Positions 1 to 64,000 of a stretch of 64,000 nucleotides of DNA are shown piece after piece; position 1 is the first letter of the stretch, and the number at the start of each line of letters is the position of its first letter. Location of the stretch: the NCBI GenBank assembly GCA_051453625.1, contig JBOZIK010000001.1, forward strand, positions 44,061,536-44,125,535, given 5' to 3'. The stretch is from Welwitschia mirabilis (taxonomy: Eukaryota). The notes under the pieces are model-generated. The model was not told the DNA's origin. It made no database searches and saw only the letters and a program-made list of their open reading frames with translations. The translations under genes and the position numbers were made by a program.

Positions 1-202
1 TAAGACTTTTAGCTTTAAATTTAATTATATAGAGAGGTTTTATATTTTGAATATCAAAGTAAGTTAAATTCTCCAACCATAGAACTTTTGGGTTTTCACA
101 TTTGATATCAGAGCAAGTTTAAGAAGATTCTTAGACCCTCACATTTGATATCAGAGCATCGATTTTAAATATTTTCAATTATAGAACTATTAGGACATCA
201 CA
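1..202 (+). repeat. 3' end of the 5' LTR of element A
   Basis: Direct repeat of 7330-7546, ends in CA, followed by TTT and the PBS. Confidence 0.85.
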
Positions 203-205
203 TTT

Positions 206-217
206 TGGTATCAGAGC
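206..217 (+). promoter_or_regulatory. Primer-binding site (tRNA-iMet) of element A
   Basis: Perfect TGGTATCAGAGC 3 nt after the LTR-terminal CA. A second perfect copy is at 274-285. Confidence 0.9.
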
Positions 218-1005
218 TAATATCTAGAAGGAGAATTGAATTTTCCAACTGTGAAATTTAGAGCATCACATTCTGGTATCAGAGCCTAGGTTAGCAATTC
301 TATTAAGTATAGTCATTACGAAGTCATTATAAGAGCCTAGAATGCAATTTTGACTAGGAGTAAATGTCAATAGGAATGCCATGGCTATCATTAAAATTAA
401 TTNNNNNNNNNNNNNNNNNNNNNNNNNNNNNNNNNNNNNNNNNNNNNNNNNNNNNNNNNNNNNNNNNNNNNNNNNNNNNNNNNNNNNNNNNNNNNNNNNN
501 NNNNNNNNNNNNNNNNNNNNNNNNNNNNNNNNNNNNNNNNNNNNNNNNNNNNNNNNNNNNNNNNNNNNNNNNNNNNNNNNNNNNNNNNNNNNNNNNNNNN
601 NNNNNNNNNNNNNNNNNNNNNNNNNNNNNNNNNNNNNNNNNNNNNNNNNNNNNNNNNNNNNNNNNNNNNNNNNNNNNNNNNNNNNNNNNNNNNNNNNNNN
701 NNNNNNNNNNNNNNNNNNNNNNNNNNNNNNNNNNNNNNNNNNNNNNNNNNNNNNNNNNNNNNNNNNNNNNNNNNNNNNNNNNNNNNNNNNNNNNNNNNNN
801 NNNNNNNNNNNNNNNNNNNNNNNNNNNNNNNNNNNNNNNNNNNNNNNNNNNNNNNNNNNNNNNNNNNNNNNNNNNNNNNNNNNNNNNNNNNNNNNNNNNN
901 NNNNNNNNNNNNNNNNNNNNNNNNNNNNNNNNNNNNNNNNNNNNNNNNNNNNNNNNNNNNNNNNNNNNNNNNNNNNNNNNNNNNNNNNNNNNNNNNNNNN
1001 NNNNN

Positions 1006-2485
1006 ATGTTAACGCCATGAATAAAAGTATATGGAGAAGGGGTATTACGGAGTCTGTTGTCATACATAACCATTCTTCATGCATTAAATCTTGATCTTTA
1101 AAAAGAGGGCATTGTATTTAAAGCAGGGTCATTATCTAAAGGAAATACCACATGCAAATGAAGAGCGGGTTCTAGGATAATGAATAATCTTGTCAATTAG
1201 TTGCCACTTAACATTATCAATATTCACATTTTACAGAAAAATGAAAATGCTAAAACAGAAGGAGAAAAGCAAGGGTGAGGTAGTGGAAGTAACATAATAA
1301 AGAAATGGGTGTTGGAAAACAAACTGTAGGCCATGCAAGAAAGCCACATGATAATGAGAAATTCCAACAGTAGGAAAACTTGGAGAAAGGAAAATTTGAA
1401 GAAAGGAGGACTCATGTGTAACATGGATAGCATCATAAAATGTCATTGCTAACATATCATTGTAATAAAGAGGATTGCATGGACTATACTTGAACCGCCA
1501 ACCACATGTTGAAAAAAAAATTACGTGACACATGTTAAAATAAAAATGCAATTAATTTTATAAGATATTTTATAGCCTATCGTATAAACTGTAAATTGGC
1601 ATTCATTATGGAAGCATCTATAGTCAAAGAGGCATTTTATTTTAAAAATTTTATTAAAAAAATTTTAAAATAAATTTGTAAACAAAAAAGGGCATTAACC
1701 AGGGATGACATACGATGTTAAGAGTTAGACAGAAATGAGTGACAATGTGATAGAGAAGGCAGCGCATTACATAAAGGATGGTACATCTTAAAAAGAAAAT
1801 GCAATATGACAAAAAGGAACTGCGAAAACTATATCCATGAGGGAACTGCAATTCCAAAAAGAGATACAAATGCAATAAGGATAATATATCAAACATGCGT
1901 AGGCAAAGAAATTATGCATTTTAAAATAAAATTACCATGAAAGAGCCACGATGTGAAGGAAGCGATGACCAAGGCAATGAAAAATAGATTCAGAAGGAGT
2001 TGTAACAGGATTAAATTGGATCCATAGCATGATTGTTAAGCTTAAATTGAAGTTGAACTTGATGAAATGGAGTAGATTTAAGTGGCAAGGGAGCTGGTTT
2101 AGACAATAGTGCTTCTTTTCGGCTCAATCACTGATTTGATAACCAATTGCAATGAAATACTTACAGTTACAGAATGTTTGAAATGCATTATTTTTGGATG
2201 ATAATTGGAATCCTTAGAGAAGATGACATGGTGCATCTACTTTCTTTCATACAAAGACAAGTCGGATTATGGGAGGGATGACTAGAAAGATGGACATTAC
2301 TATTTATGATTTAAGACTTTGCACTTGAAGTGTTATAGTAAATATGAGTCGGGTTGAGGTCTTATGAAACATGTAAGGAAGTGAAACGTTAAAGTACCTA
2401 CAGGAAGCCTGAACGGCATTGCAAATCTAATGAAATGTTTAGTAATGAATATACTTCTTATGAACTCTCTGTTTGGGACATTACA
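1006..2485. mobile_element. Possible nested LTR fragment
   Basis: Ends GGGACATTACA at 2485, resembling the element A terminus, with no PBS after it. The left end is lost in a gap. Confidence 0.3.
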
Positions 2486-3252
2486 ATGTGTTTCTACTCT
2501 CTTTTAATATTAAGCATGACATTTATTAAATAAATAACTGCTTCAAGTTTTCTCTAAAGTAACTGGTTATGATTGTTTCTTATCTTAAGATTCCTCAATA
2601 AAGCTATTGTACAAGACTTATTGAGGCTTTATGTATACCTCTCAGTTTTTTATTGTTCTTCCTACAATGCATATTTGAGATATTGATGTTTCTGCAAATA
2701 ATGAGAAATCTCATCTCCCTATAAAGATGGGTCACTTGCTCATAAATATTTTCTGTGAAACTCATTCTCCTCTTGGGATAAACTCTTCTTTTTCTTCTTA
2801 TACAATTCATCATTTTTGCTTCACCTATACAACATAAGGATCAATATTGTTGTTCTCATGCTCACGGTGACCTTTTTCATTGTAATGTAGAGTTTATGAT
2901 CATGAAAACTCATGAAGGAAAGCTAGAAATGCCATTCTCAAATCTTAACCTGAATAACTATGAATGTTATATTCTTAATGATTAGTATGAAATAAAAGAT
3001 TTATTTCTATGAGAGTATTTGTCGGTGCTAGTGCAAGATCCTCTGCACATTAATTATTTGATGCTTTCATTATTTATACCTCATTCCAATGAAAAAAGGA
3101 AATGGTTGTAAGGTCCTTAGATCTATGTGTATTGCTGTTTGGTAGCATGATAGCATTAACAATTAGAGAAATTGTGTAACCCCTTTCTAAATTGCTCCTA
3201 CAATCAGCAGGTGTCTCATCATTAATGCTGGGAAAAAAGAAGTAGGCATAAG

Positions 3253-3446
3253 TGTGAGGTCCCGAAATCTTCAGTTGAAAATCTTTCAAACTCGATGCTA
3301 TGATATCAAATGTGATGTCCAAAATCTTTAGTTGAAAATCTTTCAAACTTGATGCTCTGATACCAAATTTGATGGCCTAATATTCTACAGTTGAAAATTT
3401 CTGTAAATTTGATGCTCTGATATCAAAATGTATGAGGGAAAGAGGA
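3253..3446 (-). mobile_element. End of a nested, inverted LTR of the element A family, with three tandem PBS+terminus units
   Basis: The minus strand reads three ~58-bp units TTTG(G/A)TATCAGAGCATCAAGTTTGAAAGATTTTCAACT...GGACATCACA and terminates GGGACCTCACA at 3253. The other side runs into an N gap. Confidence 0.75.
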
Positions 3447-5694
3447 NNNNNNNNNNNNNNNNNNNNNNNNNNNNNNNNNNNNNNNNNNNNNNNNNNNNNN
3501 NNNNNNNNNNNNNNNNNNNNNNNNNNNNNNNNNNNNNNNNNNNNNNNNNNNNNNNNNNNNNNNNNNNNNNNNNNNNNNNNNNNNNNNNNNNNNNNNNNNN
3601 NNNNNNNNNNNNNNNNNNNNNNNNNNNNNNNNNNNNNNNNNNNNNNNNNNNNNNNNNNNNNNNNNNNNNNNNNNNNNNNNNNNNNNNNNNNNNNNNNNNN
3701 NNNNNNNNNNNNNNNNNNNNNNNNNNNNNNNNNNNNNNNNNNNNNNNNNNNNNNNNNNNNNNNNNNNNNNNNNNNNNNNNNNNNNNNNNNNNNNNNNNNN
3801 NNNNNNNNNNNNNNNNNNNNNNNNNNNNNNNNNNNNNNNNNNNNNNNNNNNNNNNNNNNNNNNNNNNNNNNNNNNNNNNNNNNNNNNNNNNNNNNNNNNN
3901 NNNNNNNNNNNNNNNNNNNNNNNNNNNNNNNNNNNNNNNNNNNNNNNNNNNNNNNNNNNNNNNNNNNNNNNNNNNNNNNNNNNNNNNNNNNNNNNNNNNN
4001 NNNNNNNNNNNNNNNNNNNNNNNNNNNNNNNNNNNNNNNNNNNNNNNNNNNNNNNNNNNNNNNNNNNNNNNNNNNNNNNNNNNNNNNNNNNNNNNNNNNN
4101 NNNNNNNNNNNNNNNNNNNNNNNNNNNNNNNNNNNNNNNNNNNNNNNNNNNNNNNNNNNNNNNNNNNNNNNNNNNNNNNNNNNNNNNNNNNNNNNNNNNN
4201 NNNNNNNNNNNNNNNNNNNNNNNNNNNNNNNNNNNNNNNNNNNNNNNNNNNNNNNNNNNNNNNNNNNNNNNNNNNNNNNNNNNNNNNNNNNNNNNNNNNN
4301 NNNNNNNNNNNNNNNNNNNNNNNNNNNNNNNNNNNNNNNNNNNNNNNNNNNNNNNNNNNNNNNNNNNNNNNNNNNNNNNNNNNNNNNNNNNNNNNNNNNN
4401 NNNTAGCATATTTATCACACTGAATCTTATCTATGTTCATAATATCTTGCTAATTACTCTTGTTGGGAAAAAAAATTCCTTAAATATTTTAAGTTAAAGC
4501 AATTACTCTACTCTTCAATTTAAAAATGAAGGACCAAATGTGAAGTACAACTTGTAGAAGGTTAACATCTTCGATTTAATATCTAGCAAGATATTCGTAA
4601 TAGTAATTAATTAAGAAGCTTTCATGAAGGCATTTGATCTAACTACTTGCACTTAGGGCTATCTCATTGAGGTAACAAACATAATAACAATAATGGGTTC
4701 CTAGTCATAAGTATTAGTTAGACTTTTAACTCTTTAGCTTATCTTTACAACGTGTGTACATCATTAATAAGATTTCTTTGCTTTTTATCCTTGAATAGTT
4801 ANNNNNNNNNNNNNNNNNNNNNNNNNNNNNNNNNNNNNNNNNNNNNNNNNNNNNNNNNNNNNNNNNNNNNNNNNNNNNNNNNNNNNNNNNNNNNNNNNNN
4901 NNNNNNNNNNNNNNNNNNNNNNNNNNNNNNNNNNNNNNNNNNNNNNNNNNNNNNNNNNNNNNNNNNNNNNNNNNNNNNNNNNNNNNNNNNNNNNNNNNNN
5001 NNNNNNNNNNNNNNNNNNNNNNNNNNNNNNNNNNNNNNNNNNNNNNNNNNNNNNNNNNNNNNNNNNNNNNNNNNNNNNNNNNNNNNNNNNNNNNNNNNNN
5101 NNNNNNNNNNNNNNNNNNNNNNNNNNNNNNNNNNNNNNNNNNNNNNNNNNNNNNNNNNNNNNNNNNNNNNNNNNNNNNNNNNNNNNNNNNNNNNNNNNNN
5201 NNNNNNNNNNNNNNNNNNNNNNNNNNNNNNNNNNNNNNNNNNNNNNNNNNNNNNNNNNNNNNNNNNNNNNNNNNNNNNNNNNNNNNNNNNNNNNNNNNNN
5301 NNNNNNNNNNNNNNNNNNNNNNNNNNNNNNNNNNNNNNNNNNNNNNNNNNNNNNNNNNNNNNNNNNNNNNNNNNNNNNNNNNNNNNNNNNNNNNNNNNNN
5401 NNNNNNNNNNNNNNNNNNNNNNNNNNNNNNNNNNNNNNNNNNNNNNNNNNNNNNNNNNNNNNNNNNNNNNNNNNNGATGAAGATACTAATCATAGTTTGA
5501 ATTGCAAATTAACCTTTAAGAAGATTGTGAAGATCTATATGACTGTAAGGATAACTTTTAATACATATTATGGAGAATATTTTAAGACTATTATACAACT
5601 AATCTATAGAAGTAGTAACTTGTAAGAAAAATGTAGACACTAATTAGTGGAGACCTGATCTTTTGAGGATGAAACTTCTTAAGGAGGTGAGATT

Positions 5695-7546
5695 TGTCAC
5701 ATCCAAAACTTAACCGAATTTAGAAAATCCTTTTTGCAAATATATGACTAATAGATTTACTTTNNNNNNNNNNNNNNNNNNNNNNNNNNNNNNNNNNNNN
5801 NNNNNNNNNNNNNNNNNNNNNNNNNNNNNNNNNNNNNNNNNNNNNNNNNNNNNNNNNNNNNNNNNNNNNNNNNNNNNNNNNNNNNNNNNNNNNNNNNNNN
5901 NNNNNNNNNNNNNNNNNNNNNNNNNNNNNNNNNNNNNNNNNNNNNNNNNNNNNNNNNNNNNNNNNNNNNNNNNNNNNNNNNNNNNNNNNNNNNNNNNNNN
6001 NNNNNNNNNNNNNNNNNNNNNNNNNNNNNNNNNNNNNNNNNNNNNNNNNNNNNNNNNNNNNNNNNNNNNNNNNNNNNNNNNNNNNNNNNNNNNNNNNNNN
6101 NNNNNAAAGTTTCATTTAATTTACATTTATTTGGTCGAGAGGCCATCCTCAGCCACTGAATTATCCAGGATGGCATTATTTATTTTTATTTTTGATTGTT
6201 TTTATTTTCAAAAACTAATAATAAATTAAAGGGAAGGGAACATAAATGACAATAAATTGAAGGGGGTTAGTTAAATGGCCAGAACAAGGTCACTCTATGG
6301 AGCAATGTTGGTGATATCTGTCTTCCTTTCATTTTTGTATTTCACTTTTGTTCCTTTCCTTTTTGTGTTTCGCTCATACGTGTTTTGCTTTTGTTCCTTT
6401 CATTTTTGTGTTTCTTCGCTTTTATTTCTTGACGCTTTTCCAAACCCTTGGTTAGGATTTCAGATTCCGTTTTTCTAAGGATTTACAGATTTTAGTTTTC
6501 ATGTGGCACCAGACCTGGGGTTTCAAATACTTCTTTTATGTCCTTTGCATGATTTGATGGAATACACCTTCAAAATTTTCTTCGCATGATATTTTTCTTC
6601 CAAGATTTGAGCATTTCTTATGTGTATGAAATCTCAATCTCTTTAAGAATGCGCCTTTGAAATAAATTTTAATCGTATTTTTGGCAGGGATATAAGATGT
6701 AGACGACTGCATTCCTGCATTAGCCTGATGTTCCAGATGCACGTCAAAATGCGCTGCCAAAGTAGTTTGCTACCCTGCAAAAATAACAACTACATTGCTG
6801 GAAAAAACCATGCGGTAGCTCCTGCAAATGTGCAATAGTGCATTAACTTTGATCAACGTGGACTTAGCTGCCAATGCAACGCCAGCCACCAGCATAACAC
6901 CAGCTGTCACCACAGATAAACTGACTGCCATGTCATTTTAAAAAAAATGAGTAATGGAATTTCATGGATTTTTCAAAAAAAATGAGTAATAGGAACATGC
7001 TTTGAAGAGAGGATTAAATGGTCAAAGCCTTCAAATATAAATGCTTTACAATGTAATAAAGTACATGGATGTCTATAGAAAAAGAAAAATTGAAGAATTC
7101 ACTCAAATTAATTCAAATACTCAANNNNNNNNNNNNNNNNNNNNNNNNNNNNNNNNNNNNNNNNNNNNNNNNNNNNNNNNNNNNNNNNNNNNNNNNNNNN
7201 NNNNNNNNNNNNNNNNNNNNNNNNGTGCCATTTAATGAATGAATAACATTTAATAGTCTAAATAACCTAAGTAATTTTATTTAATGATTAAATTAAAATG
7301 CAACTTATATGATTATATAAGACCAAGATTAAGACTTTCAACTTTAAATTTAATTACATAGAGAGGTTTTATATTTTGAGTATCAGAGTGAGTTAAATTC
7401 TCCAAACATAGAACTTTTGGGTTTTCACATTTGGTATCAAAGCAAGTTTAAGAAGATTCTCAACAGTGTAACTCTTAGACCCTTACATTTGGTATCAGAG
7501 TATCAAGTTTGAAGATTTTCAACTATAGAACTTTTAGGACATCACA
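5695..7546 (+). repeat. 3' LTR of element A
   Basis: TGTCAC...CATCACA, preceded by a purine-rich PPT. Its end matches 1-202. Contains two N gaps. Confidence 0.8.
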
Positions 7547-8589
7547 ACTGTCTTGTACTATTTTTATTGTAATGACATTATGAATCTCTTGAGGTTGAGG
7601 CTATCTCTTATATAGTCCATTTATAATTAAGTACTACTGAAAAGCATTGTTAGTTGTAGTTATGGAGGGGATGTAGGCTTTGATGAAATTTAATAATGTA
7701 GTTAGAACCTAATAACCCAAGAAATTTAAATTAGTAATTAAATGAATAATTAAAGGATAAGCCAGGAGCATTTAAGAAATATTTTTTTAATTTACAAAAT
7801 CCTTTGAATAAAAATACATCAAATAAGTTTCATCAAAAATATTTGTAAAGATATGATAACATTATTTTTGCTTATAAAGATATTAAGGATTTTTTTAAAC
7901 TAAATTAATATAAACTAGTATTATAGGATCTCATTAAATATGTTGCAGTTTAAACTAGAAAGCCACACTATAGAGAATATTTTAAATAATAAGATTGTAA
8001 AATAAAGAATCACAATACCAAATGAAAAAATAGTGTGTTGTGTCTCTACAGTTTTTTTAAACCCAAGAAAAAAAGATGCATAAATATAAATGCAATCAAA
8101 ATTTTATAGATAAAATATTCATTGCAATCAAAATAATTGAACCTAAAATATCTATAAAAAATAAAAGCTTTGAAGAGTTGTTGCAAATATTTGACAGGAA
8201 AAGAAATGCAACTTAGATTTCAACTGATTTCCTTTGGAAACAAATTCTTCTCTTGATTTGAAAAAGTCATGGTAGAAAAAAAACCAATGTTATTCTTCTA
8301 ATAGTAATAACATTCTTCTTCTTCTTACAATGTCAACATTCTTCTTACATCACTGTTCTTTTGACATTGTTTTCTTCGTTTCAGCTAATAAAATAATGTA
8401 ACACAAAATAGCTAGCTAGCAGCAAATTTTACCTCTTATGTCCTTACTTTATACTTCTTGATCATAAGTTATTTGCTTATATATAATAAATCATACAATG
8501 CAAAAATAGGTGGATCCCAAGTACTGGATCTAAATCAAATGCTAAAACTTCAAAAACATGAGCTTTCATATTCCACTGTATCCGGAGAA

Positions 8590-8705
8590 GAATCAAATGA
8601 AGTTGAAGCTGATTCTAATGAAATAGATGAAGTCAAAGCTAATCCTTATAAAATAGACAGAGTCAAAGCCCATTCTAATGAATAGAAAGAGTCAAGAATG
8701 ATCCT
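8590..8705. repeat. ~30-bp degenerate tandem repeat in the copia LTR
   Basis: About 4 units resembling AATGAAATAGATGAAGTCAAAGCTGATTCT. Also present at about 27305-27420 in the other LTR. Confidence 0.7.
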
Positions 8706-9000
8706 TATTTCCAAAATTTTGGTGGATGTACATGCAATCTAGTAGTAAGGAAATAAATGCAATAAGCATAATGAGTGCAGTTCTATCCAAGAAAGGCTAA
8801 AAAAATGTTTAATATCATAAAGGAAGAGAATTGAGATGTCAATAAACTAACTGACAAATGAATTTCATAAATGGAAGTCCTCTTTCAAATGCCAAAACCT
8901 ATATTCTTAACAATAAAAAGATAAGAATGCCAGAAGGGTGAAGGAGAGGGATAACATAACACAAATGAAGATATTGATGTTTCTTTGCAGAGGGTGAGAC

Positions 9001-9263
9001 TTAAGACTTAGTAGTGGAAGAATCATTATGGCCTAAAGGATGCTTTGTGGTGTCAATCATGTCATGCATTTCACTAATTGTCTATTCTCTTGTCTCATGT
9101 AGAAAAGATCATGCATCCTTCTTTTCTTGTTTCACCTTTGTCCTTGAATTATGGGCCACTCTAGAGGCCTTATTCTTTGCACACTATGAATTCTGCTTCA
9201 TGGATTGTCTCATATCAGAGGCCTTATAATAAACTCTCCCTTCATTTCTTGAGCTTTTCCCTA
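9001..9263 (-). pseudogene. Captured group-3 LEA (LEA_4-like) C-terminal fragment in the copia 3' LTR
   Basis: Translation with one frameshift: GKAQEMKGE..KASDMRQSMKQNS*CAKNKASRVAHNSRTKVKQEKKDA*SFLHETRE*TISEMHDMIDTTKHPLGHNDSSTTKS*. This fits the group-3 LEA pattern GKAQEK...QSAKDK.S...L.QTGEQ......D.VKHTLG. Confidence 0.72.
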
Positions 9264-9491
9264 AGCCTAAGAATATAAAATGACTTATATATTGTCTTTG
9301 GTATCCTAACCACTTCTAGAGCTATTATAATTTCGCTTGGATAACTCCTTTGGATTACTAACACGAGCATTTAGCATCCAATCCTTGCTTTGAATGTTAT
9401 TTTCGGAGCCATCAATCCAGATGTATTTGATAATGATTTTCTCAGTGCATTGAAAGATATTGAGGTTAAGTAAATCATTCAAAAAATACAT
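9264..9491 (-). pseudogene. GLN1: Captured intronless cytosolic glutamine synthetase (GS1) N-terminal fragment, codons 1-76
   Basis: MYFLNDLLNLNIFQCTEKIIIKYIWIDGSENNIQSKDWMLNARVSNPKELSKRNYNSSRSG*DTKDNI*VILYS*A, colinear with plant GS1 [76 protein letters not shown]. Confidence 0.93.
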
Positions 9492-9831
9492 GCTACATCT
9501 TTCTTCAATCAAATAAAGAACTCGAAATTGGCTGCTACAATTCCACCTTGTGCAGAGTTATGATATAGACATTAGACCACTATTGAAGAGGAAATATTTT
9601 AAGCTAATCTCTATTAAATTTTGATGTTTTAATGGAAATAAATAAACCAAAAGATGGAGAATCACTTAAAAAGTTTATAGCAGAGAGAAATAAAAGGAAT
9701 ACAGACATTCTACAAATGTATAAAAATGGAATGCAAGTTTGTGATTTTTCTTCAGCTGGGATTGAGGACATTATTAGGCTGGTGTCATGCAATGATTTCT
9801 TAATCCACTTTGATTTTTGCATGACACAGTA

Positions 9832-10180
9832 TGTTGGAATTTTCTTTGGGTAATTCCAACAATTTAATGCTAGTATGAATATAGAATAGATTTATTGAGT
9901 AAATAGAGTTAGTGGGTCAATTACAAAAAAGAAAGAAAATAGTTATTAAGTTAATAGAGTTAGTAGATCAATTACTAAAAAGAAGAAAAATGGTTATTAA
10001 CTTAGTATAGTTAGTTGATCTATTACAAAAAGAAGAAAAACTATTATTTCCTTTGTATGCCTATAAAAGACTATCTAGTTACATCAAATAAAATTGGACT
10101 CCCAGGTGGGATTCCATTCACGGGACTTCTTTTGGAGCAACAATTTTCTATTTAGTTTTTTTTCTCTCTTATTATTAACA
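9832..10180. mobile_element. 349-bp solo LTR inserted in the copia 3' LTR
   Basis: Absent from the homologous site in the 5' LTR (about 28405). Termini TGTT...AACA. TSD CAGTA (9827-9831) / TAGTA (10181-10185). Contains a 3x ~51-bp tandem repeat (about 9891-10041) and CCTATAAAAG. Confidence 0.85.
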
Positions 10181-10205
10181 TAGTAAATAATAGATACTAG
10201 GAGAT

Positions 10206-10357
10206 AATCATATTTTTGTAACTAATAAAAAGCAAGTTCAATTCCTCCGTAGTAAGTTTCACATCCAACTTGGTAACTTTTTTCATTGCATCCATTAATA
10301 ACACTTAGCTTGCTTAGCAGGTTTCACCATGTAAACATGATTTCCCCTCTCTGTCAT
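10206..10357 (-). pseudogene. Captured 14-3-3 N-terminal fragment (epsilon-group-like) in the copia 3' LTR
   Basis: MTERGNHVYMVKPAKQAKCY / MDAMKKVTKLDVKLTTEELNLLFISYKNMI versus canonical [51 protein letters not shown]. A short frameshifting deletion follows RY. Confidence 0.92.
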
Positions 10358-11089
10358 TTTCAAATCATAAGTAAAATTTCAGCTCTCAACAAGAGATCAT
10401 TCTCTGAGATTTTATTACATTATTATTGTTGTGTGAATAGGAAATAATAATAATATTATAATGAAGAGGTATTAAAAGGATATAGGATTTATTTAGGTGG
10501 TTTTAAGCAAAGTGAATGGGGTTCAATACATAAACGGTAAAATGAATATGTTGTAAACATAGTATATTATGTCAAATAATAATTGATAATGGATTAATGG
10601 GGTTGGATATTATGATGATTATGAGAATAAGATAATAATCAGGCCCATAATTATACATGTAATTATGCATTGTAATGATGATTTTGATTGCATAGGATTT
10701 TCTAGTTCTAAAGTTTAACCTACACATTTCCTAAACATATTCATGATGTCATTTCTCTTTTTCACCATAATGTGAACTCCTAAAAAAAACCTTGCCCTTT
10801 TAGGTTTTCAAAGAAAAAAGGAGTTGGGATGGGCTACATCCAACTAGCATAGTGATAAGTTGAATCATCACACTTGAGCTGGGCAGTGAGAGGTAGACTA
10901 ATTACAACATCATACCTATATGAACATAATAATACTATGAACTTAATAGCATTAAGATAAATTTAATGTAGTTATGGGAAAATACCAACAAACCCCCCTT
11001 TAACATTAAGGTTATAATTTATTATATGTGAAAATAAGTAGGAAGAAAGAAAGAGAATGTTACAAGTTTAGCTGTTACAACAACATTAT

Positions 11090-12129
11090 GTTATGAAAAA
11101 GATGAGCTACTAAATCCCATGACCTTAATGTCAAGGATATTCAACTAATCATGAAGTAACTCAGATCTACTTTTGTCTAATGCCTTTGTAAAAATGTTTG
11201 CAAACTGTGCATTTGATGGATAATACTATACTGAAATCAATCCATCCTTCACTTTTACATGAACGAACTAGTACCTCATATCAGTATGTTTTGTACATGC
11301 ATGTAGAACTAGACTTGTGGTAATAGCAATAGTTGATTAGCTATTACAATGAAGTGTAATTAGATCACATACTATAATAGTAAACTCAATAAATAACCAT
11401 TTAATCCACACAATCCATTAATAGGGTAAATAAACTGTTATGTACTCTGCTTTAATTATGGAAAGTGTCATACTTGATTGCTTTTTACTACATCAAAAGA
11501 ACAAACAATCACCAAGAAGCATTGCATAACCTATAGTGCTCTTTCTATCATCAAGATAACCTATTCAATCTACATCCACAAATTCTTCTAATTATATATT
11601 ATTACTAGATTTATAAAATAATCCATGATGTAATGTGCCTTTCACATATTTTAATATTCTTTTGATTACTAAAAGATGTGCATGTTTAGGGGCATTCATG
11701 AATCGAGAAGCAACACTAAGAGCAAATTGAATATCTAGTTGAGTAGTAGTTAGACATATTAAACTTTTAATCATAAAATGATATAAATAATCTTTAATAA
11801 AAATGATTATCCATGTCTCTAGTTAATTTTATATTGGTATCCATTGGATTAGAGATAGTTTACAATTATGCATTTCAAACTTTTAAAGCATGTCATGTTT
11901 AAATTTGAACTAGTTTAAGAAGATCCCATTAGGGAGTTGGTGAATTTTAATTCCAAGATAATAAAACAGCAAGCCAAGATCGATCATTTTGAATTCATAT
12001 TTCATATCATCATGAAATTGTCAAACCAAAGAATTATGTGTTCCTTCAAAGATAATTTCATCATTATAAATCAATATAAATAACATATGATGATTGATTA
12101 TTTTCTATATAAAGTAGTTTCAAAGGAAT
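11090..12129 (-). pseudogene. Copia RT C-terminal part and RNase H, decayed
   Basis: Motifs FKMIDLGLLFYYLGI, SLICLTTTQLDIQFALSVASRFM..P...H....KRILKYVKGT, TKHTDMRY and QFANIFTKAL. Confidence 0.92.
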
Positions 12130-12134
12130 ATTTT

Positions 12135-14644
12135 TTAATTTTCATCTTTTCATAACTTAAAGCTTTAAATGTTTCTCTAATACCAAAATGTAACATCTTA
12201 AATCTACATCTCAAAAATATTTAACTTGTAATAAATGAGCTAAAAGATAAAATTTACACCATTAGGACTTAAACCCTTAACTCCTTGTTTAATAGTAACT
12301 TATCTTAACCATCTAAGCTAAGTGTACACATAAAATTATTTTCATTATAAAGCATAAATAATCTATGGCCTTAATTACAAGTTATTATAATTTAACATGT
12401 TATAACTCAAGTTATGTTTCACAATTAAATAGCCTATAAAGCACAATTATAGATTTACTTCTTAAAATAACTTTTAGCAAGGAAGAGAAAACAACTTAAA
12501 ACTCTCATAATTTTCTTCAACAAAAGGCACATAAGTACATAAATCATAAATCTATAAATAATTCTTAATGTCAAATAAAATTGAGTTTTATAAATAACAT
12601 CATGTCAATAAATATTATAAGTTACTAGGACATCCAAGGTTCTTCAATTTTAACTATTATATATATATATCAAGTAAGGAACAACATGTAGGGGAAACTC
12701 AAATATTGTTACAACCACTAGCTCTTTCTAGCATCTTCATTTACACCGAGTCCTGCACATGCAAGTATGATGTGAGAACTATAACCTTCACATTTCTTAG
12801 TATGACGCATGGCAATGAATAGATAGGTATAGGATTTCTAAGTATAAAGTAAATAATTACAAGAATATCCAAGATGTACTACTAAAATAATCCAAAATGT
12901 ATTATCAAAAAAATCTGAGATGCATGACCTAAAAAATCCAAGATGTATAGTTAGAGTAATCTAAGAGTGTAATACCAAAATAATCTAAGAATTTCCCAGG
13001 ACTTTATTTTCATATTATCTTTTTTACTATTGATCTATAAAAATTTAAGTAATCTAGTTGCACACAATTAAGAGGGTTAAAATTATCATATTTGTGTACC
13101 TTTTTTTTCTTTTCTTTCTGGAGGCTCAGTTCTAATACCTTAGGACTCATACCATAGAGTATCACTCTCTGATGTTTGAATAATTGATTACCCTGGCCAG
13201 TTTTAATTCTTTTATTTAACAATATTAAATCATGGTCAATGGTTATTACAAGTCATATATAGATAATCCACAACAAGCTTGTCAACAAGGCTTAATCCAA
13301 ATTAGAGTTAACAAGATAGGTAAAGGTTTTGTGATGTATAAAACCCTAAGAAACTAAGATACAGAGGTTCATAATAAGAGGAATACTTGCAAACTCTAAA
13401 AATGATTTACAAGATACTAATGAAAGCTTTATGAAATATTTAAATCGTGCAAGTATTATAAGAAAAATTTGGAACCATGTAAGAAATAAAAAGAATATGC
13501 TAGAATTATACAATAATTAAATAAATTATTCTAGATCCATTCCCAAAATTGGACGAAGACTTTAAGTCTTTCAAGACTCTAATGCTTTTTATGCTTCAAG
13601 TTTTGAAATCACCAAGATTCAATAATAGAATATTTCTCAAAGATATGAAAATAAGAGTAGAAGTCAGTCCTATTCATAGCAAGAGGATGTAGAAATGTGA
13701 AGAGAGATGAAGACATTAAGAGGCATTATCAAGAAAAGAAGATGGTAAGGATTCTATAACCCTTAATCATTACCTTGTTTAGCCACTAGATGTATTAATA
13801 TTTCATCATAATAATAAATAATAAATGTTCAACATCCCACTACTACAATTATTATGATAATAAATTAAGATAAGCCACTTAGCAAGTAATTCCAATANNN
13901 NNNNNNNNNNNNNNNNNNNNNNNNNNNNNTGTTAAATAATAGAAATTGCAACATCATAATTATGAGTGTTACTTCGCATACACGACTAAGATAAAATATT
14001 AAAATAAACTAGCATAATGCATTCTAATAATTATAGCAATTAAAAGAGTAATTTACATGCAATAAAATAACAAAATAAGAAAATATAGTAATCATAATAC
14101 ATTAATGCAACAATTTCAAAAAAGAAAATAAAATAATATAACCACTAATTTAGTGACTAATTTAGTCACTAATTCAGCCACTAATTTCGCCACCAATTTA
14201 GTTACTAATTTAACCAAGGGGTTACTATAAAAATAATATTATTATATATGCTTGTTACAAAAAAGAAAAAACTTAAAATAATAATTATAGCATGAAAAAT
14301 TATTACAAACTAATCACATCTCAATAATAAAATAATAAATAGAGAATAAATAAAGAGTACAGTAATTAAATTAGCTTAATGGACTCCATAATAATAAAGT
14401 TTTGGCACATCCCAAGAAATTTATGAACATTATGCAATTCAAAAAAATAGAATGGAAAAAATATCTAATACATACATTTGAACAACTGTAGGCTATATTC
14501 TTTTTAATCGAGAAATTGAAAAAGCTTTTCTATCTTTTTCAAAGCTTTTGGAATCCCCTCAAATAAACCCAGTTTATTTTTAATTTATCTTTTACTTAAC
14601 TAATTAGGCTAAATATTTGGACCTTTAAAAATCTAGAGATGACA
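12135..14644 (-). repeat. 3' LTR of element B
   Basis: Colinear with 20678-22958. Contains a ~23-bp tandem array (about 12860-12990) and a 12-bp CCACTAATTTAG array (about 14142-14212). Confidence 0.88.
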
Positions 14645-14714
14645 TTTCTCCACCCCTTAAAAAGTTTCATCCTTGAAACTTGAAAAAAAAAAATCTTAGT
14701 TCTTTACCATGATA

Positions 14715-14920
14715 CATTTATTTTATATTTTCAAGTAGCTTCTGTTTTTGTCTCTCTTAATTGTTATACTTTATAAAGTTGAATTTATCTTCCTTTGAGT
14801 ATAGCTTTCTCTTGAATTAAAATTTTAATTGGTTAAACTTCAAATGTGCAGCTTAGTTCAATATCCACTTCTTAACTATCTCATTACAAATATCAAATTT
14901 ATATCTTTGGAACTTAATGC
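14715..14920 (-). pseudogene. Integrase C-terminal chromodomain remnant of element B
   Basis: EVDIELSCTFEV*PIKILIQEKAILKGR*IQLYKV*QLRETKTEAT* resembles Tekay ...LTYEEEPVRILDRKEKVLRNKVIPLVKVLW....EEATWE and lies just before the PPT. Confidence 0.65.
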
Positions 14921-17900
14921 AAAACCCATCTCTAAAGAACTTCAAAATGACTTGCTATAAGAAAATAACTTAAAATGATAAATAATATTTGGTTAAATAA
15001 ATCTTCCTTTAATGCCATGTAAATTATTAAATAAGGTGAAATTTTACCCATAAAACTTGTTAATCAATGATATTATTAATCATGATAAGTATAATACTAA
15101 TCACCCTTTGTGTTTGGAATGTTTAAGCCTCTACAAATTTTCTTCCTATTTTGTTATCACACTTTGTTGTTAATTGGCTTTTCTACTCTAATTGATAGTA
15201 GTGGAGGATGGTCCTCACATGAACACATGGCTTCTACAGCAAAAACATTGTACATACTTCTATACAAGTTATCTCACATTGTTTTGTTAATAATTGAAGC
15301 CAAATCTTCTTTCACTTTTCTTTTACTAAGATGGATAAGTGTTCTAATAGATCTAATGATAAATTATTTAATAATTTTAAAATCTATGCTAATTTCCACA
15401 TCCAAGAGCATTTCACCACCTAAATCATTTCATCAATTACAACTTCAAGAAGGCCTTACAAAGATGGGTTTGAAGACTTTTTCCACAAATAATATAAATA
15501 CTCCATTCCTTTACCTATTACTTTCCTATATATGCATTATACTCAAGTGGATAAACCTATATCTTATAAGTTCATACTTCCATTCCAACAAAAATGGAAA
15601 ACAAGATTCTATGAATACCAAGAATGAATAATCTAAAAATTATTTTTAATTAAAATGGGAATATCCAGTCAAAAAATAAATTTCCAAAATACATACTTTA
15701 GAAAAATATGGACATATTCCATACCAATTAAGATCTAACATGAAAGATATACAAGAATATAGAGAAAGAAAAACTTATTAATAATAATTAATAATCTTAA
15801 AACCTTAATACTAGAGGACATTGAAAAATATGATGAATGCAAACCAAGATCATGTTCATGGCTGATATTCTATAACGAAGCAAATGATAAAAAGGAACAA
15901 AATACCAATGGTTATCCTTCTCTTCATCTTCGAAGGCTTGATAGTATAAGAGAACTTTAAGGGAAGCACATTGCTATATCTTGTTTATAAGATTAACTAG
16001 AAAAGATGTGCTTTCTCTTTTTCAAGATACCTTTCAGCATATTCAAATCCAGATATAAAATAACCTAAGGAAAAATTCAAAAATTATTTTACTAAGAAAT
16101 ATAAAATTTTTTATCTTGAACTCTCACATAATCAAATATGAAAATATGGATTTCAAGAAAATATAAAATATTATTAAAATACTATATAATGTGTATTATA
16201 CAAGGCATGCTAAATATGGTGCATATTTAATGAATAATATTATGAAATATGTTGTGGAATTAGAATGGGTATGATGGATTAATAAGAGAATCAAATGAGA
16301 TAAGAGTTAACACTAATAATATTGATAGGAACCAAGGTTTAACTATCAAGCNNNNNNNNNNNNNNNNNNNNNNNNNNNNNNNNNNNNNNNNNNNNNNNNN
16401 NNNNNNNNNNNNNNNNNNNNNNNNNNNNNNNNNNNNNNNNNNNNNNNNNNNNNNNNNNNNNNNNNNNNNNNNNNNNNNNNNNNNNNNNNNNNNNNNNNNN
16501 NNNNNNNNNNNNNNNNNNNNNNNNNNNNNNNNNNNNNNNNNNNNNNNNNNNNNNNNNNNNNNNNNNNNNNNNNNNNNNNNNNNNNNNNNNNNNNNNNNNN
16601 NNNNNNNNNNNNNNNNNNNNNNNNNNNNNNNNNNNNNNNNNNNNNNNNNNNNNNNNNNNNNNNNNNNNNNNNNNNNNNNNNNNNNNNNNNNNNNNNNNNN
16701 NNNNNNNNNNNNNNNNNNNNNNNNNNNNNNNNNNNNNNNNNNNNNNNNNNNNNNNNNNTTAACACTAATAATATTGATAGGAACCAAGGTTTAACTATCA
16801 AGCATCAAGGCCCATTAATAGCAAGAATACATAGAGATATATTCAAGATATGTGACCTTTAATCCTACTTTCATGATTATTAATATCTTCTCCTCCTATT
16901 TGGAACTTAAGAATCCTAAATATGAGATTTAATAATCTCAAAATGTAATAACCATTGAATTTCATTTCTTACTTTTCATAATACAATGACTATAATCAAT
17001 ATAAATAATAAAATAAGATGCTATACAAAACGTAAATGAAGCAATTACAAAGGATCAAAAAAATAAATCAAGAATTAGTAAAATCATGTTTTTCAATTCA
17101 GGAATCTAAAGAATTAAATAACCTAGTTATACTGATTCAATGATGCATTTCTAAGATGATTGTAAAAGAAAACAAGCTCTAAAATATGAGGAGGACATGT
17201 AATGAAAATCACATATATAACTATTAAAATAAGTTTGACAAACTGATACATGTTATTTAGTAAAAGAGCCTCCTAAAAAAAAGAAAAAGAAAAAGAAAAA
17301 CATAACTGTAAGCAACAATAAGACATTGAAATATTCATAAAATACACTACCATCTAGAGTCTTTCTAAATAAACATAAATATTTATTTATAGAATTCTAG
17401 ACATTAAATCTTTAGAAGAAATAATTAAATCATTTTTAAGTTTAGAATTTTATTTTAAATTGATATTTTTTAAAGGAAATGCAATAGAATTCTATGAGAG
17501 ATGAGGAAGTCAATTACCTAATTCCCTTATACTTTTAATTAAAGATCACATAATGCAAGGGCCATGATATAGAGTCAAAATATACTAGGCAATGTACCAT
17601 ATAAACCAATAAGAATGACAATGAAAGTCATTTCCATTTTATGGAATTCTTAGTTAGGATTCTAGTAAATGTTGTAAAGTAAATTTGTGTTTGAATCAAT
17701 AGGAATTGTAAGATGGAGAAGCCATATATGATTTGAACAAGGGTACATACTTCTATAATCATAACATTAATTATCTTTACATTGAATCATAACTACAACA
17801 TCAGAATGTCAAAAATTTGACTACCCTACAGTGCCAGAGTAATCATTACCCTTTCTCTCTTAAATAGATCAATGGTTTTCTAATCAGTAATAAGTCAGTT

Positions 17901-20677
17901 TCAACATAGAAGTTTCAAACAGATGCTTGGAATACAAATCTATCTTGAAATTGAATGCAAGTTGAAGTAAAAAGGAATCATGTAAAATCAAATACATTAG
18001 CATTATATGCTTATTTAAGGCATAACATGCTCATATAAAGCTTACTAACTGGGAACCTTTAACATCGTGGAAAAAGGCATCTTGTACTACTATGCTTTCT
18101 TGAGCTTGGCTGAAAGACTCTTCTAATGATTAGGAAATGTTACAATCCTAATCATTTAATTAGAGATTTAATTTACATTTAATATTTTTCATCCCATTAA
18201 AATATCCACATGTATAGAATAATCACAGAATTCTTGGTAAAGAATTAAACTTTAGTTCATGCTACTTTATTAAGCCTTGTATAGTGACAGTTCAATACAT
18301 ACTTCAGGATAAACCTATTAAAGTATTGTAAGGAATCTGCAATAAATTTATAATAATAAAAACTGATGTTTCTACTATTTTCTAATTAATCTACCTAGTC
18401 ATATTCAACATTTCAATGATATGAGATTTTCATTACATATTTCTCTTAAATCCTTGAGTTAAGAGCTTATAATAGTGTTGTACTTAAGAATAAAATAATT
18501 CTTTTCTTTACATCCTATAAATGGTTTTGAATGCACATGAAATTTCCAAAGGTTTCATGATCTCCATTCCTGATGATATGTTTCTATGAAAAACATCAAT
18601 GATAACATTTTACTATCTTCTTCCAACAACATTACTTAGCTTATTACTTCTCTTTTTACTTCCCTTATTGTCATTACTTTAGACTCCTAATAGAATGTTG
18701 AATCTTTTAAAGGAAAGAACCATGGCAAGGGGACAATAATGCAAGAGGACCCCAACATGTAAATCACAGTAACATGGGTCATAGAAGTGAGCTAGATGTT
18801 CAAAATTCTAAATAAAAAGTACCACTAAAATTGTAAACATTGAATACTATACCAACCCATTATTTTTCCTTTCTGTTTATTGTCTATGTTGTAGTATTTT
18901 ATTTCTTGAAAGATACAAGCTTACCGGTAACTCCATTGTAAAGCCTATTCTTGGCAAAATCAGTACCAGTCTGGTTTTACCACAAAGTCCATCAGAAGGT
19001 TGTAAGTTAGTACTTTTAATTAAAATGATCGATCAACACTAGGTTTTGGGGAAGCTCACTCATGTCTTATAGAGAAATAACTTTTCTAGGCATTGTGTGT
19101 TTTCTTTAAATCTTACTCTTATGTTTTTATATGATTTAAAGTATGTTGCTTAGATTTTCTTCTAATGTTTTAATAAAGTTCAATTGTAATTATATTGTAG
19201 AGATATTAGAAGTTATAAACCCTTATTCTATAGATAGTTATAGGTTGGTACATGCTTGGAAGAACTAGTAAAGGAGAATATTCAACTATTGTAAATAGAG
19301 GATATAAAGAAGCAAGAAAAAAAAGGAGTTTTTTATTGATATCAAAAATGGTAGACTTCTATTAACCACCAAAAACAAATGCAATATTTGATGCTACAAT
19401 TAAATAGCATTGTGTGGTCTATTTTTTCCAAGAATTATTAACATCCTTGATTAAGATGTTTTATCATACTTTAGCACTTATTAATTATCTTGGTTAAAGT
19501 CTTAAAGACTAGTTGTTACAAAGATGTAGAAATGGTGTAGTGAATTGATTCGAGGTGAGCAAAGCAGTAGCACCAAAGTCGATTCCAACCATGCTCAATG
19601 GATTTTCACTAGACATTAATATTATCATATCATTCCTTGATAATATAGAAGAAAAATATCTTCTTAACATGTCTAAATTAGAATCATAAAATTTGTAACT
19701 TGGATATCCATATTGCAAGGCATCTCCTCTAAATGAATAACTCAAATTCTGACACCATGAAGAAATCATAGATGTCTTGCAAGATCTTACTTCCTCATAC
19801 AATGCAGACTTGTAAGTGAAAGGTTCTATTGTGTGGAGCTGAAAAGTTAGTATTTCATATACCTATATCTCTATCTATCTATTATTTCTTTATATGTGTT
19901 TTAGAATTGCTAAAATCCTAACTTCTCTTCTAGCTTGAAGCTTGCTACTAGTTGTCATAATGATGAGAATATGAGGATTTCTTATAGCTCAAAACTTAAG
20001 TCCTTCATGTATTCATTCAATCTAGTGCAAGAGATTTTAGGAATTGCTAATGCATTTTAAGACCAAATTAATCCCTTATTTCACTTGAAAGTTCTATGAA
20101 ATATAGCCAAGATTCTTCTAATCATTATTAATTTCAAAAACTCATATACCTTTCTATAATCTTAACAAAATCCTAATTATGTTCCCTTTTAATTTCTTAC
20201 ATTTATTGTTCTTTTGATTCTATTAAAGAGCATGTAGCATATAAAATATAAGAAATGCTATATTAATGAGTATTAAGCAATGCCTAAAAGGATATACTAG
20301 AATATTTCAAATACCACAATGTTAATACTTGAATTATATATCACTCACTCTCTTAGATGTTCTTGCACTCATAAAATTCCTTCATATAGCGTCATCAGAG
20401 TAGTGTTACATGTAAATAATACCTTTTAATCCATCATATTATTTTAGTAGATTAACATAATCATCACATCATTAGTTGCCATTTGGAACTTATAATTATT
20501 ATGACATATTAATATATATTTCTAGGTTCATTATGCTTCGGCTTTTTCCTTCATAACATATGCCCATTACGCAATTATGCCTAATGAAACCATAACCTAG
20601 GCTCTAATGTTAAAATGTATAATGGCTTCACAACCATTATTCCTAGTGAAATCAAAACTTAGACTCTAATACCAAAA

Positions 20678-22958
20678 TGTAATATCCATCTCTTCACAAC
20701 CTAAAGCTTCAAATGTTACTCTGATACTAAAATGTAACACCCTGAATCTACATCTCAAAAATCTTAAACTTGTAACAAATAAGCCCAACAATAAAATTTA
20801 CACTATCAAGACTTGAACTTTTAACCTCTTGTTTAATAGTAACTTATGTTAACCATCTAAGCTAAGTGTACACATAGATTTATTTTCATGGTAAAGCATA
20901 AATACTTTGTTGTCTTAAGTATAAGTTATTATAATTTATCATGTTATACCTTAAGTTATGTTTCATAATTAAATATCCTATAAAGCACAATTATAGATTT
21001 ACTTTTTAAAATAGCTTTTAGAAAGTAAGAGAAAGTAACTTAAAACTTTCATCATTTTCCTCAACAAAAGACATGTAAGTATATTACTCATAAATTTGTA
21101 AACAATTCTTACTACTAGATAAACTTGACCTTCATAAATAACATCGTGTTAATAAATATTACAAATTACTATGACATCCAAGGTCCTTCAATTTTAAGTA
21201 CCACATGCATCAAATAAAGAATAACATGAAGGTGAAACTAAACTCTTATTACAACCACTAGTTTTCATCATCTTCAATTGCAACAAGTCCTGCACATGCA
21301 AGTATGATGTAAGAAATATAACCTTCATAGTTCCCAGTATGGCCCACAGTAAGGAATAGATAGGTATAGAATTCCTAAGCATAAGGTAAGAAATTACAAG
21401 AATATTTAATTTATATTATCAAAATAAGTTAAGACATATTGCCAAAACAATCTAAGATGCATTGCCAAAACAATCCAAGATGTATAGTCAAAATAATCCA
21501 AGAGTGCAATGTCAAAATAATCCAAGAAGTGATCAAATTCTCATTTTCATATTATCTTCTCTACTATTGATCCATAACAATTTAAGTAATTTAGTTACAT
21601 ACAACTAGGAGGGACAACATCATCATATTTGTGCATATTGTTTTCCTTTTCTTCCTAGAGGTTAGGTCTTGCTACTTGGTACTCATAATAGAGAGTATCA
21701 TTCTCTAAGATTTAAACAACTAGTTACCCTAGCTAGTTTTAATTCTTTTATTTAACAATCTGAAGTCATGACCAATGGTCATCATAAGTCATATACAGAT
21801 AATCCATGATAATCTTGTTAACAAGTCTTAATCCAAATTGGGGTTAACACAATGGGTAAAGGTTTTATGATGTATAAGATTCTAAAAAACTAAGACAAAA
21901 TAGGTTTACAATAAGAACAAGACTTACAATCTCTAAAAACAATTTGTAAGATAATAATGAAAGCTTTATGAAATACTTAAATCATGCAAGTATTACGAGA
22001 CAAATTTGGAACCATGAAGAAATAAAAAAATATATGCTAAGATCATATAAGAATTGAAGAAATTATGCTAGGGACATACTCAAAATTAGATGAAGACATC
22101 AAGACTTTCAACACTTCAATGCTTTACAAGCTCCAAGTTTTTAAATCAACAAGGTTCAATAACATAATATTCCTTAAAGATATGAAAATAAGAGGAGAAA
22201 AAAGTCCTATTTATCATAAGAGGATTAAAGGATGTGAAGAGACACGAGAGTATGAAAAGACACCATTATGAAACGAATATGGTAAGAACTCCATAATCAT
22301 TATCTTGTCTGGGTGCATTAATATTTCATTATAACAATAAATAATAAATGTTCAGCATTTTGCTACTTGCAATTATTACAATAAGGAATTAAGATAAGCC
22401 ACTTAGTAAGTACTTCCAATAGCCATATAAAAATTATTTTTCATAATCTATAAATATTAAATAATAGAAAATGCAACATCATAATTAAATAATAGAAAGT
22501 GAAACATCATAATTATGGGCATTACTTAGCATGAACTACTAAAATAAAATATTAACATAAACTAACATAATGCATTCTAATAATTATAACCATTACAAGA
22601 ATAATTTTCATGTAATAAAATAAGAAAGTATACTAATCATAGGATATTAATGAAATAATTATAAAAAAGGAAATAGAATAATATAACTACTAATTTGATC
22701 ACTAATTTAGGTAAGGAGTTACTACAAAAATAATATCATTAATTATGTCAATTATAAGAAAAAAATCTAAAATAATAATTGTAGCACAACAAATTTTAAA
22801 AAGCAGATACATCTCAATAATAAGATAATAAATAGGGAATAAATAAAGAATATAATAATTAAATTAGCTTAGTGACCTGCATAACAATAAATTTATTTTA
22901 ATTTATTACTTAAATAATTAGGCTAAATTTGTGGACCTTTAAAGATCTAGATGTGACA
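20678..22958 (-). repeat. 5' LTR of element B
   Basis: TGTCACATC...TATTACA on the minus strand, followed by TTT and TGGTATTAGAGT. Confidence 0.88.
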
Positions 22959-25900
22959 ATTTTTTATAAGATTAATTTTTTAAATATGTATCAAGACATG
23001 CAAACCATGCTCTAGGGGCTTGTTTTAATTCATAAAGTGCCTTCCAAAGTTAATAAATGCTCTTTTTTTACCCTAGATTTTGAAACCCTTTAGTGGATTA
23101 ATGTATACCTCTTCATCTAAGTAGCCATTTAGAAATGCTAATTTAACATCCATTTGTCAAACCTTCATATGAATTTTACACGCATATTCTAAAAAGGCTT
23201 GAATAGATTCTAAATGTATTACTGATGCATATGTTTTTCCATAATCAACTCCTACCTCTTGTGCATAATCCTTAATAAAAATTCTTACTTTATGTTTGTT
23301 AATTATGTTATCAAGATTGTACTTTATATGAAAGATCCAGTTTGTTCCAATTAAATGTTTATTAAAAGGTAGTTTTACTAATTTTCATCTATTATGATTT
23401 TTTATTTGACTAAATTCCTCTTTCATTACCTTTATCCAATGAACAAAAGAAGCAACATTTTATATTTAATTAGATCAATAGAAGCATTTAAGGAGATAGA
23501 TTTAGCACACAAGTTTATTTCATTATTGTTCTCACGGAGTTCATCTAAAGATGTGATGTTTTCATTTTTCCTTTGATTTTTCAGATTTTATAGTTGTTTT
23601 CTAGTTTTAACTCTTGTAGGTAGAGGTTCATGAATGTTGCTTTAATCATGTGATTTTAAAATTCTTGAGCCTTTCTTAGGTGTGGTTATACTAGATGATG
23701 TGCTAGTTATTATTTCATTTTTAGAATCACTGCTAAAGTCATCATTACTTTACATTGGATGAATTTGATTTTCTAAGAAATGCACATTACAATTTTTAAT
23801 TATTTTTCTATCACTCAATCTAAAACATATATATGCCTTGCTAATGGATGAGTATCTAATAATACATTCATCTAATTTAACATTTAATTTATCATTTATA
23901 GGTTTAACATTTTTAACATATCATTTTAACCCAAAAATTTTAAGATGTGCTACATTAGGATTTTTTCCAATTTTTATAAGGAGTTAAATCAACTAAATGC
24001 TTTATGATTTAAGATTTTGTAGATAGTTGTGGCATTTATTGCTTTTGTCCAAAATTCATTTTCTAAGTTAGCTTCAAGAAATAATGTTCTTATCATGTCA
24101 AGTGATGATCAATTCTTATGCTCAGTTATCCCATTTTGTTGTGGTGTATAGGCAATTATTTATTGATGTATAATACCATTTTTAACTAGGTATTGTGTGA
24201 GTTCTCTAGAAAAAACACTCCAAATCTATCGGTGCATAGATTTTTTATATTCTTGCTTGTTTATTTTTTAGTCCATGCTTTGTATCTTTTAAAGTATTCA
24301 AATGCTAGAAATTTAAATTTTAGAAAATAAATTACACATAAGTATGAACAGTCGTCAATGAAGTTATAAACTATTAACTTTCATTAAAAATAAGTGTATG
24401 CATGGAATCACAAATATCTACATGTATAAGTGAAAGTTTTTGTGATATATGTTCTATAGATGGAAAGGATTTTCTAGCTTACGTTTCTTTTATACATGTT
24501 TCATAGCTATCTATTTTTTCGATTCTCAAATGTGGTAACTTCCTTCTTGAACTTTTTCTTTAACATCATTTCAATTTATATTAAGGATGCATGTCCTAAT
24601 CTTTTATTCCATAACTAAAAATCATTTATGTTTCAAATTAATGTAGGTTTAAAGTTCATCTTGTAAATATTATTTGATGTTCCCTTAACTTCTAATGTTG
24701 AACCATCCTTTTTTAAGATGCACTTTCCTTCCATAAATTTCATCTCAAATCCTTTACATTCTAATTAATCAAGGCTAATCAAGTTGTATTTTAATCTTAG
24801 TACATAGATGACATCATCAATAGTGATTTTATTTTCCCTTTCATCCTTAATGATGATGGTTCAGTTTTCACTAATATTGACAATTCCATCTCCTTCAAAT
24901 CTTATTGGAGCTCCTTTAAAATTTTTAGATGATTGAGAAAAGTTCTTTTAATATGTCATATGATGTGAACAACCATTATCTAAATATCATAAGTTATCAT
25001 TTGTGGCTAAAAATATGAATGGTTTTAACTCTTTCTATCTTTCTCAATAATTGTAACAAATGACAAGTGATCTTGTTCTTGTTGTGATGTTTTATCTTAC
25101 TTCTTATTATCCTCCTATTGATTATTTACTATAAAATCATTCATTGGCATTTCATAATCTCTCATTAATGATTTATAAATTTTCCATGGGTGTTCTATTT
25201 TTTGACAGTAGTGACATACTAGTGACTTATTATAGCCTTATTATGTAGTCCATTGGTTTTGATTATATATGTTTATGTGTGTAAATTTCCCCTTCCTCTT
25301 GTGTTTTAAAATCCTCTACCTCTCACGTTCTGTTGCTATAAATTATTTTAGTTAAGATGCTACCCACTTCCTTGATTATTTAATTGGAAGTGTGATGGAT
25401 TTCTTCCTCTACCTCTTCCTCTAAAATTCATACCTCTAAAGGTTATTCCTCTTTATTATGTGTTTTGAAGCTTCCTATTTGCTATATTGGCTCCCTCTAA
25501 AGTTAACTGCTCTTTACTTGTAACAAGTACCCTAAGATCTTTCTTTTATTTCTCCATTAATCTTAATTCATATTACACTAGTATACTTGTTAACTCATCA
25601 ACTGTAAGAGTGCTTAAATCCATAAAGTTTTCTATTATGACTGCAATTTGGTCATTAGTTTGTGTTTAAGATTCTTCAAACTTTTAACACCTTTNNNNNN
25701 NNNNNNNNNNNNNNNNNNNNNNNNNNNNNNNNNNNNNNNNNNNNNNNNNNNNNNNNNNNNNNNNNNNNNNNNNNNNNNNNNNNNNNNNNNNNNNCACCTT
25801 TTTCTTTTCTGAAACTGTTTGTCCTTGTTCCTCAATTTATTTTGTAATGTCTTGAATTTGTTGTTTGTATTCTTATATTCCCTCATTTTCTTTCATTTTG

Positions 25901-26250
25901 ATTTTTTTAAATTATGCCCTCCAATATTAAAGTTTTACTTTCCTTACCTTGGTTTAATTCTTATAAATAATATCTAAGTCATTTCAAAGTTTAAGCCCAC
26001 TATTATAGTGTTGAATCTTTTTGAATTCTGAGTTTAGCATGCTTGTGTGAATGATTATCATTAGTTTACTATCATCAACCTCTGCTCTATTGTAATCCTT
26101 TTTATCCTTATCTGTGATTGGAAGTGGAATTAGTTCAAAATCTATTTGCATTTTGTTCCACAATTCTTGTTATTTAAGATACCTTTCCATTCTAGCCTTC
26201 CAAATGTCATAGTTTTTTAGATTGAAATCTAGCATCATTCCCTTTTCCAT
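22959..26250 (-). pseudogene. Copia gag-protease-integrase-RT (N-terminal part), decayed
   Basis: gag MEKGMMLDFNLKNYDIWKARMERYLK*QELW; protease YLDNGCSHHMT (about 24960-24990); integrase TFIDD and AYTPQQNGITEHKN (about 24115-24155); RT DVKLAFLNGYLDEEVY and LYELKQAPRAWF. Many stops and frameshifts. Confidence 0.93.
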
Positions 26251-27704
26251 TTTGATTATGATGTGATTTAATAGATTGTGTAGTTCAGATCTTTATTAAG
26301 TAACAAATTTCATATTATTTCATGTTGTTATTTGTTATTTCCTATTCATCCTCTAAATTTGATTTTCAAATGTGTGGTTCTGATACCAATTATAGGTTTT
26401 GATGAAATCTAATAATGTAGTTGGGACCCAATAATCAATAAAAGCTAAATAATTTAGTAAATGCATAGTTAAGTACAAAGTAAAAGAATTCAAGAAAATA
26501 TTTGTTTAATTTACAAAATCCTTTTGAATAAAAGTACTTCAAATAACTTTGATCAAAAATATTTGTAAAGATATCATAACATTATTTTCAATTATAAGGG
26601 TATTAAGGATTTTTTAACTAAATCAATGTAAACTAGTATTATATATTTCTATTAAATATGTTGTAGTTTAAAATAGAAAGCCAAACTACAGAGAATATTG
26701 AAGTAATAGGCCGTGAAATAAATAATTACAAGACCAAATGCAAAAATTGTGTGTCGTATCCTCATAGTTTTTAATCCTAAAAAAATGCATAAAAATAAAT
26801 GCAGTAAAAATTCTATAGATAAAATACAAATCACATTAGAATGATTGAAACTAAATAATCTATAGAAAATAAAAACTTCAAAGATTTGTTGTAAAGATTT
26901 GATAAGAAGAGAAAGCAACTCAGATTATGACTGATTTCCTTTGGCAACAAATTCTTCTCTTGATTTGAAAGACTCACAGTATCAAAAAACTAGCATTCTT
27001 CTTCTAATAGTAATAATGTTATTATTTCTTTTACAATGTTAACATTCTCCTTACATTAGTATTCTTCTAATAGCATTCTCTTCCTTTTAGCTGGTAAAAT
27101 AATGTTAACATAAAATAGCTGAGCAGTAGAAATTTCACCTCTTAACTTATGTCCTCACTTCATACTTTTTAGTCATAGAATTTTTTTTTGCCTATTTATA
27201 ATAAATCATACAATGCAAAAATAGGTGAATCCAAAATATTAGATCTAAATTAAATGCTAAAGCTTTAAAAAGATGAGATTTCAAATTTCACTAGAGCCAA
27301 AGACAAATCAAATGAAGTCAAAGTCGATCTTGACAAAATATATAGAGTCAAAGCTAATTCTAATGAAACAAATGAAGCCAAATCTAATAATGGCAAATAG
27401 ACAGATTCAAAATTGATCCTTATTATCAAATTTTAATGGATGTGTGCATAATCTATTAATGAGAGCTTAAATGTAACAAGCACAACTAGCATAGTTATAA
27501 CACTTTAGGAAGGCTAAAAGAATGCTTAATATCATAGAGGAAGAAAATTAAGATGTTAAGATACTAACTAAAAAATGAATTTCATTAATGAAAGCCCTCT
27601 CTCAGATACCAAAACCTATATTCTCAACAACAAAAAGATAAGAATGCCAGGAGGGTAAAAAATAGGGATAACCTAGCATAAATAAAGGTACTGATGTTTC
27701 TTTG

Positions 27705-27834
27705 CCTTTATTCCTCAATTATGGACCATTCTTAAGTCCTTATTCTTTACACACTATGCATTCTAATCCACATATTATCTCATATTAGAGTCCTTTTGTT
27801 GTGACTCTCCCTTTATTTCTTAATCTTTTCCCTT
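27705..27834 (-). pseudogene. Second copy of the LEA fragment, 3'-deleted
   Basis: KGKD*EIKGESQQKDSNMR*YVD*NA*CVKNKDLRMVHKLRNK. The segment equivalent to about 8990-9135 is missing. Confidence 0.68.
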
Positions 27835-28063
27835 GACCTAAGGATATAAAATGACTTTGTTATAATCTCTTATAGCCTATCTAGTGCTAGAGCCATCGTA
27901 ATTCCACTTAGGTAAATCCTTTTGATTACTAATAGGGGCATTTAGACTTTGCCCCTTACTTTGAATTTTGTTGCCAGAGCCATCAATCCATATGTATTCA
28001 GTAATGATTTTTTTGAGTGCATTCAAAGATATCGAGATTAAGAAAATCATTCAAAAGAGACAT
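27835..28063 (-). pseudogene. GLN1: Second copy of the intronless GS1 N-terminal fragment
   Basis: [18 protein letters not shown](+1)[56 protein letters not shown], with intact EYIWI.GSG and [11 protein letters not shown] motifs. Confidence 0.95.
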
Positions 28064-28425
28064 GATTTCTTATTTCTTTAAATAAACAAAGAACTCCAAA
28101 TGGACTGTCAGAATTTCACCTTGTGTAGGTTTATGATATAAACATCTAGCCTCTAATAAAGATAAAATAGTCTGAACTAATCTTCATCATGTTTTGATGT
28201 TTTAATGATAATAAATTAATCAAAATACATAAAATCACTTAGAAATATTATAGTGGAGGAGAAATGAAAGGAATATGGACATTCTGCAAATGTCTAGAAA
28301 TGGCATTCAAGTTTGTGTATTTTCTTTAGCTAGGATTGAGAGCACTATTAGACTAGTGTTATGCAAGGAAGTCTTAGTCCACTTTAATTTCAGCATGATA
28401 CAGTAACTAATAGAGACCGCTAGGT

Positions 28426-28575
28426 AATCATATTTTTGTAACCAATGGAAAGAAAGTTCTGTTCCTCCATAGTAAGTTTCATGTCCAACTTGGTAACCTT
28501 TTTTATTACATTCATCAATAATGCTTGGCTTGCTCAATGATTTTTGCCATATAGACATAATTTTTCCTCTGTCAT
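28426..28575 (-). pseudogene. Second copy of the 14-3-3 N-terminal fragment
   Basis: NYVYMAKIIEQAKHY / MNVIKKVTKLDMKLTMEEQNFLSIGYKNMI, with the same deletion after RY as the first copy. Confidence 0.92.
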
Positions 28576-28856
28576 TTTCAAATTAGAGGTAAAATTTTAG
28601 CTCTTAATAAGAGATCAATCTATGAGATACTATCACATTCTTATTATTGTATGAATAGGAGATAAGAATAATATTATAATTAAGAGATATTAAAAGGATA
28701 TACGATTTATTTAGGTGGACTTTATGTAAAGTAAATAAATTTAAGTAAATGAAGGGTAAAAAAGTATGTTGTAAAAGAAATGTGTTATGTCAAATAATAA
28801 TTGATAATGGACTAATAGGTTTGGATATCATGATTGTTTTGAAAATAAACAATAAT

Positions 28857-30035
28857 TGTTGCACTGCCTAATTATATGTATTTTATAGGGTATTTTAAGT
28901 ATTTTTACATGACATTAGATAAGTTTATACTGAGTTTCAATAATAATGGAGAGCTAAGTTAAATATCATGAAAACATTTAAATGCATTTTAAAGCAAATT
29001 ATAATACTTCCTATCTAAAGAAGCAATTATATAATCGAAGAGACTAATCAGACATAAGAAATACTTTAGAAAATCCCATCATCCACCTCATTATCTAGAT
29101 GACTATATGGACAACAGAAACACTTATGTTGATAATGATGCTTGTTAGACTAATCTAGCAACTAATGTAGAACTTATATAATATGTCATCGTTTCCTATA
29201 ACATCAGGACAACCAACAGGATGACGCCTAAAAGTAGCACTTAATCAAACTTCATCAAACTTTCACCATGTGTCTTTAACATTTTTGTATGGCTATTAGG
29301 GTTTTTACCGTGCCCGATAGCATTTGCTATTTTTAGAGTCTATTTTATAATAAATATTTTATTTACCTTTGACTTAGATTTTATCTTTTTTGACACCAAA
29401 AATTCTCATGATAAAAGATCAAAGAATAGGAGGTCCATCCTTTATTATTGCAGAGAGACATCTCATTAAGATGTAACTGCTTTGTAATATAGATGTTGGC
29501 TTGGCTTAACCAAAACTCTATTTTTCTTTTCATATCATTGGTTAAATGCATCTCCCTTATGGTTTATGTTGCTTTTCATTCTATGATAGCTTTATCTAAG
29601 ATATAGATCATGAGGAAAACCTTTGTTACGATTAACATTATTAGTTTAGATGCATTACATTTCATTTTCTAGATTAACTTTACCTTGTTTTCATGTTATA
29701 TTCAATGTACCTAATAGCTTAGGTTTTTCTTGATCTGATGATGGCTTTTCTTGATTAATCTAAGTTATATAGGATCAATCTCTAAAATATAACTTACATC
29801 TCATTTGTGTAGTATGTTTATTTACATTATTATTTTGCATTATTCTTCTACTTATATATTACATAAGTATTTTGTTTTGAAATTAATTCTTTTTCTTCTC
29901 ACCTTTTCCTTTGATAGAATTATGATATTTAGGTCACTCTAATCTATATTTTTGTTTTGTATTATGCAATATATATTTCTATGATTTTCAGGATTTATTT
30001 AAGATGTAACGTTTACATAAATACATGTCATAACA
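28857..30035 (+). repeat. 5' LTR of the Athila-like element
   Basis: TGTTG...TAACA, colinear with 41657-42810. Confidence 0.9.
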
Positions 30036-30706
30036 TCTTGGCGCCATTATTGAAGAAGGCTACTTGGAGCCTCAAGATTATTATTGCTCACATAAGTACT
30101 TTGGATTTCAAATTAAGTATTTGTCTGTAGTAGCGTTGCATTTTTATAATAGAAATGTAGGTTTTTCTTTCCACATTTTTCATTTTACATTTCAAAAATA
30201 ATGCTTTGTTTTTCTCCTTTTCATCCAGATGACTTGTGGTGATGATGACCTATGAAACTTAGGGTTTTTCATTTTTATAAAAACTAGGGTTTTACTCTTA
30301 TTATCCCCTCTATTGTCCAGATGACTCAGTGGATGATAGTCAATTTGTATTATGTTATTACACAATTCTATTGTTTTATGTTTTTAACTTTTGAATTTTT
30401 TTTTTTTTTTTGTGTCTATTATCTTCCAGATACATCATCTAGATGACCATAGAGATAATGTTCATAAAAATAGAATTAAGCATTCTAAGATATGGTAAAC
30501 TTTGGTAAAAAGACAAAATATTAGAGAGAGTGGTTGTTGATTAAAAAAAATCCAAAAATTTTGATCGAGCCCAAGTACGCACACCCAAGGTACACAAAAT
30601 ATTTCAAGAATTGAGCAAGAAGATTTTTCTGTATTTATTATTTTTGAATCTAATTTTTATAAAGAAAATTTTTTTAAAAAAATTAGAAAAAAATTACTAT
30701 ATTAAA

Positions 30707-33700
30707 ATGTCAAATTCTATGCAAAAATAAAAACAAGTTGCTTTGCCTAATCCCCCTATCGTGATCAAAACCTATACCACCCTTGTAAATCCAAATGCTA
30801 ATGTCACTCTTAAAGAACTAATTACAAATAAGGATCATGAAATCCAAATTCATTTTAACCTANNNNNNNNNNNNNNNNNNNNNNNNNNNNNNNNNNTTTT
30901 TTATCTTATTTTTAATGGAAAAAATGATCAAGATCCCTTTCAACATATATCTAACACCAAACAATTATTGCTTACTCGTAGAAATGGTAAAAAATGAATT
31001 ATTGATCATATTTACATGGTTATCTTTTCCATTACTTTAAAAGGAAATGTAAAACTCTAATTAAGAACTATTTCACATAAAGTTTTAAAAACATGAAACT
31101 CAGTTTAATAAGCATTTATAAAAAGATTTATGAGTGAAAAAACAATAAGAAAAGAAAGAAAAAAAGTAACAAATTTTTAATAACAACCTAATAAAGATTA
31201 TGCCTTCACTTATAAACAATTTTTACATTCTAATCCTATAGATGTATTCACTCAAGAAGAAGTATTAGACTATTTCTACAGTGGACTTAATAGCTAAACC
31301 ACATAACTTATAGATTTTTCATGTAGAGAAAATTTAATGAATTCCACATTATAAAATACATGAAGATTATTGGAAGAACTAGTAGAAGTAAGTCAAGCAT
31401 GGTCTAAAGAAATACCTAAATAAAATCATATAGTAGTTCAAATTATAAAATATCTTAAAGAAGTGAAACAAGAGAAGGAGGAAGCACAAATAGAAAAAGA
31501 ACTAACAAATTTCATTAAGGGTTTCACAATAATCTAAGAAAAATACAAACAAATGATTTTAGATGCAAAAGTAGCAACTGAAAAGAGTGTGGTTCCAACT
31601 TGTGATTTGTATGAAGACAATAATCATGTGATTAAATAATGTCATTTATTTCCAACTTACAAAGAGAAAATTTATGAAAATGTATGTGCATTCAAACAAA
31701 ATTTTTTAAACTTTATAACTTAAAATCAAAATCAAATTCAAAAAAAATGTTAACCTAGGATGAATGGATAACCTAATTTTCAATATTTTGAGAATAAATT
31801 TAAGAACTTTTAAGTAAATCATCCAAATTTTCAACCATTTAGAAAGAGTTTTGAGAATGCTAACTTTAATCAAATAACTCAAACTTCCAAATAAGTAACT
31901 CAAATTATTAAGCAAACATATCAAATTCTAAAATCAAAATGATTCACCTAAAAATTCCATTGTTGAATTAAGAAAATATCAAGAAAATACCAATTTAAAT
32001 ATTGAAAATCTTATTAATATTCTTCAATAAACTATGCTTTCAAAGCAAAGACTATAAGAATTACTTGCAACACAACCTTTATTAAACCCTAATGAAGCAA
32101 GAAAAGATTGTAAGGTTGTGATTAGAAGTCGAAATAAAATAACACCTCCTAACTATGAGGCTTTAACTTTTCAAAATGATAAGAATGATAAAAAAGAAGA
32201 GGATATTAAAATTTTAGAAAATCATACTTTCCCTTTTCTTTTAAGTGATAAGCTTAATAAGAAAAATTCTTTTCAAGATAAAGGTAAGAAACCTACTACC
32301 CTTAGCTTGATAGTTTAAATATCAATCTCATCTTTGATAAGCATCTTAAAGCCTTAGTATAAGATGTGAGCATAAATTTACTATTTTGGAAACTCTTACA
32401 AGAAAATCCTAAAAATTCTAAGTTATGTAAAGATCTAATTAGGAGAAAACAAAAACAAACTATACCTAGCAAGGTCTTCCTAGCCCAATTTATAACCAAC
32501 TTAGTTTTGCAAAAATGTCCAAAATTTAAGGATTCAGGGGTAATAATAGTTAGTATTACATTATAAGAAACTAAAGAATAAAGAAAGCCTTTATCGATAT
32601 AGGAGTAATTGTTAACATTATGTCTTTACACATTTGTCAATGACGTTGTTTGTAAAGTAAAATTCAACCTACAAATATTATCTTAGAATTAGTAAATACA
32701 ATAGTAAAGAAATCTTTAGGAATAATAAAAGATTTGGTGATTTAAATTGAGGAAGTATTTTATCTAGTGCATAGGATTATGATTGAATTTGAGCATAGTA
32801 AACATTATCCACTACTTCTACGTATAGCATTTTATGCAACATTCCATTATATTATTAATATCAAAGTTGGAATGATGGAATGTCACTTAGGAAATAAAAA
32901 GTTTGTTATGAGAGTTTTTGATGCTACTAAAAAAAGACTTAGGAGATGAGTTAAATATTGAAGAAAAAATTAAGCCAATATTATTTTTATAGTGTTGTAC
33001 ATTTGGATAGAGATGGTTAATACTTCATAAGCCNNNNNNNNNNNNNNNNNNNNNNNNNNNNNNNNNNNNNNNNNNNNNNNNNNNNNNNNNNNNNNNNNNN
33101 NNNNNNNNNNNNNNNNNNNNNNNNNNNNNNNNNNNNNNNNNNNNNNNNNNNNNNNNNNNNNNNNNNNNNNNNNNNNNNNNNNNNNNNNNNNNNNNNNNNN
33201 NNNNNNNNNNNNNNNNNNNNNNNNNNNNNNNNNNNNNNNNNNNNNNNNNNNNNNNNNNNNNNNNNNNNNNNNNNNNNNNNNNNNNNNNNNNNNNNNNNNN
33301 NNNNNNNNNNNNNNNNNNNNNNNNNNNNNNNNNNNNNNNNNNNNNNNNNNNNNNNNNNNNNNNNNNNNNNNNNNNNNNNNNNNNNNNNNNNNNNNNNNNN
33401 NNNNNNNNNNNNNNNNNNNNNNNNNNNNNNNNNNNNNNNNNNNNNNNNNNNNNNNNNNNNNNNNNNNNNNNNNNNNNNNNNNNNNNNNNNNNNNNNNNNN
33501 NNNNNNNNNNNNNNNNNNNNNNNNNNNNNNNNNNNNNNNNNNNNNNNNNNNNNNNNNNNNNNNNNNNNNNNNNNNNNNNNNNNNNNNNNNNNNNNNNNNN
33601 NNNNNNNNNNNNNNNNNNNNNNNNNNNNNNNNNNNNNNNNNNNNNNNNNNNNNNNNNNNNNNNNNNNNNNNNNNNNNNAGTGTTGTACATTTGGATAGAG

Positions 33701-36700
33701 ATGGTTAATACTTCATAAGCCTATCTTGATTGATGATTCACTTGAAGTGGAAAACTCAAAAGCTTTTGATAATGATGAACTCAATTATGAGCATTTAAGA
33801 ACTGACTATTTTGATAAGGATACTAAAGAAAATAAAATTACAATCTGTAAAGAAGTCCAACATCTAAAAGTAACTAAGATTTCATAGTTTGAAAGAGGTC
33901 ATCCACCTCATTTGCCTAGACGATAGTTTGAGAGGACAGTCAATTCGAATAAAAATTTAATAGAAACTAAAAATCTGAATCTAAATATGAAAACCTTACC
34001 CATTGGACTAAAATATATCTTTTTGTGTAATGATTAGAATAAACTATTAATAATAAATAAAAATATTTTCCCTCAATAAGAATCAATTTTAATGTCACTT
34101 TTGAATTCTAATGTTAATGCATTTGCTTAGTTCCATAAAGATTTAGTAGCCATTTTTACTTCCATTGTTCAACATAAAATCTATCTTGAGGACAATGCAA
34201 AACTTGTTAGGTAACCCTAACGTAGACTAAATTCAGCTCTTAAATAAGTGGCAAAAGATGAAATCATTAATAATAGATGTTGAAATTATTTATGCCATAT
34301 CTAATAATCAGTGGGTTAGCCCTTTGACAGTAGTACCTAAGAAATGTAGGAAGTGGAGAATGTGTATGAATTTTAGAAATCTAAATGAAGTAACAAAGAA
34401 ACACTTTTTCTTAACCAGATACTTAATAGAATTAAAGGACATGCCTTTTATTTCTTTTTTGATGGGTATAATAGTTACAACTAGGTTTGTATCATTAATG
34501 AGGACTAAGCTAAAACAACTTTCACTTTGTCTTTTGAAACATTTACCTTTAGATACATGCCTTTTGGACTTTGTAATACTCCTGATACTTTTTAACATGC
34601 AATAATGGATACCTTTTTTGATATGTTAAAGGATTCAATTAAAATTTTTATAAATGACTTCTCAATCTATGATCAAAACTTTGAACAAATCTTAAAAAGG
34701 TTAGAGAAAGTCCTTGATAGATGCATTAAGAATGGATTATATTTGAGTTGGGAGAAGAGTTTTTTCTTAGTTGATAATGAAATTGTCTTAGATCATAACA
34801 TTTCAAGCAAAGGAATTAGGATGGAGCCTAAAAAAGTGAGTATTATTAAAAATCTAACTCCTTCAACAAATGTAAAACAAGTTTAAATTTTTTTATTTGG
34901 TTTCTATGATTTTTATCATCATTTTATTTAGGATTATGCTAAAATTTATAAACCTCTTCACTCGTTACTTAAAAAAGAAGCTAAATTTCAATGGAATAAA
35001 ACTTGTTAGTTTAGTTTTGAAACACTTAAAATCTCTTTCATACCTATTATAATGGGAACCGATTAGAATAAAAATTTTGGGGTTAATGTATGATTCTAAT
35101 AATATTGCTATGGATGATGGACAAAAGTATAAAAATGATTTTAAAGTTATATCTTATTATAGTAAGACTTTATCTAAAGCTCAACCAAATTATACTACTA
35201 CTGAGAAAGAAATGTTAGTAATAATTTTTTACCTTAAACGCTTAGACACTATCTTTTAGGCTTTTATAAAAATGTTTATACTAATCATGCAGCTATTAGA
35301 AATCTTATGACTAAGAAAGATTCTAGTGATAAACTCATTAAAAAGATCCTCCTCATGCAAGAATTTAATCTGACCATCATTGATAAAGTAGGAAAACATA
35401 AAAGTATAGCAAATCATTTGTCACATCTTTCTTCTTCTCTTGATGATCTTATGATTAATGATTCTTCTCTAAATGGATAACTTTTTATTATATATTTTAC
35501 TCATTCTTCTTCTTGGTATGTTAACATAATTAATTATTTTATTATCATACTTCTTCTTGGTATGTTAACATAATTAATTATTTTATTATCATAAAAACAC
35601 CATGACATTGAACTCATAATCTAAAAAACCTTTTCTCCATAGAATAGATAATTATGAATGGATAGAGCCACATCTTTACCATAGGTAAAAAGACCACACC
35701 ATAAAAAAGTTGTATGCCTGAATCGAAAAAAATCAAACATCCTTCATCTTTACCATGGTAGCATTTGTGGAGGTCATTTTCGTGGATGGAAAATAGCAAT
35801 GAAAATTCTTCATTCTGGTTTTTATTAGCCTAGTCTTTTTTAGGACTCTTTTCATTTTGCTAGAAGCTATAATTCTTGTCAATGTTATGGTGATCTTATT
35901 CATTCTCATGAGATGCCCTTTAAACCTATTTTTGAATGTGAACATTTTAATTATTGGGGAATTGATTTTATAGGTTTTATTAAATCACCTTATAATGATA
36001 AGAACTACATCTTAGTGGTTGTTGATTATGTTACTAAATGGGTTGAAGCTATTTCTACTTTTACGAATGTCAAATTGTTTGTACTTTTATTAGAACTTGT
36101 ATTTTTTAACATTTTGATTTTTCTAAAATTATCATTAGTGATCAAGGTACTTATTTTATTAATTAACTTTTTAGGAAACTTTTTTTTATCCATTGGAATT
36201 AAACATAGAGTAGCTTTTGCTTATCATCCACAAACCAATGGTCAAGCTAAAAATGTAAATAGAGAAATAAAGAAAATACTATAAAAACTTGTCTTTGTTA
36301 ATGAAAAATTTTAGGCTTCTAAGATTAACTATGTTCTTTGGGCTTACTATACTACTTGGCATAATTCTCTTGATTTTTCATCTTATCAACTTATAAATGA
36401 AAAATTTTGTGTTTTACCTGTTAATGTATATTATAACTCTTATAGTTCTTCCCCTTAACTTAATCTTGTAGACCTTCATGAAAATATTAAAAATAGATTA
36501 GCCCAACTTAATTACTTAGATGAAAAATGTACTAATACTATACATCATCAACTTATTCACAAATCCCAAGCTAAGTTCAAACATAATAAAAAGTTACTTT
36601 GTAAAATGTTCAAACCTGGTTAACTTGTTTTTTAATACAATACTAGAGTACATCTTTTATACAATGAGTTGACCTCTAAATCATTAGGTTATTATCTTCT

Positions 36701-36960
36701 ACAGTAAGTACATTCTAATGGCTCTATTAATATTTTTGAATTAGAAACTTCAAAAATTTAATGGATAAAGGTTAAAAATATATGGAAAGTACATTCTAAT
36801 GTCTCTTTTGAGATTTATGACTTAGATACTAAGGAGATTTAGAAAGTTAATGGATAAAAGTTAAAAATATATCAGAAACCATTTGATGCAACCTTGAACA
36901 TGATAGAAGCAAGTGTTTTTGAGGTTCCCCTCAATGGGAAGAACTTCCCCCTTATCATTT
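30707..36960 (+). pseudogene. Athila-like gag-pol, decayed (gag, PR, RT, RNase H, integrase)
   Basis: gag DQDPFQHI; RT WVSPLTVVPKK..WRMCMNFRNLN and IFINDFSIY; RNase H AQPNYTTTEKEML; integrase HGSICGGHF, WGIDFIG, VDYVTKWVEA and AYHPQTNGQA. RT-RH-INT order. Ends are approximate. Confidence 0.92.
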
Positions 36961-37289
36961 TCTGAATTCTCTCTTAGCTTATTCCTTGGTGAATGTTATA
37001 ATATCACTTAATAATTACTAACTTGACTTATGTGTTTACTTTATGAAGTTTCTATGCTTAGTATTCATACTTAGGCATTTTTACAATGATAAAATTGGAT
37101 TCATCCAATCTTGAGACATTCACATGCTTATGAACTTCATTTTAAAGGAAGATGCCTTGGTTTTTGTGCTTTCTTTTTAATGTGTAAGATCTTTGATTTT
37201 TTACATCTATTTTTTTATGTCTTTCATCTCATTTCTTTACCTTCATATTTTTAACTATGTGATCATGTGGGAATTATTTGTGTAAATCA

Positions 37290-37338
37290 AACAGAGAGAA
37301 AGAGAGAGAGGGAGGAAGGGGGGGAGGGAAGAGAGAGA

Positions 37339-37401
<63 letters not shown>

Positions 37402-38060
37402 TATAATAAAAATATTTATTATGTCTATGATAAAAAACNNNNNNNNNNNNNNNNNNNNNNNNNNNNNNNNNNNNNNNNNNNNNNNNNNNNNNNNNNNNNN
37501 NNNNNNNNNNNNNNNNNNNNNNNNNNNNNNNNNNNNNNNNNNNNNNNNNNNNNNNNNNNNNNNNNNNNNNNNNNNNNNNNNNNNNNNNNNNNNNNNNNNN
37601 NNNNNNNNNNNNNNNNNNNNNNNNNNNNNNNNNNNNNNNNNNNNNNNNNNNNNNNNNNNNNNNNNNNNNNNNNNNNNNNNNNNNNNNNNNNNNNNNNNNN
37701 NNNNNNNNNNNNNNNNNNNNNNNNNNNNNNNNNNNNNNNNNNNNNNNNNNNNNNNNNNNNNNNNNNNNNNNNNNNNNNNNNNNNNNNNNNNNNNNNNNNN
37801 NNNNNNNNNNNNNNNNNNNNNNNNNNNNNNNNNNNNNNNNNNNNNNNNNNNNNNNNNNNNNNNNNNNNNNNNNNNNNNNNNNNNNNNNNNNNNNNNNNNN
37901 NNNNNNNNNNNNNNNNNNNNNNNNNNNNNNNNNNNNNNNNNNNNNNNNNNNNNNNNNNNNNNNNNNNNNNNNNNNNNNNNNNNNNNNNNNNNNNNNNNNN
38001 NNNNNNNNNNNNNNNNNNNNNNNNNNNNNNNNNNGAGAGAGAGAGAGAGAGAGAGAGGAG
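37290..38060. repeat. (GA)n microsatellite tracts flanking an assembly gap
   Basis: Long GA runs at about 37292-37401 and 38034-38057. Confidence 0.9.
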
Positions 38061-41000
38061 AATAACATGATTTATTATGTCTATGCTAAAATACATGGTT
38101 ACCATAATGTCCTACTGTACTTAGGTAAATTTTTTTAAAAGGAACTTTTAGCAATGTTGGTGGTTGTACAAACTCCACTAGGGGGTTAGTTGGTCATGCT
38201 TCACAATCCCTTACTTCTCTAACTATGGCTGCACTCCCCTCATTATAGAAAGTAGTAATAAAACTTTGAGGCTATGGGATCAGTGGTGTTCCTGGTGTCA
38301 TCAGAGACATTACTTATTTCTTAGATTCTTAGAATTCCCATATGATAATTTCAATTTTAAGGATTTGAATGTGTTTTGAAGTGTGAGTAGTTAAGTATGT
38401 TTCTAATCATCTTTTGGTCTTATCATTCATTATATTAAGCATTGATCTATAATATCATTATAATCACTACGTTTTCGAATAAAACTTTATAAATTCAATA
38501 CATTTTATCATGCATCTTTATTTAGATGATTTTATAATGTCTTCTATGGGACTTTATTAGGCTAAAATTTAGGATAGGTAAGCTATCTTCTTCATGTTCC
38601 TTATGTCTATTTTTGTTTTGTATTTCTTTGATTCTTTAGTTTGTTATTTTAAAGTCATTTTTATACTTTTTTATCAATATTTAGAACCTTATCATTTAGT
38701 AGTTTCTTTCTTTATATTTTCATTTTTACCTTTATTGTTTTATTAGTAAAAAGTTGATTTTCCTTTAGCATTTTAATTAGATGATCTTCTCTTACTCTTA
38801 GATGAATTCTTCACAATTTTTATGAGAGTCCTTTAAGTATTTTTAATTTTTATATATTTTCATTATTCTTTTTAAGGTCTGACACATTTATTTAGTTTTT
38901 TTTTATAGGTTTCAATCTACTTAGTGCATTTTCATCATCCTATCTTTTGATTTCTTTGAGTTTTTCTTGTCTCCCTTATTCCTTACAATTCTTCATCATT
39001 TCCTATTTTTTGCCTTTTTTAATAAAATATAATACCTTCATGATAATATCTGAGCCTAACTTGATTGACTGACATCTTCATTTTTCTCAAACTTTTTAAA
39101 GTTCCATCATCCACTTGATCATCTGGATGACATGGAAAACAATAGCTGAGATTTTTCTAACAGTCATCCTAGGTTGTCGTCAAGATGATGCAACTAGACG
39201 ATAGTGTAATAAAATTTGCAAGTGAGTTTCTTTTCTCATTTTTCTTTCATTCTCTATTTTTTTGGTCCATTTATCTAAGAGATGATAGTTACTATGATTG
39301 CTACTGATGTTGTAGGACTTTTCCTAGTTAGATTAGTGCCTTGGATTACGAATTTTTAATGAATTTTGCAAAATGAGGCATGTTTTTCTCTCCCTTATTA
39401 TTTTCAATTTTTTCTCCCATTTTTGGATCTTTTAGCATGTCATTTTTATGTATATTGTTCAGTTTCATGTGTTGTTTGATTTGGAACTTTTCATAGCATA
39501 TTTTACAAAATATCTCAAATTATGTATTTTATGAGGTATAAAGCTCGTCGTACTAATCAATTTATTCTAAAGGACCACTACATTTTGACTTATGATTTTT
39601 AACAAAACGCAGTTTGAAGTTAAAAACTTGATTTGAACATTTTCATTTTTTACCTTATGTGAGGTCCACTACTTTTATACCTTTTAACTTTTCTCATATT
39701 TTTCATTTTTTTTGCAAGATTAGGTAATATGGAACACATTTATACTCTTGAGAAGAGGCATGACAAAGTATTATGATTTTTATACATTAAAAACCAATAT
39801 ATAAGTTCATTTCGAGTATATATGCTATCTCCACTTAATCTCACATGACGTGTTTTACGTTTTTAACTAATTATGTCATGTCCAAGTAGAAAGATATAGA
39901 CCGAGGTAAAAGACAAGGTAGTAGAGTAAGAAGTGGGTCCATTAGCATTACCAAAGGTTAAACAGGTAGAGTCAGTCCATCCTCCACCTCACTGGAATAG
40001 GTCTTTTGATTTAGATATCTACCATTCATGTAAAGAGACATTTTTGAGACTTCATGAGACAATTAAAGCTAAAGTGGAATCAAAGATTGATAGATCTACA
40101 TCTCTAATGAATTATAAATACATAGGGAATATATTACATTTCAAGGACTAGAGAATTTTACGATATGATACATATAAAGCAGTGTCTTGAGTCTTGTGAC
40201 TAACTTGTTGACATGATCGTAGCTACATTCATTATCATGAGATAGCGATTCTCCTAAATTACATTAATGTTTTTACTGATCTAGATGGCATTGTAAGTAC
40301 TCATATCCACTTAGCTGATGATACAGAGAAGTTTCATGCTTAAGCACAGCATTAGATATTCTAGTTGATCTAACTACTGATAGGCAGGGAGTTTTGATGA
40401 TATAGTTATCACCTACCTGTTAGATTCTTCATAGAGCACTAATTCATAATATTAGCCTATCATTCCATGACAGTCATGCTATGGTTGTACACCTTCAGAT
40501 ACTAACAATGTTTAGGTAGGGTAAGTAGATGAATTTACTAACTTTCATTTAGAGAAGACTCAGGAGTATGATCGAGGCAGTACAACTACAAATTCTAGGA
40601 TATCCTTGCCTCCTCTTAGCCATGTTCAAATGCTTCAGTATACCTGAGCTTGTTGGCAAGTATAAATTCACACATATCCAAACTTTAGCTTATTACTATA
40701 GAACATGAGCATTTAGATACCAAGAGAGGCAAAAAGACCCTAAGTATATCGACCTATGGTCAACATCACTATTGAGCATATTATGCTCTCCTTGCAGAGA
40801 TGACACACAGCATCATAGAGATAGTAGGCTAAGGCATAATCATATTTGAGTAGAAGATCTCCATAATTAAGAGGAGAGTACAGCACACTGAGGAGTAGTT
40901 GGTTGACATGCATTAGCACATATTACATATCAAGCACAATGTGATAGTTGACCTTTCAGAGGCACTTAGAGTGTAGGGAAATGAGATAGTATGCACCATT

Positions 41001-41656
41001 ACAACATTAATAGACCATCATTTCTCTATAGATCCTGAGCATTCTTCTTCTTCTCCACCTACACTTGTGTCTGTTGCACATTAGGAGTTCATTATAACTC
41101 AAGGAGGGGAGTGATTTATTATGATTGTATTATGTATCTTCCACTTGTAGATTGTATAAAATCTCATGGTATTTATATAGACATATCATTTACTAAGTAT
41201 CATCATGGTATACATTCTTAATGCTGATATGTCATGCATATCTTTTACATATCATTTTTAACACTTTATAATTAAGATTTTTCTTATGTTATACATGATT
41301 ATTTTGTAGTACCTACAATACATTTGAGTGGAGGGATGTTAATATTGATGCATTTTAATGTTTATTTTTCTAAAAAAATTTTCACAAGCTTCTATTTTTC
41401 AAGACCAATTATTAAGCTTGTTATCCTCGTTATTGTTCAGATGACCACCAGGATGATAGCATAGCCACTTACACTACATAAGTGAAACATTTAATTACTT
41501 ATTTTTAATAATTCTATTATACATTCTGAGATTCTTGAGATTATTTCAGAGTTTACTTCACAGTTTTTTAGTTGATTTATTATTAGCCAATTTAGCTTGC
41601 AATTATGGTTATTAGCCTAGTTTTGTTAGGGACTGACAAGACTAGGTGAGGAACTA

Positions 41657-42810
41657 TGTTGAGCTGCTAGATTATATGTACTTAATAGAATATTTTAAGT
41701 ATTTTTATAGGATATTAGATAGGTTTATGCTGAGTTTCGATGATAATGAAGAGCTAAGATAAGTAATACAAAAACATGCAATCTTCATCACATTTGACAA
41801 CATTTTGAAGCAAATTATAATACTTCCTATCTGAAGCAGTAATCCTATAATAAAAGAGGCTAATCTAACACAAATAATTATATGGACGACAGAATTACTT
41901 ATGCTGATGAGGACACTTACTGGACTAATGTGGTAGCTAATGTAAAACTTGTATTATGTGACATTCTCTCCTATGATGTCAACACAACTAGTATGCATGG
42001 TTGTTCGGGTTTTTATCACATCTGATAGTGTTCATTGTTTTTAGAATCTATTTTATAATAAATACCTCCTTTGCCTCGACTTTGATTTTATCATCTTTGG
42101 CATAAAAAATTCTTGTAACAAGAGATCAAAGGATAAGAGATCCATCCTTTGTTATTTAGAGAGATGTCTTCTTTAATGTTGGGCTGCATATCCTTCATTG
42201 AGATGCTACTGCTTTGTAACATGGATGTTGGTTTGACTTAATTAAAACTCTATTTTTATTTTCATATCATTTGTTATGTGCATCTCCCTTATGATTTATG
42301 TTGCTTTTGGTTCCGTGACAGCTTCATCTATGATATAGATCATGAGAGAAACCTTTGTTAAAGTTGACATTATTAGTTTAGGTGCATCGTATTTCATTTC
42401 CTAGATTAACTTTGCACTATTTTTATATTCTGTTCAATGCATATGATAGCCTAGGTTGCTTTTGGTCCAATGATGGCTTTTCTTAATTAATCTAGATTAT
42501 AAATGGCAAATCTCTATGATAAGTTGATTTGGTAATCAGATAGATGTTATATTTAGAATAGAACTTGCATTTCATTTGCATAGTGTATTTATTTATATTG
42601 TTATTTTGCATTATTATTATTCTACTTATAGCTTACATAAGTATTTCATTTTGAAATTAATTTTCTTTCTTTTTACTTGTGCCTTCGATGGAATTACAAC
42701 ATTTAGATCACTCCCATCTATATTAGCATGTTGTGTTATGTAATATATATTTTTGTAGTTTTTAGGTTTTGTTTGAGGACATAACATTTATACAAATACG
42801 CACCATAATA
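41657..42810 (+). repeat. 3' LTR of the Athila-like element
   Basis: TGTTG...CATAATA, colinear with 28857-30035. Confidence 0.9.
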
Positions 42811-45800
42811 ATAACCAAGCCCATAATTATACATGTAACTATGCATTGTAAGGATGATTTTGATTACATAGGCTTTTTTATTTCTAAAGTTTAACTCAAG
42901 CATTTCGTAGACACATTCATGATGCCATTTATGGTTTTCACCATAATGTGGACTCATAAAAAAAACCTTAGCCTTTCGAGTTTTCAAGAAAAAAGGAGTT
43001 GTGATGTGCTACGGCCAAATAGCATAGTGATGTGTTGAATCATCACATTTGATTTCGTGAAGGACAGGTAGACAAGTTACAACATCATATCTACATGAAC
43101 ATAATAATACTATGATGTTAATGGCATCAAGATAAATATAATGCAGTCAAGAAAAAATATCAATAGGGGACTAGAAAATCCCTATTGTTAGTGGAGAGCT
43201 ATCACAAAGCTTCATTGTATTATTATAGGTTTGCATCTTACATTCTTGAATTGATTTATTTCTACACTTTAAATTTTTAATTTTAACATTCTTAGTTTAC
43301 ATGATAAGTGTTTATGAAAATGTCTTCAATTATAAAATCTGGTTATTACGTTTAATTCATTATCTCCAAGGAAATATGATTCTAACAAGGACAACTTCTC
43401 TTTGTATGATGAACATAAAGTTTAAACCCAAATCTATAACTTATTTAAAATAAAGATATGTTATTAAAAATAGACCCTTACTACTTTCATCATCTTTGAT
43501 CATCCATTGGTAGACCTTATGGAGCATCTTAAGATAGCACACATTTATAACTTAAGAGATTTAGCTTTACTCCTATTAAATTATATTGGATGTGGAAGAA
43601 ACATATATGATTTTAGATTGATGTGTATACACTGGAATCAACTATCTATATTTCCAAAAAAAACCTTTGAAAATCATGGAATTAATTAAAGTAAGTAAAT
43701 TTATGGAGCTAATAATGAGATCAAGAAATTAGATGAAAATTACGAGGCTAAATAATGACATTTAAACCATAGATTAAGTTAACCATCTAAAACTTTTACA
43801 TAGGCTATTTTTCACCTTAATTTATGAACAAAAGAATCAAAGTCTTGAGTAGTAGATTTCCCTTTTAATATGTTTTATACATTTTCATGTGATCAAATAC
43901 ATCAATAGGATAAATGGTTGTGTTTGATCATGAATAGAGAAACTACATGTATAATATTCTTATGGCTTACAATAACACCATATTAGTGAGTGACAAACAT
44001 GCAATAAGCAGTTATCACATTTTGATGCCATCAGAAGAGCTACTCATCCACCATTATAATTATATTAGATGAAGAAGGGGATTCATAAGAAATGGATACT
44101 AAATTGTATTTTTAATATAAGATAAAACTTTTATAATACATGATATTCATTATTAGAGTTTGAATCTATATAGTTTATATATATTTTAAATTTAGAAATA
44201 TCAGAGCTTTATTTTGCATTATTTGATAATATGACTTATGTATATTCTTAGTATGCGTTAATGAAAATCATGACTCCTTGTTACCTATATTTGTTTCTAA
44301 ATTTTAAATGCTTTTATCACTTCTATTGTTCCATGAACAAATATTGAATTTCAATTACAAAATAGAATACAACGATACATAATTTCAAAATAAAATAAAC
44401 ATGATAAATTTATTTCATCATGTGACAAGGGATCATCATAGTATAGGAAGTGGCTATCATAACTATTTAAAGTTACCTTTTTATGATGTATTTTTAATAA
44501 TATTTGGTAAAATTAGAATAATATAATGAGATTTTATCATTAAAAGGGTAATTTTATGAGAATAAACTTTTAAAGTAATATTTTTATCTTTTTATTTTTA
44601 TAATTTTTATAAAATTTGATGTTTTTTTAATTGCAATTATTACTTAATAATAGGATGTGATAAGATATTTAATGATATTTTATGCCTTAGATAGATTTAT
44701 CACAAAGTTCCACATGGCAATAAAAGACAACTCCACATTTATCATGTGGCAACAAAGGGGGAATGCTTGTTATACAAGGAAATAGCTATAACTTGATAAT
44801 ACATAAGGATGTCTCAATACATTTCTCAGTAATGATAGTAGGAAACAAGATCTTAAGGACCATAAATAAAGAGGATCCATTAATTTTAGTTAAAGAATGA
44901 TTATTTCTCAATAATGAAGAAAGAAGCATTATTATAATTTATTGCATGACATGAAGAAGCAATAAAATTGTTTTATCATAGAGCAATGAGAAATTGCAAA
45001 GAGATAGGTATTTGAGATTGTTGCATGGCAATTGATAGAAGATGAAGAGTCAAGTATTTTAAATTATTATTAGAAAATAAAAAAATACACAAAGATAGAT
45101 GTCTCAGATTATCACATGGCAATGATAGAATATAAAGAGGTAAGAATTTTAGATTACCACTTGGTGATAATAAAAAACAAAAACATNNNNNNNNNNNNNN
45201 NNNNNNNNNNNNNNNNNNNNNNNNNNNNNNNNNNNNNNNNNNNNNNNNNNNNNNNNNNNNNNNNNNNNNNNNNNNNNNNNNNNNNNCTATTTTTTCCCTT
45301 TGCTTTGTGTGATTGTGAGATAACAGGCAAAGGAAGCAGCAGCCAAAGCATCTTGAACTCTAATAGAGTTTCCTTTAAATTTATATTTAAATGTCTTTGA
45401 AGTACATAGCTCTTTAGTTGGCATTTGCCTTGCAACCTGAGTTATTTCCAACATGTAATCCGAAGTGAGTAGACATTTCGACGGACCCTATCTCTATTCG
45501 ACGAAGATGCTTACCCCTCCCACTTACGGCAACCGTCAATCTAATGATCCAACTAATGGCCCCTCTGTAACCTTCAGCAATTATCAGGTTTATGCCTCTG
45601 ATACTTTGATTCTGGGAAAGCCAGAAAGGGGAGATCAGTATCACTTAATCCCCAAACGATTATCAAAAATAGAAGAGACATATTGTCAGTCCATCGCCCA
45701 TGTGCCATTTCCCATTAGTATCCTTTTCAAAAATGAAGAGGAAGGCTAAGATAATTATGACTCCCCTCAACCAAGTAGGTTTTTTGAGCTTCAAGTATAC

Positions 45801-47429
45801 GTAAAAAGTGAAGATGGTGGCAGTAATTCCAGTTACACCAATGACAGTGACCATGATGTTGAATCGTAGATGCTAATCTATATTTAAATGACCAAAAAAC
45901 TCCTAAGAGGAAGAAGAAAAATTTCAATTAGAGGGGACTAAGGAGGAGGACGAAGTTTTTTTAGCGGTTCTGCACTATTCGTAGAGCAGGATAAGACCTT
46001 GACTCTTCGTCTTCTTCAGGAACTGTTTGTTGCATTGCAGGAAAAAACTGTGTACAACTAGTCAACAGTAACATGTCATTGTTCTCAGTCTGTAGTTATT
46101 GATACTGTGATGCAACAGCAGGCCGCTTCCACTTTTGAATGCCAACTGTTTAGATAGGATCAGATGACAACAGCACTAGTGGCAAGTGGAGAAAAGTTGG
46201 GGCAGTTCCACTTTGTTATCAATGCACGAAGATTTGGTGGATACAATGTAGTAGTGTGCAAGACTCACTGGAAGCAAACTCATGCTTACCCTACTAGTAG
46301 TTTTGCACCCTCGCGTAGACCCAAATTGAATAATTCCTTCACTTCTCCCTATTTAAAGCATTCCACAATAGGTTTTCACAGTGTTTTTCCTGAGATTGTT
46401 TGAATTATATACTTGGGTTATTTGCAAGAGTCCATGAGTTTTTAGACCTAGTCATGGGTTTGGAAAGTGGAAGACATTGTGCAAGATTTCTGGTGAATTT
46501 GGATTTCAGATCTCAGCTCAAAAATCGCTTAAGAAGAGAAACGTGTATAGATAATCCACTTAATGAGCGTTTCTACGAGGAGATCGCTTAAGAAGAGAGG
46601 ACTGAGCATTCCGCCATATAGAAAGTGTAGATACATGCAATTAAAATGGCTTTCTTGATACAAAAGAATCATTAACTCCATTCCCTCTTCTGCAGAATCA
46701 TCATTTCCTTTCCACAATGTTAATACCCACTCTAGCAATTCAAAATGTTCTGTATCAAATGACAACATTATAGATAGAATCCCTGCTAATGCAAAATCTA
46801 CTTAGGGCTTGTATATGCATTCATCAGAAGTGAAGACGCAGAACAAATGTAAAGAAAACACGCCCTTCCATGCCCTTTTTCACAGAGACACCTGCAAAGA
46901 AATCTCAGTAAGTAATGAAAAATAGGTTTTATTGAAAATTTTACCTACCAAAATGATTACAAAAGAACAGAATAAGCATTTTCATTTACCCATTCTTTTT
47001 GCTACCAGTAAAAATTAAAGGATTAATGCACAACAAAATTTGAATCGCATAGGTTTGCTTAGGGATATAAAGATGAGGAAGATGTTACTTCTTTGTGTGG
47101 TAATGATTTGTAGTACATTCATCATCACACACAGCCCTATTTTCAGGATTAGCATGCAATTTTAGTTAATAATACATCTAAACTTTGTATATCACCATAA
47201 TGTGAATCAATCATCTTCATAAGCTAGATGCTATTTCATATACTCTTAAGATAGACATCAAAGAGTAGATAGATGGATATATTGTGATATTCCTTATATG
47301 ATTTTAGTAAGTTATTTTAATAAGAGCTTAAAAAAATAAAAGAATTTGAATCAAAATGAACTTGTAGACCTAACAAGACTTAAGCTCCCATCTGAAATGT
47401 TTGATAAATATTCAATAAATCAACCCATT

Positions 47430-48850
47430 TTATCATAGCTAACATTTTCTTATCTTATCTATATTAGGAGTGAAACAGGGGTTCCCTCTCTCTCCAACAC
47501 TCTTTGGTCTCTTTATTGATGAGTTACAAGATTGGCTCTACAAAAAACATAATTACTATGTTATTAAGATCAGATCATTAGCAATCTAATTGCTCCTTTA
47601 TGCAAGTGATGCAGCTTTGATTTCTACTTTGAAAATAGGTATGAAAAACATGCTTCAAAAATTGGAAAATTTTTGGTAATCCTCTAGTTTAACAGTAAAT
47701 AATAAAAAAAATAAATTGATGATTTGATGCACCAAGAACACCCAATTTGATTTTAAATTCAATAGGGAGAAAATTGAAATAGTAGAAGCTTTTTGATACT
47801 TAAGCCTTTGTTACTCTAATAACTATAGATGGGACAAATGTATTTACGAGAGGATAGCAAGCGGAAATAAAGCTTTCTATGCTATAAAAAATAAATTTAG
47901 TTCACTAGGGATTTGGACTTAGCAAGGTTGTAAGAATTTTTTCCAGTCCACTGTGTATCCCACAATTTTGTATGATTATCCAGTTTGGGGGTTAGCTATA
48001 AGTGAAAGAATTGGAAAGATATCAAGAGAGTGCAGAAATTGTTCTTACTAGATTAACTTAAGGTAAAGATTCAAACACTGTATCCTATGAAGCTATTATA
48101 ATGCAATTTTTACCTATTAAAGCTGAAGCCATGTGTTAGTTTCGTGCTTATACTTTAAAGCTAATGGAAGCAGAGCAACTAAAATTTTCAAGAGCATGAA
48201 GCTATAAAAAAGAAAGCATGGTATTTCCAAGGAATGCAATAGCTAATAAAGTGGAATATTTGTTGGGATAATGTCCAAACTAATTTGTAAGCTCATCAAG
48301 TAGCATGTCCTAATAAAATTAGGGACAAATGTAAAAGGTAAGAGGAAGTTTTATTTTGAGTATATTCACCATAATCAATTTAATTTACTAGTTCACTATT
48401 GCATAATCAGAATCTCAATCAAGATGTATAGCCTTATTAGCAAAGTTCGATTAAGTTTACATCATCTCAGAATTGAAAGTGAAAGATGCAGTAGCATGGC
48501 CACAGAAGAGCGAACATGCAGATTGTGTAATCTAGGAGCCCTTGAAGATGAAGAACATGTTTTATTTTTTTGTGCTACTACAAAACCTATAAGAAAAAAT
48601 TCAATATCACTACAGGAAATATCTTTGATTTTTTCATGTTGCATCTAGTGGTTGTTGGCCACTTTATTGAATCTATCTTTGTATTTCACAATATGATCAT
48701 TTTCTCTATCCAATAAATCCTTTAGGTCTTCAAATGTAATAAAAATTTAGTTTTAATTTTAGTTATTTGCATTCATTAGTTAAGAAAAGTAGTTAGTTAC
48801 ATGTAATTTCCTAAAGCCTAGTTTCTATTATTTCAAACCCAAATCCAAAG
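47430..48850 (+). mobile_element. 5'-truncated LINE remnant (RTE/RTEX-like RT plus C-terminal Cys/His domain)
   Basis: GVKQGFPLSPTLFGLFIDEL, LLLYASDAALIS and SKVRLSLHHLRIESERC.....ERTCRLCNLGALEDEEHVLFFC. Boundaries are approximate. Confidence 0.85.
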
Positions 48851-50069
48851 GTTTTTGTCATTCATGATTAGCTTGGTTATTTTCTCACCACATGTCACCT
48901 TACAACTTTCTCATAAGATTGCATACGACACCCTTCTTAATCTCTAATTTTCAGTCTACTCTTATCATATTAACATCATGTCTCTCAATTAAATTCCTTC
49001 TAGTTCATCTCGGGGCTAAATCTACAGTAACGCAATCCTATCATTGGTTGCATACTCTAATATGCCACTTGAACTATATTCTAGAACTAGTTGTATAATT
49101 CAAACAATAAATCCTTTTTAAGAAACATATTCTAAGTAGATCTTATCTCTAATATTGAGTAAGTAATAACACCTACTATTATACAATTTGCACAAACTAT
49201 TTTAGCTTAATACTTAAAATAGGGTGAACACATATTGTAGTTCTATATAGTTTGATTTGCAGCTCATAGATAACACATGCTAAAACTAGAGATTTCAGTG
49301 TAAAATTCTATATTAATTATTTATGCACATTTTTTAATATAAATGGTAGGTTTGAACAAGCACAAAACTATGTATGAAACTTTATTCAAAATAGTTGCTT
49401 AAAAAGACATACTTAGTATGTGACTTGAAAAAGGGAGAAAAAAATAGGACAAAATATTTTGGTATCAATGAACTTTTTAAACAATCCTATTTTACTCTGC
49501 TATGCAACAGTTGATTAATTTCTAATTCAACAATGCAATGCTCAATTGAATGAAGACAAAATGTGTTCAACTAAAACATGTAAAAACAATATATAGAGAC
49601 TTATTTTAGGCTAAAGTATTACGGAATTGGTAAGCATTCAGTTCAAAAAGTTGTGCAAAATAAAGTTTTCATTTACCAAAAAAAAAAAAAACACTCTAAT
49701 TTAATTAAAAAAATAAGGCATTGAAAATTAGACTTTATAAAAAATTACAAGCAAGAAAATATCTAAGTAAAATTAAAAGTCAACTAATAACACCAAATTA
49801 TGAAGTTTTGATAATGAATTAGGAAAAGACCCCTTAAGACAAAACTTGTAGCAAATTAAATAAGCCTCCACAAAAGAAAATTAAATAAGTTTTCTGAAAA
49901 GGTATATATTGCAAGAGTTTTTATAAGATTCTCTAAAGTTTAAAAACCCAAATGTATGTTTTAAATGAGTATTTTTTGGGAAAATGATAAAAATTATCTA
50001 ATAAAAAGCCAAAAATAACTAATACAAAGACAATAAAATCCTCACATTAACAGTGTATCCTATTACATT

Positions 50070-53000
50070 CCAGAATAATTACGTTCCGGAATAATGTCAT
50101 TCCAAATGAGGGCAAAATTCTAATTAAGAGGGGGATTATTTCATTTCAAAAAGAAGACGCATTTCAAAAATTTCATGTGAGAAGTCACACAAGTGGAAGT
50201 GGCAGTGGCAGTGGCAGTGGTGCTTGCGTTGGGAATGGCCACCAGAAAGGGAAACTTCTGCAAAGGGTGGAATGGCAACGGAAACGAGTAGGCCACAACC
50301 AATAATACGATTTAAGCTATTTTTACTTGGAGTCTTTCCGTTACGAAGGGTTTTGAAGTAACGCCGTGGGACAACCGAATGAGGAGGCAAAGGTTCATCC
50401 GTGCACGGATGCGTCCAAGGAATCGTATGCTATCTACATAGAAGCAACTGCTTTCTCTCTTCACCTTACAAGAGCAGCGCCGCTATGCGAGTTCTGACTT
50501 TAACTTTACAACAGAAGAGCTGCAGTGCCACTGCCTCTTACAAGCGTACTGACATGCATGTTATCGTTGGTAGCTTCCGTTGGAAAGGGGCGTACAGATT
50601 GATGTGACGCCCAATAAAAAGTGGCGAGGGGCCGACGTCCGTCTGTGTGCTGCTTCTCTCCCTGCCTGTTTTGGAAAAACTCTTGATTTTTATTTTTCAG
50701 TCCACATGCAACGCACGAACATGCGCTTACGCACAAAGGTCACACGTCAACTGCCAATTCCACCACACCAAACTGAAACGCCCTCTCTCCGTCTTTTTCT
50801 TTAATTAAAAAAAAGGTAAAAAGGGAAACGCTAGAGTTTAGTTCAGCTTAGAAGCGGCAAATGTGTGTCTGGGTTAGGTCATCTGGTCTCCTCTGCCCTC
50901 TACACTCCATATCCTCCTTAACAAGCGAAAATAGGAGCATCTTGCTCTGCTTAATTCAACTTCCTATGTTCCTAAACCCAAACCCAATCCACCATCATCG
51001 CCACCTTTTCACTAATAATTGTGCCCTTTGTTGAGAAGAGGCACACATCTCACCTCGACATGGGATAAGAATACCTCATTACAAGCCTACGCCACCGCTC
51101 CTCCATGTTAACAGCGCGTAGTTGGAATTTCAAGATTAATTAAGAGTTATGTTAATGCACCCGTCGAGCTAATCGAGATGATGTGGGACAAATTTTAAAA
51201 AGTACTCCACGGAAAAGGAAGCAAGATAAACCTCGAAAATTTGCACCTCCATCATTTTTAATTAATTTTTCTCTCTGCCAACACCTGCATTTGTCCCCAT
51301 TCTCCCACCTTTCGCTCCGAAATCGACAATCGAAGAACAAATGATTTAACTAAAAAGATATCATAAACATCAACTTTTGACTGCTTTCTTGAAAAATTAT
51401 TTTAGATTCGGTGATCTTAACAGCGTCTGCTTTTAGGGGTTTGTTAGTCCTACGGGTCCCATCCACCGATGACCATTGTCCTTCCTTGTATTTAAATAAA
51501 GCTTTTATTCCGTGTTCTAGCCCCAGCTCCCTCGTTCTCCGAGGCAAAATGTCCTCAGGCGTCCATTTCAATTTTTTACTTCCTCGCCCTTGGGGCGAGG
51601 TCGTCTGCGTCTTTCAAGGCAAACGCAACCAGTAAGCATAGGGCAAATCCTAACTTAAAGATAATAAAAAAGGATTAAAAATTAAAACTTAAAGGCTCCA
51701 AGTTGGTAATGGCTCCGGCGAGCATAATCTCGGTCCCATCGATTCCCGAATCGCGCATATATTCGTCCTTCGCAATTATTATTTCATGATATCTACTAAT
51801 CGTCATCACATCATATGAAAGAAAGCGTTACAAGAATGTTTTTGTTCGCACGCATCTCCATCATGGATGACCTCTGGATCTTGCTGAGAGGTTTGGAAAC
51901 GGAACTTTAGGATTCCGTCAATTTTTTTACTTGTAAAAGTTACGTCAAAAATAATTGACGAAGGGTTCTGAGCGACGAAAACCGGTGGCAGAAAACAGGC
52001 AGCGAGAAAAACCAGCCCCGGATTTGAAAACAACTCCTGACAAGATGTTTCATCAAAATAGAAACGTGATAGTCACAACCTCACATGACAACATGATGCG
52101 TGACAATTTCTTCTTTCGCCTGCTTCAAGTCTTCGAATCGAATGAATAATAGGGACTTGCAGCATCATATTCTGTATCCCCCATAAATATTCAAACGATG
52201 CTGGTCGCCTAAATTTCTCCGCCGTCCAACCAAATTTGCACCGTTAATTAGTCAGTTAGTCCTAATCTTAGATGTGTCCTCAAGGCCGAGCCAGAGGCAG
52301 CAACAGTGCAGATCAAGTGGACGTAAGGTACTGCCAAATACTAGCCGACAAAAGAGTCATCCTATGAGCTCGTGACGGTTCTACACTACGTCCTACCTGG
52401 GCCCATCGTCCTCCACTAAACTTTGACTCTCAAACCGTCTACCTCTCTCTCCCGTTAGTTTATATGGTAGATGCATGTACACGTACACCCATTGGACACG
52501 GACCCTTCCTAGTGTGTGATTAGGTGTTTTTGTTTAAGCGTTAGTTATCAATATAGAATAAATTGGCAAGACTCCAGAAAGGTTAATGCCAATATTTGGT
52601 AACATTTATCGTTAATGAATTCAAAGTAACCCTTGGAAATTATGGTGTGAGTCACCATCGCTGATTGGTTTAACCATCCTATTGGATTTACATTAAATCA
52701 CCTCCACCGCACATGACAACTAAAATGAAAGGTGATTGTTGACAATTCAGTGTCACGGACTCGCATGTGTCAACTCTCCTTTTTCATAAACGATCACTTC
52801 AAATCACGCGTCATCGACTGTTCCCCTTGTTTCAAAAGAATGAAATATAGCTCCGCTTGTTGATTTCAAACGTGTTTCAATTAATGTTACTTATATTAAG
52901 TGGACCCTCATGAGTCTACATCTTGAATGGATTATATCCATTCGAATGGAGTCCCCTCTAACTGAACGTCATGCGAGCACACGTTACCATCTCTCTCGCT

Positions 53001-53260
53001 TCTCAACCACGGAAAGTTGGAGAATCCACTCAAGGGCATGCATCTGTACCCGATTTTAACGTTTAGGTGCTTTTCCCTACCTCTTTATTCTGGTAATTAT
53101 CCAGAGAAATTACCAACGGTTTCTGATAGAAGACTCTGAGAAAATGGCATAACTGCTCTCACTATAAATACAATCTGGATAAGTTCAAAATGAGCTTCAG
53201 CGACAAAAATATCCATGGAAAGAGAGCCTTAATACTAAAACACTTTTTCTCGCTCGCTAA
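50070..53260. promoter_or_regulatory. CpG-retaining, GC-richer island; probable unmethylated regulatory or transcribed region
   Basis: Abrupt rise in CG dinucleotides relative to the CG-depleted TE flanks, with no TE motifs and no credible long ORF. TATTTAAATA at 51489-51498. Confidence 0.5.
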
Positions 53261-53689
53261 GGTCTAGTCATTTTTTTTCCCCATTTGCACTCTATCTCAG
53301 CTCCTCCTTGCCTCCTCACGAAATATGAATGCTTAAAATTTAAAAAGGAAAATCTAATATAATTCAGCTTAATAATGTTGTATGTGTTGGTGATCACTAA
53401 TTTTTTTGAAAGGCCATTTGTGAGAATTAAACTTACAAACACAAAGTCACTGAAGTACTGTTCTACTCTTAAGATGTCTCCAAGAAAACCATTATAAATT
53501 TTTTTGTTTATAAAAAATAAAAATAATGATAAAAAACTTTATTGGAAAGTACATACAAAAGTAAAAATAAAAACAAAAAGAATGTATTGAATTATTAATG
53601 TTCAATGAGTCATGAATTAAAGAAGAATGTATTGAATTATGTGTATATTCATATAATGTGACTTTACTTTTATTTATATTATATTAATT

Positions 53690-56600
53690 AATATTGCTCA
53701 CTTGAATTATTGCTTTGCAACTTTGCTCTTCTAGATTAAAGACTTTTTGCATGCTCTTGCATGTCTCTACATGTTCATACATGTAGGTTAGAAGTTTCTA
53801 GCTAGTATTGCACTTTAATTCATTAAGCATTTTGGGAAGCCTTTCCCCTTAAGTCATGGGATTTGATAAAGAAGGGTCTTGACGATTTTAAGGGTAGCAA
53901 TGGACAATGGCATCTTTGGTTTCCTAGCAATTCACTTTCCATAGCAATTGAAAGTGTTTTTAGTTTTTTCCAGTGTGAAAAAGCTTAATAAATGAATAGC
54001 TATCCAAAACTAAATCACAAAATACTAGCTTGCTACACTAATTGTGAAATGGGATTATCTTAAAAATCATAGGACCTTAAAATGATTCACATTCCAAAAG
54101 TTGAATGGGAGAATGTGGTTTTAAAGCTCGCAAGCCAAGAGGAAATTCTTGTAAAAGTTAAGGATCTACTTTACAAATAAAAATAGTTAATAGTCATGTT
54201 TTATTAGAAGTTTGCTTGTTTATAAGATAAGATGGACATAAATCATATGGAAAATCAAATCCAAAAAACTAATGAGGAGAAAACTTGCATGGCCATTATG
54301 ATTTGTGAAACTATAGTAGAATAGGAGAAAAGAAAGAAAAGATCTCAATTTGCATCTTGTTGGGATACAAGATCTTACAAAAGAGGTGGAATCAGTGATT
54401 TAAAAAAATGCACATCAAATTGCCTAGAATTAAATAAAATTACTATTCTAGGCATAAGAATGATAAGTCTAAATACATAATTTTTTAATTTTAAGATTTG
54501 GATGATGGATCCAAAGTTTGGGAACATCTCAGTGATTTAAAGGGCTACAAGATATGGGTGAATGAGGATCTTACAAAGAATGAACTCACAAAGAGATTGG
54601 TGGAATGGAAGAAAGTCAAAAAAGCAAGAGAAGTGGGTTTTTGTTACTTTCCTAAATACAAAAGGTAATGTGGTAATAACAACAACTAAATATGAAAAAA
54701 CCTTTAGAGGGAATGCATAAAATTTGTCTATTGTGGGTTTTAAATACTGATGGATTTGTACTAGATAACGTTGAAGCTTTGAATAAAATTGCTTTCTTTT
54801 AATCCTTCAACATTTTTGCTTTCATGGAAACTTAGAAACACGAGTATTTTACAACTTTTACAATCCCAAAATTTACCATGTTTTAGTTTGTAAATAAAAG
54901 AAAACAATGAATAAGAAGACCATCTAAAGATTTGGCTATCTGGATTCATATTCATTTTAGAAATCAAATTCAAGTAGAAAAGGTTAATGAACATAATCAA
55001 TATGTATAGCTTAAAATAATNNNNNNNNNNNNNNNNNNNNNNNNNNNNNNNNNNNNNNNNNNNNNNNNNNNNNNNNNNNNNNNNNNNNNNNNNNNNNNNN
55101 NNNNNNNNNNNNNNNNNNNNNNNNNNNNNNNNNNNNNNNNNNNNNNNNNNNNNNNNNNNNNNNNNNNNNNNNNNNNNNNNNNNNNNNNNNNNNNNNNNNN
55201 NNNNNNNNNNNNNNNNNNNNNNNNNNNNNNNNNNNNNNNNNNNNNNNNNNNNNNNNNNNNNNNNNNNNNNNNNNNNNNNNNNNNNNNNNNNNNNNNNNNN
55301 NNNNNNNNNNNNNNNNNNNNNNNNNNNNNNNNNNNNNNNNNNNNNNNNNNNNNNNNNNNNNNNNNNNNNNNNNNNNNNNNNNNNNNNNNNNNNNNNNNNN
55401 NNNNNNNNNNNNNNNNNNNNNNNNNNNNNNNNNNNNNNNNNNNNNNNNNNNNNNNNNNNNNNNNNNNNNNNNNNNNNNNNNNNNNNNNNNNNNNNNNNNN
55501 NNNNNNNNNNNNNNNNNNNNNNNNNNNNNNNNNNNNNNNNNNNNNNNNNNNNNNNNNNNNNNNNNNNNNNNNNNNNNNNNNNNNNNNNNNNNNNNNNNNN
55601 NNNNNNNNNNNNNNNNNNNNNNNNNNNNNNNNNNNNNNNNNNNNNNNNNNNNNNNNNNNNNNNNNNNNNAAATAATGCAACAAAAATTAATTTTCTTTTT
55701 ATCCTTTTGCTATTTTTCTCCATATGCATGTATGTGCTATAACTCTATAATGTAATCATCCATTTCAATATCTTAGCATAAATATTGCGAAAAAGGAAAA
55801 AATTATTTATGGTGATTTTAATGCCAGAATTAATAAGCAACAAATTCCAATTTTAAGTTAGGATTCTCAAGTCCATTCAACCAAGAACAATCTAATGAAT
55901 AGAAAAGGTAATCAAGTGATAGTAGTATCAATTGCGAAAGTAAGAAATTTCTAACATAGGAACAGGAATTAAATGAAATTAGTAAATTTTCAAACTCAAA
56001 ATATTTTAATTTTATAGGTTCACAAGGTCCACCAAGTATAGATTCTTTAATTGCTAATTCAAAAAGTTTGATAAGCATTAAATTCTTTAAAGTAATTCCA
56101 GAGCTAATTGGACTATGTCACCATCCCTTATCCTCTACAGTTTCAATATATTACTTGCATATTTAACATAGCAGAAAAATATTTTTTTGGTTAACAAATG
56201 AAGAAAAAGTAAGCTTCTAATCTAAAGTCTAGAAAAGATGGAATGCTTCTAAAAATATTACAAACATCCTCTTTGAATCATTTCATCATGTTGGTAAAAG
56301 TCATTGAACGCAAAAGCAAGAATGCTTTGATGACGAATGTAAACAAATTCATGTAGCTCCTAGACATCAAGCTAGGCATGTAAAAGTAGTCGATTTGATT
56401 GACAATAAGAAGAGAAGATTCATCTACCATAAGCAAGTAGAAATGCTTCGTTTCTTAAATCAAAATCAAAAATATTTTGAAAGCTAATTCATAATAAACA
56501 ACTACTATAATCTAGTTTTCCTTTAAAGGATGTTAAATGTTTCTATCGAACTTCGTTTCCATATTACTTAGAGATAGAATCAATTCATGCTATCAGTAGA

Positions 56601-58330
56601 TACCTATCTTTATCTATGGATGACATTATAGAAGAAACAAATAGACTAACAAATAAATCTACTAACACAAAAGACATGTATGCACAAATGTTAAAATTGG
56701 GGATTCTCTTATGAGGAAGCAATTTGGAAGAACTTAATCATGGACTAGAGTATGAAGAGCTTAATCATGGACTAGAGTTTGTTTTTAACAAGAGAACAGT
56801 GCATCAACAAGGTAATTATGATTTATAAAAAGGGAGACAAAATTAGATCTAAGTACCTATAGAATGATTATCATAAGAAAAGTTTTTAGTAAATGCTTGG
56901 TCAATATTCTCAAAACAAAGCTGACAAAAATGGATAGAAAAAATAAGATACAATCACTACTAAAGGTAGGATTTAGATGATACCAATTCATAACAAATCA
57001 TCTCCTCACCTTAAAATACCTCATTGATATAGCTAAAGGTCTAGGTAAGAAAGCATTTATTGGCTTTATTAATTTCTCTAAAGCCTATGATTCTATAATG
57101 TAAAATAAGTTACACTAAAGATTAAGAAATATTAGAATTCCATCAAATTTATTATTTACATTTTAGAAGTTTTACAAAGAGGTGTGTATCTAGCTAACAT
57201 ATAGTAATTCTAATAAAAATGTTTTAATTCGAGGAATCTCAAGGTTAAACAAGGACATCCTCTCTCTCCTATGCTTTTTTGAATATTCATTAATGACTTA
57301 GAAGCCAGATGTAGGAAATTCCCAAGAAACATTCTCTTCTAGATAGATAATTGCATTGTCAATTTGTTTCTTTATGCCGATGACATAGCATTGATTTTCA
57401 AATTAGCAAAAGGGTTATAGTGCGTGCCACATACCTTGAATATATTTTTTTCTTATTCTAGAGTAAATATCGATGTTCATAAAACTAAGGTTATGGCTTA
57501 TGAAATTGATAATCAACTCTATTATTTCAAACTGGAAAGAAGACAAATAGAGTTATCTCATCCTACAAATATTTAGGTCTAGAATATATTAATAATTATG
57601 GCTAGAACAAAGGAATCTCTCAAAGAATTATAAATGGCATGAAGGTATTATTTGCATGTTGAAGCAAATTCAAAAGAGAAAATAGTCTATCTTGGACGGT
57701 TTAAAGACAATTATTCTATGCTATTGTTCAATAGACTATCCTATATGGATATGTAATTTGGGAATCTAAAATATCAAATAAACATTGGAGAAAAATGGAA
57801 GTGGTGGAAAATTCCTTTTTACAATATGAATTTAAGGTAAATCCAGAATCTTAATATGAAATTATGCTTTTAAAGGTAAATTTAATGACATTTGAAATTA
57901 AATACATTTGCCAATTTCTAGCTATGTCAATCACCTATTCTATAATAGCCATGATAAATTTTCCAAGAAATTTCTTTTTGTAGTACAAGAACATGGATAG
58001 TTTGAGTAGGGAAATAGGTGGCTCAAGAGATGAAATATCAAAGAAATAATTTTTCATACTAATGCTGGTGGGTATTAAAAACTCATAACCAAAATGCCTC
58101 TTTAGGAAATATTGGCAAATGCTAAAGGAGGGAAGTAATTTTTCTTGGATAATGTTAAATGAGGCATGTCTACATAGGTTATCTATTTAAAAGATGTTAT
58201 TCCCCTCCATCCATAGGTTATCTAGTAGGGCAAAAATGGATTCCATTATTTTCAAGTTGAAATACGTAGGTGGCAAAAAATCCTCATGGATAAAGAAAAT
58301 GTTGATTTTGTGATAGGCTTGGAAATTAGA
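53690..58330 (+). mobile_element. Near-full-length decayed LINE of the same RTE/RTEX-like type (ORF1, APE, RT)
   Basis: ORF1-like RRKERKDLNLHLVG and IWVNEDLTKNEL; APE GDFNARI (about 55811); RT FINFSKAYDSI, KQGHPLSPMLF and LFLYADDIALI; C-terminal SHYFQVEIRRW.....KC. Boundaries are approximate. Confidence 0.85.
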
Positions 58331-58334
58331 AAGT

Positions 58335-60800
58335 GACCTAGAGCAAAAAGATGAAATATTTTCCCAATTAATGCAAGAATGATAAGCTTGGCGATAAATT
58401 TTTAAGCACTAAAGTGGAGAGGTAATGTTTAATGAAGCATTGTGAATTGGAAAGAAAGAGTCATTGAAAAAGTAAGCATTATAGAATTGACTGGAGTGAT
58501 GAGGAAGGGATAGCCTATGAAAGGAGCCTGATTGGAAATGAGACTTAATGAGATGGACCAAAGAATTAGCAATAATGATGAACAANNNNNNNNNNNNNNN
58601 NNNNNNNNNNNNNNNNNNNNNNNNNNNNNNNNNNNNNNNNNNNNNNNNNNNNNNNNNNNNNNNNNNNNNNNNNNNNNNNNNNNNNTTGGAAATGAGACTT
58701 AATGAGATGGCCCAAAGAATTAGCAATAATGATGAACAAGTAATAAGCTAAGAGACAACCTTAATGAATTGATCTCTTGAGTTGAAAAGAAGTAGAGATA
58801 CACTTGTTAACATAGACTCTAGTAAGGTCATCAAAGAAAAAATCTTAGCGTGTCTTAAAAATCCATGTCCAAAGTGAATTTTTTGGAGCATTTTCAAGAT
58901 GAAATTTTAGGAGATTTTGTCATAGGCTTTAGAGTAATCAATCTTTAAGAAATAAAGTCTTAGCCAGATTTATATCCCCACTCCCAAACTTTAACAAGAT
59001 GAATTATATTGCTTAAAATATAATGACCTTAATGAAGGCAATTTATTCTAGGTGAATAATCTTAGAAAGAACATACTTATTTAGCTATTGGCTAAGTCTT
59101 TGGAAATAATCTTATGAAAAGTATTTAGTAGAGTAATCAGATGTCAATATTTAGTTTGATCCCCACCCTTATCTTTTGGGATGATTTTTATTAGACAAGT
59201 ATCAATAAATCTACCAAGAGAAACCGGGGTTAGAAATTCTTTATAGACTTCATAAAAAGAATCCTTAATCGCATGCCATAAATTCATATAAAAGTTAATT
59301 ATAAGACCATTAAGACCAAAAACCTTATCATCCTTCATTTTCTTTATAGTAGTAGTAACTTTCTCAAAGGAGAGAGGTTGATCAAGAAGGAAGATCATAT
59401 TATTTGGCACAAGACTAGGGATAAAATCTTTAAGTTCTTCTCAAGCACAATTTTCATTATTAAAATTACGCTCATAACCAATAAGTTTCATAAATCCCTA
59501 AAAAAGAATATTTGTAATTTTTAAAGGGGTTGTGATTTTTTATCCAATAGATTGAATGACAAGAATAGTCCCAGAAAGAGATGGATCAAACTTCAGAATC
59601 TTAAAGAATGATTTAAAAGGCTTATCACCATCCTAAAGTCAACATAATCGAGAATGAAAATAACAAGCATGAGCCCATTGAACTTCCATGTATTGAATTC
59701 TAGTTAACACATTTAGATTAACCTCTTGAAGAATAATGTTAAAAGGATCCCTTCCTAGAGTTGAAATGATGGATTTTTATTCTTTAGACTAAGTCAAAAC
59801 CTCTTGTTTAAAATAACCAATTGCGAATCCACTAAATTATCTTATTAAAATTAAAGTTCGATAACAAATCTATGTCCACCAAGAGCACCAACTCATACCC
59901 TTAGTGGAAAAGCTACCGATGGGCTAGAGGTGATAAATCATAAACTTAGTGGAGTAATAATGAAGGAAAGTAGTATTAAGAACACAACTAAAGATTTTAG
60001 AAGGGGTAACATCACACTTTTTAAGTTTACGAATAATGGAAAAATGATTTGAAAATTTATAGAGAAAATGGTATGCATAAGATAACCATCAAGATCGCTA
60101 AAATGAATATGATTATTTTGAAAAAGATAAAGCTTATCCCAATGTTGAAGCACTAAATTATTTCCCATATGCCTATTCAACCAAGTTGAAATAAAAGCAA
60201 AAGTCCTTCCAACAAGATCCATAGGGTCATATAAACCAAAGTGGGCAATGAGATCATTTCAAGCTTATTATTCTAAAGCATGAAAAAAGAAGGTACATCT
60301 CCCTACTTTATCTCTAGAGGAGGTAGCCATGTAAAAGTTATCCACAAGGCATCAAGTAGCATTTGGTAAATCATCCATATTCTTCCAAAGGAGCTCTCTT
60401 TATTTTGAATTATTGGGAACACAAATAGAGATAATGGAAAAAATAAAATTTTGCCAATAAATATAAATCCATGTTGCTATACTACCATTAATAATACTGT
60501 AATCTAAAATTATCAGAGTCCATGATGAATGAAGAAGCACAAAACCACCAGGGCCTTGGAAATAAGATGTGGACAGGAGCATATATCTAGGAGCAATGCA
60601 ATTATAAGCAAAAAGGAGAGCATTACCGCAAATATTAAATTATTGTAAACAAATAATATCAAAAGAAAAGGACAAGCTACTAACAACATTTTTAACTTGA
60701 AATTTGCGTTGAGGTTTAGATAAGCCCCTAACATTCTAAGAGAGTAGATTTGTGAAGTGGAAAGAGAAAGATTAGGAGCATGCCCTCCATGGAATTGCAT
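58335..60800 (-). mobile_element. Decayed L1-clade LINE ORF2 (APE and RT), 3'-truncated
   Basis: APE-like ISICVPNNSK*RELLWK...CLVDNFYM; EKVTTTIKKMKDDKVFGLNGLIINFYMNLW...IKIIPK; *GCLLAYYLFIIIA (the QGCPLAPYLF motif). Confidence 0.85.
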
Positions 60801-61574
60801 TTTGTCTCTACCATTATTTACAAATTAAAAAAAATATAGGGCTAGTACTTGAGGCATCTATAGATTCTTGGAAAGAAGAAAGAAACCTATTGTTCAAAGT
60901 AAGCATTGAAGGTCATTTACTAATAAGACTTCTGAAAGGGACTTTTAGATTTGCTAAAATGGAAATTACTATAAAAAATCAGTAATATGAAACAATATAA
61001 TAAACTTTTAATAAAATTTTTAGGAAGATCAATGAAATTTAAAAAATGTTACTAAAGTTGTAACATAAATTAAAAATTTTTATAATTAATGATTTATTAC
61101 ATAGTATATGTGAATAATATTATGTCATGTTAATATTTTTAAAAATATTTTATATTCTAACTTATCTGAAGAATAAATATATAATTAAAGTATATTGATA
61201 CTTTTAATAATTTATGTATTTAATTAAATAAATGATAATAAATTAGAATATAATATAGGATAATCTAAAAATTAAAAATAGTATTACAAGAGAGTAGTGC
61301 ATAGCATAGTTAGTTTGATTTATATTTGTAAGCTACGTGGTTCAACATCTTGGGTTAAAGGACTATAGTATGTGGATTAGAACCTGCTTCTATTTATATA
61401 TTTAAGGTGCATGTTGTATAGGACTCATCTTATGTATAGATCATAGTTAAGAATTGAATGTGTAGCAACTAGCTCATGAGTTGATAAGGACCACCCATGG
61501 GTTTCATCTAATAAAGCAAATCAGTAATCCTAATAATTTCCACACAATTCTTTAGGATGTTAATTCTTTTTTTG

Positions 61575-61621
61575 TGTGTGTGTACATATATGTATATATA
61601 TACAAATGCTTATGCATTTCC

Positions 61622-61659
<38 letters not shown>

Positions 61660-61662
61660 ACA
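61575..61662. repeat. (TG)/(TA)/(TATG) compound microsatellite
   Basis: Directly visible dinucleotide runs. Confidence 0.85.
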
Positions 61663-62847
61663 AATGCTTATGCTCAGATATACCTTTAAATACATGAATA
61701 AAAATCACATTTATATTGAAAGCTAGCTTCATTAAGATCTAGCTAGCTACAGATATTCTTAGCTTAATTAGATTATGTCCTATTTTATGAAGTTGTAATT
61801 ATTTTAATTGATATATATTAAAATGATTAGACTAATAATAGATTAACAATGCTTAACTATTACCTTTAGGAAAATCAAATATATCTTACATGAGCCAATT
61901 ATGCAACTTATTTGGAAAATATAATCATTTCATAAACTCTAGTATGATAAAGAACTCTATTCTTGATTCTATTTTAAAACATATTAAAGTGTATAAAAAC
62001 TTAAAGGATCCATAGGAGCTCCCTGACCACCTTCCCCTTTCTAACCAAAAAAAGGGGGAAAAAAGAAAATAAAAAAGAAAGAAGAAAAGAAAGAAAGAAG
62101 ACAAACCTATGTAATATCTGTTACAGTAGAAATTATGGATATCTTTATATGTTCTAAACTTAGATTATATTCCTTGTAGGCATTATTTTTTCTTTATTTT
62201 TTGAAAATGTGAGTTCATGACAAATTGTTTTGAACTTGCTAAGATTACTAGTTTACTTAGTCAGATAGAAATCCATTATGGCCCTAACTCATAAGTAAAT
62301 CTCTAAGTCATGCTTGTGATTTACACCCAAGACATCATAATCCATGCATAGGTATATCTTGAATACATGGATACATTTATTTGTCATTTGAATATTCATT
62401 TTTAGAAGTGGAAATTAAACCCTTAACAATTTATTTCATTAAAAGTTTAAAGTTCAACCATAGACATATTACTTGATTCTTTATTTGGACATAGGAAAAA
62501 GTAAGATAGATCTATTTCAAACAAGTAAATTTTTGGGGACATTTTATATTTACATTATTATTTTAGTTTTTACTTTTATAGTTTATTAATTCTAAAATAA
62601 CCTCATTTAGCCTAGAAAACTAGTGATCTAGTGATATGAAAATTGGCTTGTGGTTTGTATTAATGTGTTCAAAGAAAACCGAGGTGCAAGCTCTAATGTT
62701 TTATGTATGAAATAGAGATTAGACATAAACATTTGATGGCTAACTCCTATATTAACAAGAATGATCCATAGGTTTCCATTCGGTTAGGTAAAATAATGAT
62801 CGTAACAAGCGCAATATTGTTTCCCATGCACTAATTTATTTAAAAAA

Positions 62848-62984
62848 TTAGAATAAAGATGACATAAGTCCTTCAAAAAAATGTATGCAACAATAATTTG
62901 AGAAACTTATGAAAAGTTAGAATAAAAAATAACATAAGTCCTTCAAAAAAATCTATGCAACAATAATTTGAGAAACTTGTGAAG
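62848..62984. repeat. ~70-bp tandem duplication (2 copies)
   Basis: ACATAAGTCCTTCAAAAAAAT.TATGCAACAATAATTTGAGAAACTT occurs twice. Confidence 0.9.
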
Positions 62985-63179
62985 AATTTCAAAAACTATC
63001 TTCAGGGAAGGTAATAAATGCAAAAGGCTTATATGAAGAATGTTAAAGTGGGAGGTATCTCATTTTTTAGAAGTAGTATGGAAGAATCTTAATCATGCTT
63101 TAAAATTTGAATTGGAGAAAAAGCCATGAATTAATAAGAATAATGTATTGTTTAAGAAAAGAAAAAAACAAATTCTAAT

Positions 63180-64000
63180 AATTATATATTCATTACAGTG
63201 AATAATGTTATTACAAAACTCATGGAAACTATCCTTAAAGCAAGGGTTAATAGATGAATAAAGAAGGGTAAACCCTAGGCAATGTCTAGAGAAGACTCAT
63301 GGGAATGTAATTCTATAGTAGGTTATCTTATCATCTTCAAGCATCTCATTGACAAAGGTAAAGGGCCAAATGAAAAGATAGTTATTTGTTTTATAGACTT
63401 CTCTAAAGTGTATGAGTCAATCATTAAGAATAAATTTTAACAACAATTAGAAAATATAAGAAATTTCACAACCTTACTCTTTGTAATTTAGACTCTATAT
63501 AAGGAGGTATATATCGAATTCACATATATCATTTCTCAAGAAAGTATAATGTTTCATATTTCTATTAGTGTTAAGCTAGATTACTCATTTTCTCCTACAC
63601 TTTTTGGAATTTTCATTAATGAATTAGAGGCTTAGATAAATAAAATCTCCTTTAATCATTCTGTATGAGTAGGAGACTATCTTTTAAACCTCTTTCTCTG
63701 TACAAAGGATGTGGTAATGATTTCTAAAATAAAGCAATATTTATAGAATATAGTGCATATTTTGAATGAATTTTCTCATAGGTTTGGAATGTATATTAAT
63801 GTTCAAAAAACCAAAGACATGGCTATGACATGTGTAATGCTCATTTCAATTTTTGAATAGGAAATGAATAGGTTGAAACTATTTCTTGCTATACATACTT
63901 GAGTTTGAAATGTTATGATAATTATACATGCGACAAGTGCATCACTTAGAGGTTATTATATTTATGAAATCCTTATTATCCTTAAAAAGCAAATCGCAAA
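63180..64000 (+). mobile_element. Third RTE/RTEX-like LINE RT fragment, running off the window
   Basis: FIDFSKVYESI and VKLDYSFSPTLFGIFINELE, colinear with about 56900-57640. Confidence 0.82.

Follow-up and report, generated by a model that had tools for sequence, protein, structure and literature searches.

Fragments of 14-3-3 and glutamine synthetase genes within both LTRs of an ancient, dead Ty1/copia retrotransposon of Welwitschia mirabilis

The window analysed here, a 64,000-nucleotide stretch of the Welwitschia mirabilis genome assembly, holds an ancient, dead plant Ty1/copia retrotransposon that occupies 7672-43165 on the minus strand and is flanked on both sides by the 5-bp target site duplication (TSD) TCCCC (Table 1). 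Direct LTRs, a primer-binding site (PBS), a polypurine tract (PPT) and, between the LTRs, protein domains in the order gag, protease, integrase and reverse transcriptase (RT) bear out the proposal of the initial annotation that both repeats belong to a single Ty1/copia element as its LTRs. The 3' LTR still has TG..CA ends and those of the 5' LTR have mutated to TA..TA; the PBS matches what we take to be the initiator-Met tRNA site usual in plant Copia elements, and no PPT is present upstream of the first part of the 5' LTR (42811-43165). Divergence between the LTRs (K2P ~0.18-0.26) shows that the element is very old. The LTR had first been placed at 8850-10440, which is right as to location but too short in extent, since the LTRs run over 7672-10990 and over 26391-28856 plus 42811-43165, with a length of ~2.97 kb once a later insertion into the 3' LTR is subtracted. 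The element as a whole is thus larger and more broken than first described, being dead today and interrupted by two large nested insertions.

Table 1. Features of the Ty1/copia element, of the cassette with host-gene fragments in its LTRs and of later insertions (positions within the window).
Feature	Position	Strand	Evidence or remark
TSD TCCCC, 5' LTR side	43166..43170	-	abuts LTR start at 43165; same pentamer abuts LTR end 7672
5' LTR, first part (Y), 355 bp	42811..43165	-	84% identity to 10640-10990; likeness begins exactly at LTR start
Nested Ty3/gypsy LTR retrotransposon, 13.9 kb, in Copia 5' LTR	28857..42810	+	LTRs 28857-30035 and 41657-42810
5' LTR, second part (core), with cassette copy B	26391..28856	-	78.7% identity to 7672-10639
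14-3-3 fragment, copy B	28423-28565	-	Pfam 14-3-3, E 5.2e-4
GS1 fragment, copy B	27880-28063	-	E 3.3e-14 (match at 27880-28017)
LEA-like remnant, copy B	27705-27879	-	alignment with copy A
PBS TGGTATCAGAAC	26377..26388	-	2 nt past 5' LTR
Copia internal part 1: gag, protease-region barrel, integrase, first half of RT; degenerate	22895..26376	-	Pfam
Nested LTR-bounded element, 10.8 kb, splits Copia RT	12136..22894	.	LTRs 12136-14401 and 20680-22894; K2P 0.223
Copia internal part 2: RT end, RNase H region, PPT	10991..12135	-	RVT_2 positions 158-238 at ~11852-12095
PPT AAAGGGGGG	10993-11001	-	directly before 3' LTR start TGTTGG at 10990
3' LTR, 3319 bp at present	7672..10990	-	TG after PPT, CA before TSD; homologous to both 5' LTR parts
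14-3-3 N-terminal pseudo-fragment, start codon to ~residue 52, one frameshift	10203..10357	-	Pfam, PDB
High-copy repeat, post-integration insertion, only in 3' LTR, outside cassette	9832..10181	.	absent from 5' LTR
Segment between 14-3-3 and GS1	9492..9831	-	in both LTRs
Cytosolic GS1 N-terminal pseudo-fragment, residues 1-75, 3 in-frame stops, no gap	9264..9491	-	PDB E 3.8e-14
LEA-like segment, adjoins GS1	9001..9263	-	LEA resemblance by eye only
TSD TCCCC, 3' LTR side	7667..7671	-	directly past 3' LTR

Self-comparison of the window gives a triangle of similarities in which one region (A) consists of Y and core, a second (B) of X and core and a third (C) of Y and X, with X being a 1.2-kb block present at 28857-30035 and 41657-42810. 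This pattern is resolved by a nested Ty3/gypsy element that splits the Copia 5' LTR and has LTRs (TG..CA; K2P 0.258), a PBS (starting with TGG, after 30035), a PPT (a purine tract before 41657) and a TSD (ATAAT/ATAAC) of its own. These same features rule out that X is a part of the Copia LTR that was deleted from the 3' LTR, a reading also countered by the 3' LTR being an exact empty site for the nested insertion and by a plus-strand RT_RNaseH match (PF17917) between the two X copies. Another Copia pol around 30-33 kb or 43-45 kb was also considered and then discarded, as 35 peptides of the element used as tblastn queries had the LTR-start region at 42816-43137 as their sole match. The inner LTR-bounded element matched no Pfam family over 14300-20800 on either strand, and a gag-pol within this repeat pair was rejected on this count. 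The repeat inserted into the 3' LTR is bordered by a direct repeat of ~7-8 bp and reaches a read depth of ~700, compared to ~1 in the cassette described below.

The element had been credited with a full gag-pol, and this holds for the order of its domains but not for its coding capacity. Internal part 1 matches DUF4219, Retrotran_gag_2, Pol_BBD, gag_pre-integrs, SH3_retrovirus and RVT_2 (profile positions 4-145) spread over three frames, with gag, Pol_BBD, gag_pre-integrs and SH3_retrovirus all 5' of RVT_2 on the minus strand as in the Copia order; the integrase core domain (rve) gave no Pfam match at E 0.1. Each frame of 22895-26390 contains 108-111 stops in ~1165 codons, and the RVT_2 match breaks at profile position 145 to pick up at position 158 across the 10.8-kb nested element. 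Stops, three-frame scatter and a split RT are therefore what is left in place of the intact coding capacity of an autonomous, potentially active element.

Each LTR contains a cassette of ~1.0 kb in which fragments of two host genes can be recognized, and both had been named correctly in the initial annotation. The more strongly matched one comes from cytosolic glutamine synthetase (GS1), whose N-terminus is found in the 3' LTR (copy A), where residues 2-75 align with residues 2-75 of the enzyme at E 3.8e-14, and in the 5' LTR (copy B) at E 3.3e-14. The five best chains for this piece are all glutamine synthetases (E 4e-14 to 6e-10) and presumably plant enzymes (maize 2d3a and others). The other fragment is a 14-3-3 N-terminus, for which Pfam PF00244 matches both LTRs (E 9.6e-4 and 5.2e-4) at profile positions 15-47 with scores of 19-20 bits, below the gathering score of 33.2 bits as expected for a piece of only 31 amino acids, and a PDB search returned 14-3-3 epsilon at E 2.7e-5. 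Another 20 residues of the 14-3-3 N-terminus lie colinearly in the adjacent frame. This frameshift is common to both LTRs, whose alignment has no indel there, and the 14-3-3 piece was therefore already non-coding at integration. Chance similarity in AT-rich repeat DNA is refuted for GS1 by matches of E ~1e-14 in two independently decayed copies and for 14-3-3 by two copies whose matches agree in profile positions, plus the colinear piece in the adjacent frame; as an account of the protein similarities in general it deserves next to no credence, though it may apply to the LEA-like piece alone, which has no significant match.

Indeed, the group-3 LEA C-terminus that had been read at 9001-9263 could not be substantiated: this stretch matched no Pfam family at E<=5 and no PDB entry at E<=10, yielded no candidate in a word-index search and, in an exhaustive phmmer search of 1.84 billion representatives, found two matches, both long repetitive proteins classed as non-LEA by Pfam and BLASTP. 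Part of it lies in a stretch that is missing from copy B (8989-9134). The segment at 9492-9831 probably includes the GS1 5' UTR and gave no Pfam, PDB or Atlas identification on either strand. An 81-aa antisense ORF within this region (9608-9850, plus strand), which is partly open in the other LTR, was set aside as a chance match (PDB E 1.2, Atlas <=0.89). A search for further gene pieces in the LTR, using the plus-strand frames of 7600-11000 and the minus-strand frames of 7600-8900 (seven sequences), matched no Pfam family.

Self-BLAST and alignments agree with the earlier reading that the order of 14-3-3, intervening segment, GS1 and LEA-like piece is colinear in both LTRs, and both matched pieces are sense-oriented relative to the element. 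Given its presence in both LTRs, the cassette was in the integrated cDNA and hence, as had been proposed, part of the integrating element. It is not an assembly artefact, since public contigs under two different organism labels cover 9233-9861 and 10147-10633 with 1-4 differences. The cassette was claimed to explain a large part of the long LTR, which overstates its share of one third of the ~2.97 kb; the match to host genes covers two of its four segments and only ~380 bp of it. All pieces are full of stops, and no ORF spans them. Mean column identity between copies A and B is 89% in the 14-3-3 stretch (233 columns) and 77% in the GS1 and LEA-like part. The 89% compare to 78.7% for the LTR core, which would be the place to look for gene conversion from one LTR to the other after integration of an element with a single cassette, though nothing specific speaks for such an event and the GS1 and LEA-like part is as diverged as the LTR backbone, just as expected if both share the age of the insertion; we consider this scenario highly improbable.

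How the cassette was acquired is best approached through the GS1 piece, of which 74 codons align without a gap. GLN1 genes of Brassica and Arabidopsis are described with 7-12 exons per ~356 codons (PMC4106436), so that at least one intron would be expected in this span, and the gap-free stretch would therefore fit RNA-mediated capture. The 14-3-3 piece is uninformative on splicing, as a single exon may hold all of it. Our best explanation, and in our judgement the probable one, is that template switching of RT onto co-packaged host mRNAs put the cassette into the LTR-forming part of the element. Inside the virus-like particle, RT would have jumped from the element RNA to abundant co-packaged host mRNAs and back while it copied the LTR-forming part (U3 or R-U5), stringing together in sense orientation the 5' end of a 14-3-3 mRNA, the intervening piece, the 5' end of a cytosolic GS1 mRNA and the LEA-like piece. 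Minus-strand synthesis would run off the 5' end of each such template and then be forced to jump, and it fits this run-off that two pieces start at the mRNA start. The normal strand transfers would have copied the LTR-forming part to both ends, so that one event could place the cassette in both LTRs and leave gag-pol intact, and the element that integrated long ago would have had ~1 kb of each ~2.97-kb LTR from host mRNA pieces. While the cassette itself is observed, we infer the RNA route, the order of switching and the sub-region of the LTR that received it.

Entry of the cassette into a progenitor LTR as DNA, either as a LINE-mediated chimeric processed pseudogene or within a gene-carrying mobile element, followed by copying to both LTRs, would account equally well for its presence at both ends, and chimeric retroposed sequences are said to be common in plants (Wang et al. 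2006, as cited in PMC2774510 and PMC13317346). Decay before integration, as this route would allow, fits the common 14-3-3 frameshift and the changes that both GS1 copies share. In a hand count over 74 GS1 positions of copies A and B and the PDB reference, 29 are identical in all three and 13 are changed alike in both copies, including two stops, next to 14 changes in A only, six in B only, 11 positions that differ in each and one ambiguous position. The common changes could reflect an old cassette or parallel C>T decay, between which the count does not discriminate; at 29-38% GC, such parallel decay is likely and makes the count weak for dating the cassette relative to integration. Against entry as DNA, the inverted repeats found are just four short AT-rich pairs of which none brackets 9001-10357, no poly(A) remnant is visible in the sequence past the last cassette piece, and all pieces lie in the element's sense direction. 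Neither the terminal structures nor the retained introns that characterize Pack-MULE, Helitron or CACTA captures are seen, and the apparently intron-less GS1 piece makes genomic capture of the Pack-MULE or Helitron type unlikely. Overall, we regard a DNA route as unlikely.

Whether the cassette ever spread was approached through raw-read depth, counted at >=80% likeness. Mean depth over 8563-9677 is 1.17 in run X14 and 0.43 in run X15, as opposed to 16.5-31.7 in the first 350 bp of the LTR and ~58-61 in RT, while two bins in the 3' part of the LTR reach 4.3-6.0. The LTR start and RT are ~20-70 times deeper than the cassette. At this likeness, the cassette sits at the single-copy floor with no sign of spread and looks like a low-copy relic, not a spreading family, and the idea that every insertion and solo LTR would disseminate the fragments finds no support next to the multi-copy state of other element parts. 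As the LTRs of the element are themselves only ~79% alike, a count at 80% would miss most sister copies as old as this one. A sub-case of the template-switching explanation is that the capture happened once, by accident, in the same replication cycle from which this copy arose and that no cassette lineage ever transposed, which we rate at somewhat short of an even chance. It agrees with the depth contrast and with a search for sister copies via short annotated ORFs, in which, across a collection of 5.8 billion clusters, the ORF that contains GS1 had no words in common with any protein of comparable length, but the limited reach of the depth count tells against it, and the common 14-3-3 frameshift would demand either an RT error in that same cycle or an earlier history. 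This frameshift hints at a history before the present insertion, and one may go further and suppose that the ~1-kb block arose in one multi-switch event from the 5' ends of abundant host mRNAs, that it left the element functional and that a Copia lineage then kept transposing for some while, its LTR including 5' UTRs and first exons of host genes, a scenario that we find distinctly doubtful.

Template-switch capture of host mRNAs by LTR retrotransposons, termed LTR-mediated retroposition or transduction, is known; it has been described as dependent on microsimilarity and can join two to four genes in one chimera (Tan et al. 2016, PMC5131818). As far as the accessible text of this work on Drosophila and mouse goes, its cases resemble ours as chimeric cDNAs of element RNA and partial mRNAs with more than two switches, possibly several parental genes and both LTRs kept, with a mouse "super" retrocopy composed of four genes plus an Alu. 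There, the captured mRNA replaced internal ORF sequence, whereas here the cassette lies within both LTRs and the gag-pol domain order is kept; capture in the LTR is thus not what that account describes, a point against our explanation. The maize element Bs1 similarly carries parts of several host genes (three, with capture put down to accidents of reverse transcription; PMC13317346) as sense pieces, intron-less as those here appear to be, in one LTR retroelement of low copy number (one to five; PMC5131818). Its pieces are reported to be internal, to replace most element genes and to form an expressed hybrid ORF, unlike the stop-riddled pieces in both LTRs of our element, which has no ORF across them and keeps its gag-pol domain order. 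Among 6,200 Sireviruses, 3% are reported to carry gene fragments and 15% of those to carry two or more (Muyle et al., 10.1101/777037); these are likewise Copia-type elements with exon fragments, but they took mostly 3' exons (64.2%), whereas the two identified pieces here are 5' ends. Baucom et al. 2009 (PMC2774510) list none of 425 LTR retrotransposons with fragments of more than one gene, and the portions of these two studies available to us make no mention of fragments positioned in LTRs. Aberrant template switching that alters LTR content and is inherited by both LTRs has been described for BARE-2 and Veju (PMC13317346), with the difference that, per the same source, their foreign sequence stems from another retrotransposon or is of unknown source, not from host mRNA. 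Literature searches found no paper joining retrotransposon, 14-3-3, glutamine synthetase and gene fragment, and a query for plant gene fragments in the U3 region of LTR retrotransposons returned one unrelated paper.

The host-RNA capture proposed here would be of a known, rare kind and unusual only by its location in the LTR, with the gag-pol domains of the element retained. The suggestions that the fragments could feed siRNAs against host genes or provide camouflage correspond to a model already published and tested (Muyle et al., 10.1101/777037, as far as its accessible text goes), and present-day siRNA cross-targeting would seem unlikely judging from the sequence because about half of the GS1 residues have changed. 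Nothing indicates a present function of this cassette copy; the window's case is a single, very old and decayed copy, a clean structural example rather than evidence of a working system. Should a cassette lineage nonetheless have existed, the LTR-borne host sequence could have been a promoter-proximal module or a silencing decoy, and every solo LTR would have scattered homology to host genes. LTR retrotransposons are known to take up pieces of host genes, though not often, and the best-studied cases are internal and in defective elements. Finding pieces of at least two host mRNAs within the LTR of an element with a whole gag-pol domain order suggests that capture can also hit the LTR-forming part, where one accident would automatically be duplicated to both ends and would ride along with later copies and solo LTRs. 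This bears on the origin of unusually long LTRs and on whether small-RNA cross-talk with host genes could originate from LTRs.

Of the three host genes that the initial annotation placed in the long terminal repeats (LTRs) of the Copia element, two are truly present, 14-3-3 and GS1, and the group-3 LEA was not confirmed. Self-comparison of the window (29% G+C, AT-rich, 14 N runs) revealed a long direct repeat of 77-80% identity, A (7674-10639) and B (26393-28856), an inner repeat pair at 12136-14401 and 20680-22894, and a third place of similarity, C, in which 42808-43163 resembles 10632-10988 and 41657-42799 resembles 28857-30024. On the right of the window stand two further, diverged pairs of direct repeats, 56749-57669/63075-63994 and 47470-48148/57244-57923, whose copies are 58-62% identical. 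Between A and B, Pfam finds DUF4219, Retrotran_gag_2, Pol_BBD, gag_pre-integrs, SH3_retrovirus and RVT_2 on the minus strand, which is the Ty1/copia order. Two nucleotides past the end of B begins TGGTATCAGAAC, which we take to be the initiator-methionine-type primer-binding site (PBS) usual for plant Copia elements. In A, the first ca. 350 bp of the LTR (Y) open with TGTTGG, and AAAGGGGGG immediately before them is the PPT; C begins to resemble Y at exactly the first base of this LTR start.

The composition of the three places (A, Y plus core; B, a ca. 1.2-kb block X plus core; C, Y plus X) first seemed paradoxical and was solved by the junction sequences. X is bounded by TG..CA ends of its own on the plus strand, a TGG-initial PBS follows its first copy and a purine tract precedes its second, ATAAT and ATAAC stand on either side of the pair where A offers the intact target, with ATAAT only once, and Pfam places a Ty3/gypsy-type RT_RNaseH between the copies on the plus strand. 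A Ty3/gypsy element is therefore nested in the Copia 5' LTR, so that Copia spans 7672-43165, with the pentamer TCCCC, a rare word for 29% G+C DNA, before its first and after its last base. The LTRs of the gypsy element measure about 1.15-1.18 kb and its PBS starts TGGCGCC; it has RT_RNaseH matches and two N runs, one of which (37439-38034) adjoins a long (GA)n-like tract that reads RERERE when translated. The RVT_2 match breaks off near 22959, at profile position 145, and restarts at 158 near 12095. One break point lies on each side of the inner repeat pair, which thus marks another nested, LTR-bounded element of 10.8 kb (approximate ends 12136-22894; LTRs of about 2.2 kb). Neither strand of its interior yielded a Pfam domain, and it is probably non-autonomous (LARD-like).

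At integration, the Copia LTR measured about 2.97 kb; the 5' copy has since lost 146 bp (the equivalent of 8989-9134) and the 3' copy has gained a 350-bp high-copy repeat (9832-10181). This insertion, confined to the 3' LTR, contains a ca. 50-bp unit repeated three times in tandem and reaches about 700 times the local floor of read depth at its centre (9892-10091); the direct repeat of some 7-8 bp at its borders points to a MITE-like DNA element. Just beyond the Copia 3' end, a very high-copy repeat (7225-7670; also 1-202 and, inverted, 3250-3427; read depth about 280-1100) looks like the LTR end of an abundant Copia or TRIM family, because reads exiting it at 7534 run into a TGGTATCAGAGC-type PBS. 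The "full gag-pol" of the initial annotation is right as to the domain order, which is complete, but not as to coding capacity, with 108-111 stops per frame over about 1165 codons and domains split over three frames.

The 14-3-3 and GS1 pieces were confirmed in both LTRs by protein-level matches. For GS1 in A, the best match among PDB chains is at E 3.8e-14, and five glutamine synthetase chains reach 6e-10 or better. The 14-3-3 profile, matched at positions 15-45 and 15-47 with E 9.6e-4 and 5.2e-4, is the sole Pfam family that any of the three minus-strand frames gave in either LTR; it stays below its gathering score, as a fragment should, and in both copies the preceding 20 residues from the start codon lie in an adjacent frame. 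As had been claimed, the cassette is colinear in the two LTRs of this single insertion, since order and junctions are identical in DNA alignments of A and B. Contigs from public runs with two organism labels span 9233-9861 and 10147-10633 with 1-4 differences; they bridge the GS1/"LEA-like" junction and the 14-3-3 region, and the arrangement is therefore not an assembly artefact.

Features of the Copia element and read depth along it (raw reads of two large runs, X14 and X15, placed at at least 80% likeness; about 1/100 of each run, orientations summed)
Feature	Position	Strand	Observation
GS1 piece	9264-9491	minus	aligns gaplessly with plant-type glutamine synthetases, residues 2-75
GS1 copy in B	27880-28017	minus	stop-free stretch, 46 residues, E 3.3e-14
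14-3-3 piece	10203-10295	minus	14-3-3 protein match, E 2.7e-5
Ty3/gypsy LTR retrotransposon	28857-42810	plus	13.9 kb, nested in Copia 5' LTR
Cassette, five bins	8563-9677		mean depth X14 1.17, X15 0.43
LTR first 350 bp, two bins			depth X14 17.4 and 30.4, X15 16.5 and 31.7
RT bin			depth X14 57.5, X15 60.8
LTR 3'-part bin	7671-7893		depth X14 4.6, X15 4.7
LTR 3'-part bin	8340-8562		depth X14 4.3, X15 6.0
Later insertion	9901-10123		depth X14 about 690, X15 about 770

The LEA C-terminus proposed for 9001-9263 on the minus strand was not confirmed: Pfam (E<=5), PDB (E<=10) and a search for word-sharing candidates all came back empty, and phmmer, run exhaustively against 1.84 billion representatives, gave two matches only, each to a long repetitive protein that has no LEA domain. 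By eye, its C-terminal residues look like the ends of small LEA/KIN-type proteins. Pfam, PDB and other protein searches gave no identity for 9492-9831, between 14-3-3 and GS1.

An insert into U3 or R-U5 during reverse transcription reaches both LTRs via the normal strand transfers, so one event is enough for a cassette in both. Most probably, reverse transcriptase (RT) switched template from element RNA onto co-packaged host mRNAs, and capture into U3 or R-U5 would then have been copied to both ends. The pieces fit this by all lying in sense direction and directly abutting, two of them beginning at the start of their mRNAs, and an inverted-repeat search found no inverted termini bracketing the block. 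The GS1 piece also lacks any intron over its whole span, where at least one would be expected because GLN1 genes have 7-12 exons (accessible part of PMC4106436). A DNA-level route, e.g., a chimeric processed pseudogene entering the LTR of a progenitor copy, is a less probable alternative to template switching.

Divergence between LTRs (K2P) is 0.182 for the first 350 bp and 0.258 for the core of the Copia LTR, 0.258 for the nested gypsy element and 0.223 for the 10.8-kb element. At 1.3e-8 per site per year, the customary rate for plant LTRs, these distances put the Copia insertion on the order of 10 million years ago, and both nested insertions came soon after. The frameshift between the two 14-3-3 parts is the same in both LTRs, with no A/B indel there, and was therefore already in the integrating cDNA. 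In a hand count over 74 GS1 positions, 29 are unchanged in both copies, 14 changed in A only, 6 in B only, 11 differently in each and 1 is ambiguous; the remaining 13 carry identical changes, including two glutamine-to-stop, most of them C>T/G>A. These may have arisen in parallel, as they do in methylated repeats, or may equally go back to a history of the cassette before this insertion.

Spread of the cassette, as envisaged in the initial annotation, was not borne out: at at least 80% likeness, a threshold that would mostly miss sister copies of the same age (this element's own LTRs are ca. 79% alike), the cassette is about single copy when the lowest bins are taken as the single-copy floor. 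Depth of the 14-3-3 bin is confounded by the neighbouring high-copy repeat. A search of a large protein collection found no similar short ORFs, which is weak evidence on sister copies. Some tens of relatives have the LTR start and coding region in common; what they share of the LTR seems limited to its first 350-400 bp, and the other 2.6 kb may be largely foreign to the family. LTR depth falls about 20-fold between 10570-11015 and 7672-10569, roughly at the gypsy entry point in the other LTR.

Template switching by RT is known from Drosophila, mouse, yeast and maize Bs1, with chimeras of up to four genes (PMC5131818, PMC13317346); in the accessible text of these sources, captures replace internal sequence, whereas here the cassette lies within the LTR and gag-pol is in place. 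The available portion of Baucom et al. (PMC2774510) gives 425 maize LTR retrotransposons with gene fragments from at least 189 captures, none of these elements with more than one gene, and that of Muyle et al. (10.1101/777037) gives fragments in 3% of 6,200 Sireviruses, two or more in 15% of those, with 3' exons preferred. The siRNA conflict and camouflage proposed in the initial annotation are, by the same portion of Muyle et al., ideas already tested there, and our measurements do not support a regulatory effect of the cassette. Our literature search found no published account of 14-3-3 and GS1 combined in a retrotransposon, nor of host-gene pieces specifically in U3 or the LTR; the surveys' supplementary tables may list some. 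The Copia element with its cassette is an old, decayed and apparently low-copy relic, and the cassette is a fresh example of a known process, unusual in its LTR location and in the retained gag-pol.

Follow-up and report, generated by a model that had tools for sequence, protein, structure and literature searches.

How does the 5′ end of one plant mRNA come to be joined, without a shift of frame, to the 3′ end of another, and why should the same joint be found twice? The window analyzed here (the whole 64,000-nucleotide stretch of Welwitschia mirabilis DNA, AT-rich plant DNA with assembly gaps) contains two diverged copies of such a joint, in each of which sequence from GS1, the cytosolic glutamine synthetase of plants, runs directly into sequence that the initial annotation had assigned to an LEA protein. 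We refer to the copies as A and B and to the downstream part as LEA-like; the coordinates of all features are collected in Table 1.

Table 1. The degenerate Ty1/copia element, its nested element, and its captured host sequences, in order of position within the window.
Feature	Positions	Strand	Remarks
3′ LTR (copy A) of degenerate Ty1/copia element	7674-10639	-	direct repeat with 26393-28856
LEA-like C-terminal fragment, copy A	9001-9263	-	stop TAA 9003-9001; 1 nt missing at 9232/9233
GS1/LEA-like junction, copy A	9261-9269	-	TAG GCT TAG
GS1 fragment, copy A	9264-9523	-	at least 32 nt of 5′UTR, ATG 9491-9489, codons 1-76
Insertion private to copy A	9832-10181		350 bp, very high-copy repeat, three 51-bp tandem units at 9878-10030
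14-3-3 N-terminal fragment, copy A	10182-10357	-	ATG 10357-10355; PDB, Pfam, and RNA reads
copia internal region, 3′ part	10640-12135	-	RVT_2 end at 12092-11852
Nested LTR-type element	12136-22894		repeats 12136-14401 and 20680-22894, 76% alike
copia internal region, 5′ part	22895-26376	-	gag, Pol_BBD, integrase SH3, RVT_2 4-145; Pfam
5′ LTR (copy B) of degenerate Ty1/copia element	26393-28856	-	direct repeat with 7674-10639
GS1::LEA-like chimera, copy B	27706-28063	-	ATG 28063-28061; truncated by 147-bp deletion
GS1/LEA-like junction, copy B	27832-27840	-	TAG GTC AAG
14-3-3 N-terminal fragment, copy B	~28385-28575	-	ATG 28575-28573

The second part of the question has a structural answer: the two copies lie in the two LTRs of a single retrotransposon. 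In a self-comparison, the repeats that contain copies A and B are 78.7% identical and 21.3% different over 2445 aligned positions, with 346 transitions and 176 transversions (K2P 0.258). Between them, a read-through translation of the minus strand matches DUF4219 (2.4e-6), Retrotran_gag_2 (3.2e-5), Pol_BBD (7.2e-14), SH3_retrovirus (1.1e-12), and profile positions 4 to 145 of RVT_2 (E = 3.3e-21) in Pfam; the RVT_2 profile then resumes at positions 158 to 238 (E = 2.3e-10) directly after the inner repeat pair, and this end of pol lies directly upstream of copy A on the minus strand. The domain order on that strand (gag, Pol_BBD, SH3_retrovirus, and RVT_2 in two parts) is the canonical copia order, and every one of the coding frames is broken by stops. 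Just 2 to 3 nt past the 5′ LTR on the minus strand, at 26388-26377, is a primer-binding-site-like sequence, TGGTATCAGAAC, which we take to be a tRNA-Met complement motif. The polypurine tract is weak, and no matching 5-bp repeat was found as a target-site duplication for either candidate LTR start. The direct-repeat pair, the copia domains that it encloses, and the primer-binding-site-like sequence bear out the initial annotation of both repeats as LTRs, and the element is a Ty1/copia element on the minus strand whose reverse transcriptase is split by a nested element. The nested element is either non-autonomous or fully decayed, since a Pfam search of both its strands returned no domain; its repeats are as diverged as those of the host copia element. 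Assuming 1.3e-8 substitutions per site and year, insertion of the copia element dates to roughly 10 My ago.

Several observations touch on the extent and surroundings of the LTRs. A 1.17-kb block (28857-30024) adjoins the 5′ LTR and has no counterpart in the 3′ LTR, leaving the extent of the 5′ LTR ambiguous. This block recurs at 41657-42799, where it ends in ...CAACA followed by unrelated DNA, and where it lies directly beside a copy of the pol end (42808-43163, matching 10632-10988 at 84%). The true LTR may be 3.6 kb long, its 3′ copy having lost the block between short TTAT repeats; alternatively, the block represents a related family, whose LTR it would be. Around the second occurrence of the block (38035-45186), the minus-strand frames contain no Pfam domain. 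A short dispersed repeat of 75-85% identity occurs at 1-202, 3253-3427, and 7330-7546, with one copy just outside the 3′ LTR. In the LTR tail at 8120-8640, RNA depth is low (0.1-2.3) in all three RNA runs, DNA depth is raised to 70 in the bin 8432-8535, and a plus-strand frame encodes a long acidic stretch; the tail may be another stretch of captured or repeated sequence.

That the 5′ half of the chimera is GS1, as the initial annotation had it, is borne out by structure-linked sequences in both copies. Copy A (9491 to 9264) matches residues 2-88 of the plant GS1 chain 7v4i with E = 8e-14 (phmmer, PDB) and also matches the GS1 structures 4is4 and 2d3a, and copy B (28050 to 27706) matches plant GS1 with E = 3e-18 (PDB). 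In both copies, the similarity ends at about residue 77, after ...VILY(P/S)-Q-A. GS1 mRNA reads of the same organism map to 9432-9494; beyond this interval, the reads run on as AEYVWIGGSG at one end and, at the other, as 5′UTR that fits 9523-9500 at 19 of 24 positions (by eye). Only residues 1-76 are present, and no catalytic domain of GS follows past the junction; the captured piece is a fragment and not a GS gene.

The GS1 fragment runs through its 5′UTR, its ATG, and 76 codons uninterrupted by an intron. Among 178 plant GS1 genes described in PMC7177731, a structure of 12 exons is dominant, with a CDS of about 1071 bp. Because 76 uninterrupted codons are set against a 12-exon family, the fragment almost certainly extends over positions at which introns once lay and derives from spliced RNA, the comparison being with the gene structure of the family at large rather than with Welwitschia's own parent gene. 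The mRNA origin claimed for this half of the chimera therefore holds up.

Past the join, a different mRNA takes over. Reads of a second mRNA (runs X17 and X18) cover approximately 9233-9263 and all but stop there, depth falling to 0.3-0.7 in the bin 9264-9367, which places the upstream limit of homology to the second parent at the join. The loose end of these reads encodes QQKASDMRQ, fits 9225-9204 of the window at 20 of 22 positions (by eye), and is in frame leading to the TAA of copy A. Thus, the two halves derive from two different expressed mRNAs and, since the loose end of the reads fixes the frame of the second parent, that parent was joined to GS1 in the reading frame of its own mRNA. 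Across the join, copy A encodes S*A*GKAQEMKGE and copy B encodes P*VKGKD*EIKGE (asterisks are stops), and the frame runs through unshifted in both, just as had been annotated. The two parents may share CAG GCN (Gln-Ala) at this place, the candidate microhomology of the initial annotation.

The frame is unshifted at the join and is interrupted elsewhere. Relative both to copy B and to the parental mRNA reads, copy A lacks the single nucleotide noted in Table 1; copy B has 1 nucleotide too many near GS1 codon 17, and the 147 bp (8989-9134 of copy A) that hold the C-terminus and stop are deleted from it. With a 1-nt indel in each copy and the deletion in copy B, neither copy retains a single continuous frame, and the ORF of about 163 codons originally proposed is not there to be read in either. 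The LEA-like part does have its own stop in copy A, as had been noted, but that TAA is off-frame from the GS1 ATG.

What kind of protein did the second parent encode? Its annotation as an LEA gene is probably right, although the evidence is divided between the two copies and between methods. Three kinds of search with the downstream part came back blank: i) Pfam, with the minus-strand frames of both LTRs, returned no LEA family at E <= 1, LEA_4 (PF02987) included; ii) the PDB returned nothing at E <= 10; and iii) word-indexed protein searches, at near and at longer lengths, returned no scoring candidate. A HMMER search against 1.84 billion representatives gave two matches in all, both to repeat-rich proteins whose Pfam assignments are unrelated or retroviral-protease, and we rejected both.

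Group-3 LEA proteins are built on an 11-residue motif, given as TAQAAKEKAGE in PMC6559209, and we asked how well the downstream part follows an 11-residue pattern of residue classes, scoring each copy at its best register against 20000 shuffles. In copy A, where the register had been spotted by eye before the test, 38 of 86 residues match the class pattern, compared with 27.3 ± 2.1 in shuffles (about 5 SD), a score reached by 1 of the 20000. In copy B, 15 of 42 residues match, which 6071 of the 20000 shuffles reached and which is not significant; nor is the score of a control frame. The residue classes follow Dure's description. The C-terminal stretch of the downstream part may resemble the ends of D-7/LEA76-type proteins.

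A less probable, though by no means negligible, reading keeps the join and changes the parent, which would be some other small hydrophilic protein rich in Lys, Gln, and Ser. The blank database searches and the lack of a significant pattern in copy B speak for such a protein; the group-3 type of periodicity in copy A, some 5 SD above shuffles, speaks for an LEA gene. So does the distribution of the parental reads, which are found in both oligo-dT runs of one study and are absent from the third run, suggesting that the second parent is expressed condition-specifically. We therefore continue to regard an LEA gene as the probable parent and retain the term LEA-like.

The chimera is not the only host sequence in the LTRs. 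In both, about 700-850 bp upstream of the chimera and likewise in sense orientation, there is a fragment of a 14-3-3 gene that the initial annotation had missed. It matches 14-3-3 epsilon in the PDB with E = 5.3e-5, and Pfam family PF00244 with E = 0.0021 in copy A and 0.0016 in copy B (18.1 and 18.5 bits, compared with a gathering cut-off of 33.2), the Pfam match covering profile positions 15-47 only and not the full nine-helix domain. The strongest RNA signal on the LTR falls here, at 10207-10343, where reads are up to about 90 deep per first-mate orientation. These reads overlap the window in part, and their loose ends (MTTEKER, EQAERYDEM, ERYEEMVDS, and GSRRASWRI) are the N-termini of two paralogues. 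The piece is thus an N-terminal 14-3-3 fragment, identified by the PDB match and the mRNA reads, and the LTR is a mosaic to which three or more host mRNAs contributed.

Between the 14-3-3 fragment and the chimera, copy A also carries an insertion that is absent from copy B in the self-comparison. Summed DNA contig depth over the insertion is 1e3 to 2.6e4, compared with about 8-14 alongside, which assigns it to a repeat or satellite family of very high abundance. It is touched by RNA reads as well.

We consider it likely that the mosaic arose by capture at the RNA level, much as in maize Bs1, through template switching by a Ty1/copia reverse transcriptase onto host mRNAs. While copying the U3 side of the element RNA, in which the mosaic presumably lies, the reverse transcriptase would have switched, presumably inside a virus-like particle, to co-packaged host mRNAs and then back again. 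Read in sense, the product would have contained a 5′-end piece of a 14-3-3 mRNA, some 600-700 nt of other sequence, and then the chimera, in which the GS1 5′UTR, ATG, and codons 1-76 are followed directly, with the frame kept, by the final ~86 codons and the stop of the LEA-like mRNA. Fragments of 5′ ends that reach the start codon and, for GS1, at least 32 nt of 5′UTR would fit a forced switch near the end of a template. From its place in the LTR, the mosaic would have passed into both LTRs when the element next replicated. The copy analyzed here then inserted, took the nested insertion, and saw its captured pieces decay neutrally. A route of this kind, "abnormal template switching" between co-packaged RNAs, is reviewed in PMC13317346. 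Host-gene sequence in an element, in sense and with introns apparently missing from the GS1 piece, is what marks a gene capture, and here all three pieces (GS1, 14-3-3, and LEA-like) are on the sense strand of the element. The template switch between two mRNAs that had been proposed at the outset is too simple for an LTR that also contains a 14-3-3 piece.

We find it rather improbable that a LINE-type reverse transcriptase made a chimeric retrocopy of GS1 and the LEA-like mRNA by a template jump, and that this retrocopy later entered, as DNA, the LTR of an ancestral copia element, whose replication then carried it along. PMC2104539 describes chimeric retrocopies that LINE reverse transcriptase produced by jumping between templates, and in such retrogenes a 5′ segment from one mRNA likewise adjoins a 3′ segment from another directly, so that the joint itself fits a LINE origin equally well; copy B even has an A-run at about 27200, some 500 nt past the position of the stop, in which 10 of the last 11 letters are A. 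Past the LEA-like stop, however, no A-rich tract is common to both copies (copy A has a short interrupted run), and no flanking direct repeat was seen, whereas chimeric retrogenes of LINE origin stand free, with poly(A) at the end and a target-site duplication on either side. The 14-3-3 fragment, in the same orientation and 700-850 bp away, would moreover have to be explained by another insertion, independent of the first.

Capture at the DNA level is very improbable, whether by a nested Helitron or Pack-type element or by ectopic recombination or gap repair with genomic pieces. Helitrons and Pack-type elements often mix fragments of several genes, as PMC12477314 and PMC13317346 relate, but the GS1 piece is intron-free from its 5′UTR through 76 codons in a family that mostly has 12 exons (PMC7177731), and all three pieces share the orientation of the element. 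Chance similarity and misassembly we reject outright, given GS1 matches of E = 8e-14 and 3e-18 in two copies that are 23% diverged and, from an independent DNA run, a 1379-nt contig that spans 8483-9861 with 6 differing letters.

RNA-level capture by the Ty1/copia element, our preferred explanation, invites comparison with known systems. Maize Bs1, like the element described here, is an LTR retroelement with pieces of three host genes that are unrelated to one another, all in sense and two of them fused in frame. The captured pieces of Bs1 sit in its internal region, whereas those described here lie inside the LTR, and because they do, each element carries the mosaic twice. Capture via an RNA intermediate is the accepted mechanism for Bs1, and the Bs1 hybrid gene is both transcribed and translated, according to PMC13317346; in contrast, the frame described here has 11 stop positions and indels, and no RNA read spans its junction.

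Surveys of gene capture in maize, rice, and sorghum document the same phenomenon, which is common there: PMC2774510 reports 425 maize elements with gene fragments, representing at least 189 captures, and PMC13317346 gives 1343 transduced sequences in sorghum. Our element holds three genes, whereas none of the 425 maize elements holds more than one (PMC2774510); a mosaic of three genes within an LTR is accordingly uncommon, although the supplementary tables of these surveys may list similar cases. The LTRs of BARE-2 and Veju acquired foreign sequence by a switch between co-packaged RNAs (PMC13317346, PMC1950507), but the donors were other retrotransposons or unknown sequence, whereas the donors here are host coding mRNAs joined in frame. 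A literature search turned up no paper describing the combination of GS1, 14-3-3, and LEA-like sequence in an LTR. Gene capture by LTR retrotransposons is well documented and multi-gene elements are rare; captured pieces that lie inside the LTR, and are doubled at every replication, are little described. If our explanation is correct, the locus would be a clean natural record of serial template switching in which one switch landed in frame, and it is a useful illustration of how exon shuffling by retroelements can start; it created no live gene and opens no new question.

We wish to stress that the chimera described here is a dead pseudogene. Its two copies together have 11 stop positions: three TAGs common to both LTRs (9308, 9269, and 9186), four stops in copy A only (9287, 9263, 9111, and 9084), and four in copy B only (9251, 9207, 9195, and 9147). 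The initial annotation held that most stops sit at Gln codons. Five of the 11 are former Gln codons (copy A has CAA or CAG at three of the stops private to copy B, and GS1 has Gln opposite two of the shared TAGs, 9308 and 9269), but four are not (9287, 9263, 9147, and 9111), and the TAGs at 9186 and 9084 are putative Gln positions only. Decay from C to T at Gln codons is thus supported as the source of many of the stops. Because three TAGs are common to both LTRs, the shared stops would by parsimony predate insertion, the frame having already been broken at that time; it is also possible that they arose in parallel in the two LTRs, by C-to-T change at CAG, a CHG methylation context.

The divergence of the two copies tells the same story of neutral decay. 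Between-copy identity is 75-79% in every segment, gene-derived or not, and since the chimera has diverged as much as non-genic LTR, it has decayed neutrally. Differences within GS1 are distributed over the three codon positions as 15, 14, and 24 of 76 each, which is not a significant departure (chi-square about 3.4, 2 df, calculated by hand). In the 63 nt of GS1 covered by mRNA reads (9432-9494), copy A, copy B, and the mRNA agree at 51 sites; 4 changes are private to copy A, 4 are private to copy B, and at 4 sites neither copy has the letter of the mRNA. Where copy A differs from the GS1 mRNA at 8 sites, copy B keeps the mRNA letter at 4. Such a pattern is what a single captured piece should show after decaying separately in two copies.

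Placed RNA reads come from the parental genes and not from the chimera locus. In runs X14, X17, and X18, of which about a quarter each was read and in which reads were placed at 80% likeness, the window received 434, 313, and 408 reads, respectively; nearly all of these (432, 311, and 407) lie only partly on the window, and just 2, 2, and 0 are at least 95% alike, which is how we know their origin. In the same portions of the three runs, RNA depth is zero in the bins 8640-9159 and 9576-9783, and the search for junction-spanning reads that the initial annotation had called for found none, nor any joint at the RNA level. The run index lists no RNA run that contains the stretch. Judged by read counts, divergence, and stops, the chimera is neither expressed nor under selection in the data at hand, in which the mosaic as a whole is ancient, neutral, and silent.

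We accordingly think it very unlikely that the LTR mosaic once worked as a chimeric gene of the Bs1 type, propagated by the retrotransposon, or that it serves today as a source of small RNAs. Were the latter true, small RNAs from the three pieces would cross-regulate the GS1, 14-3-3, and LEA-like parent genes. The same unlikely reading allows for younger copies, still intact, at other places in this genome or in related ones.

As to abundance, the chimera has a summed DNA depth of about 8-14, compared with about 4 for the contig of the locus itself; the element family therefore looks low-copy, and amplification of the mosaic is seen only as the two LTRs. Runs labelled as a second organism (organism B) contain as much as 0.78 of the 31-mers sampled from 8800-9700, indicating that the locus is near-unchanged in two labelled taxa.
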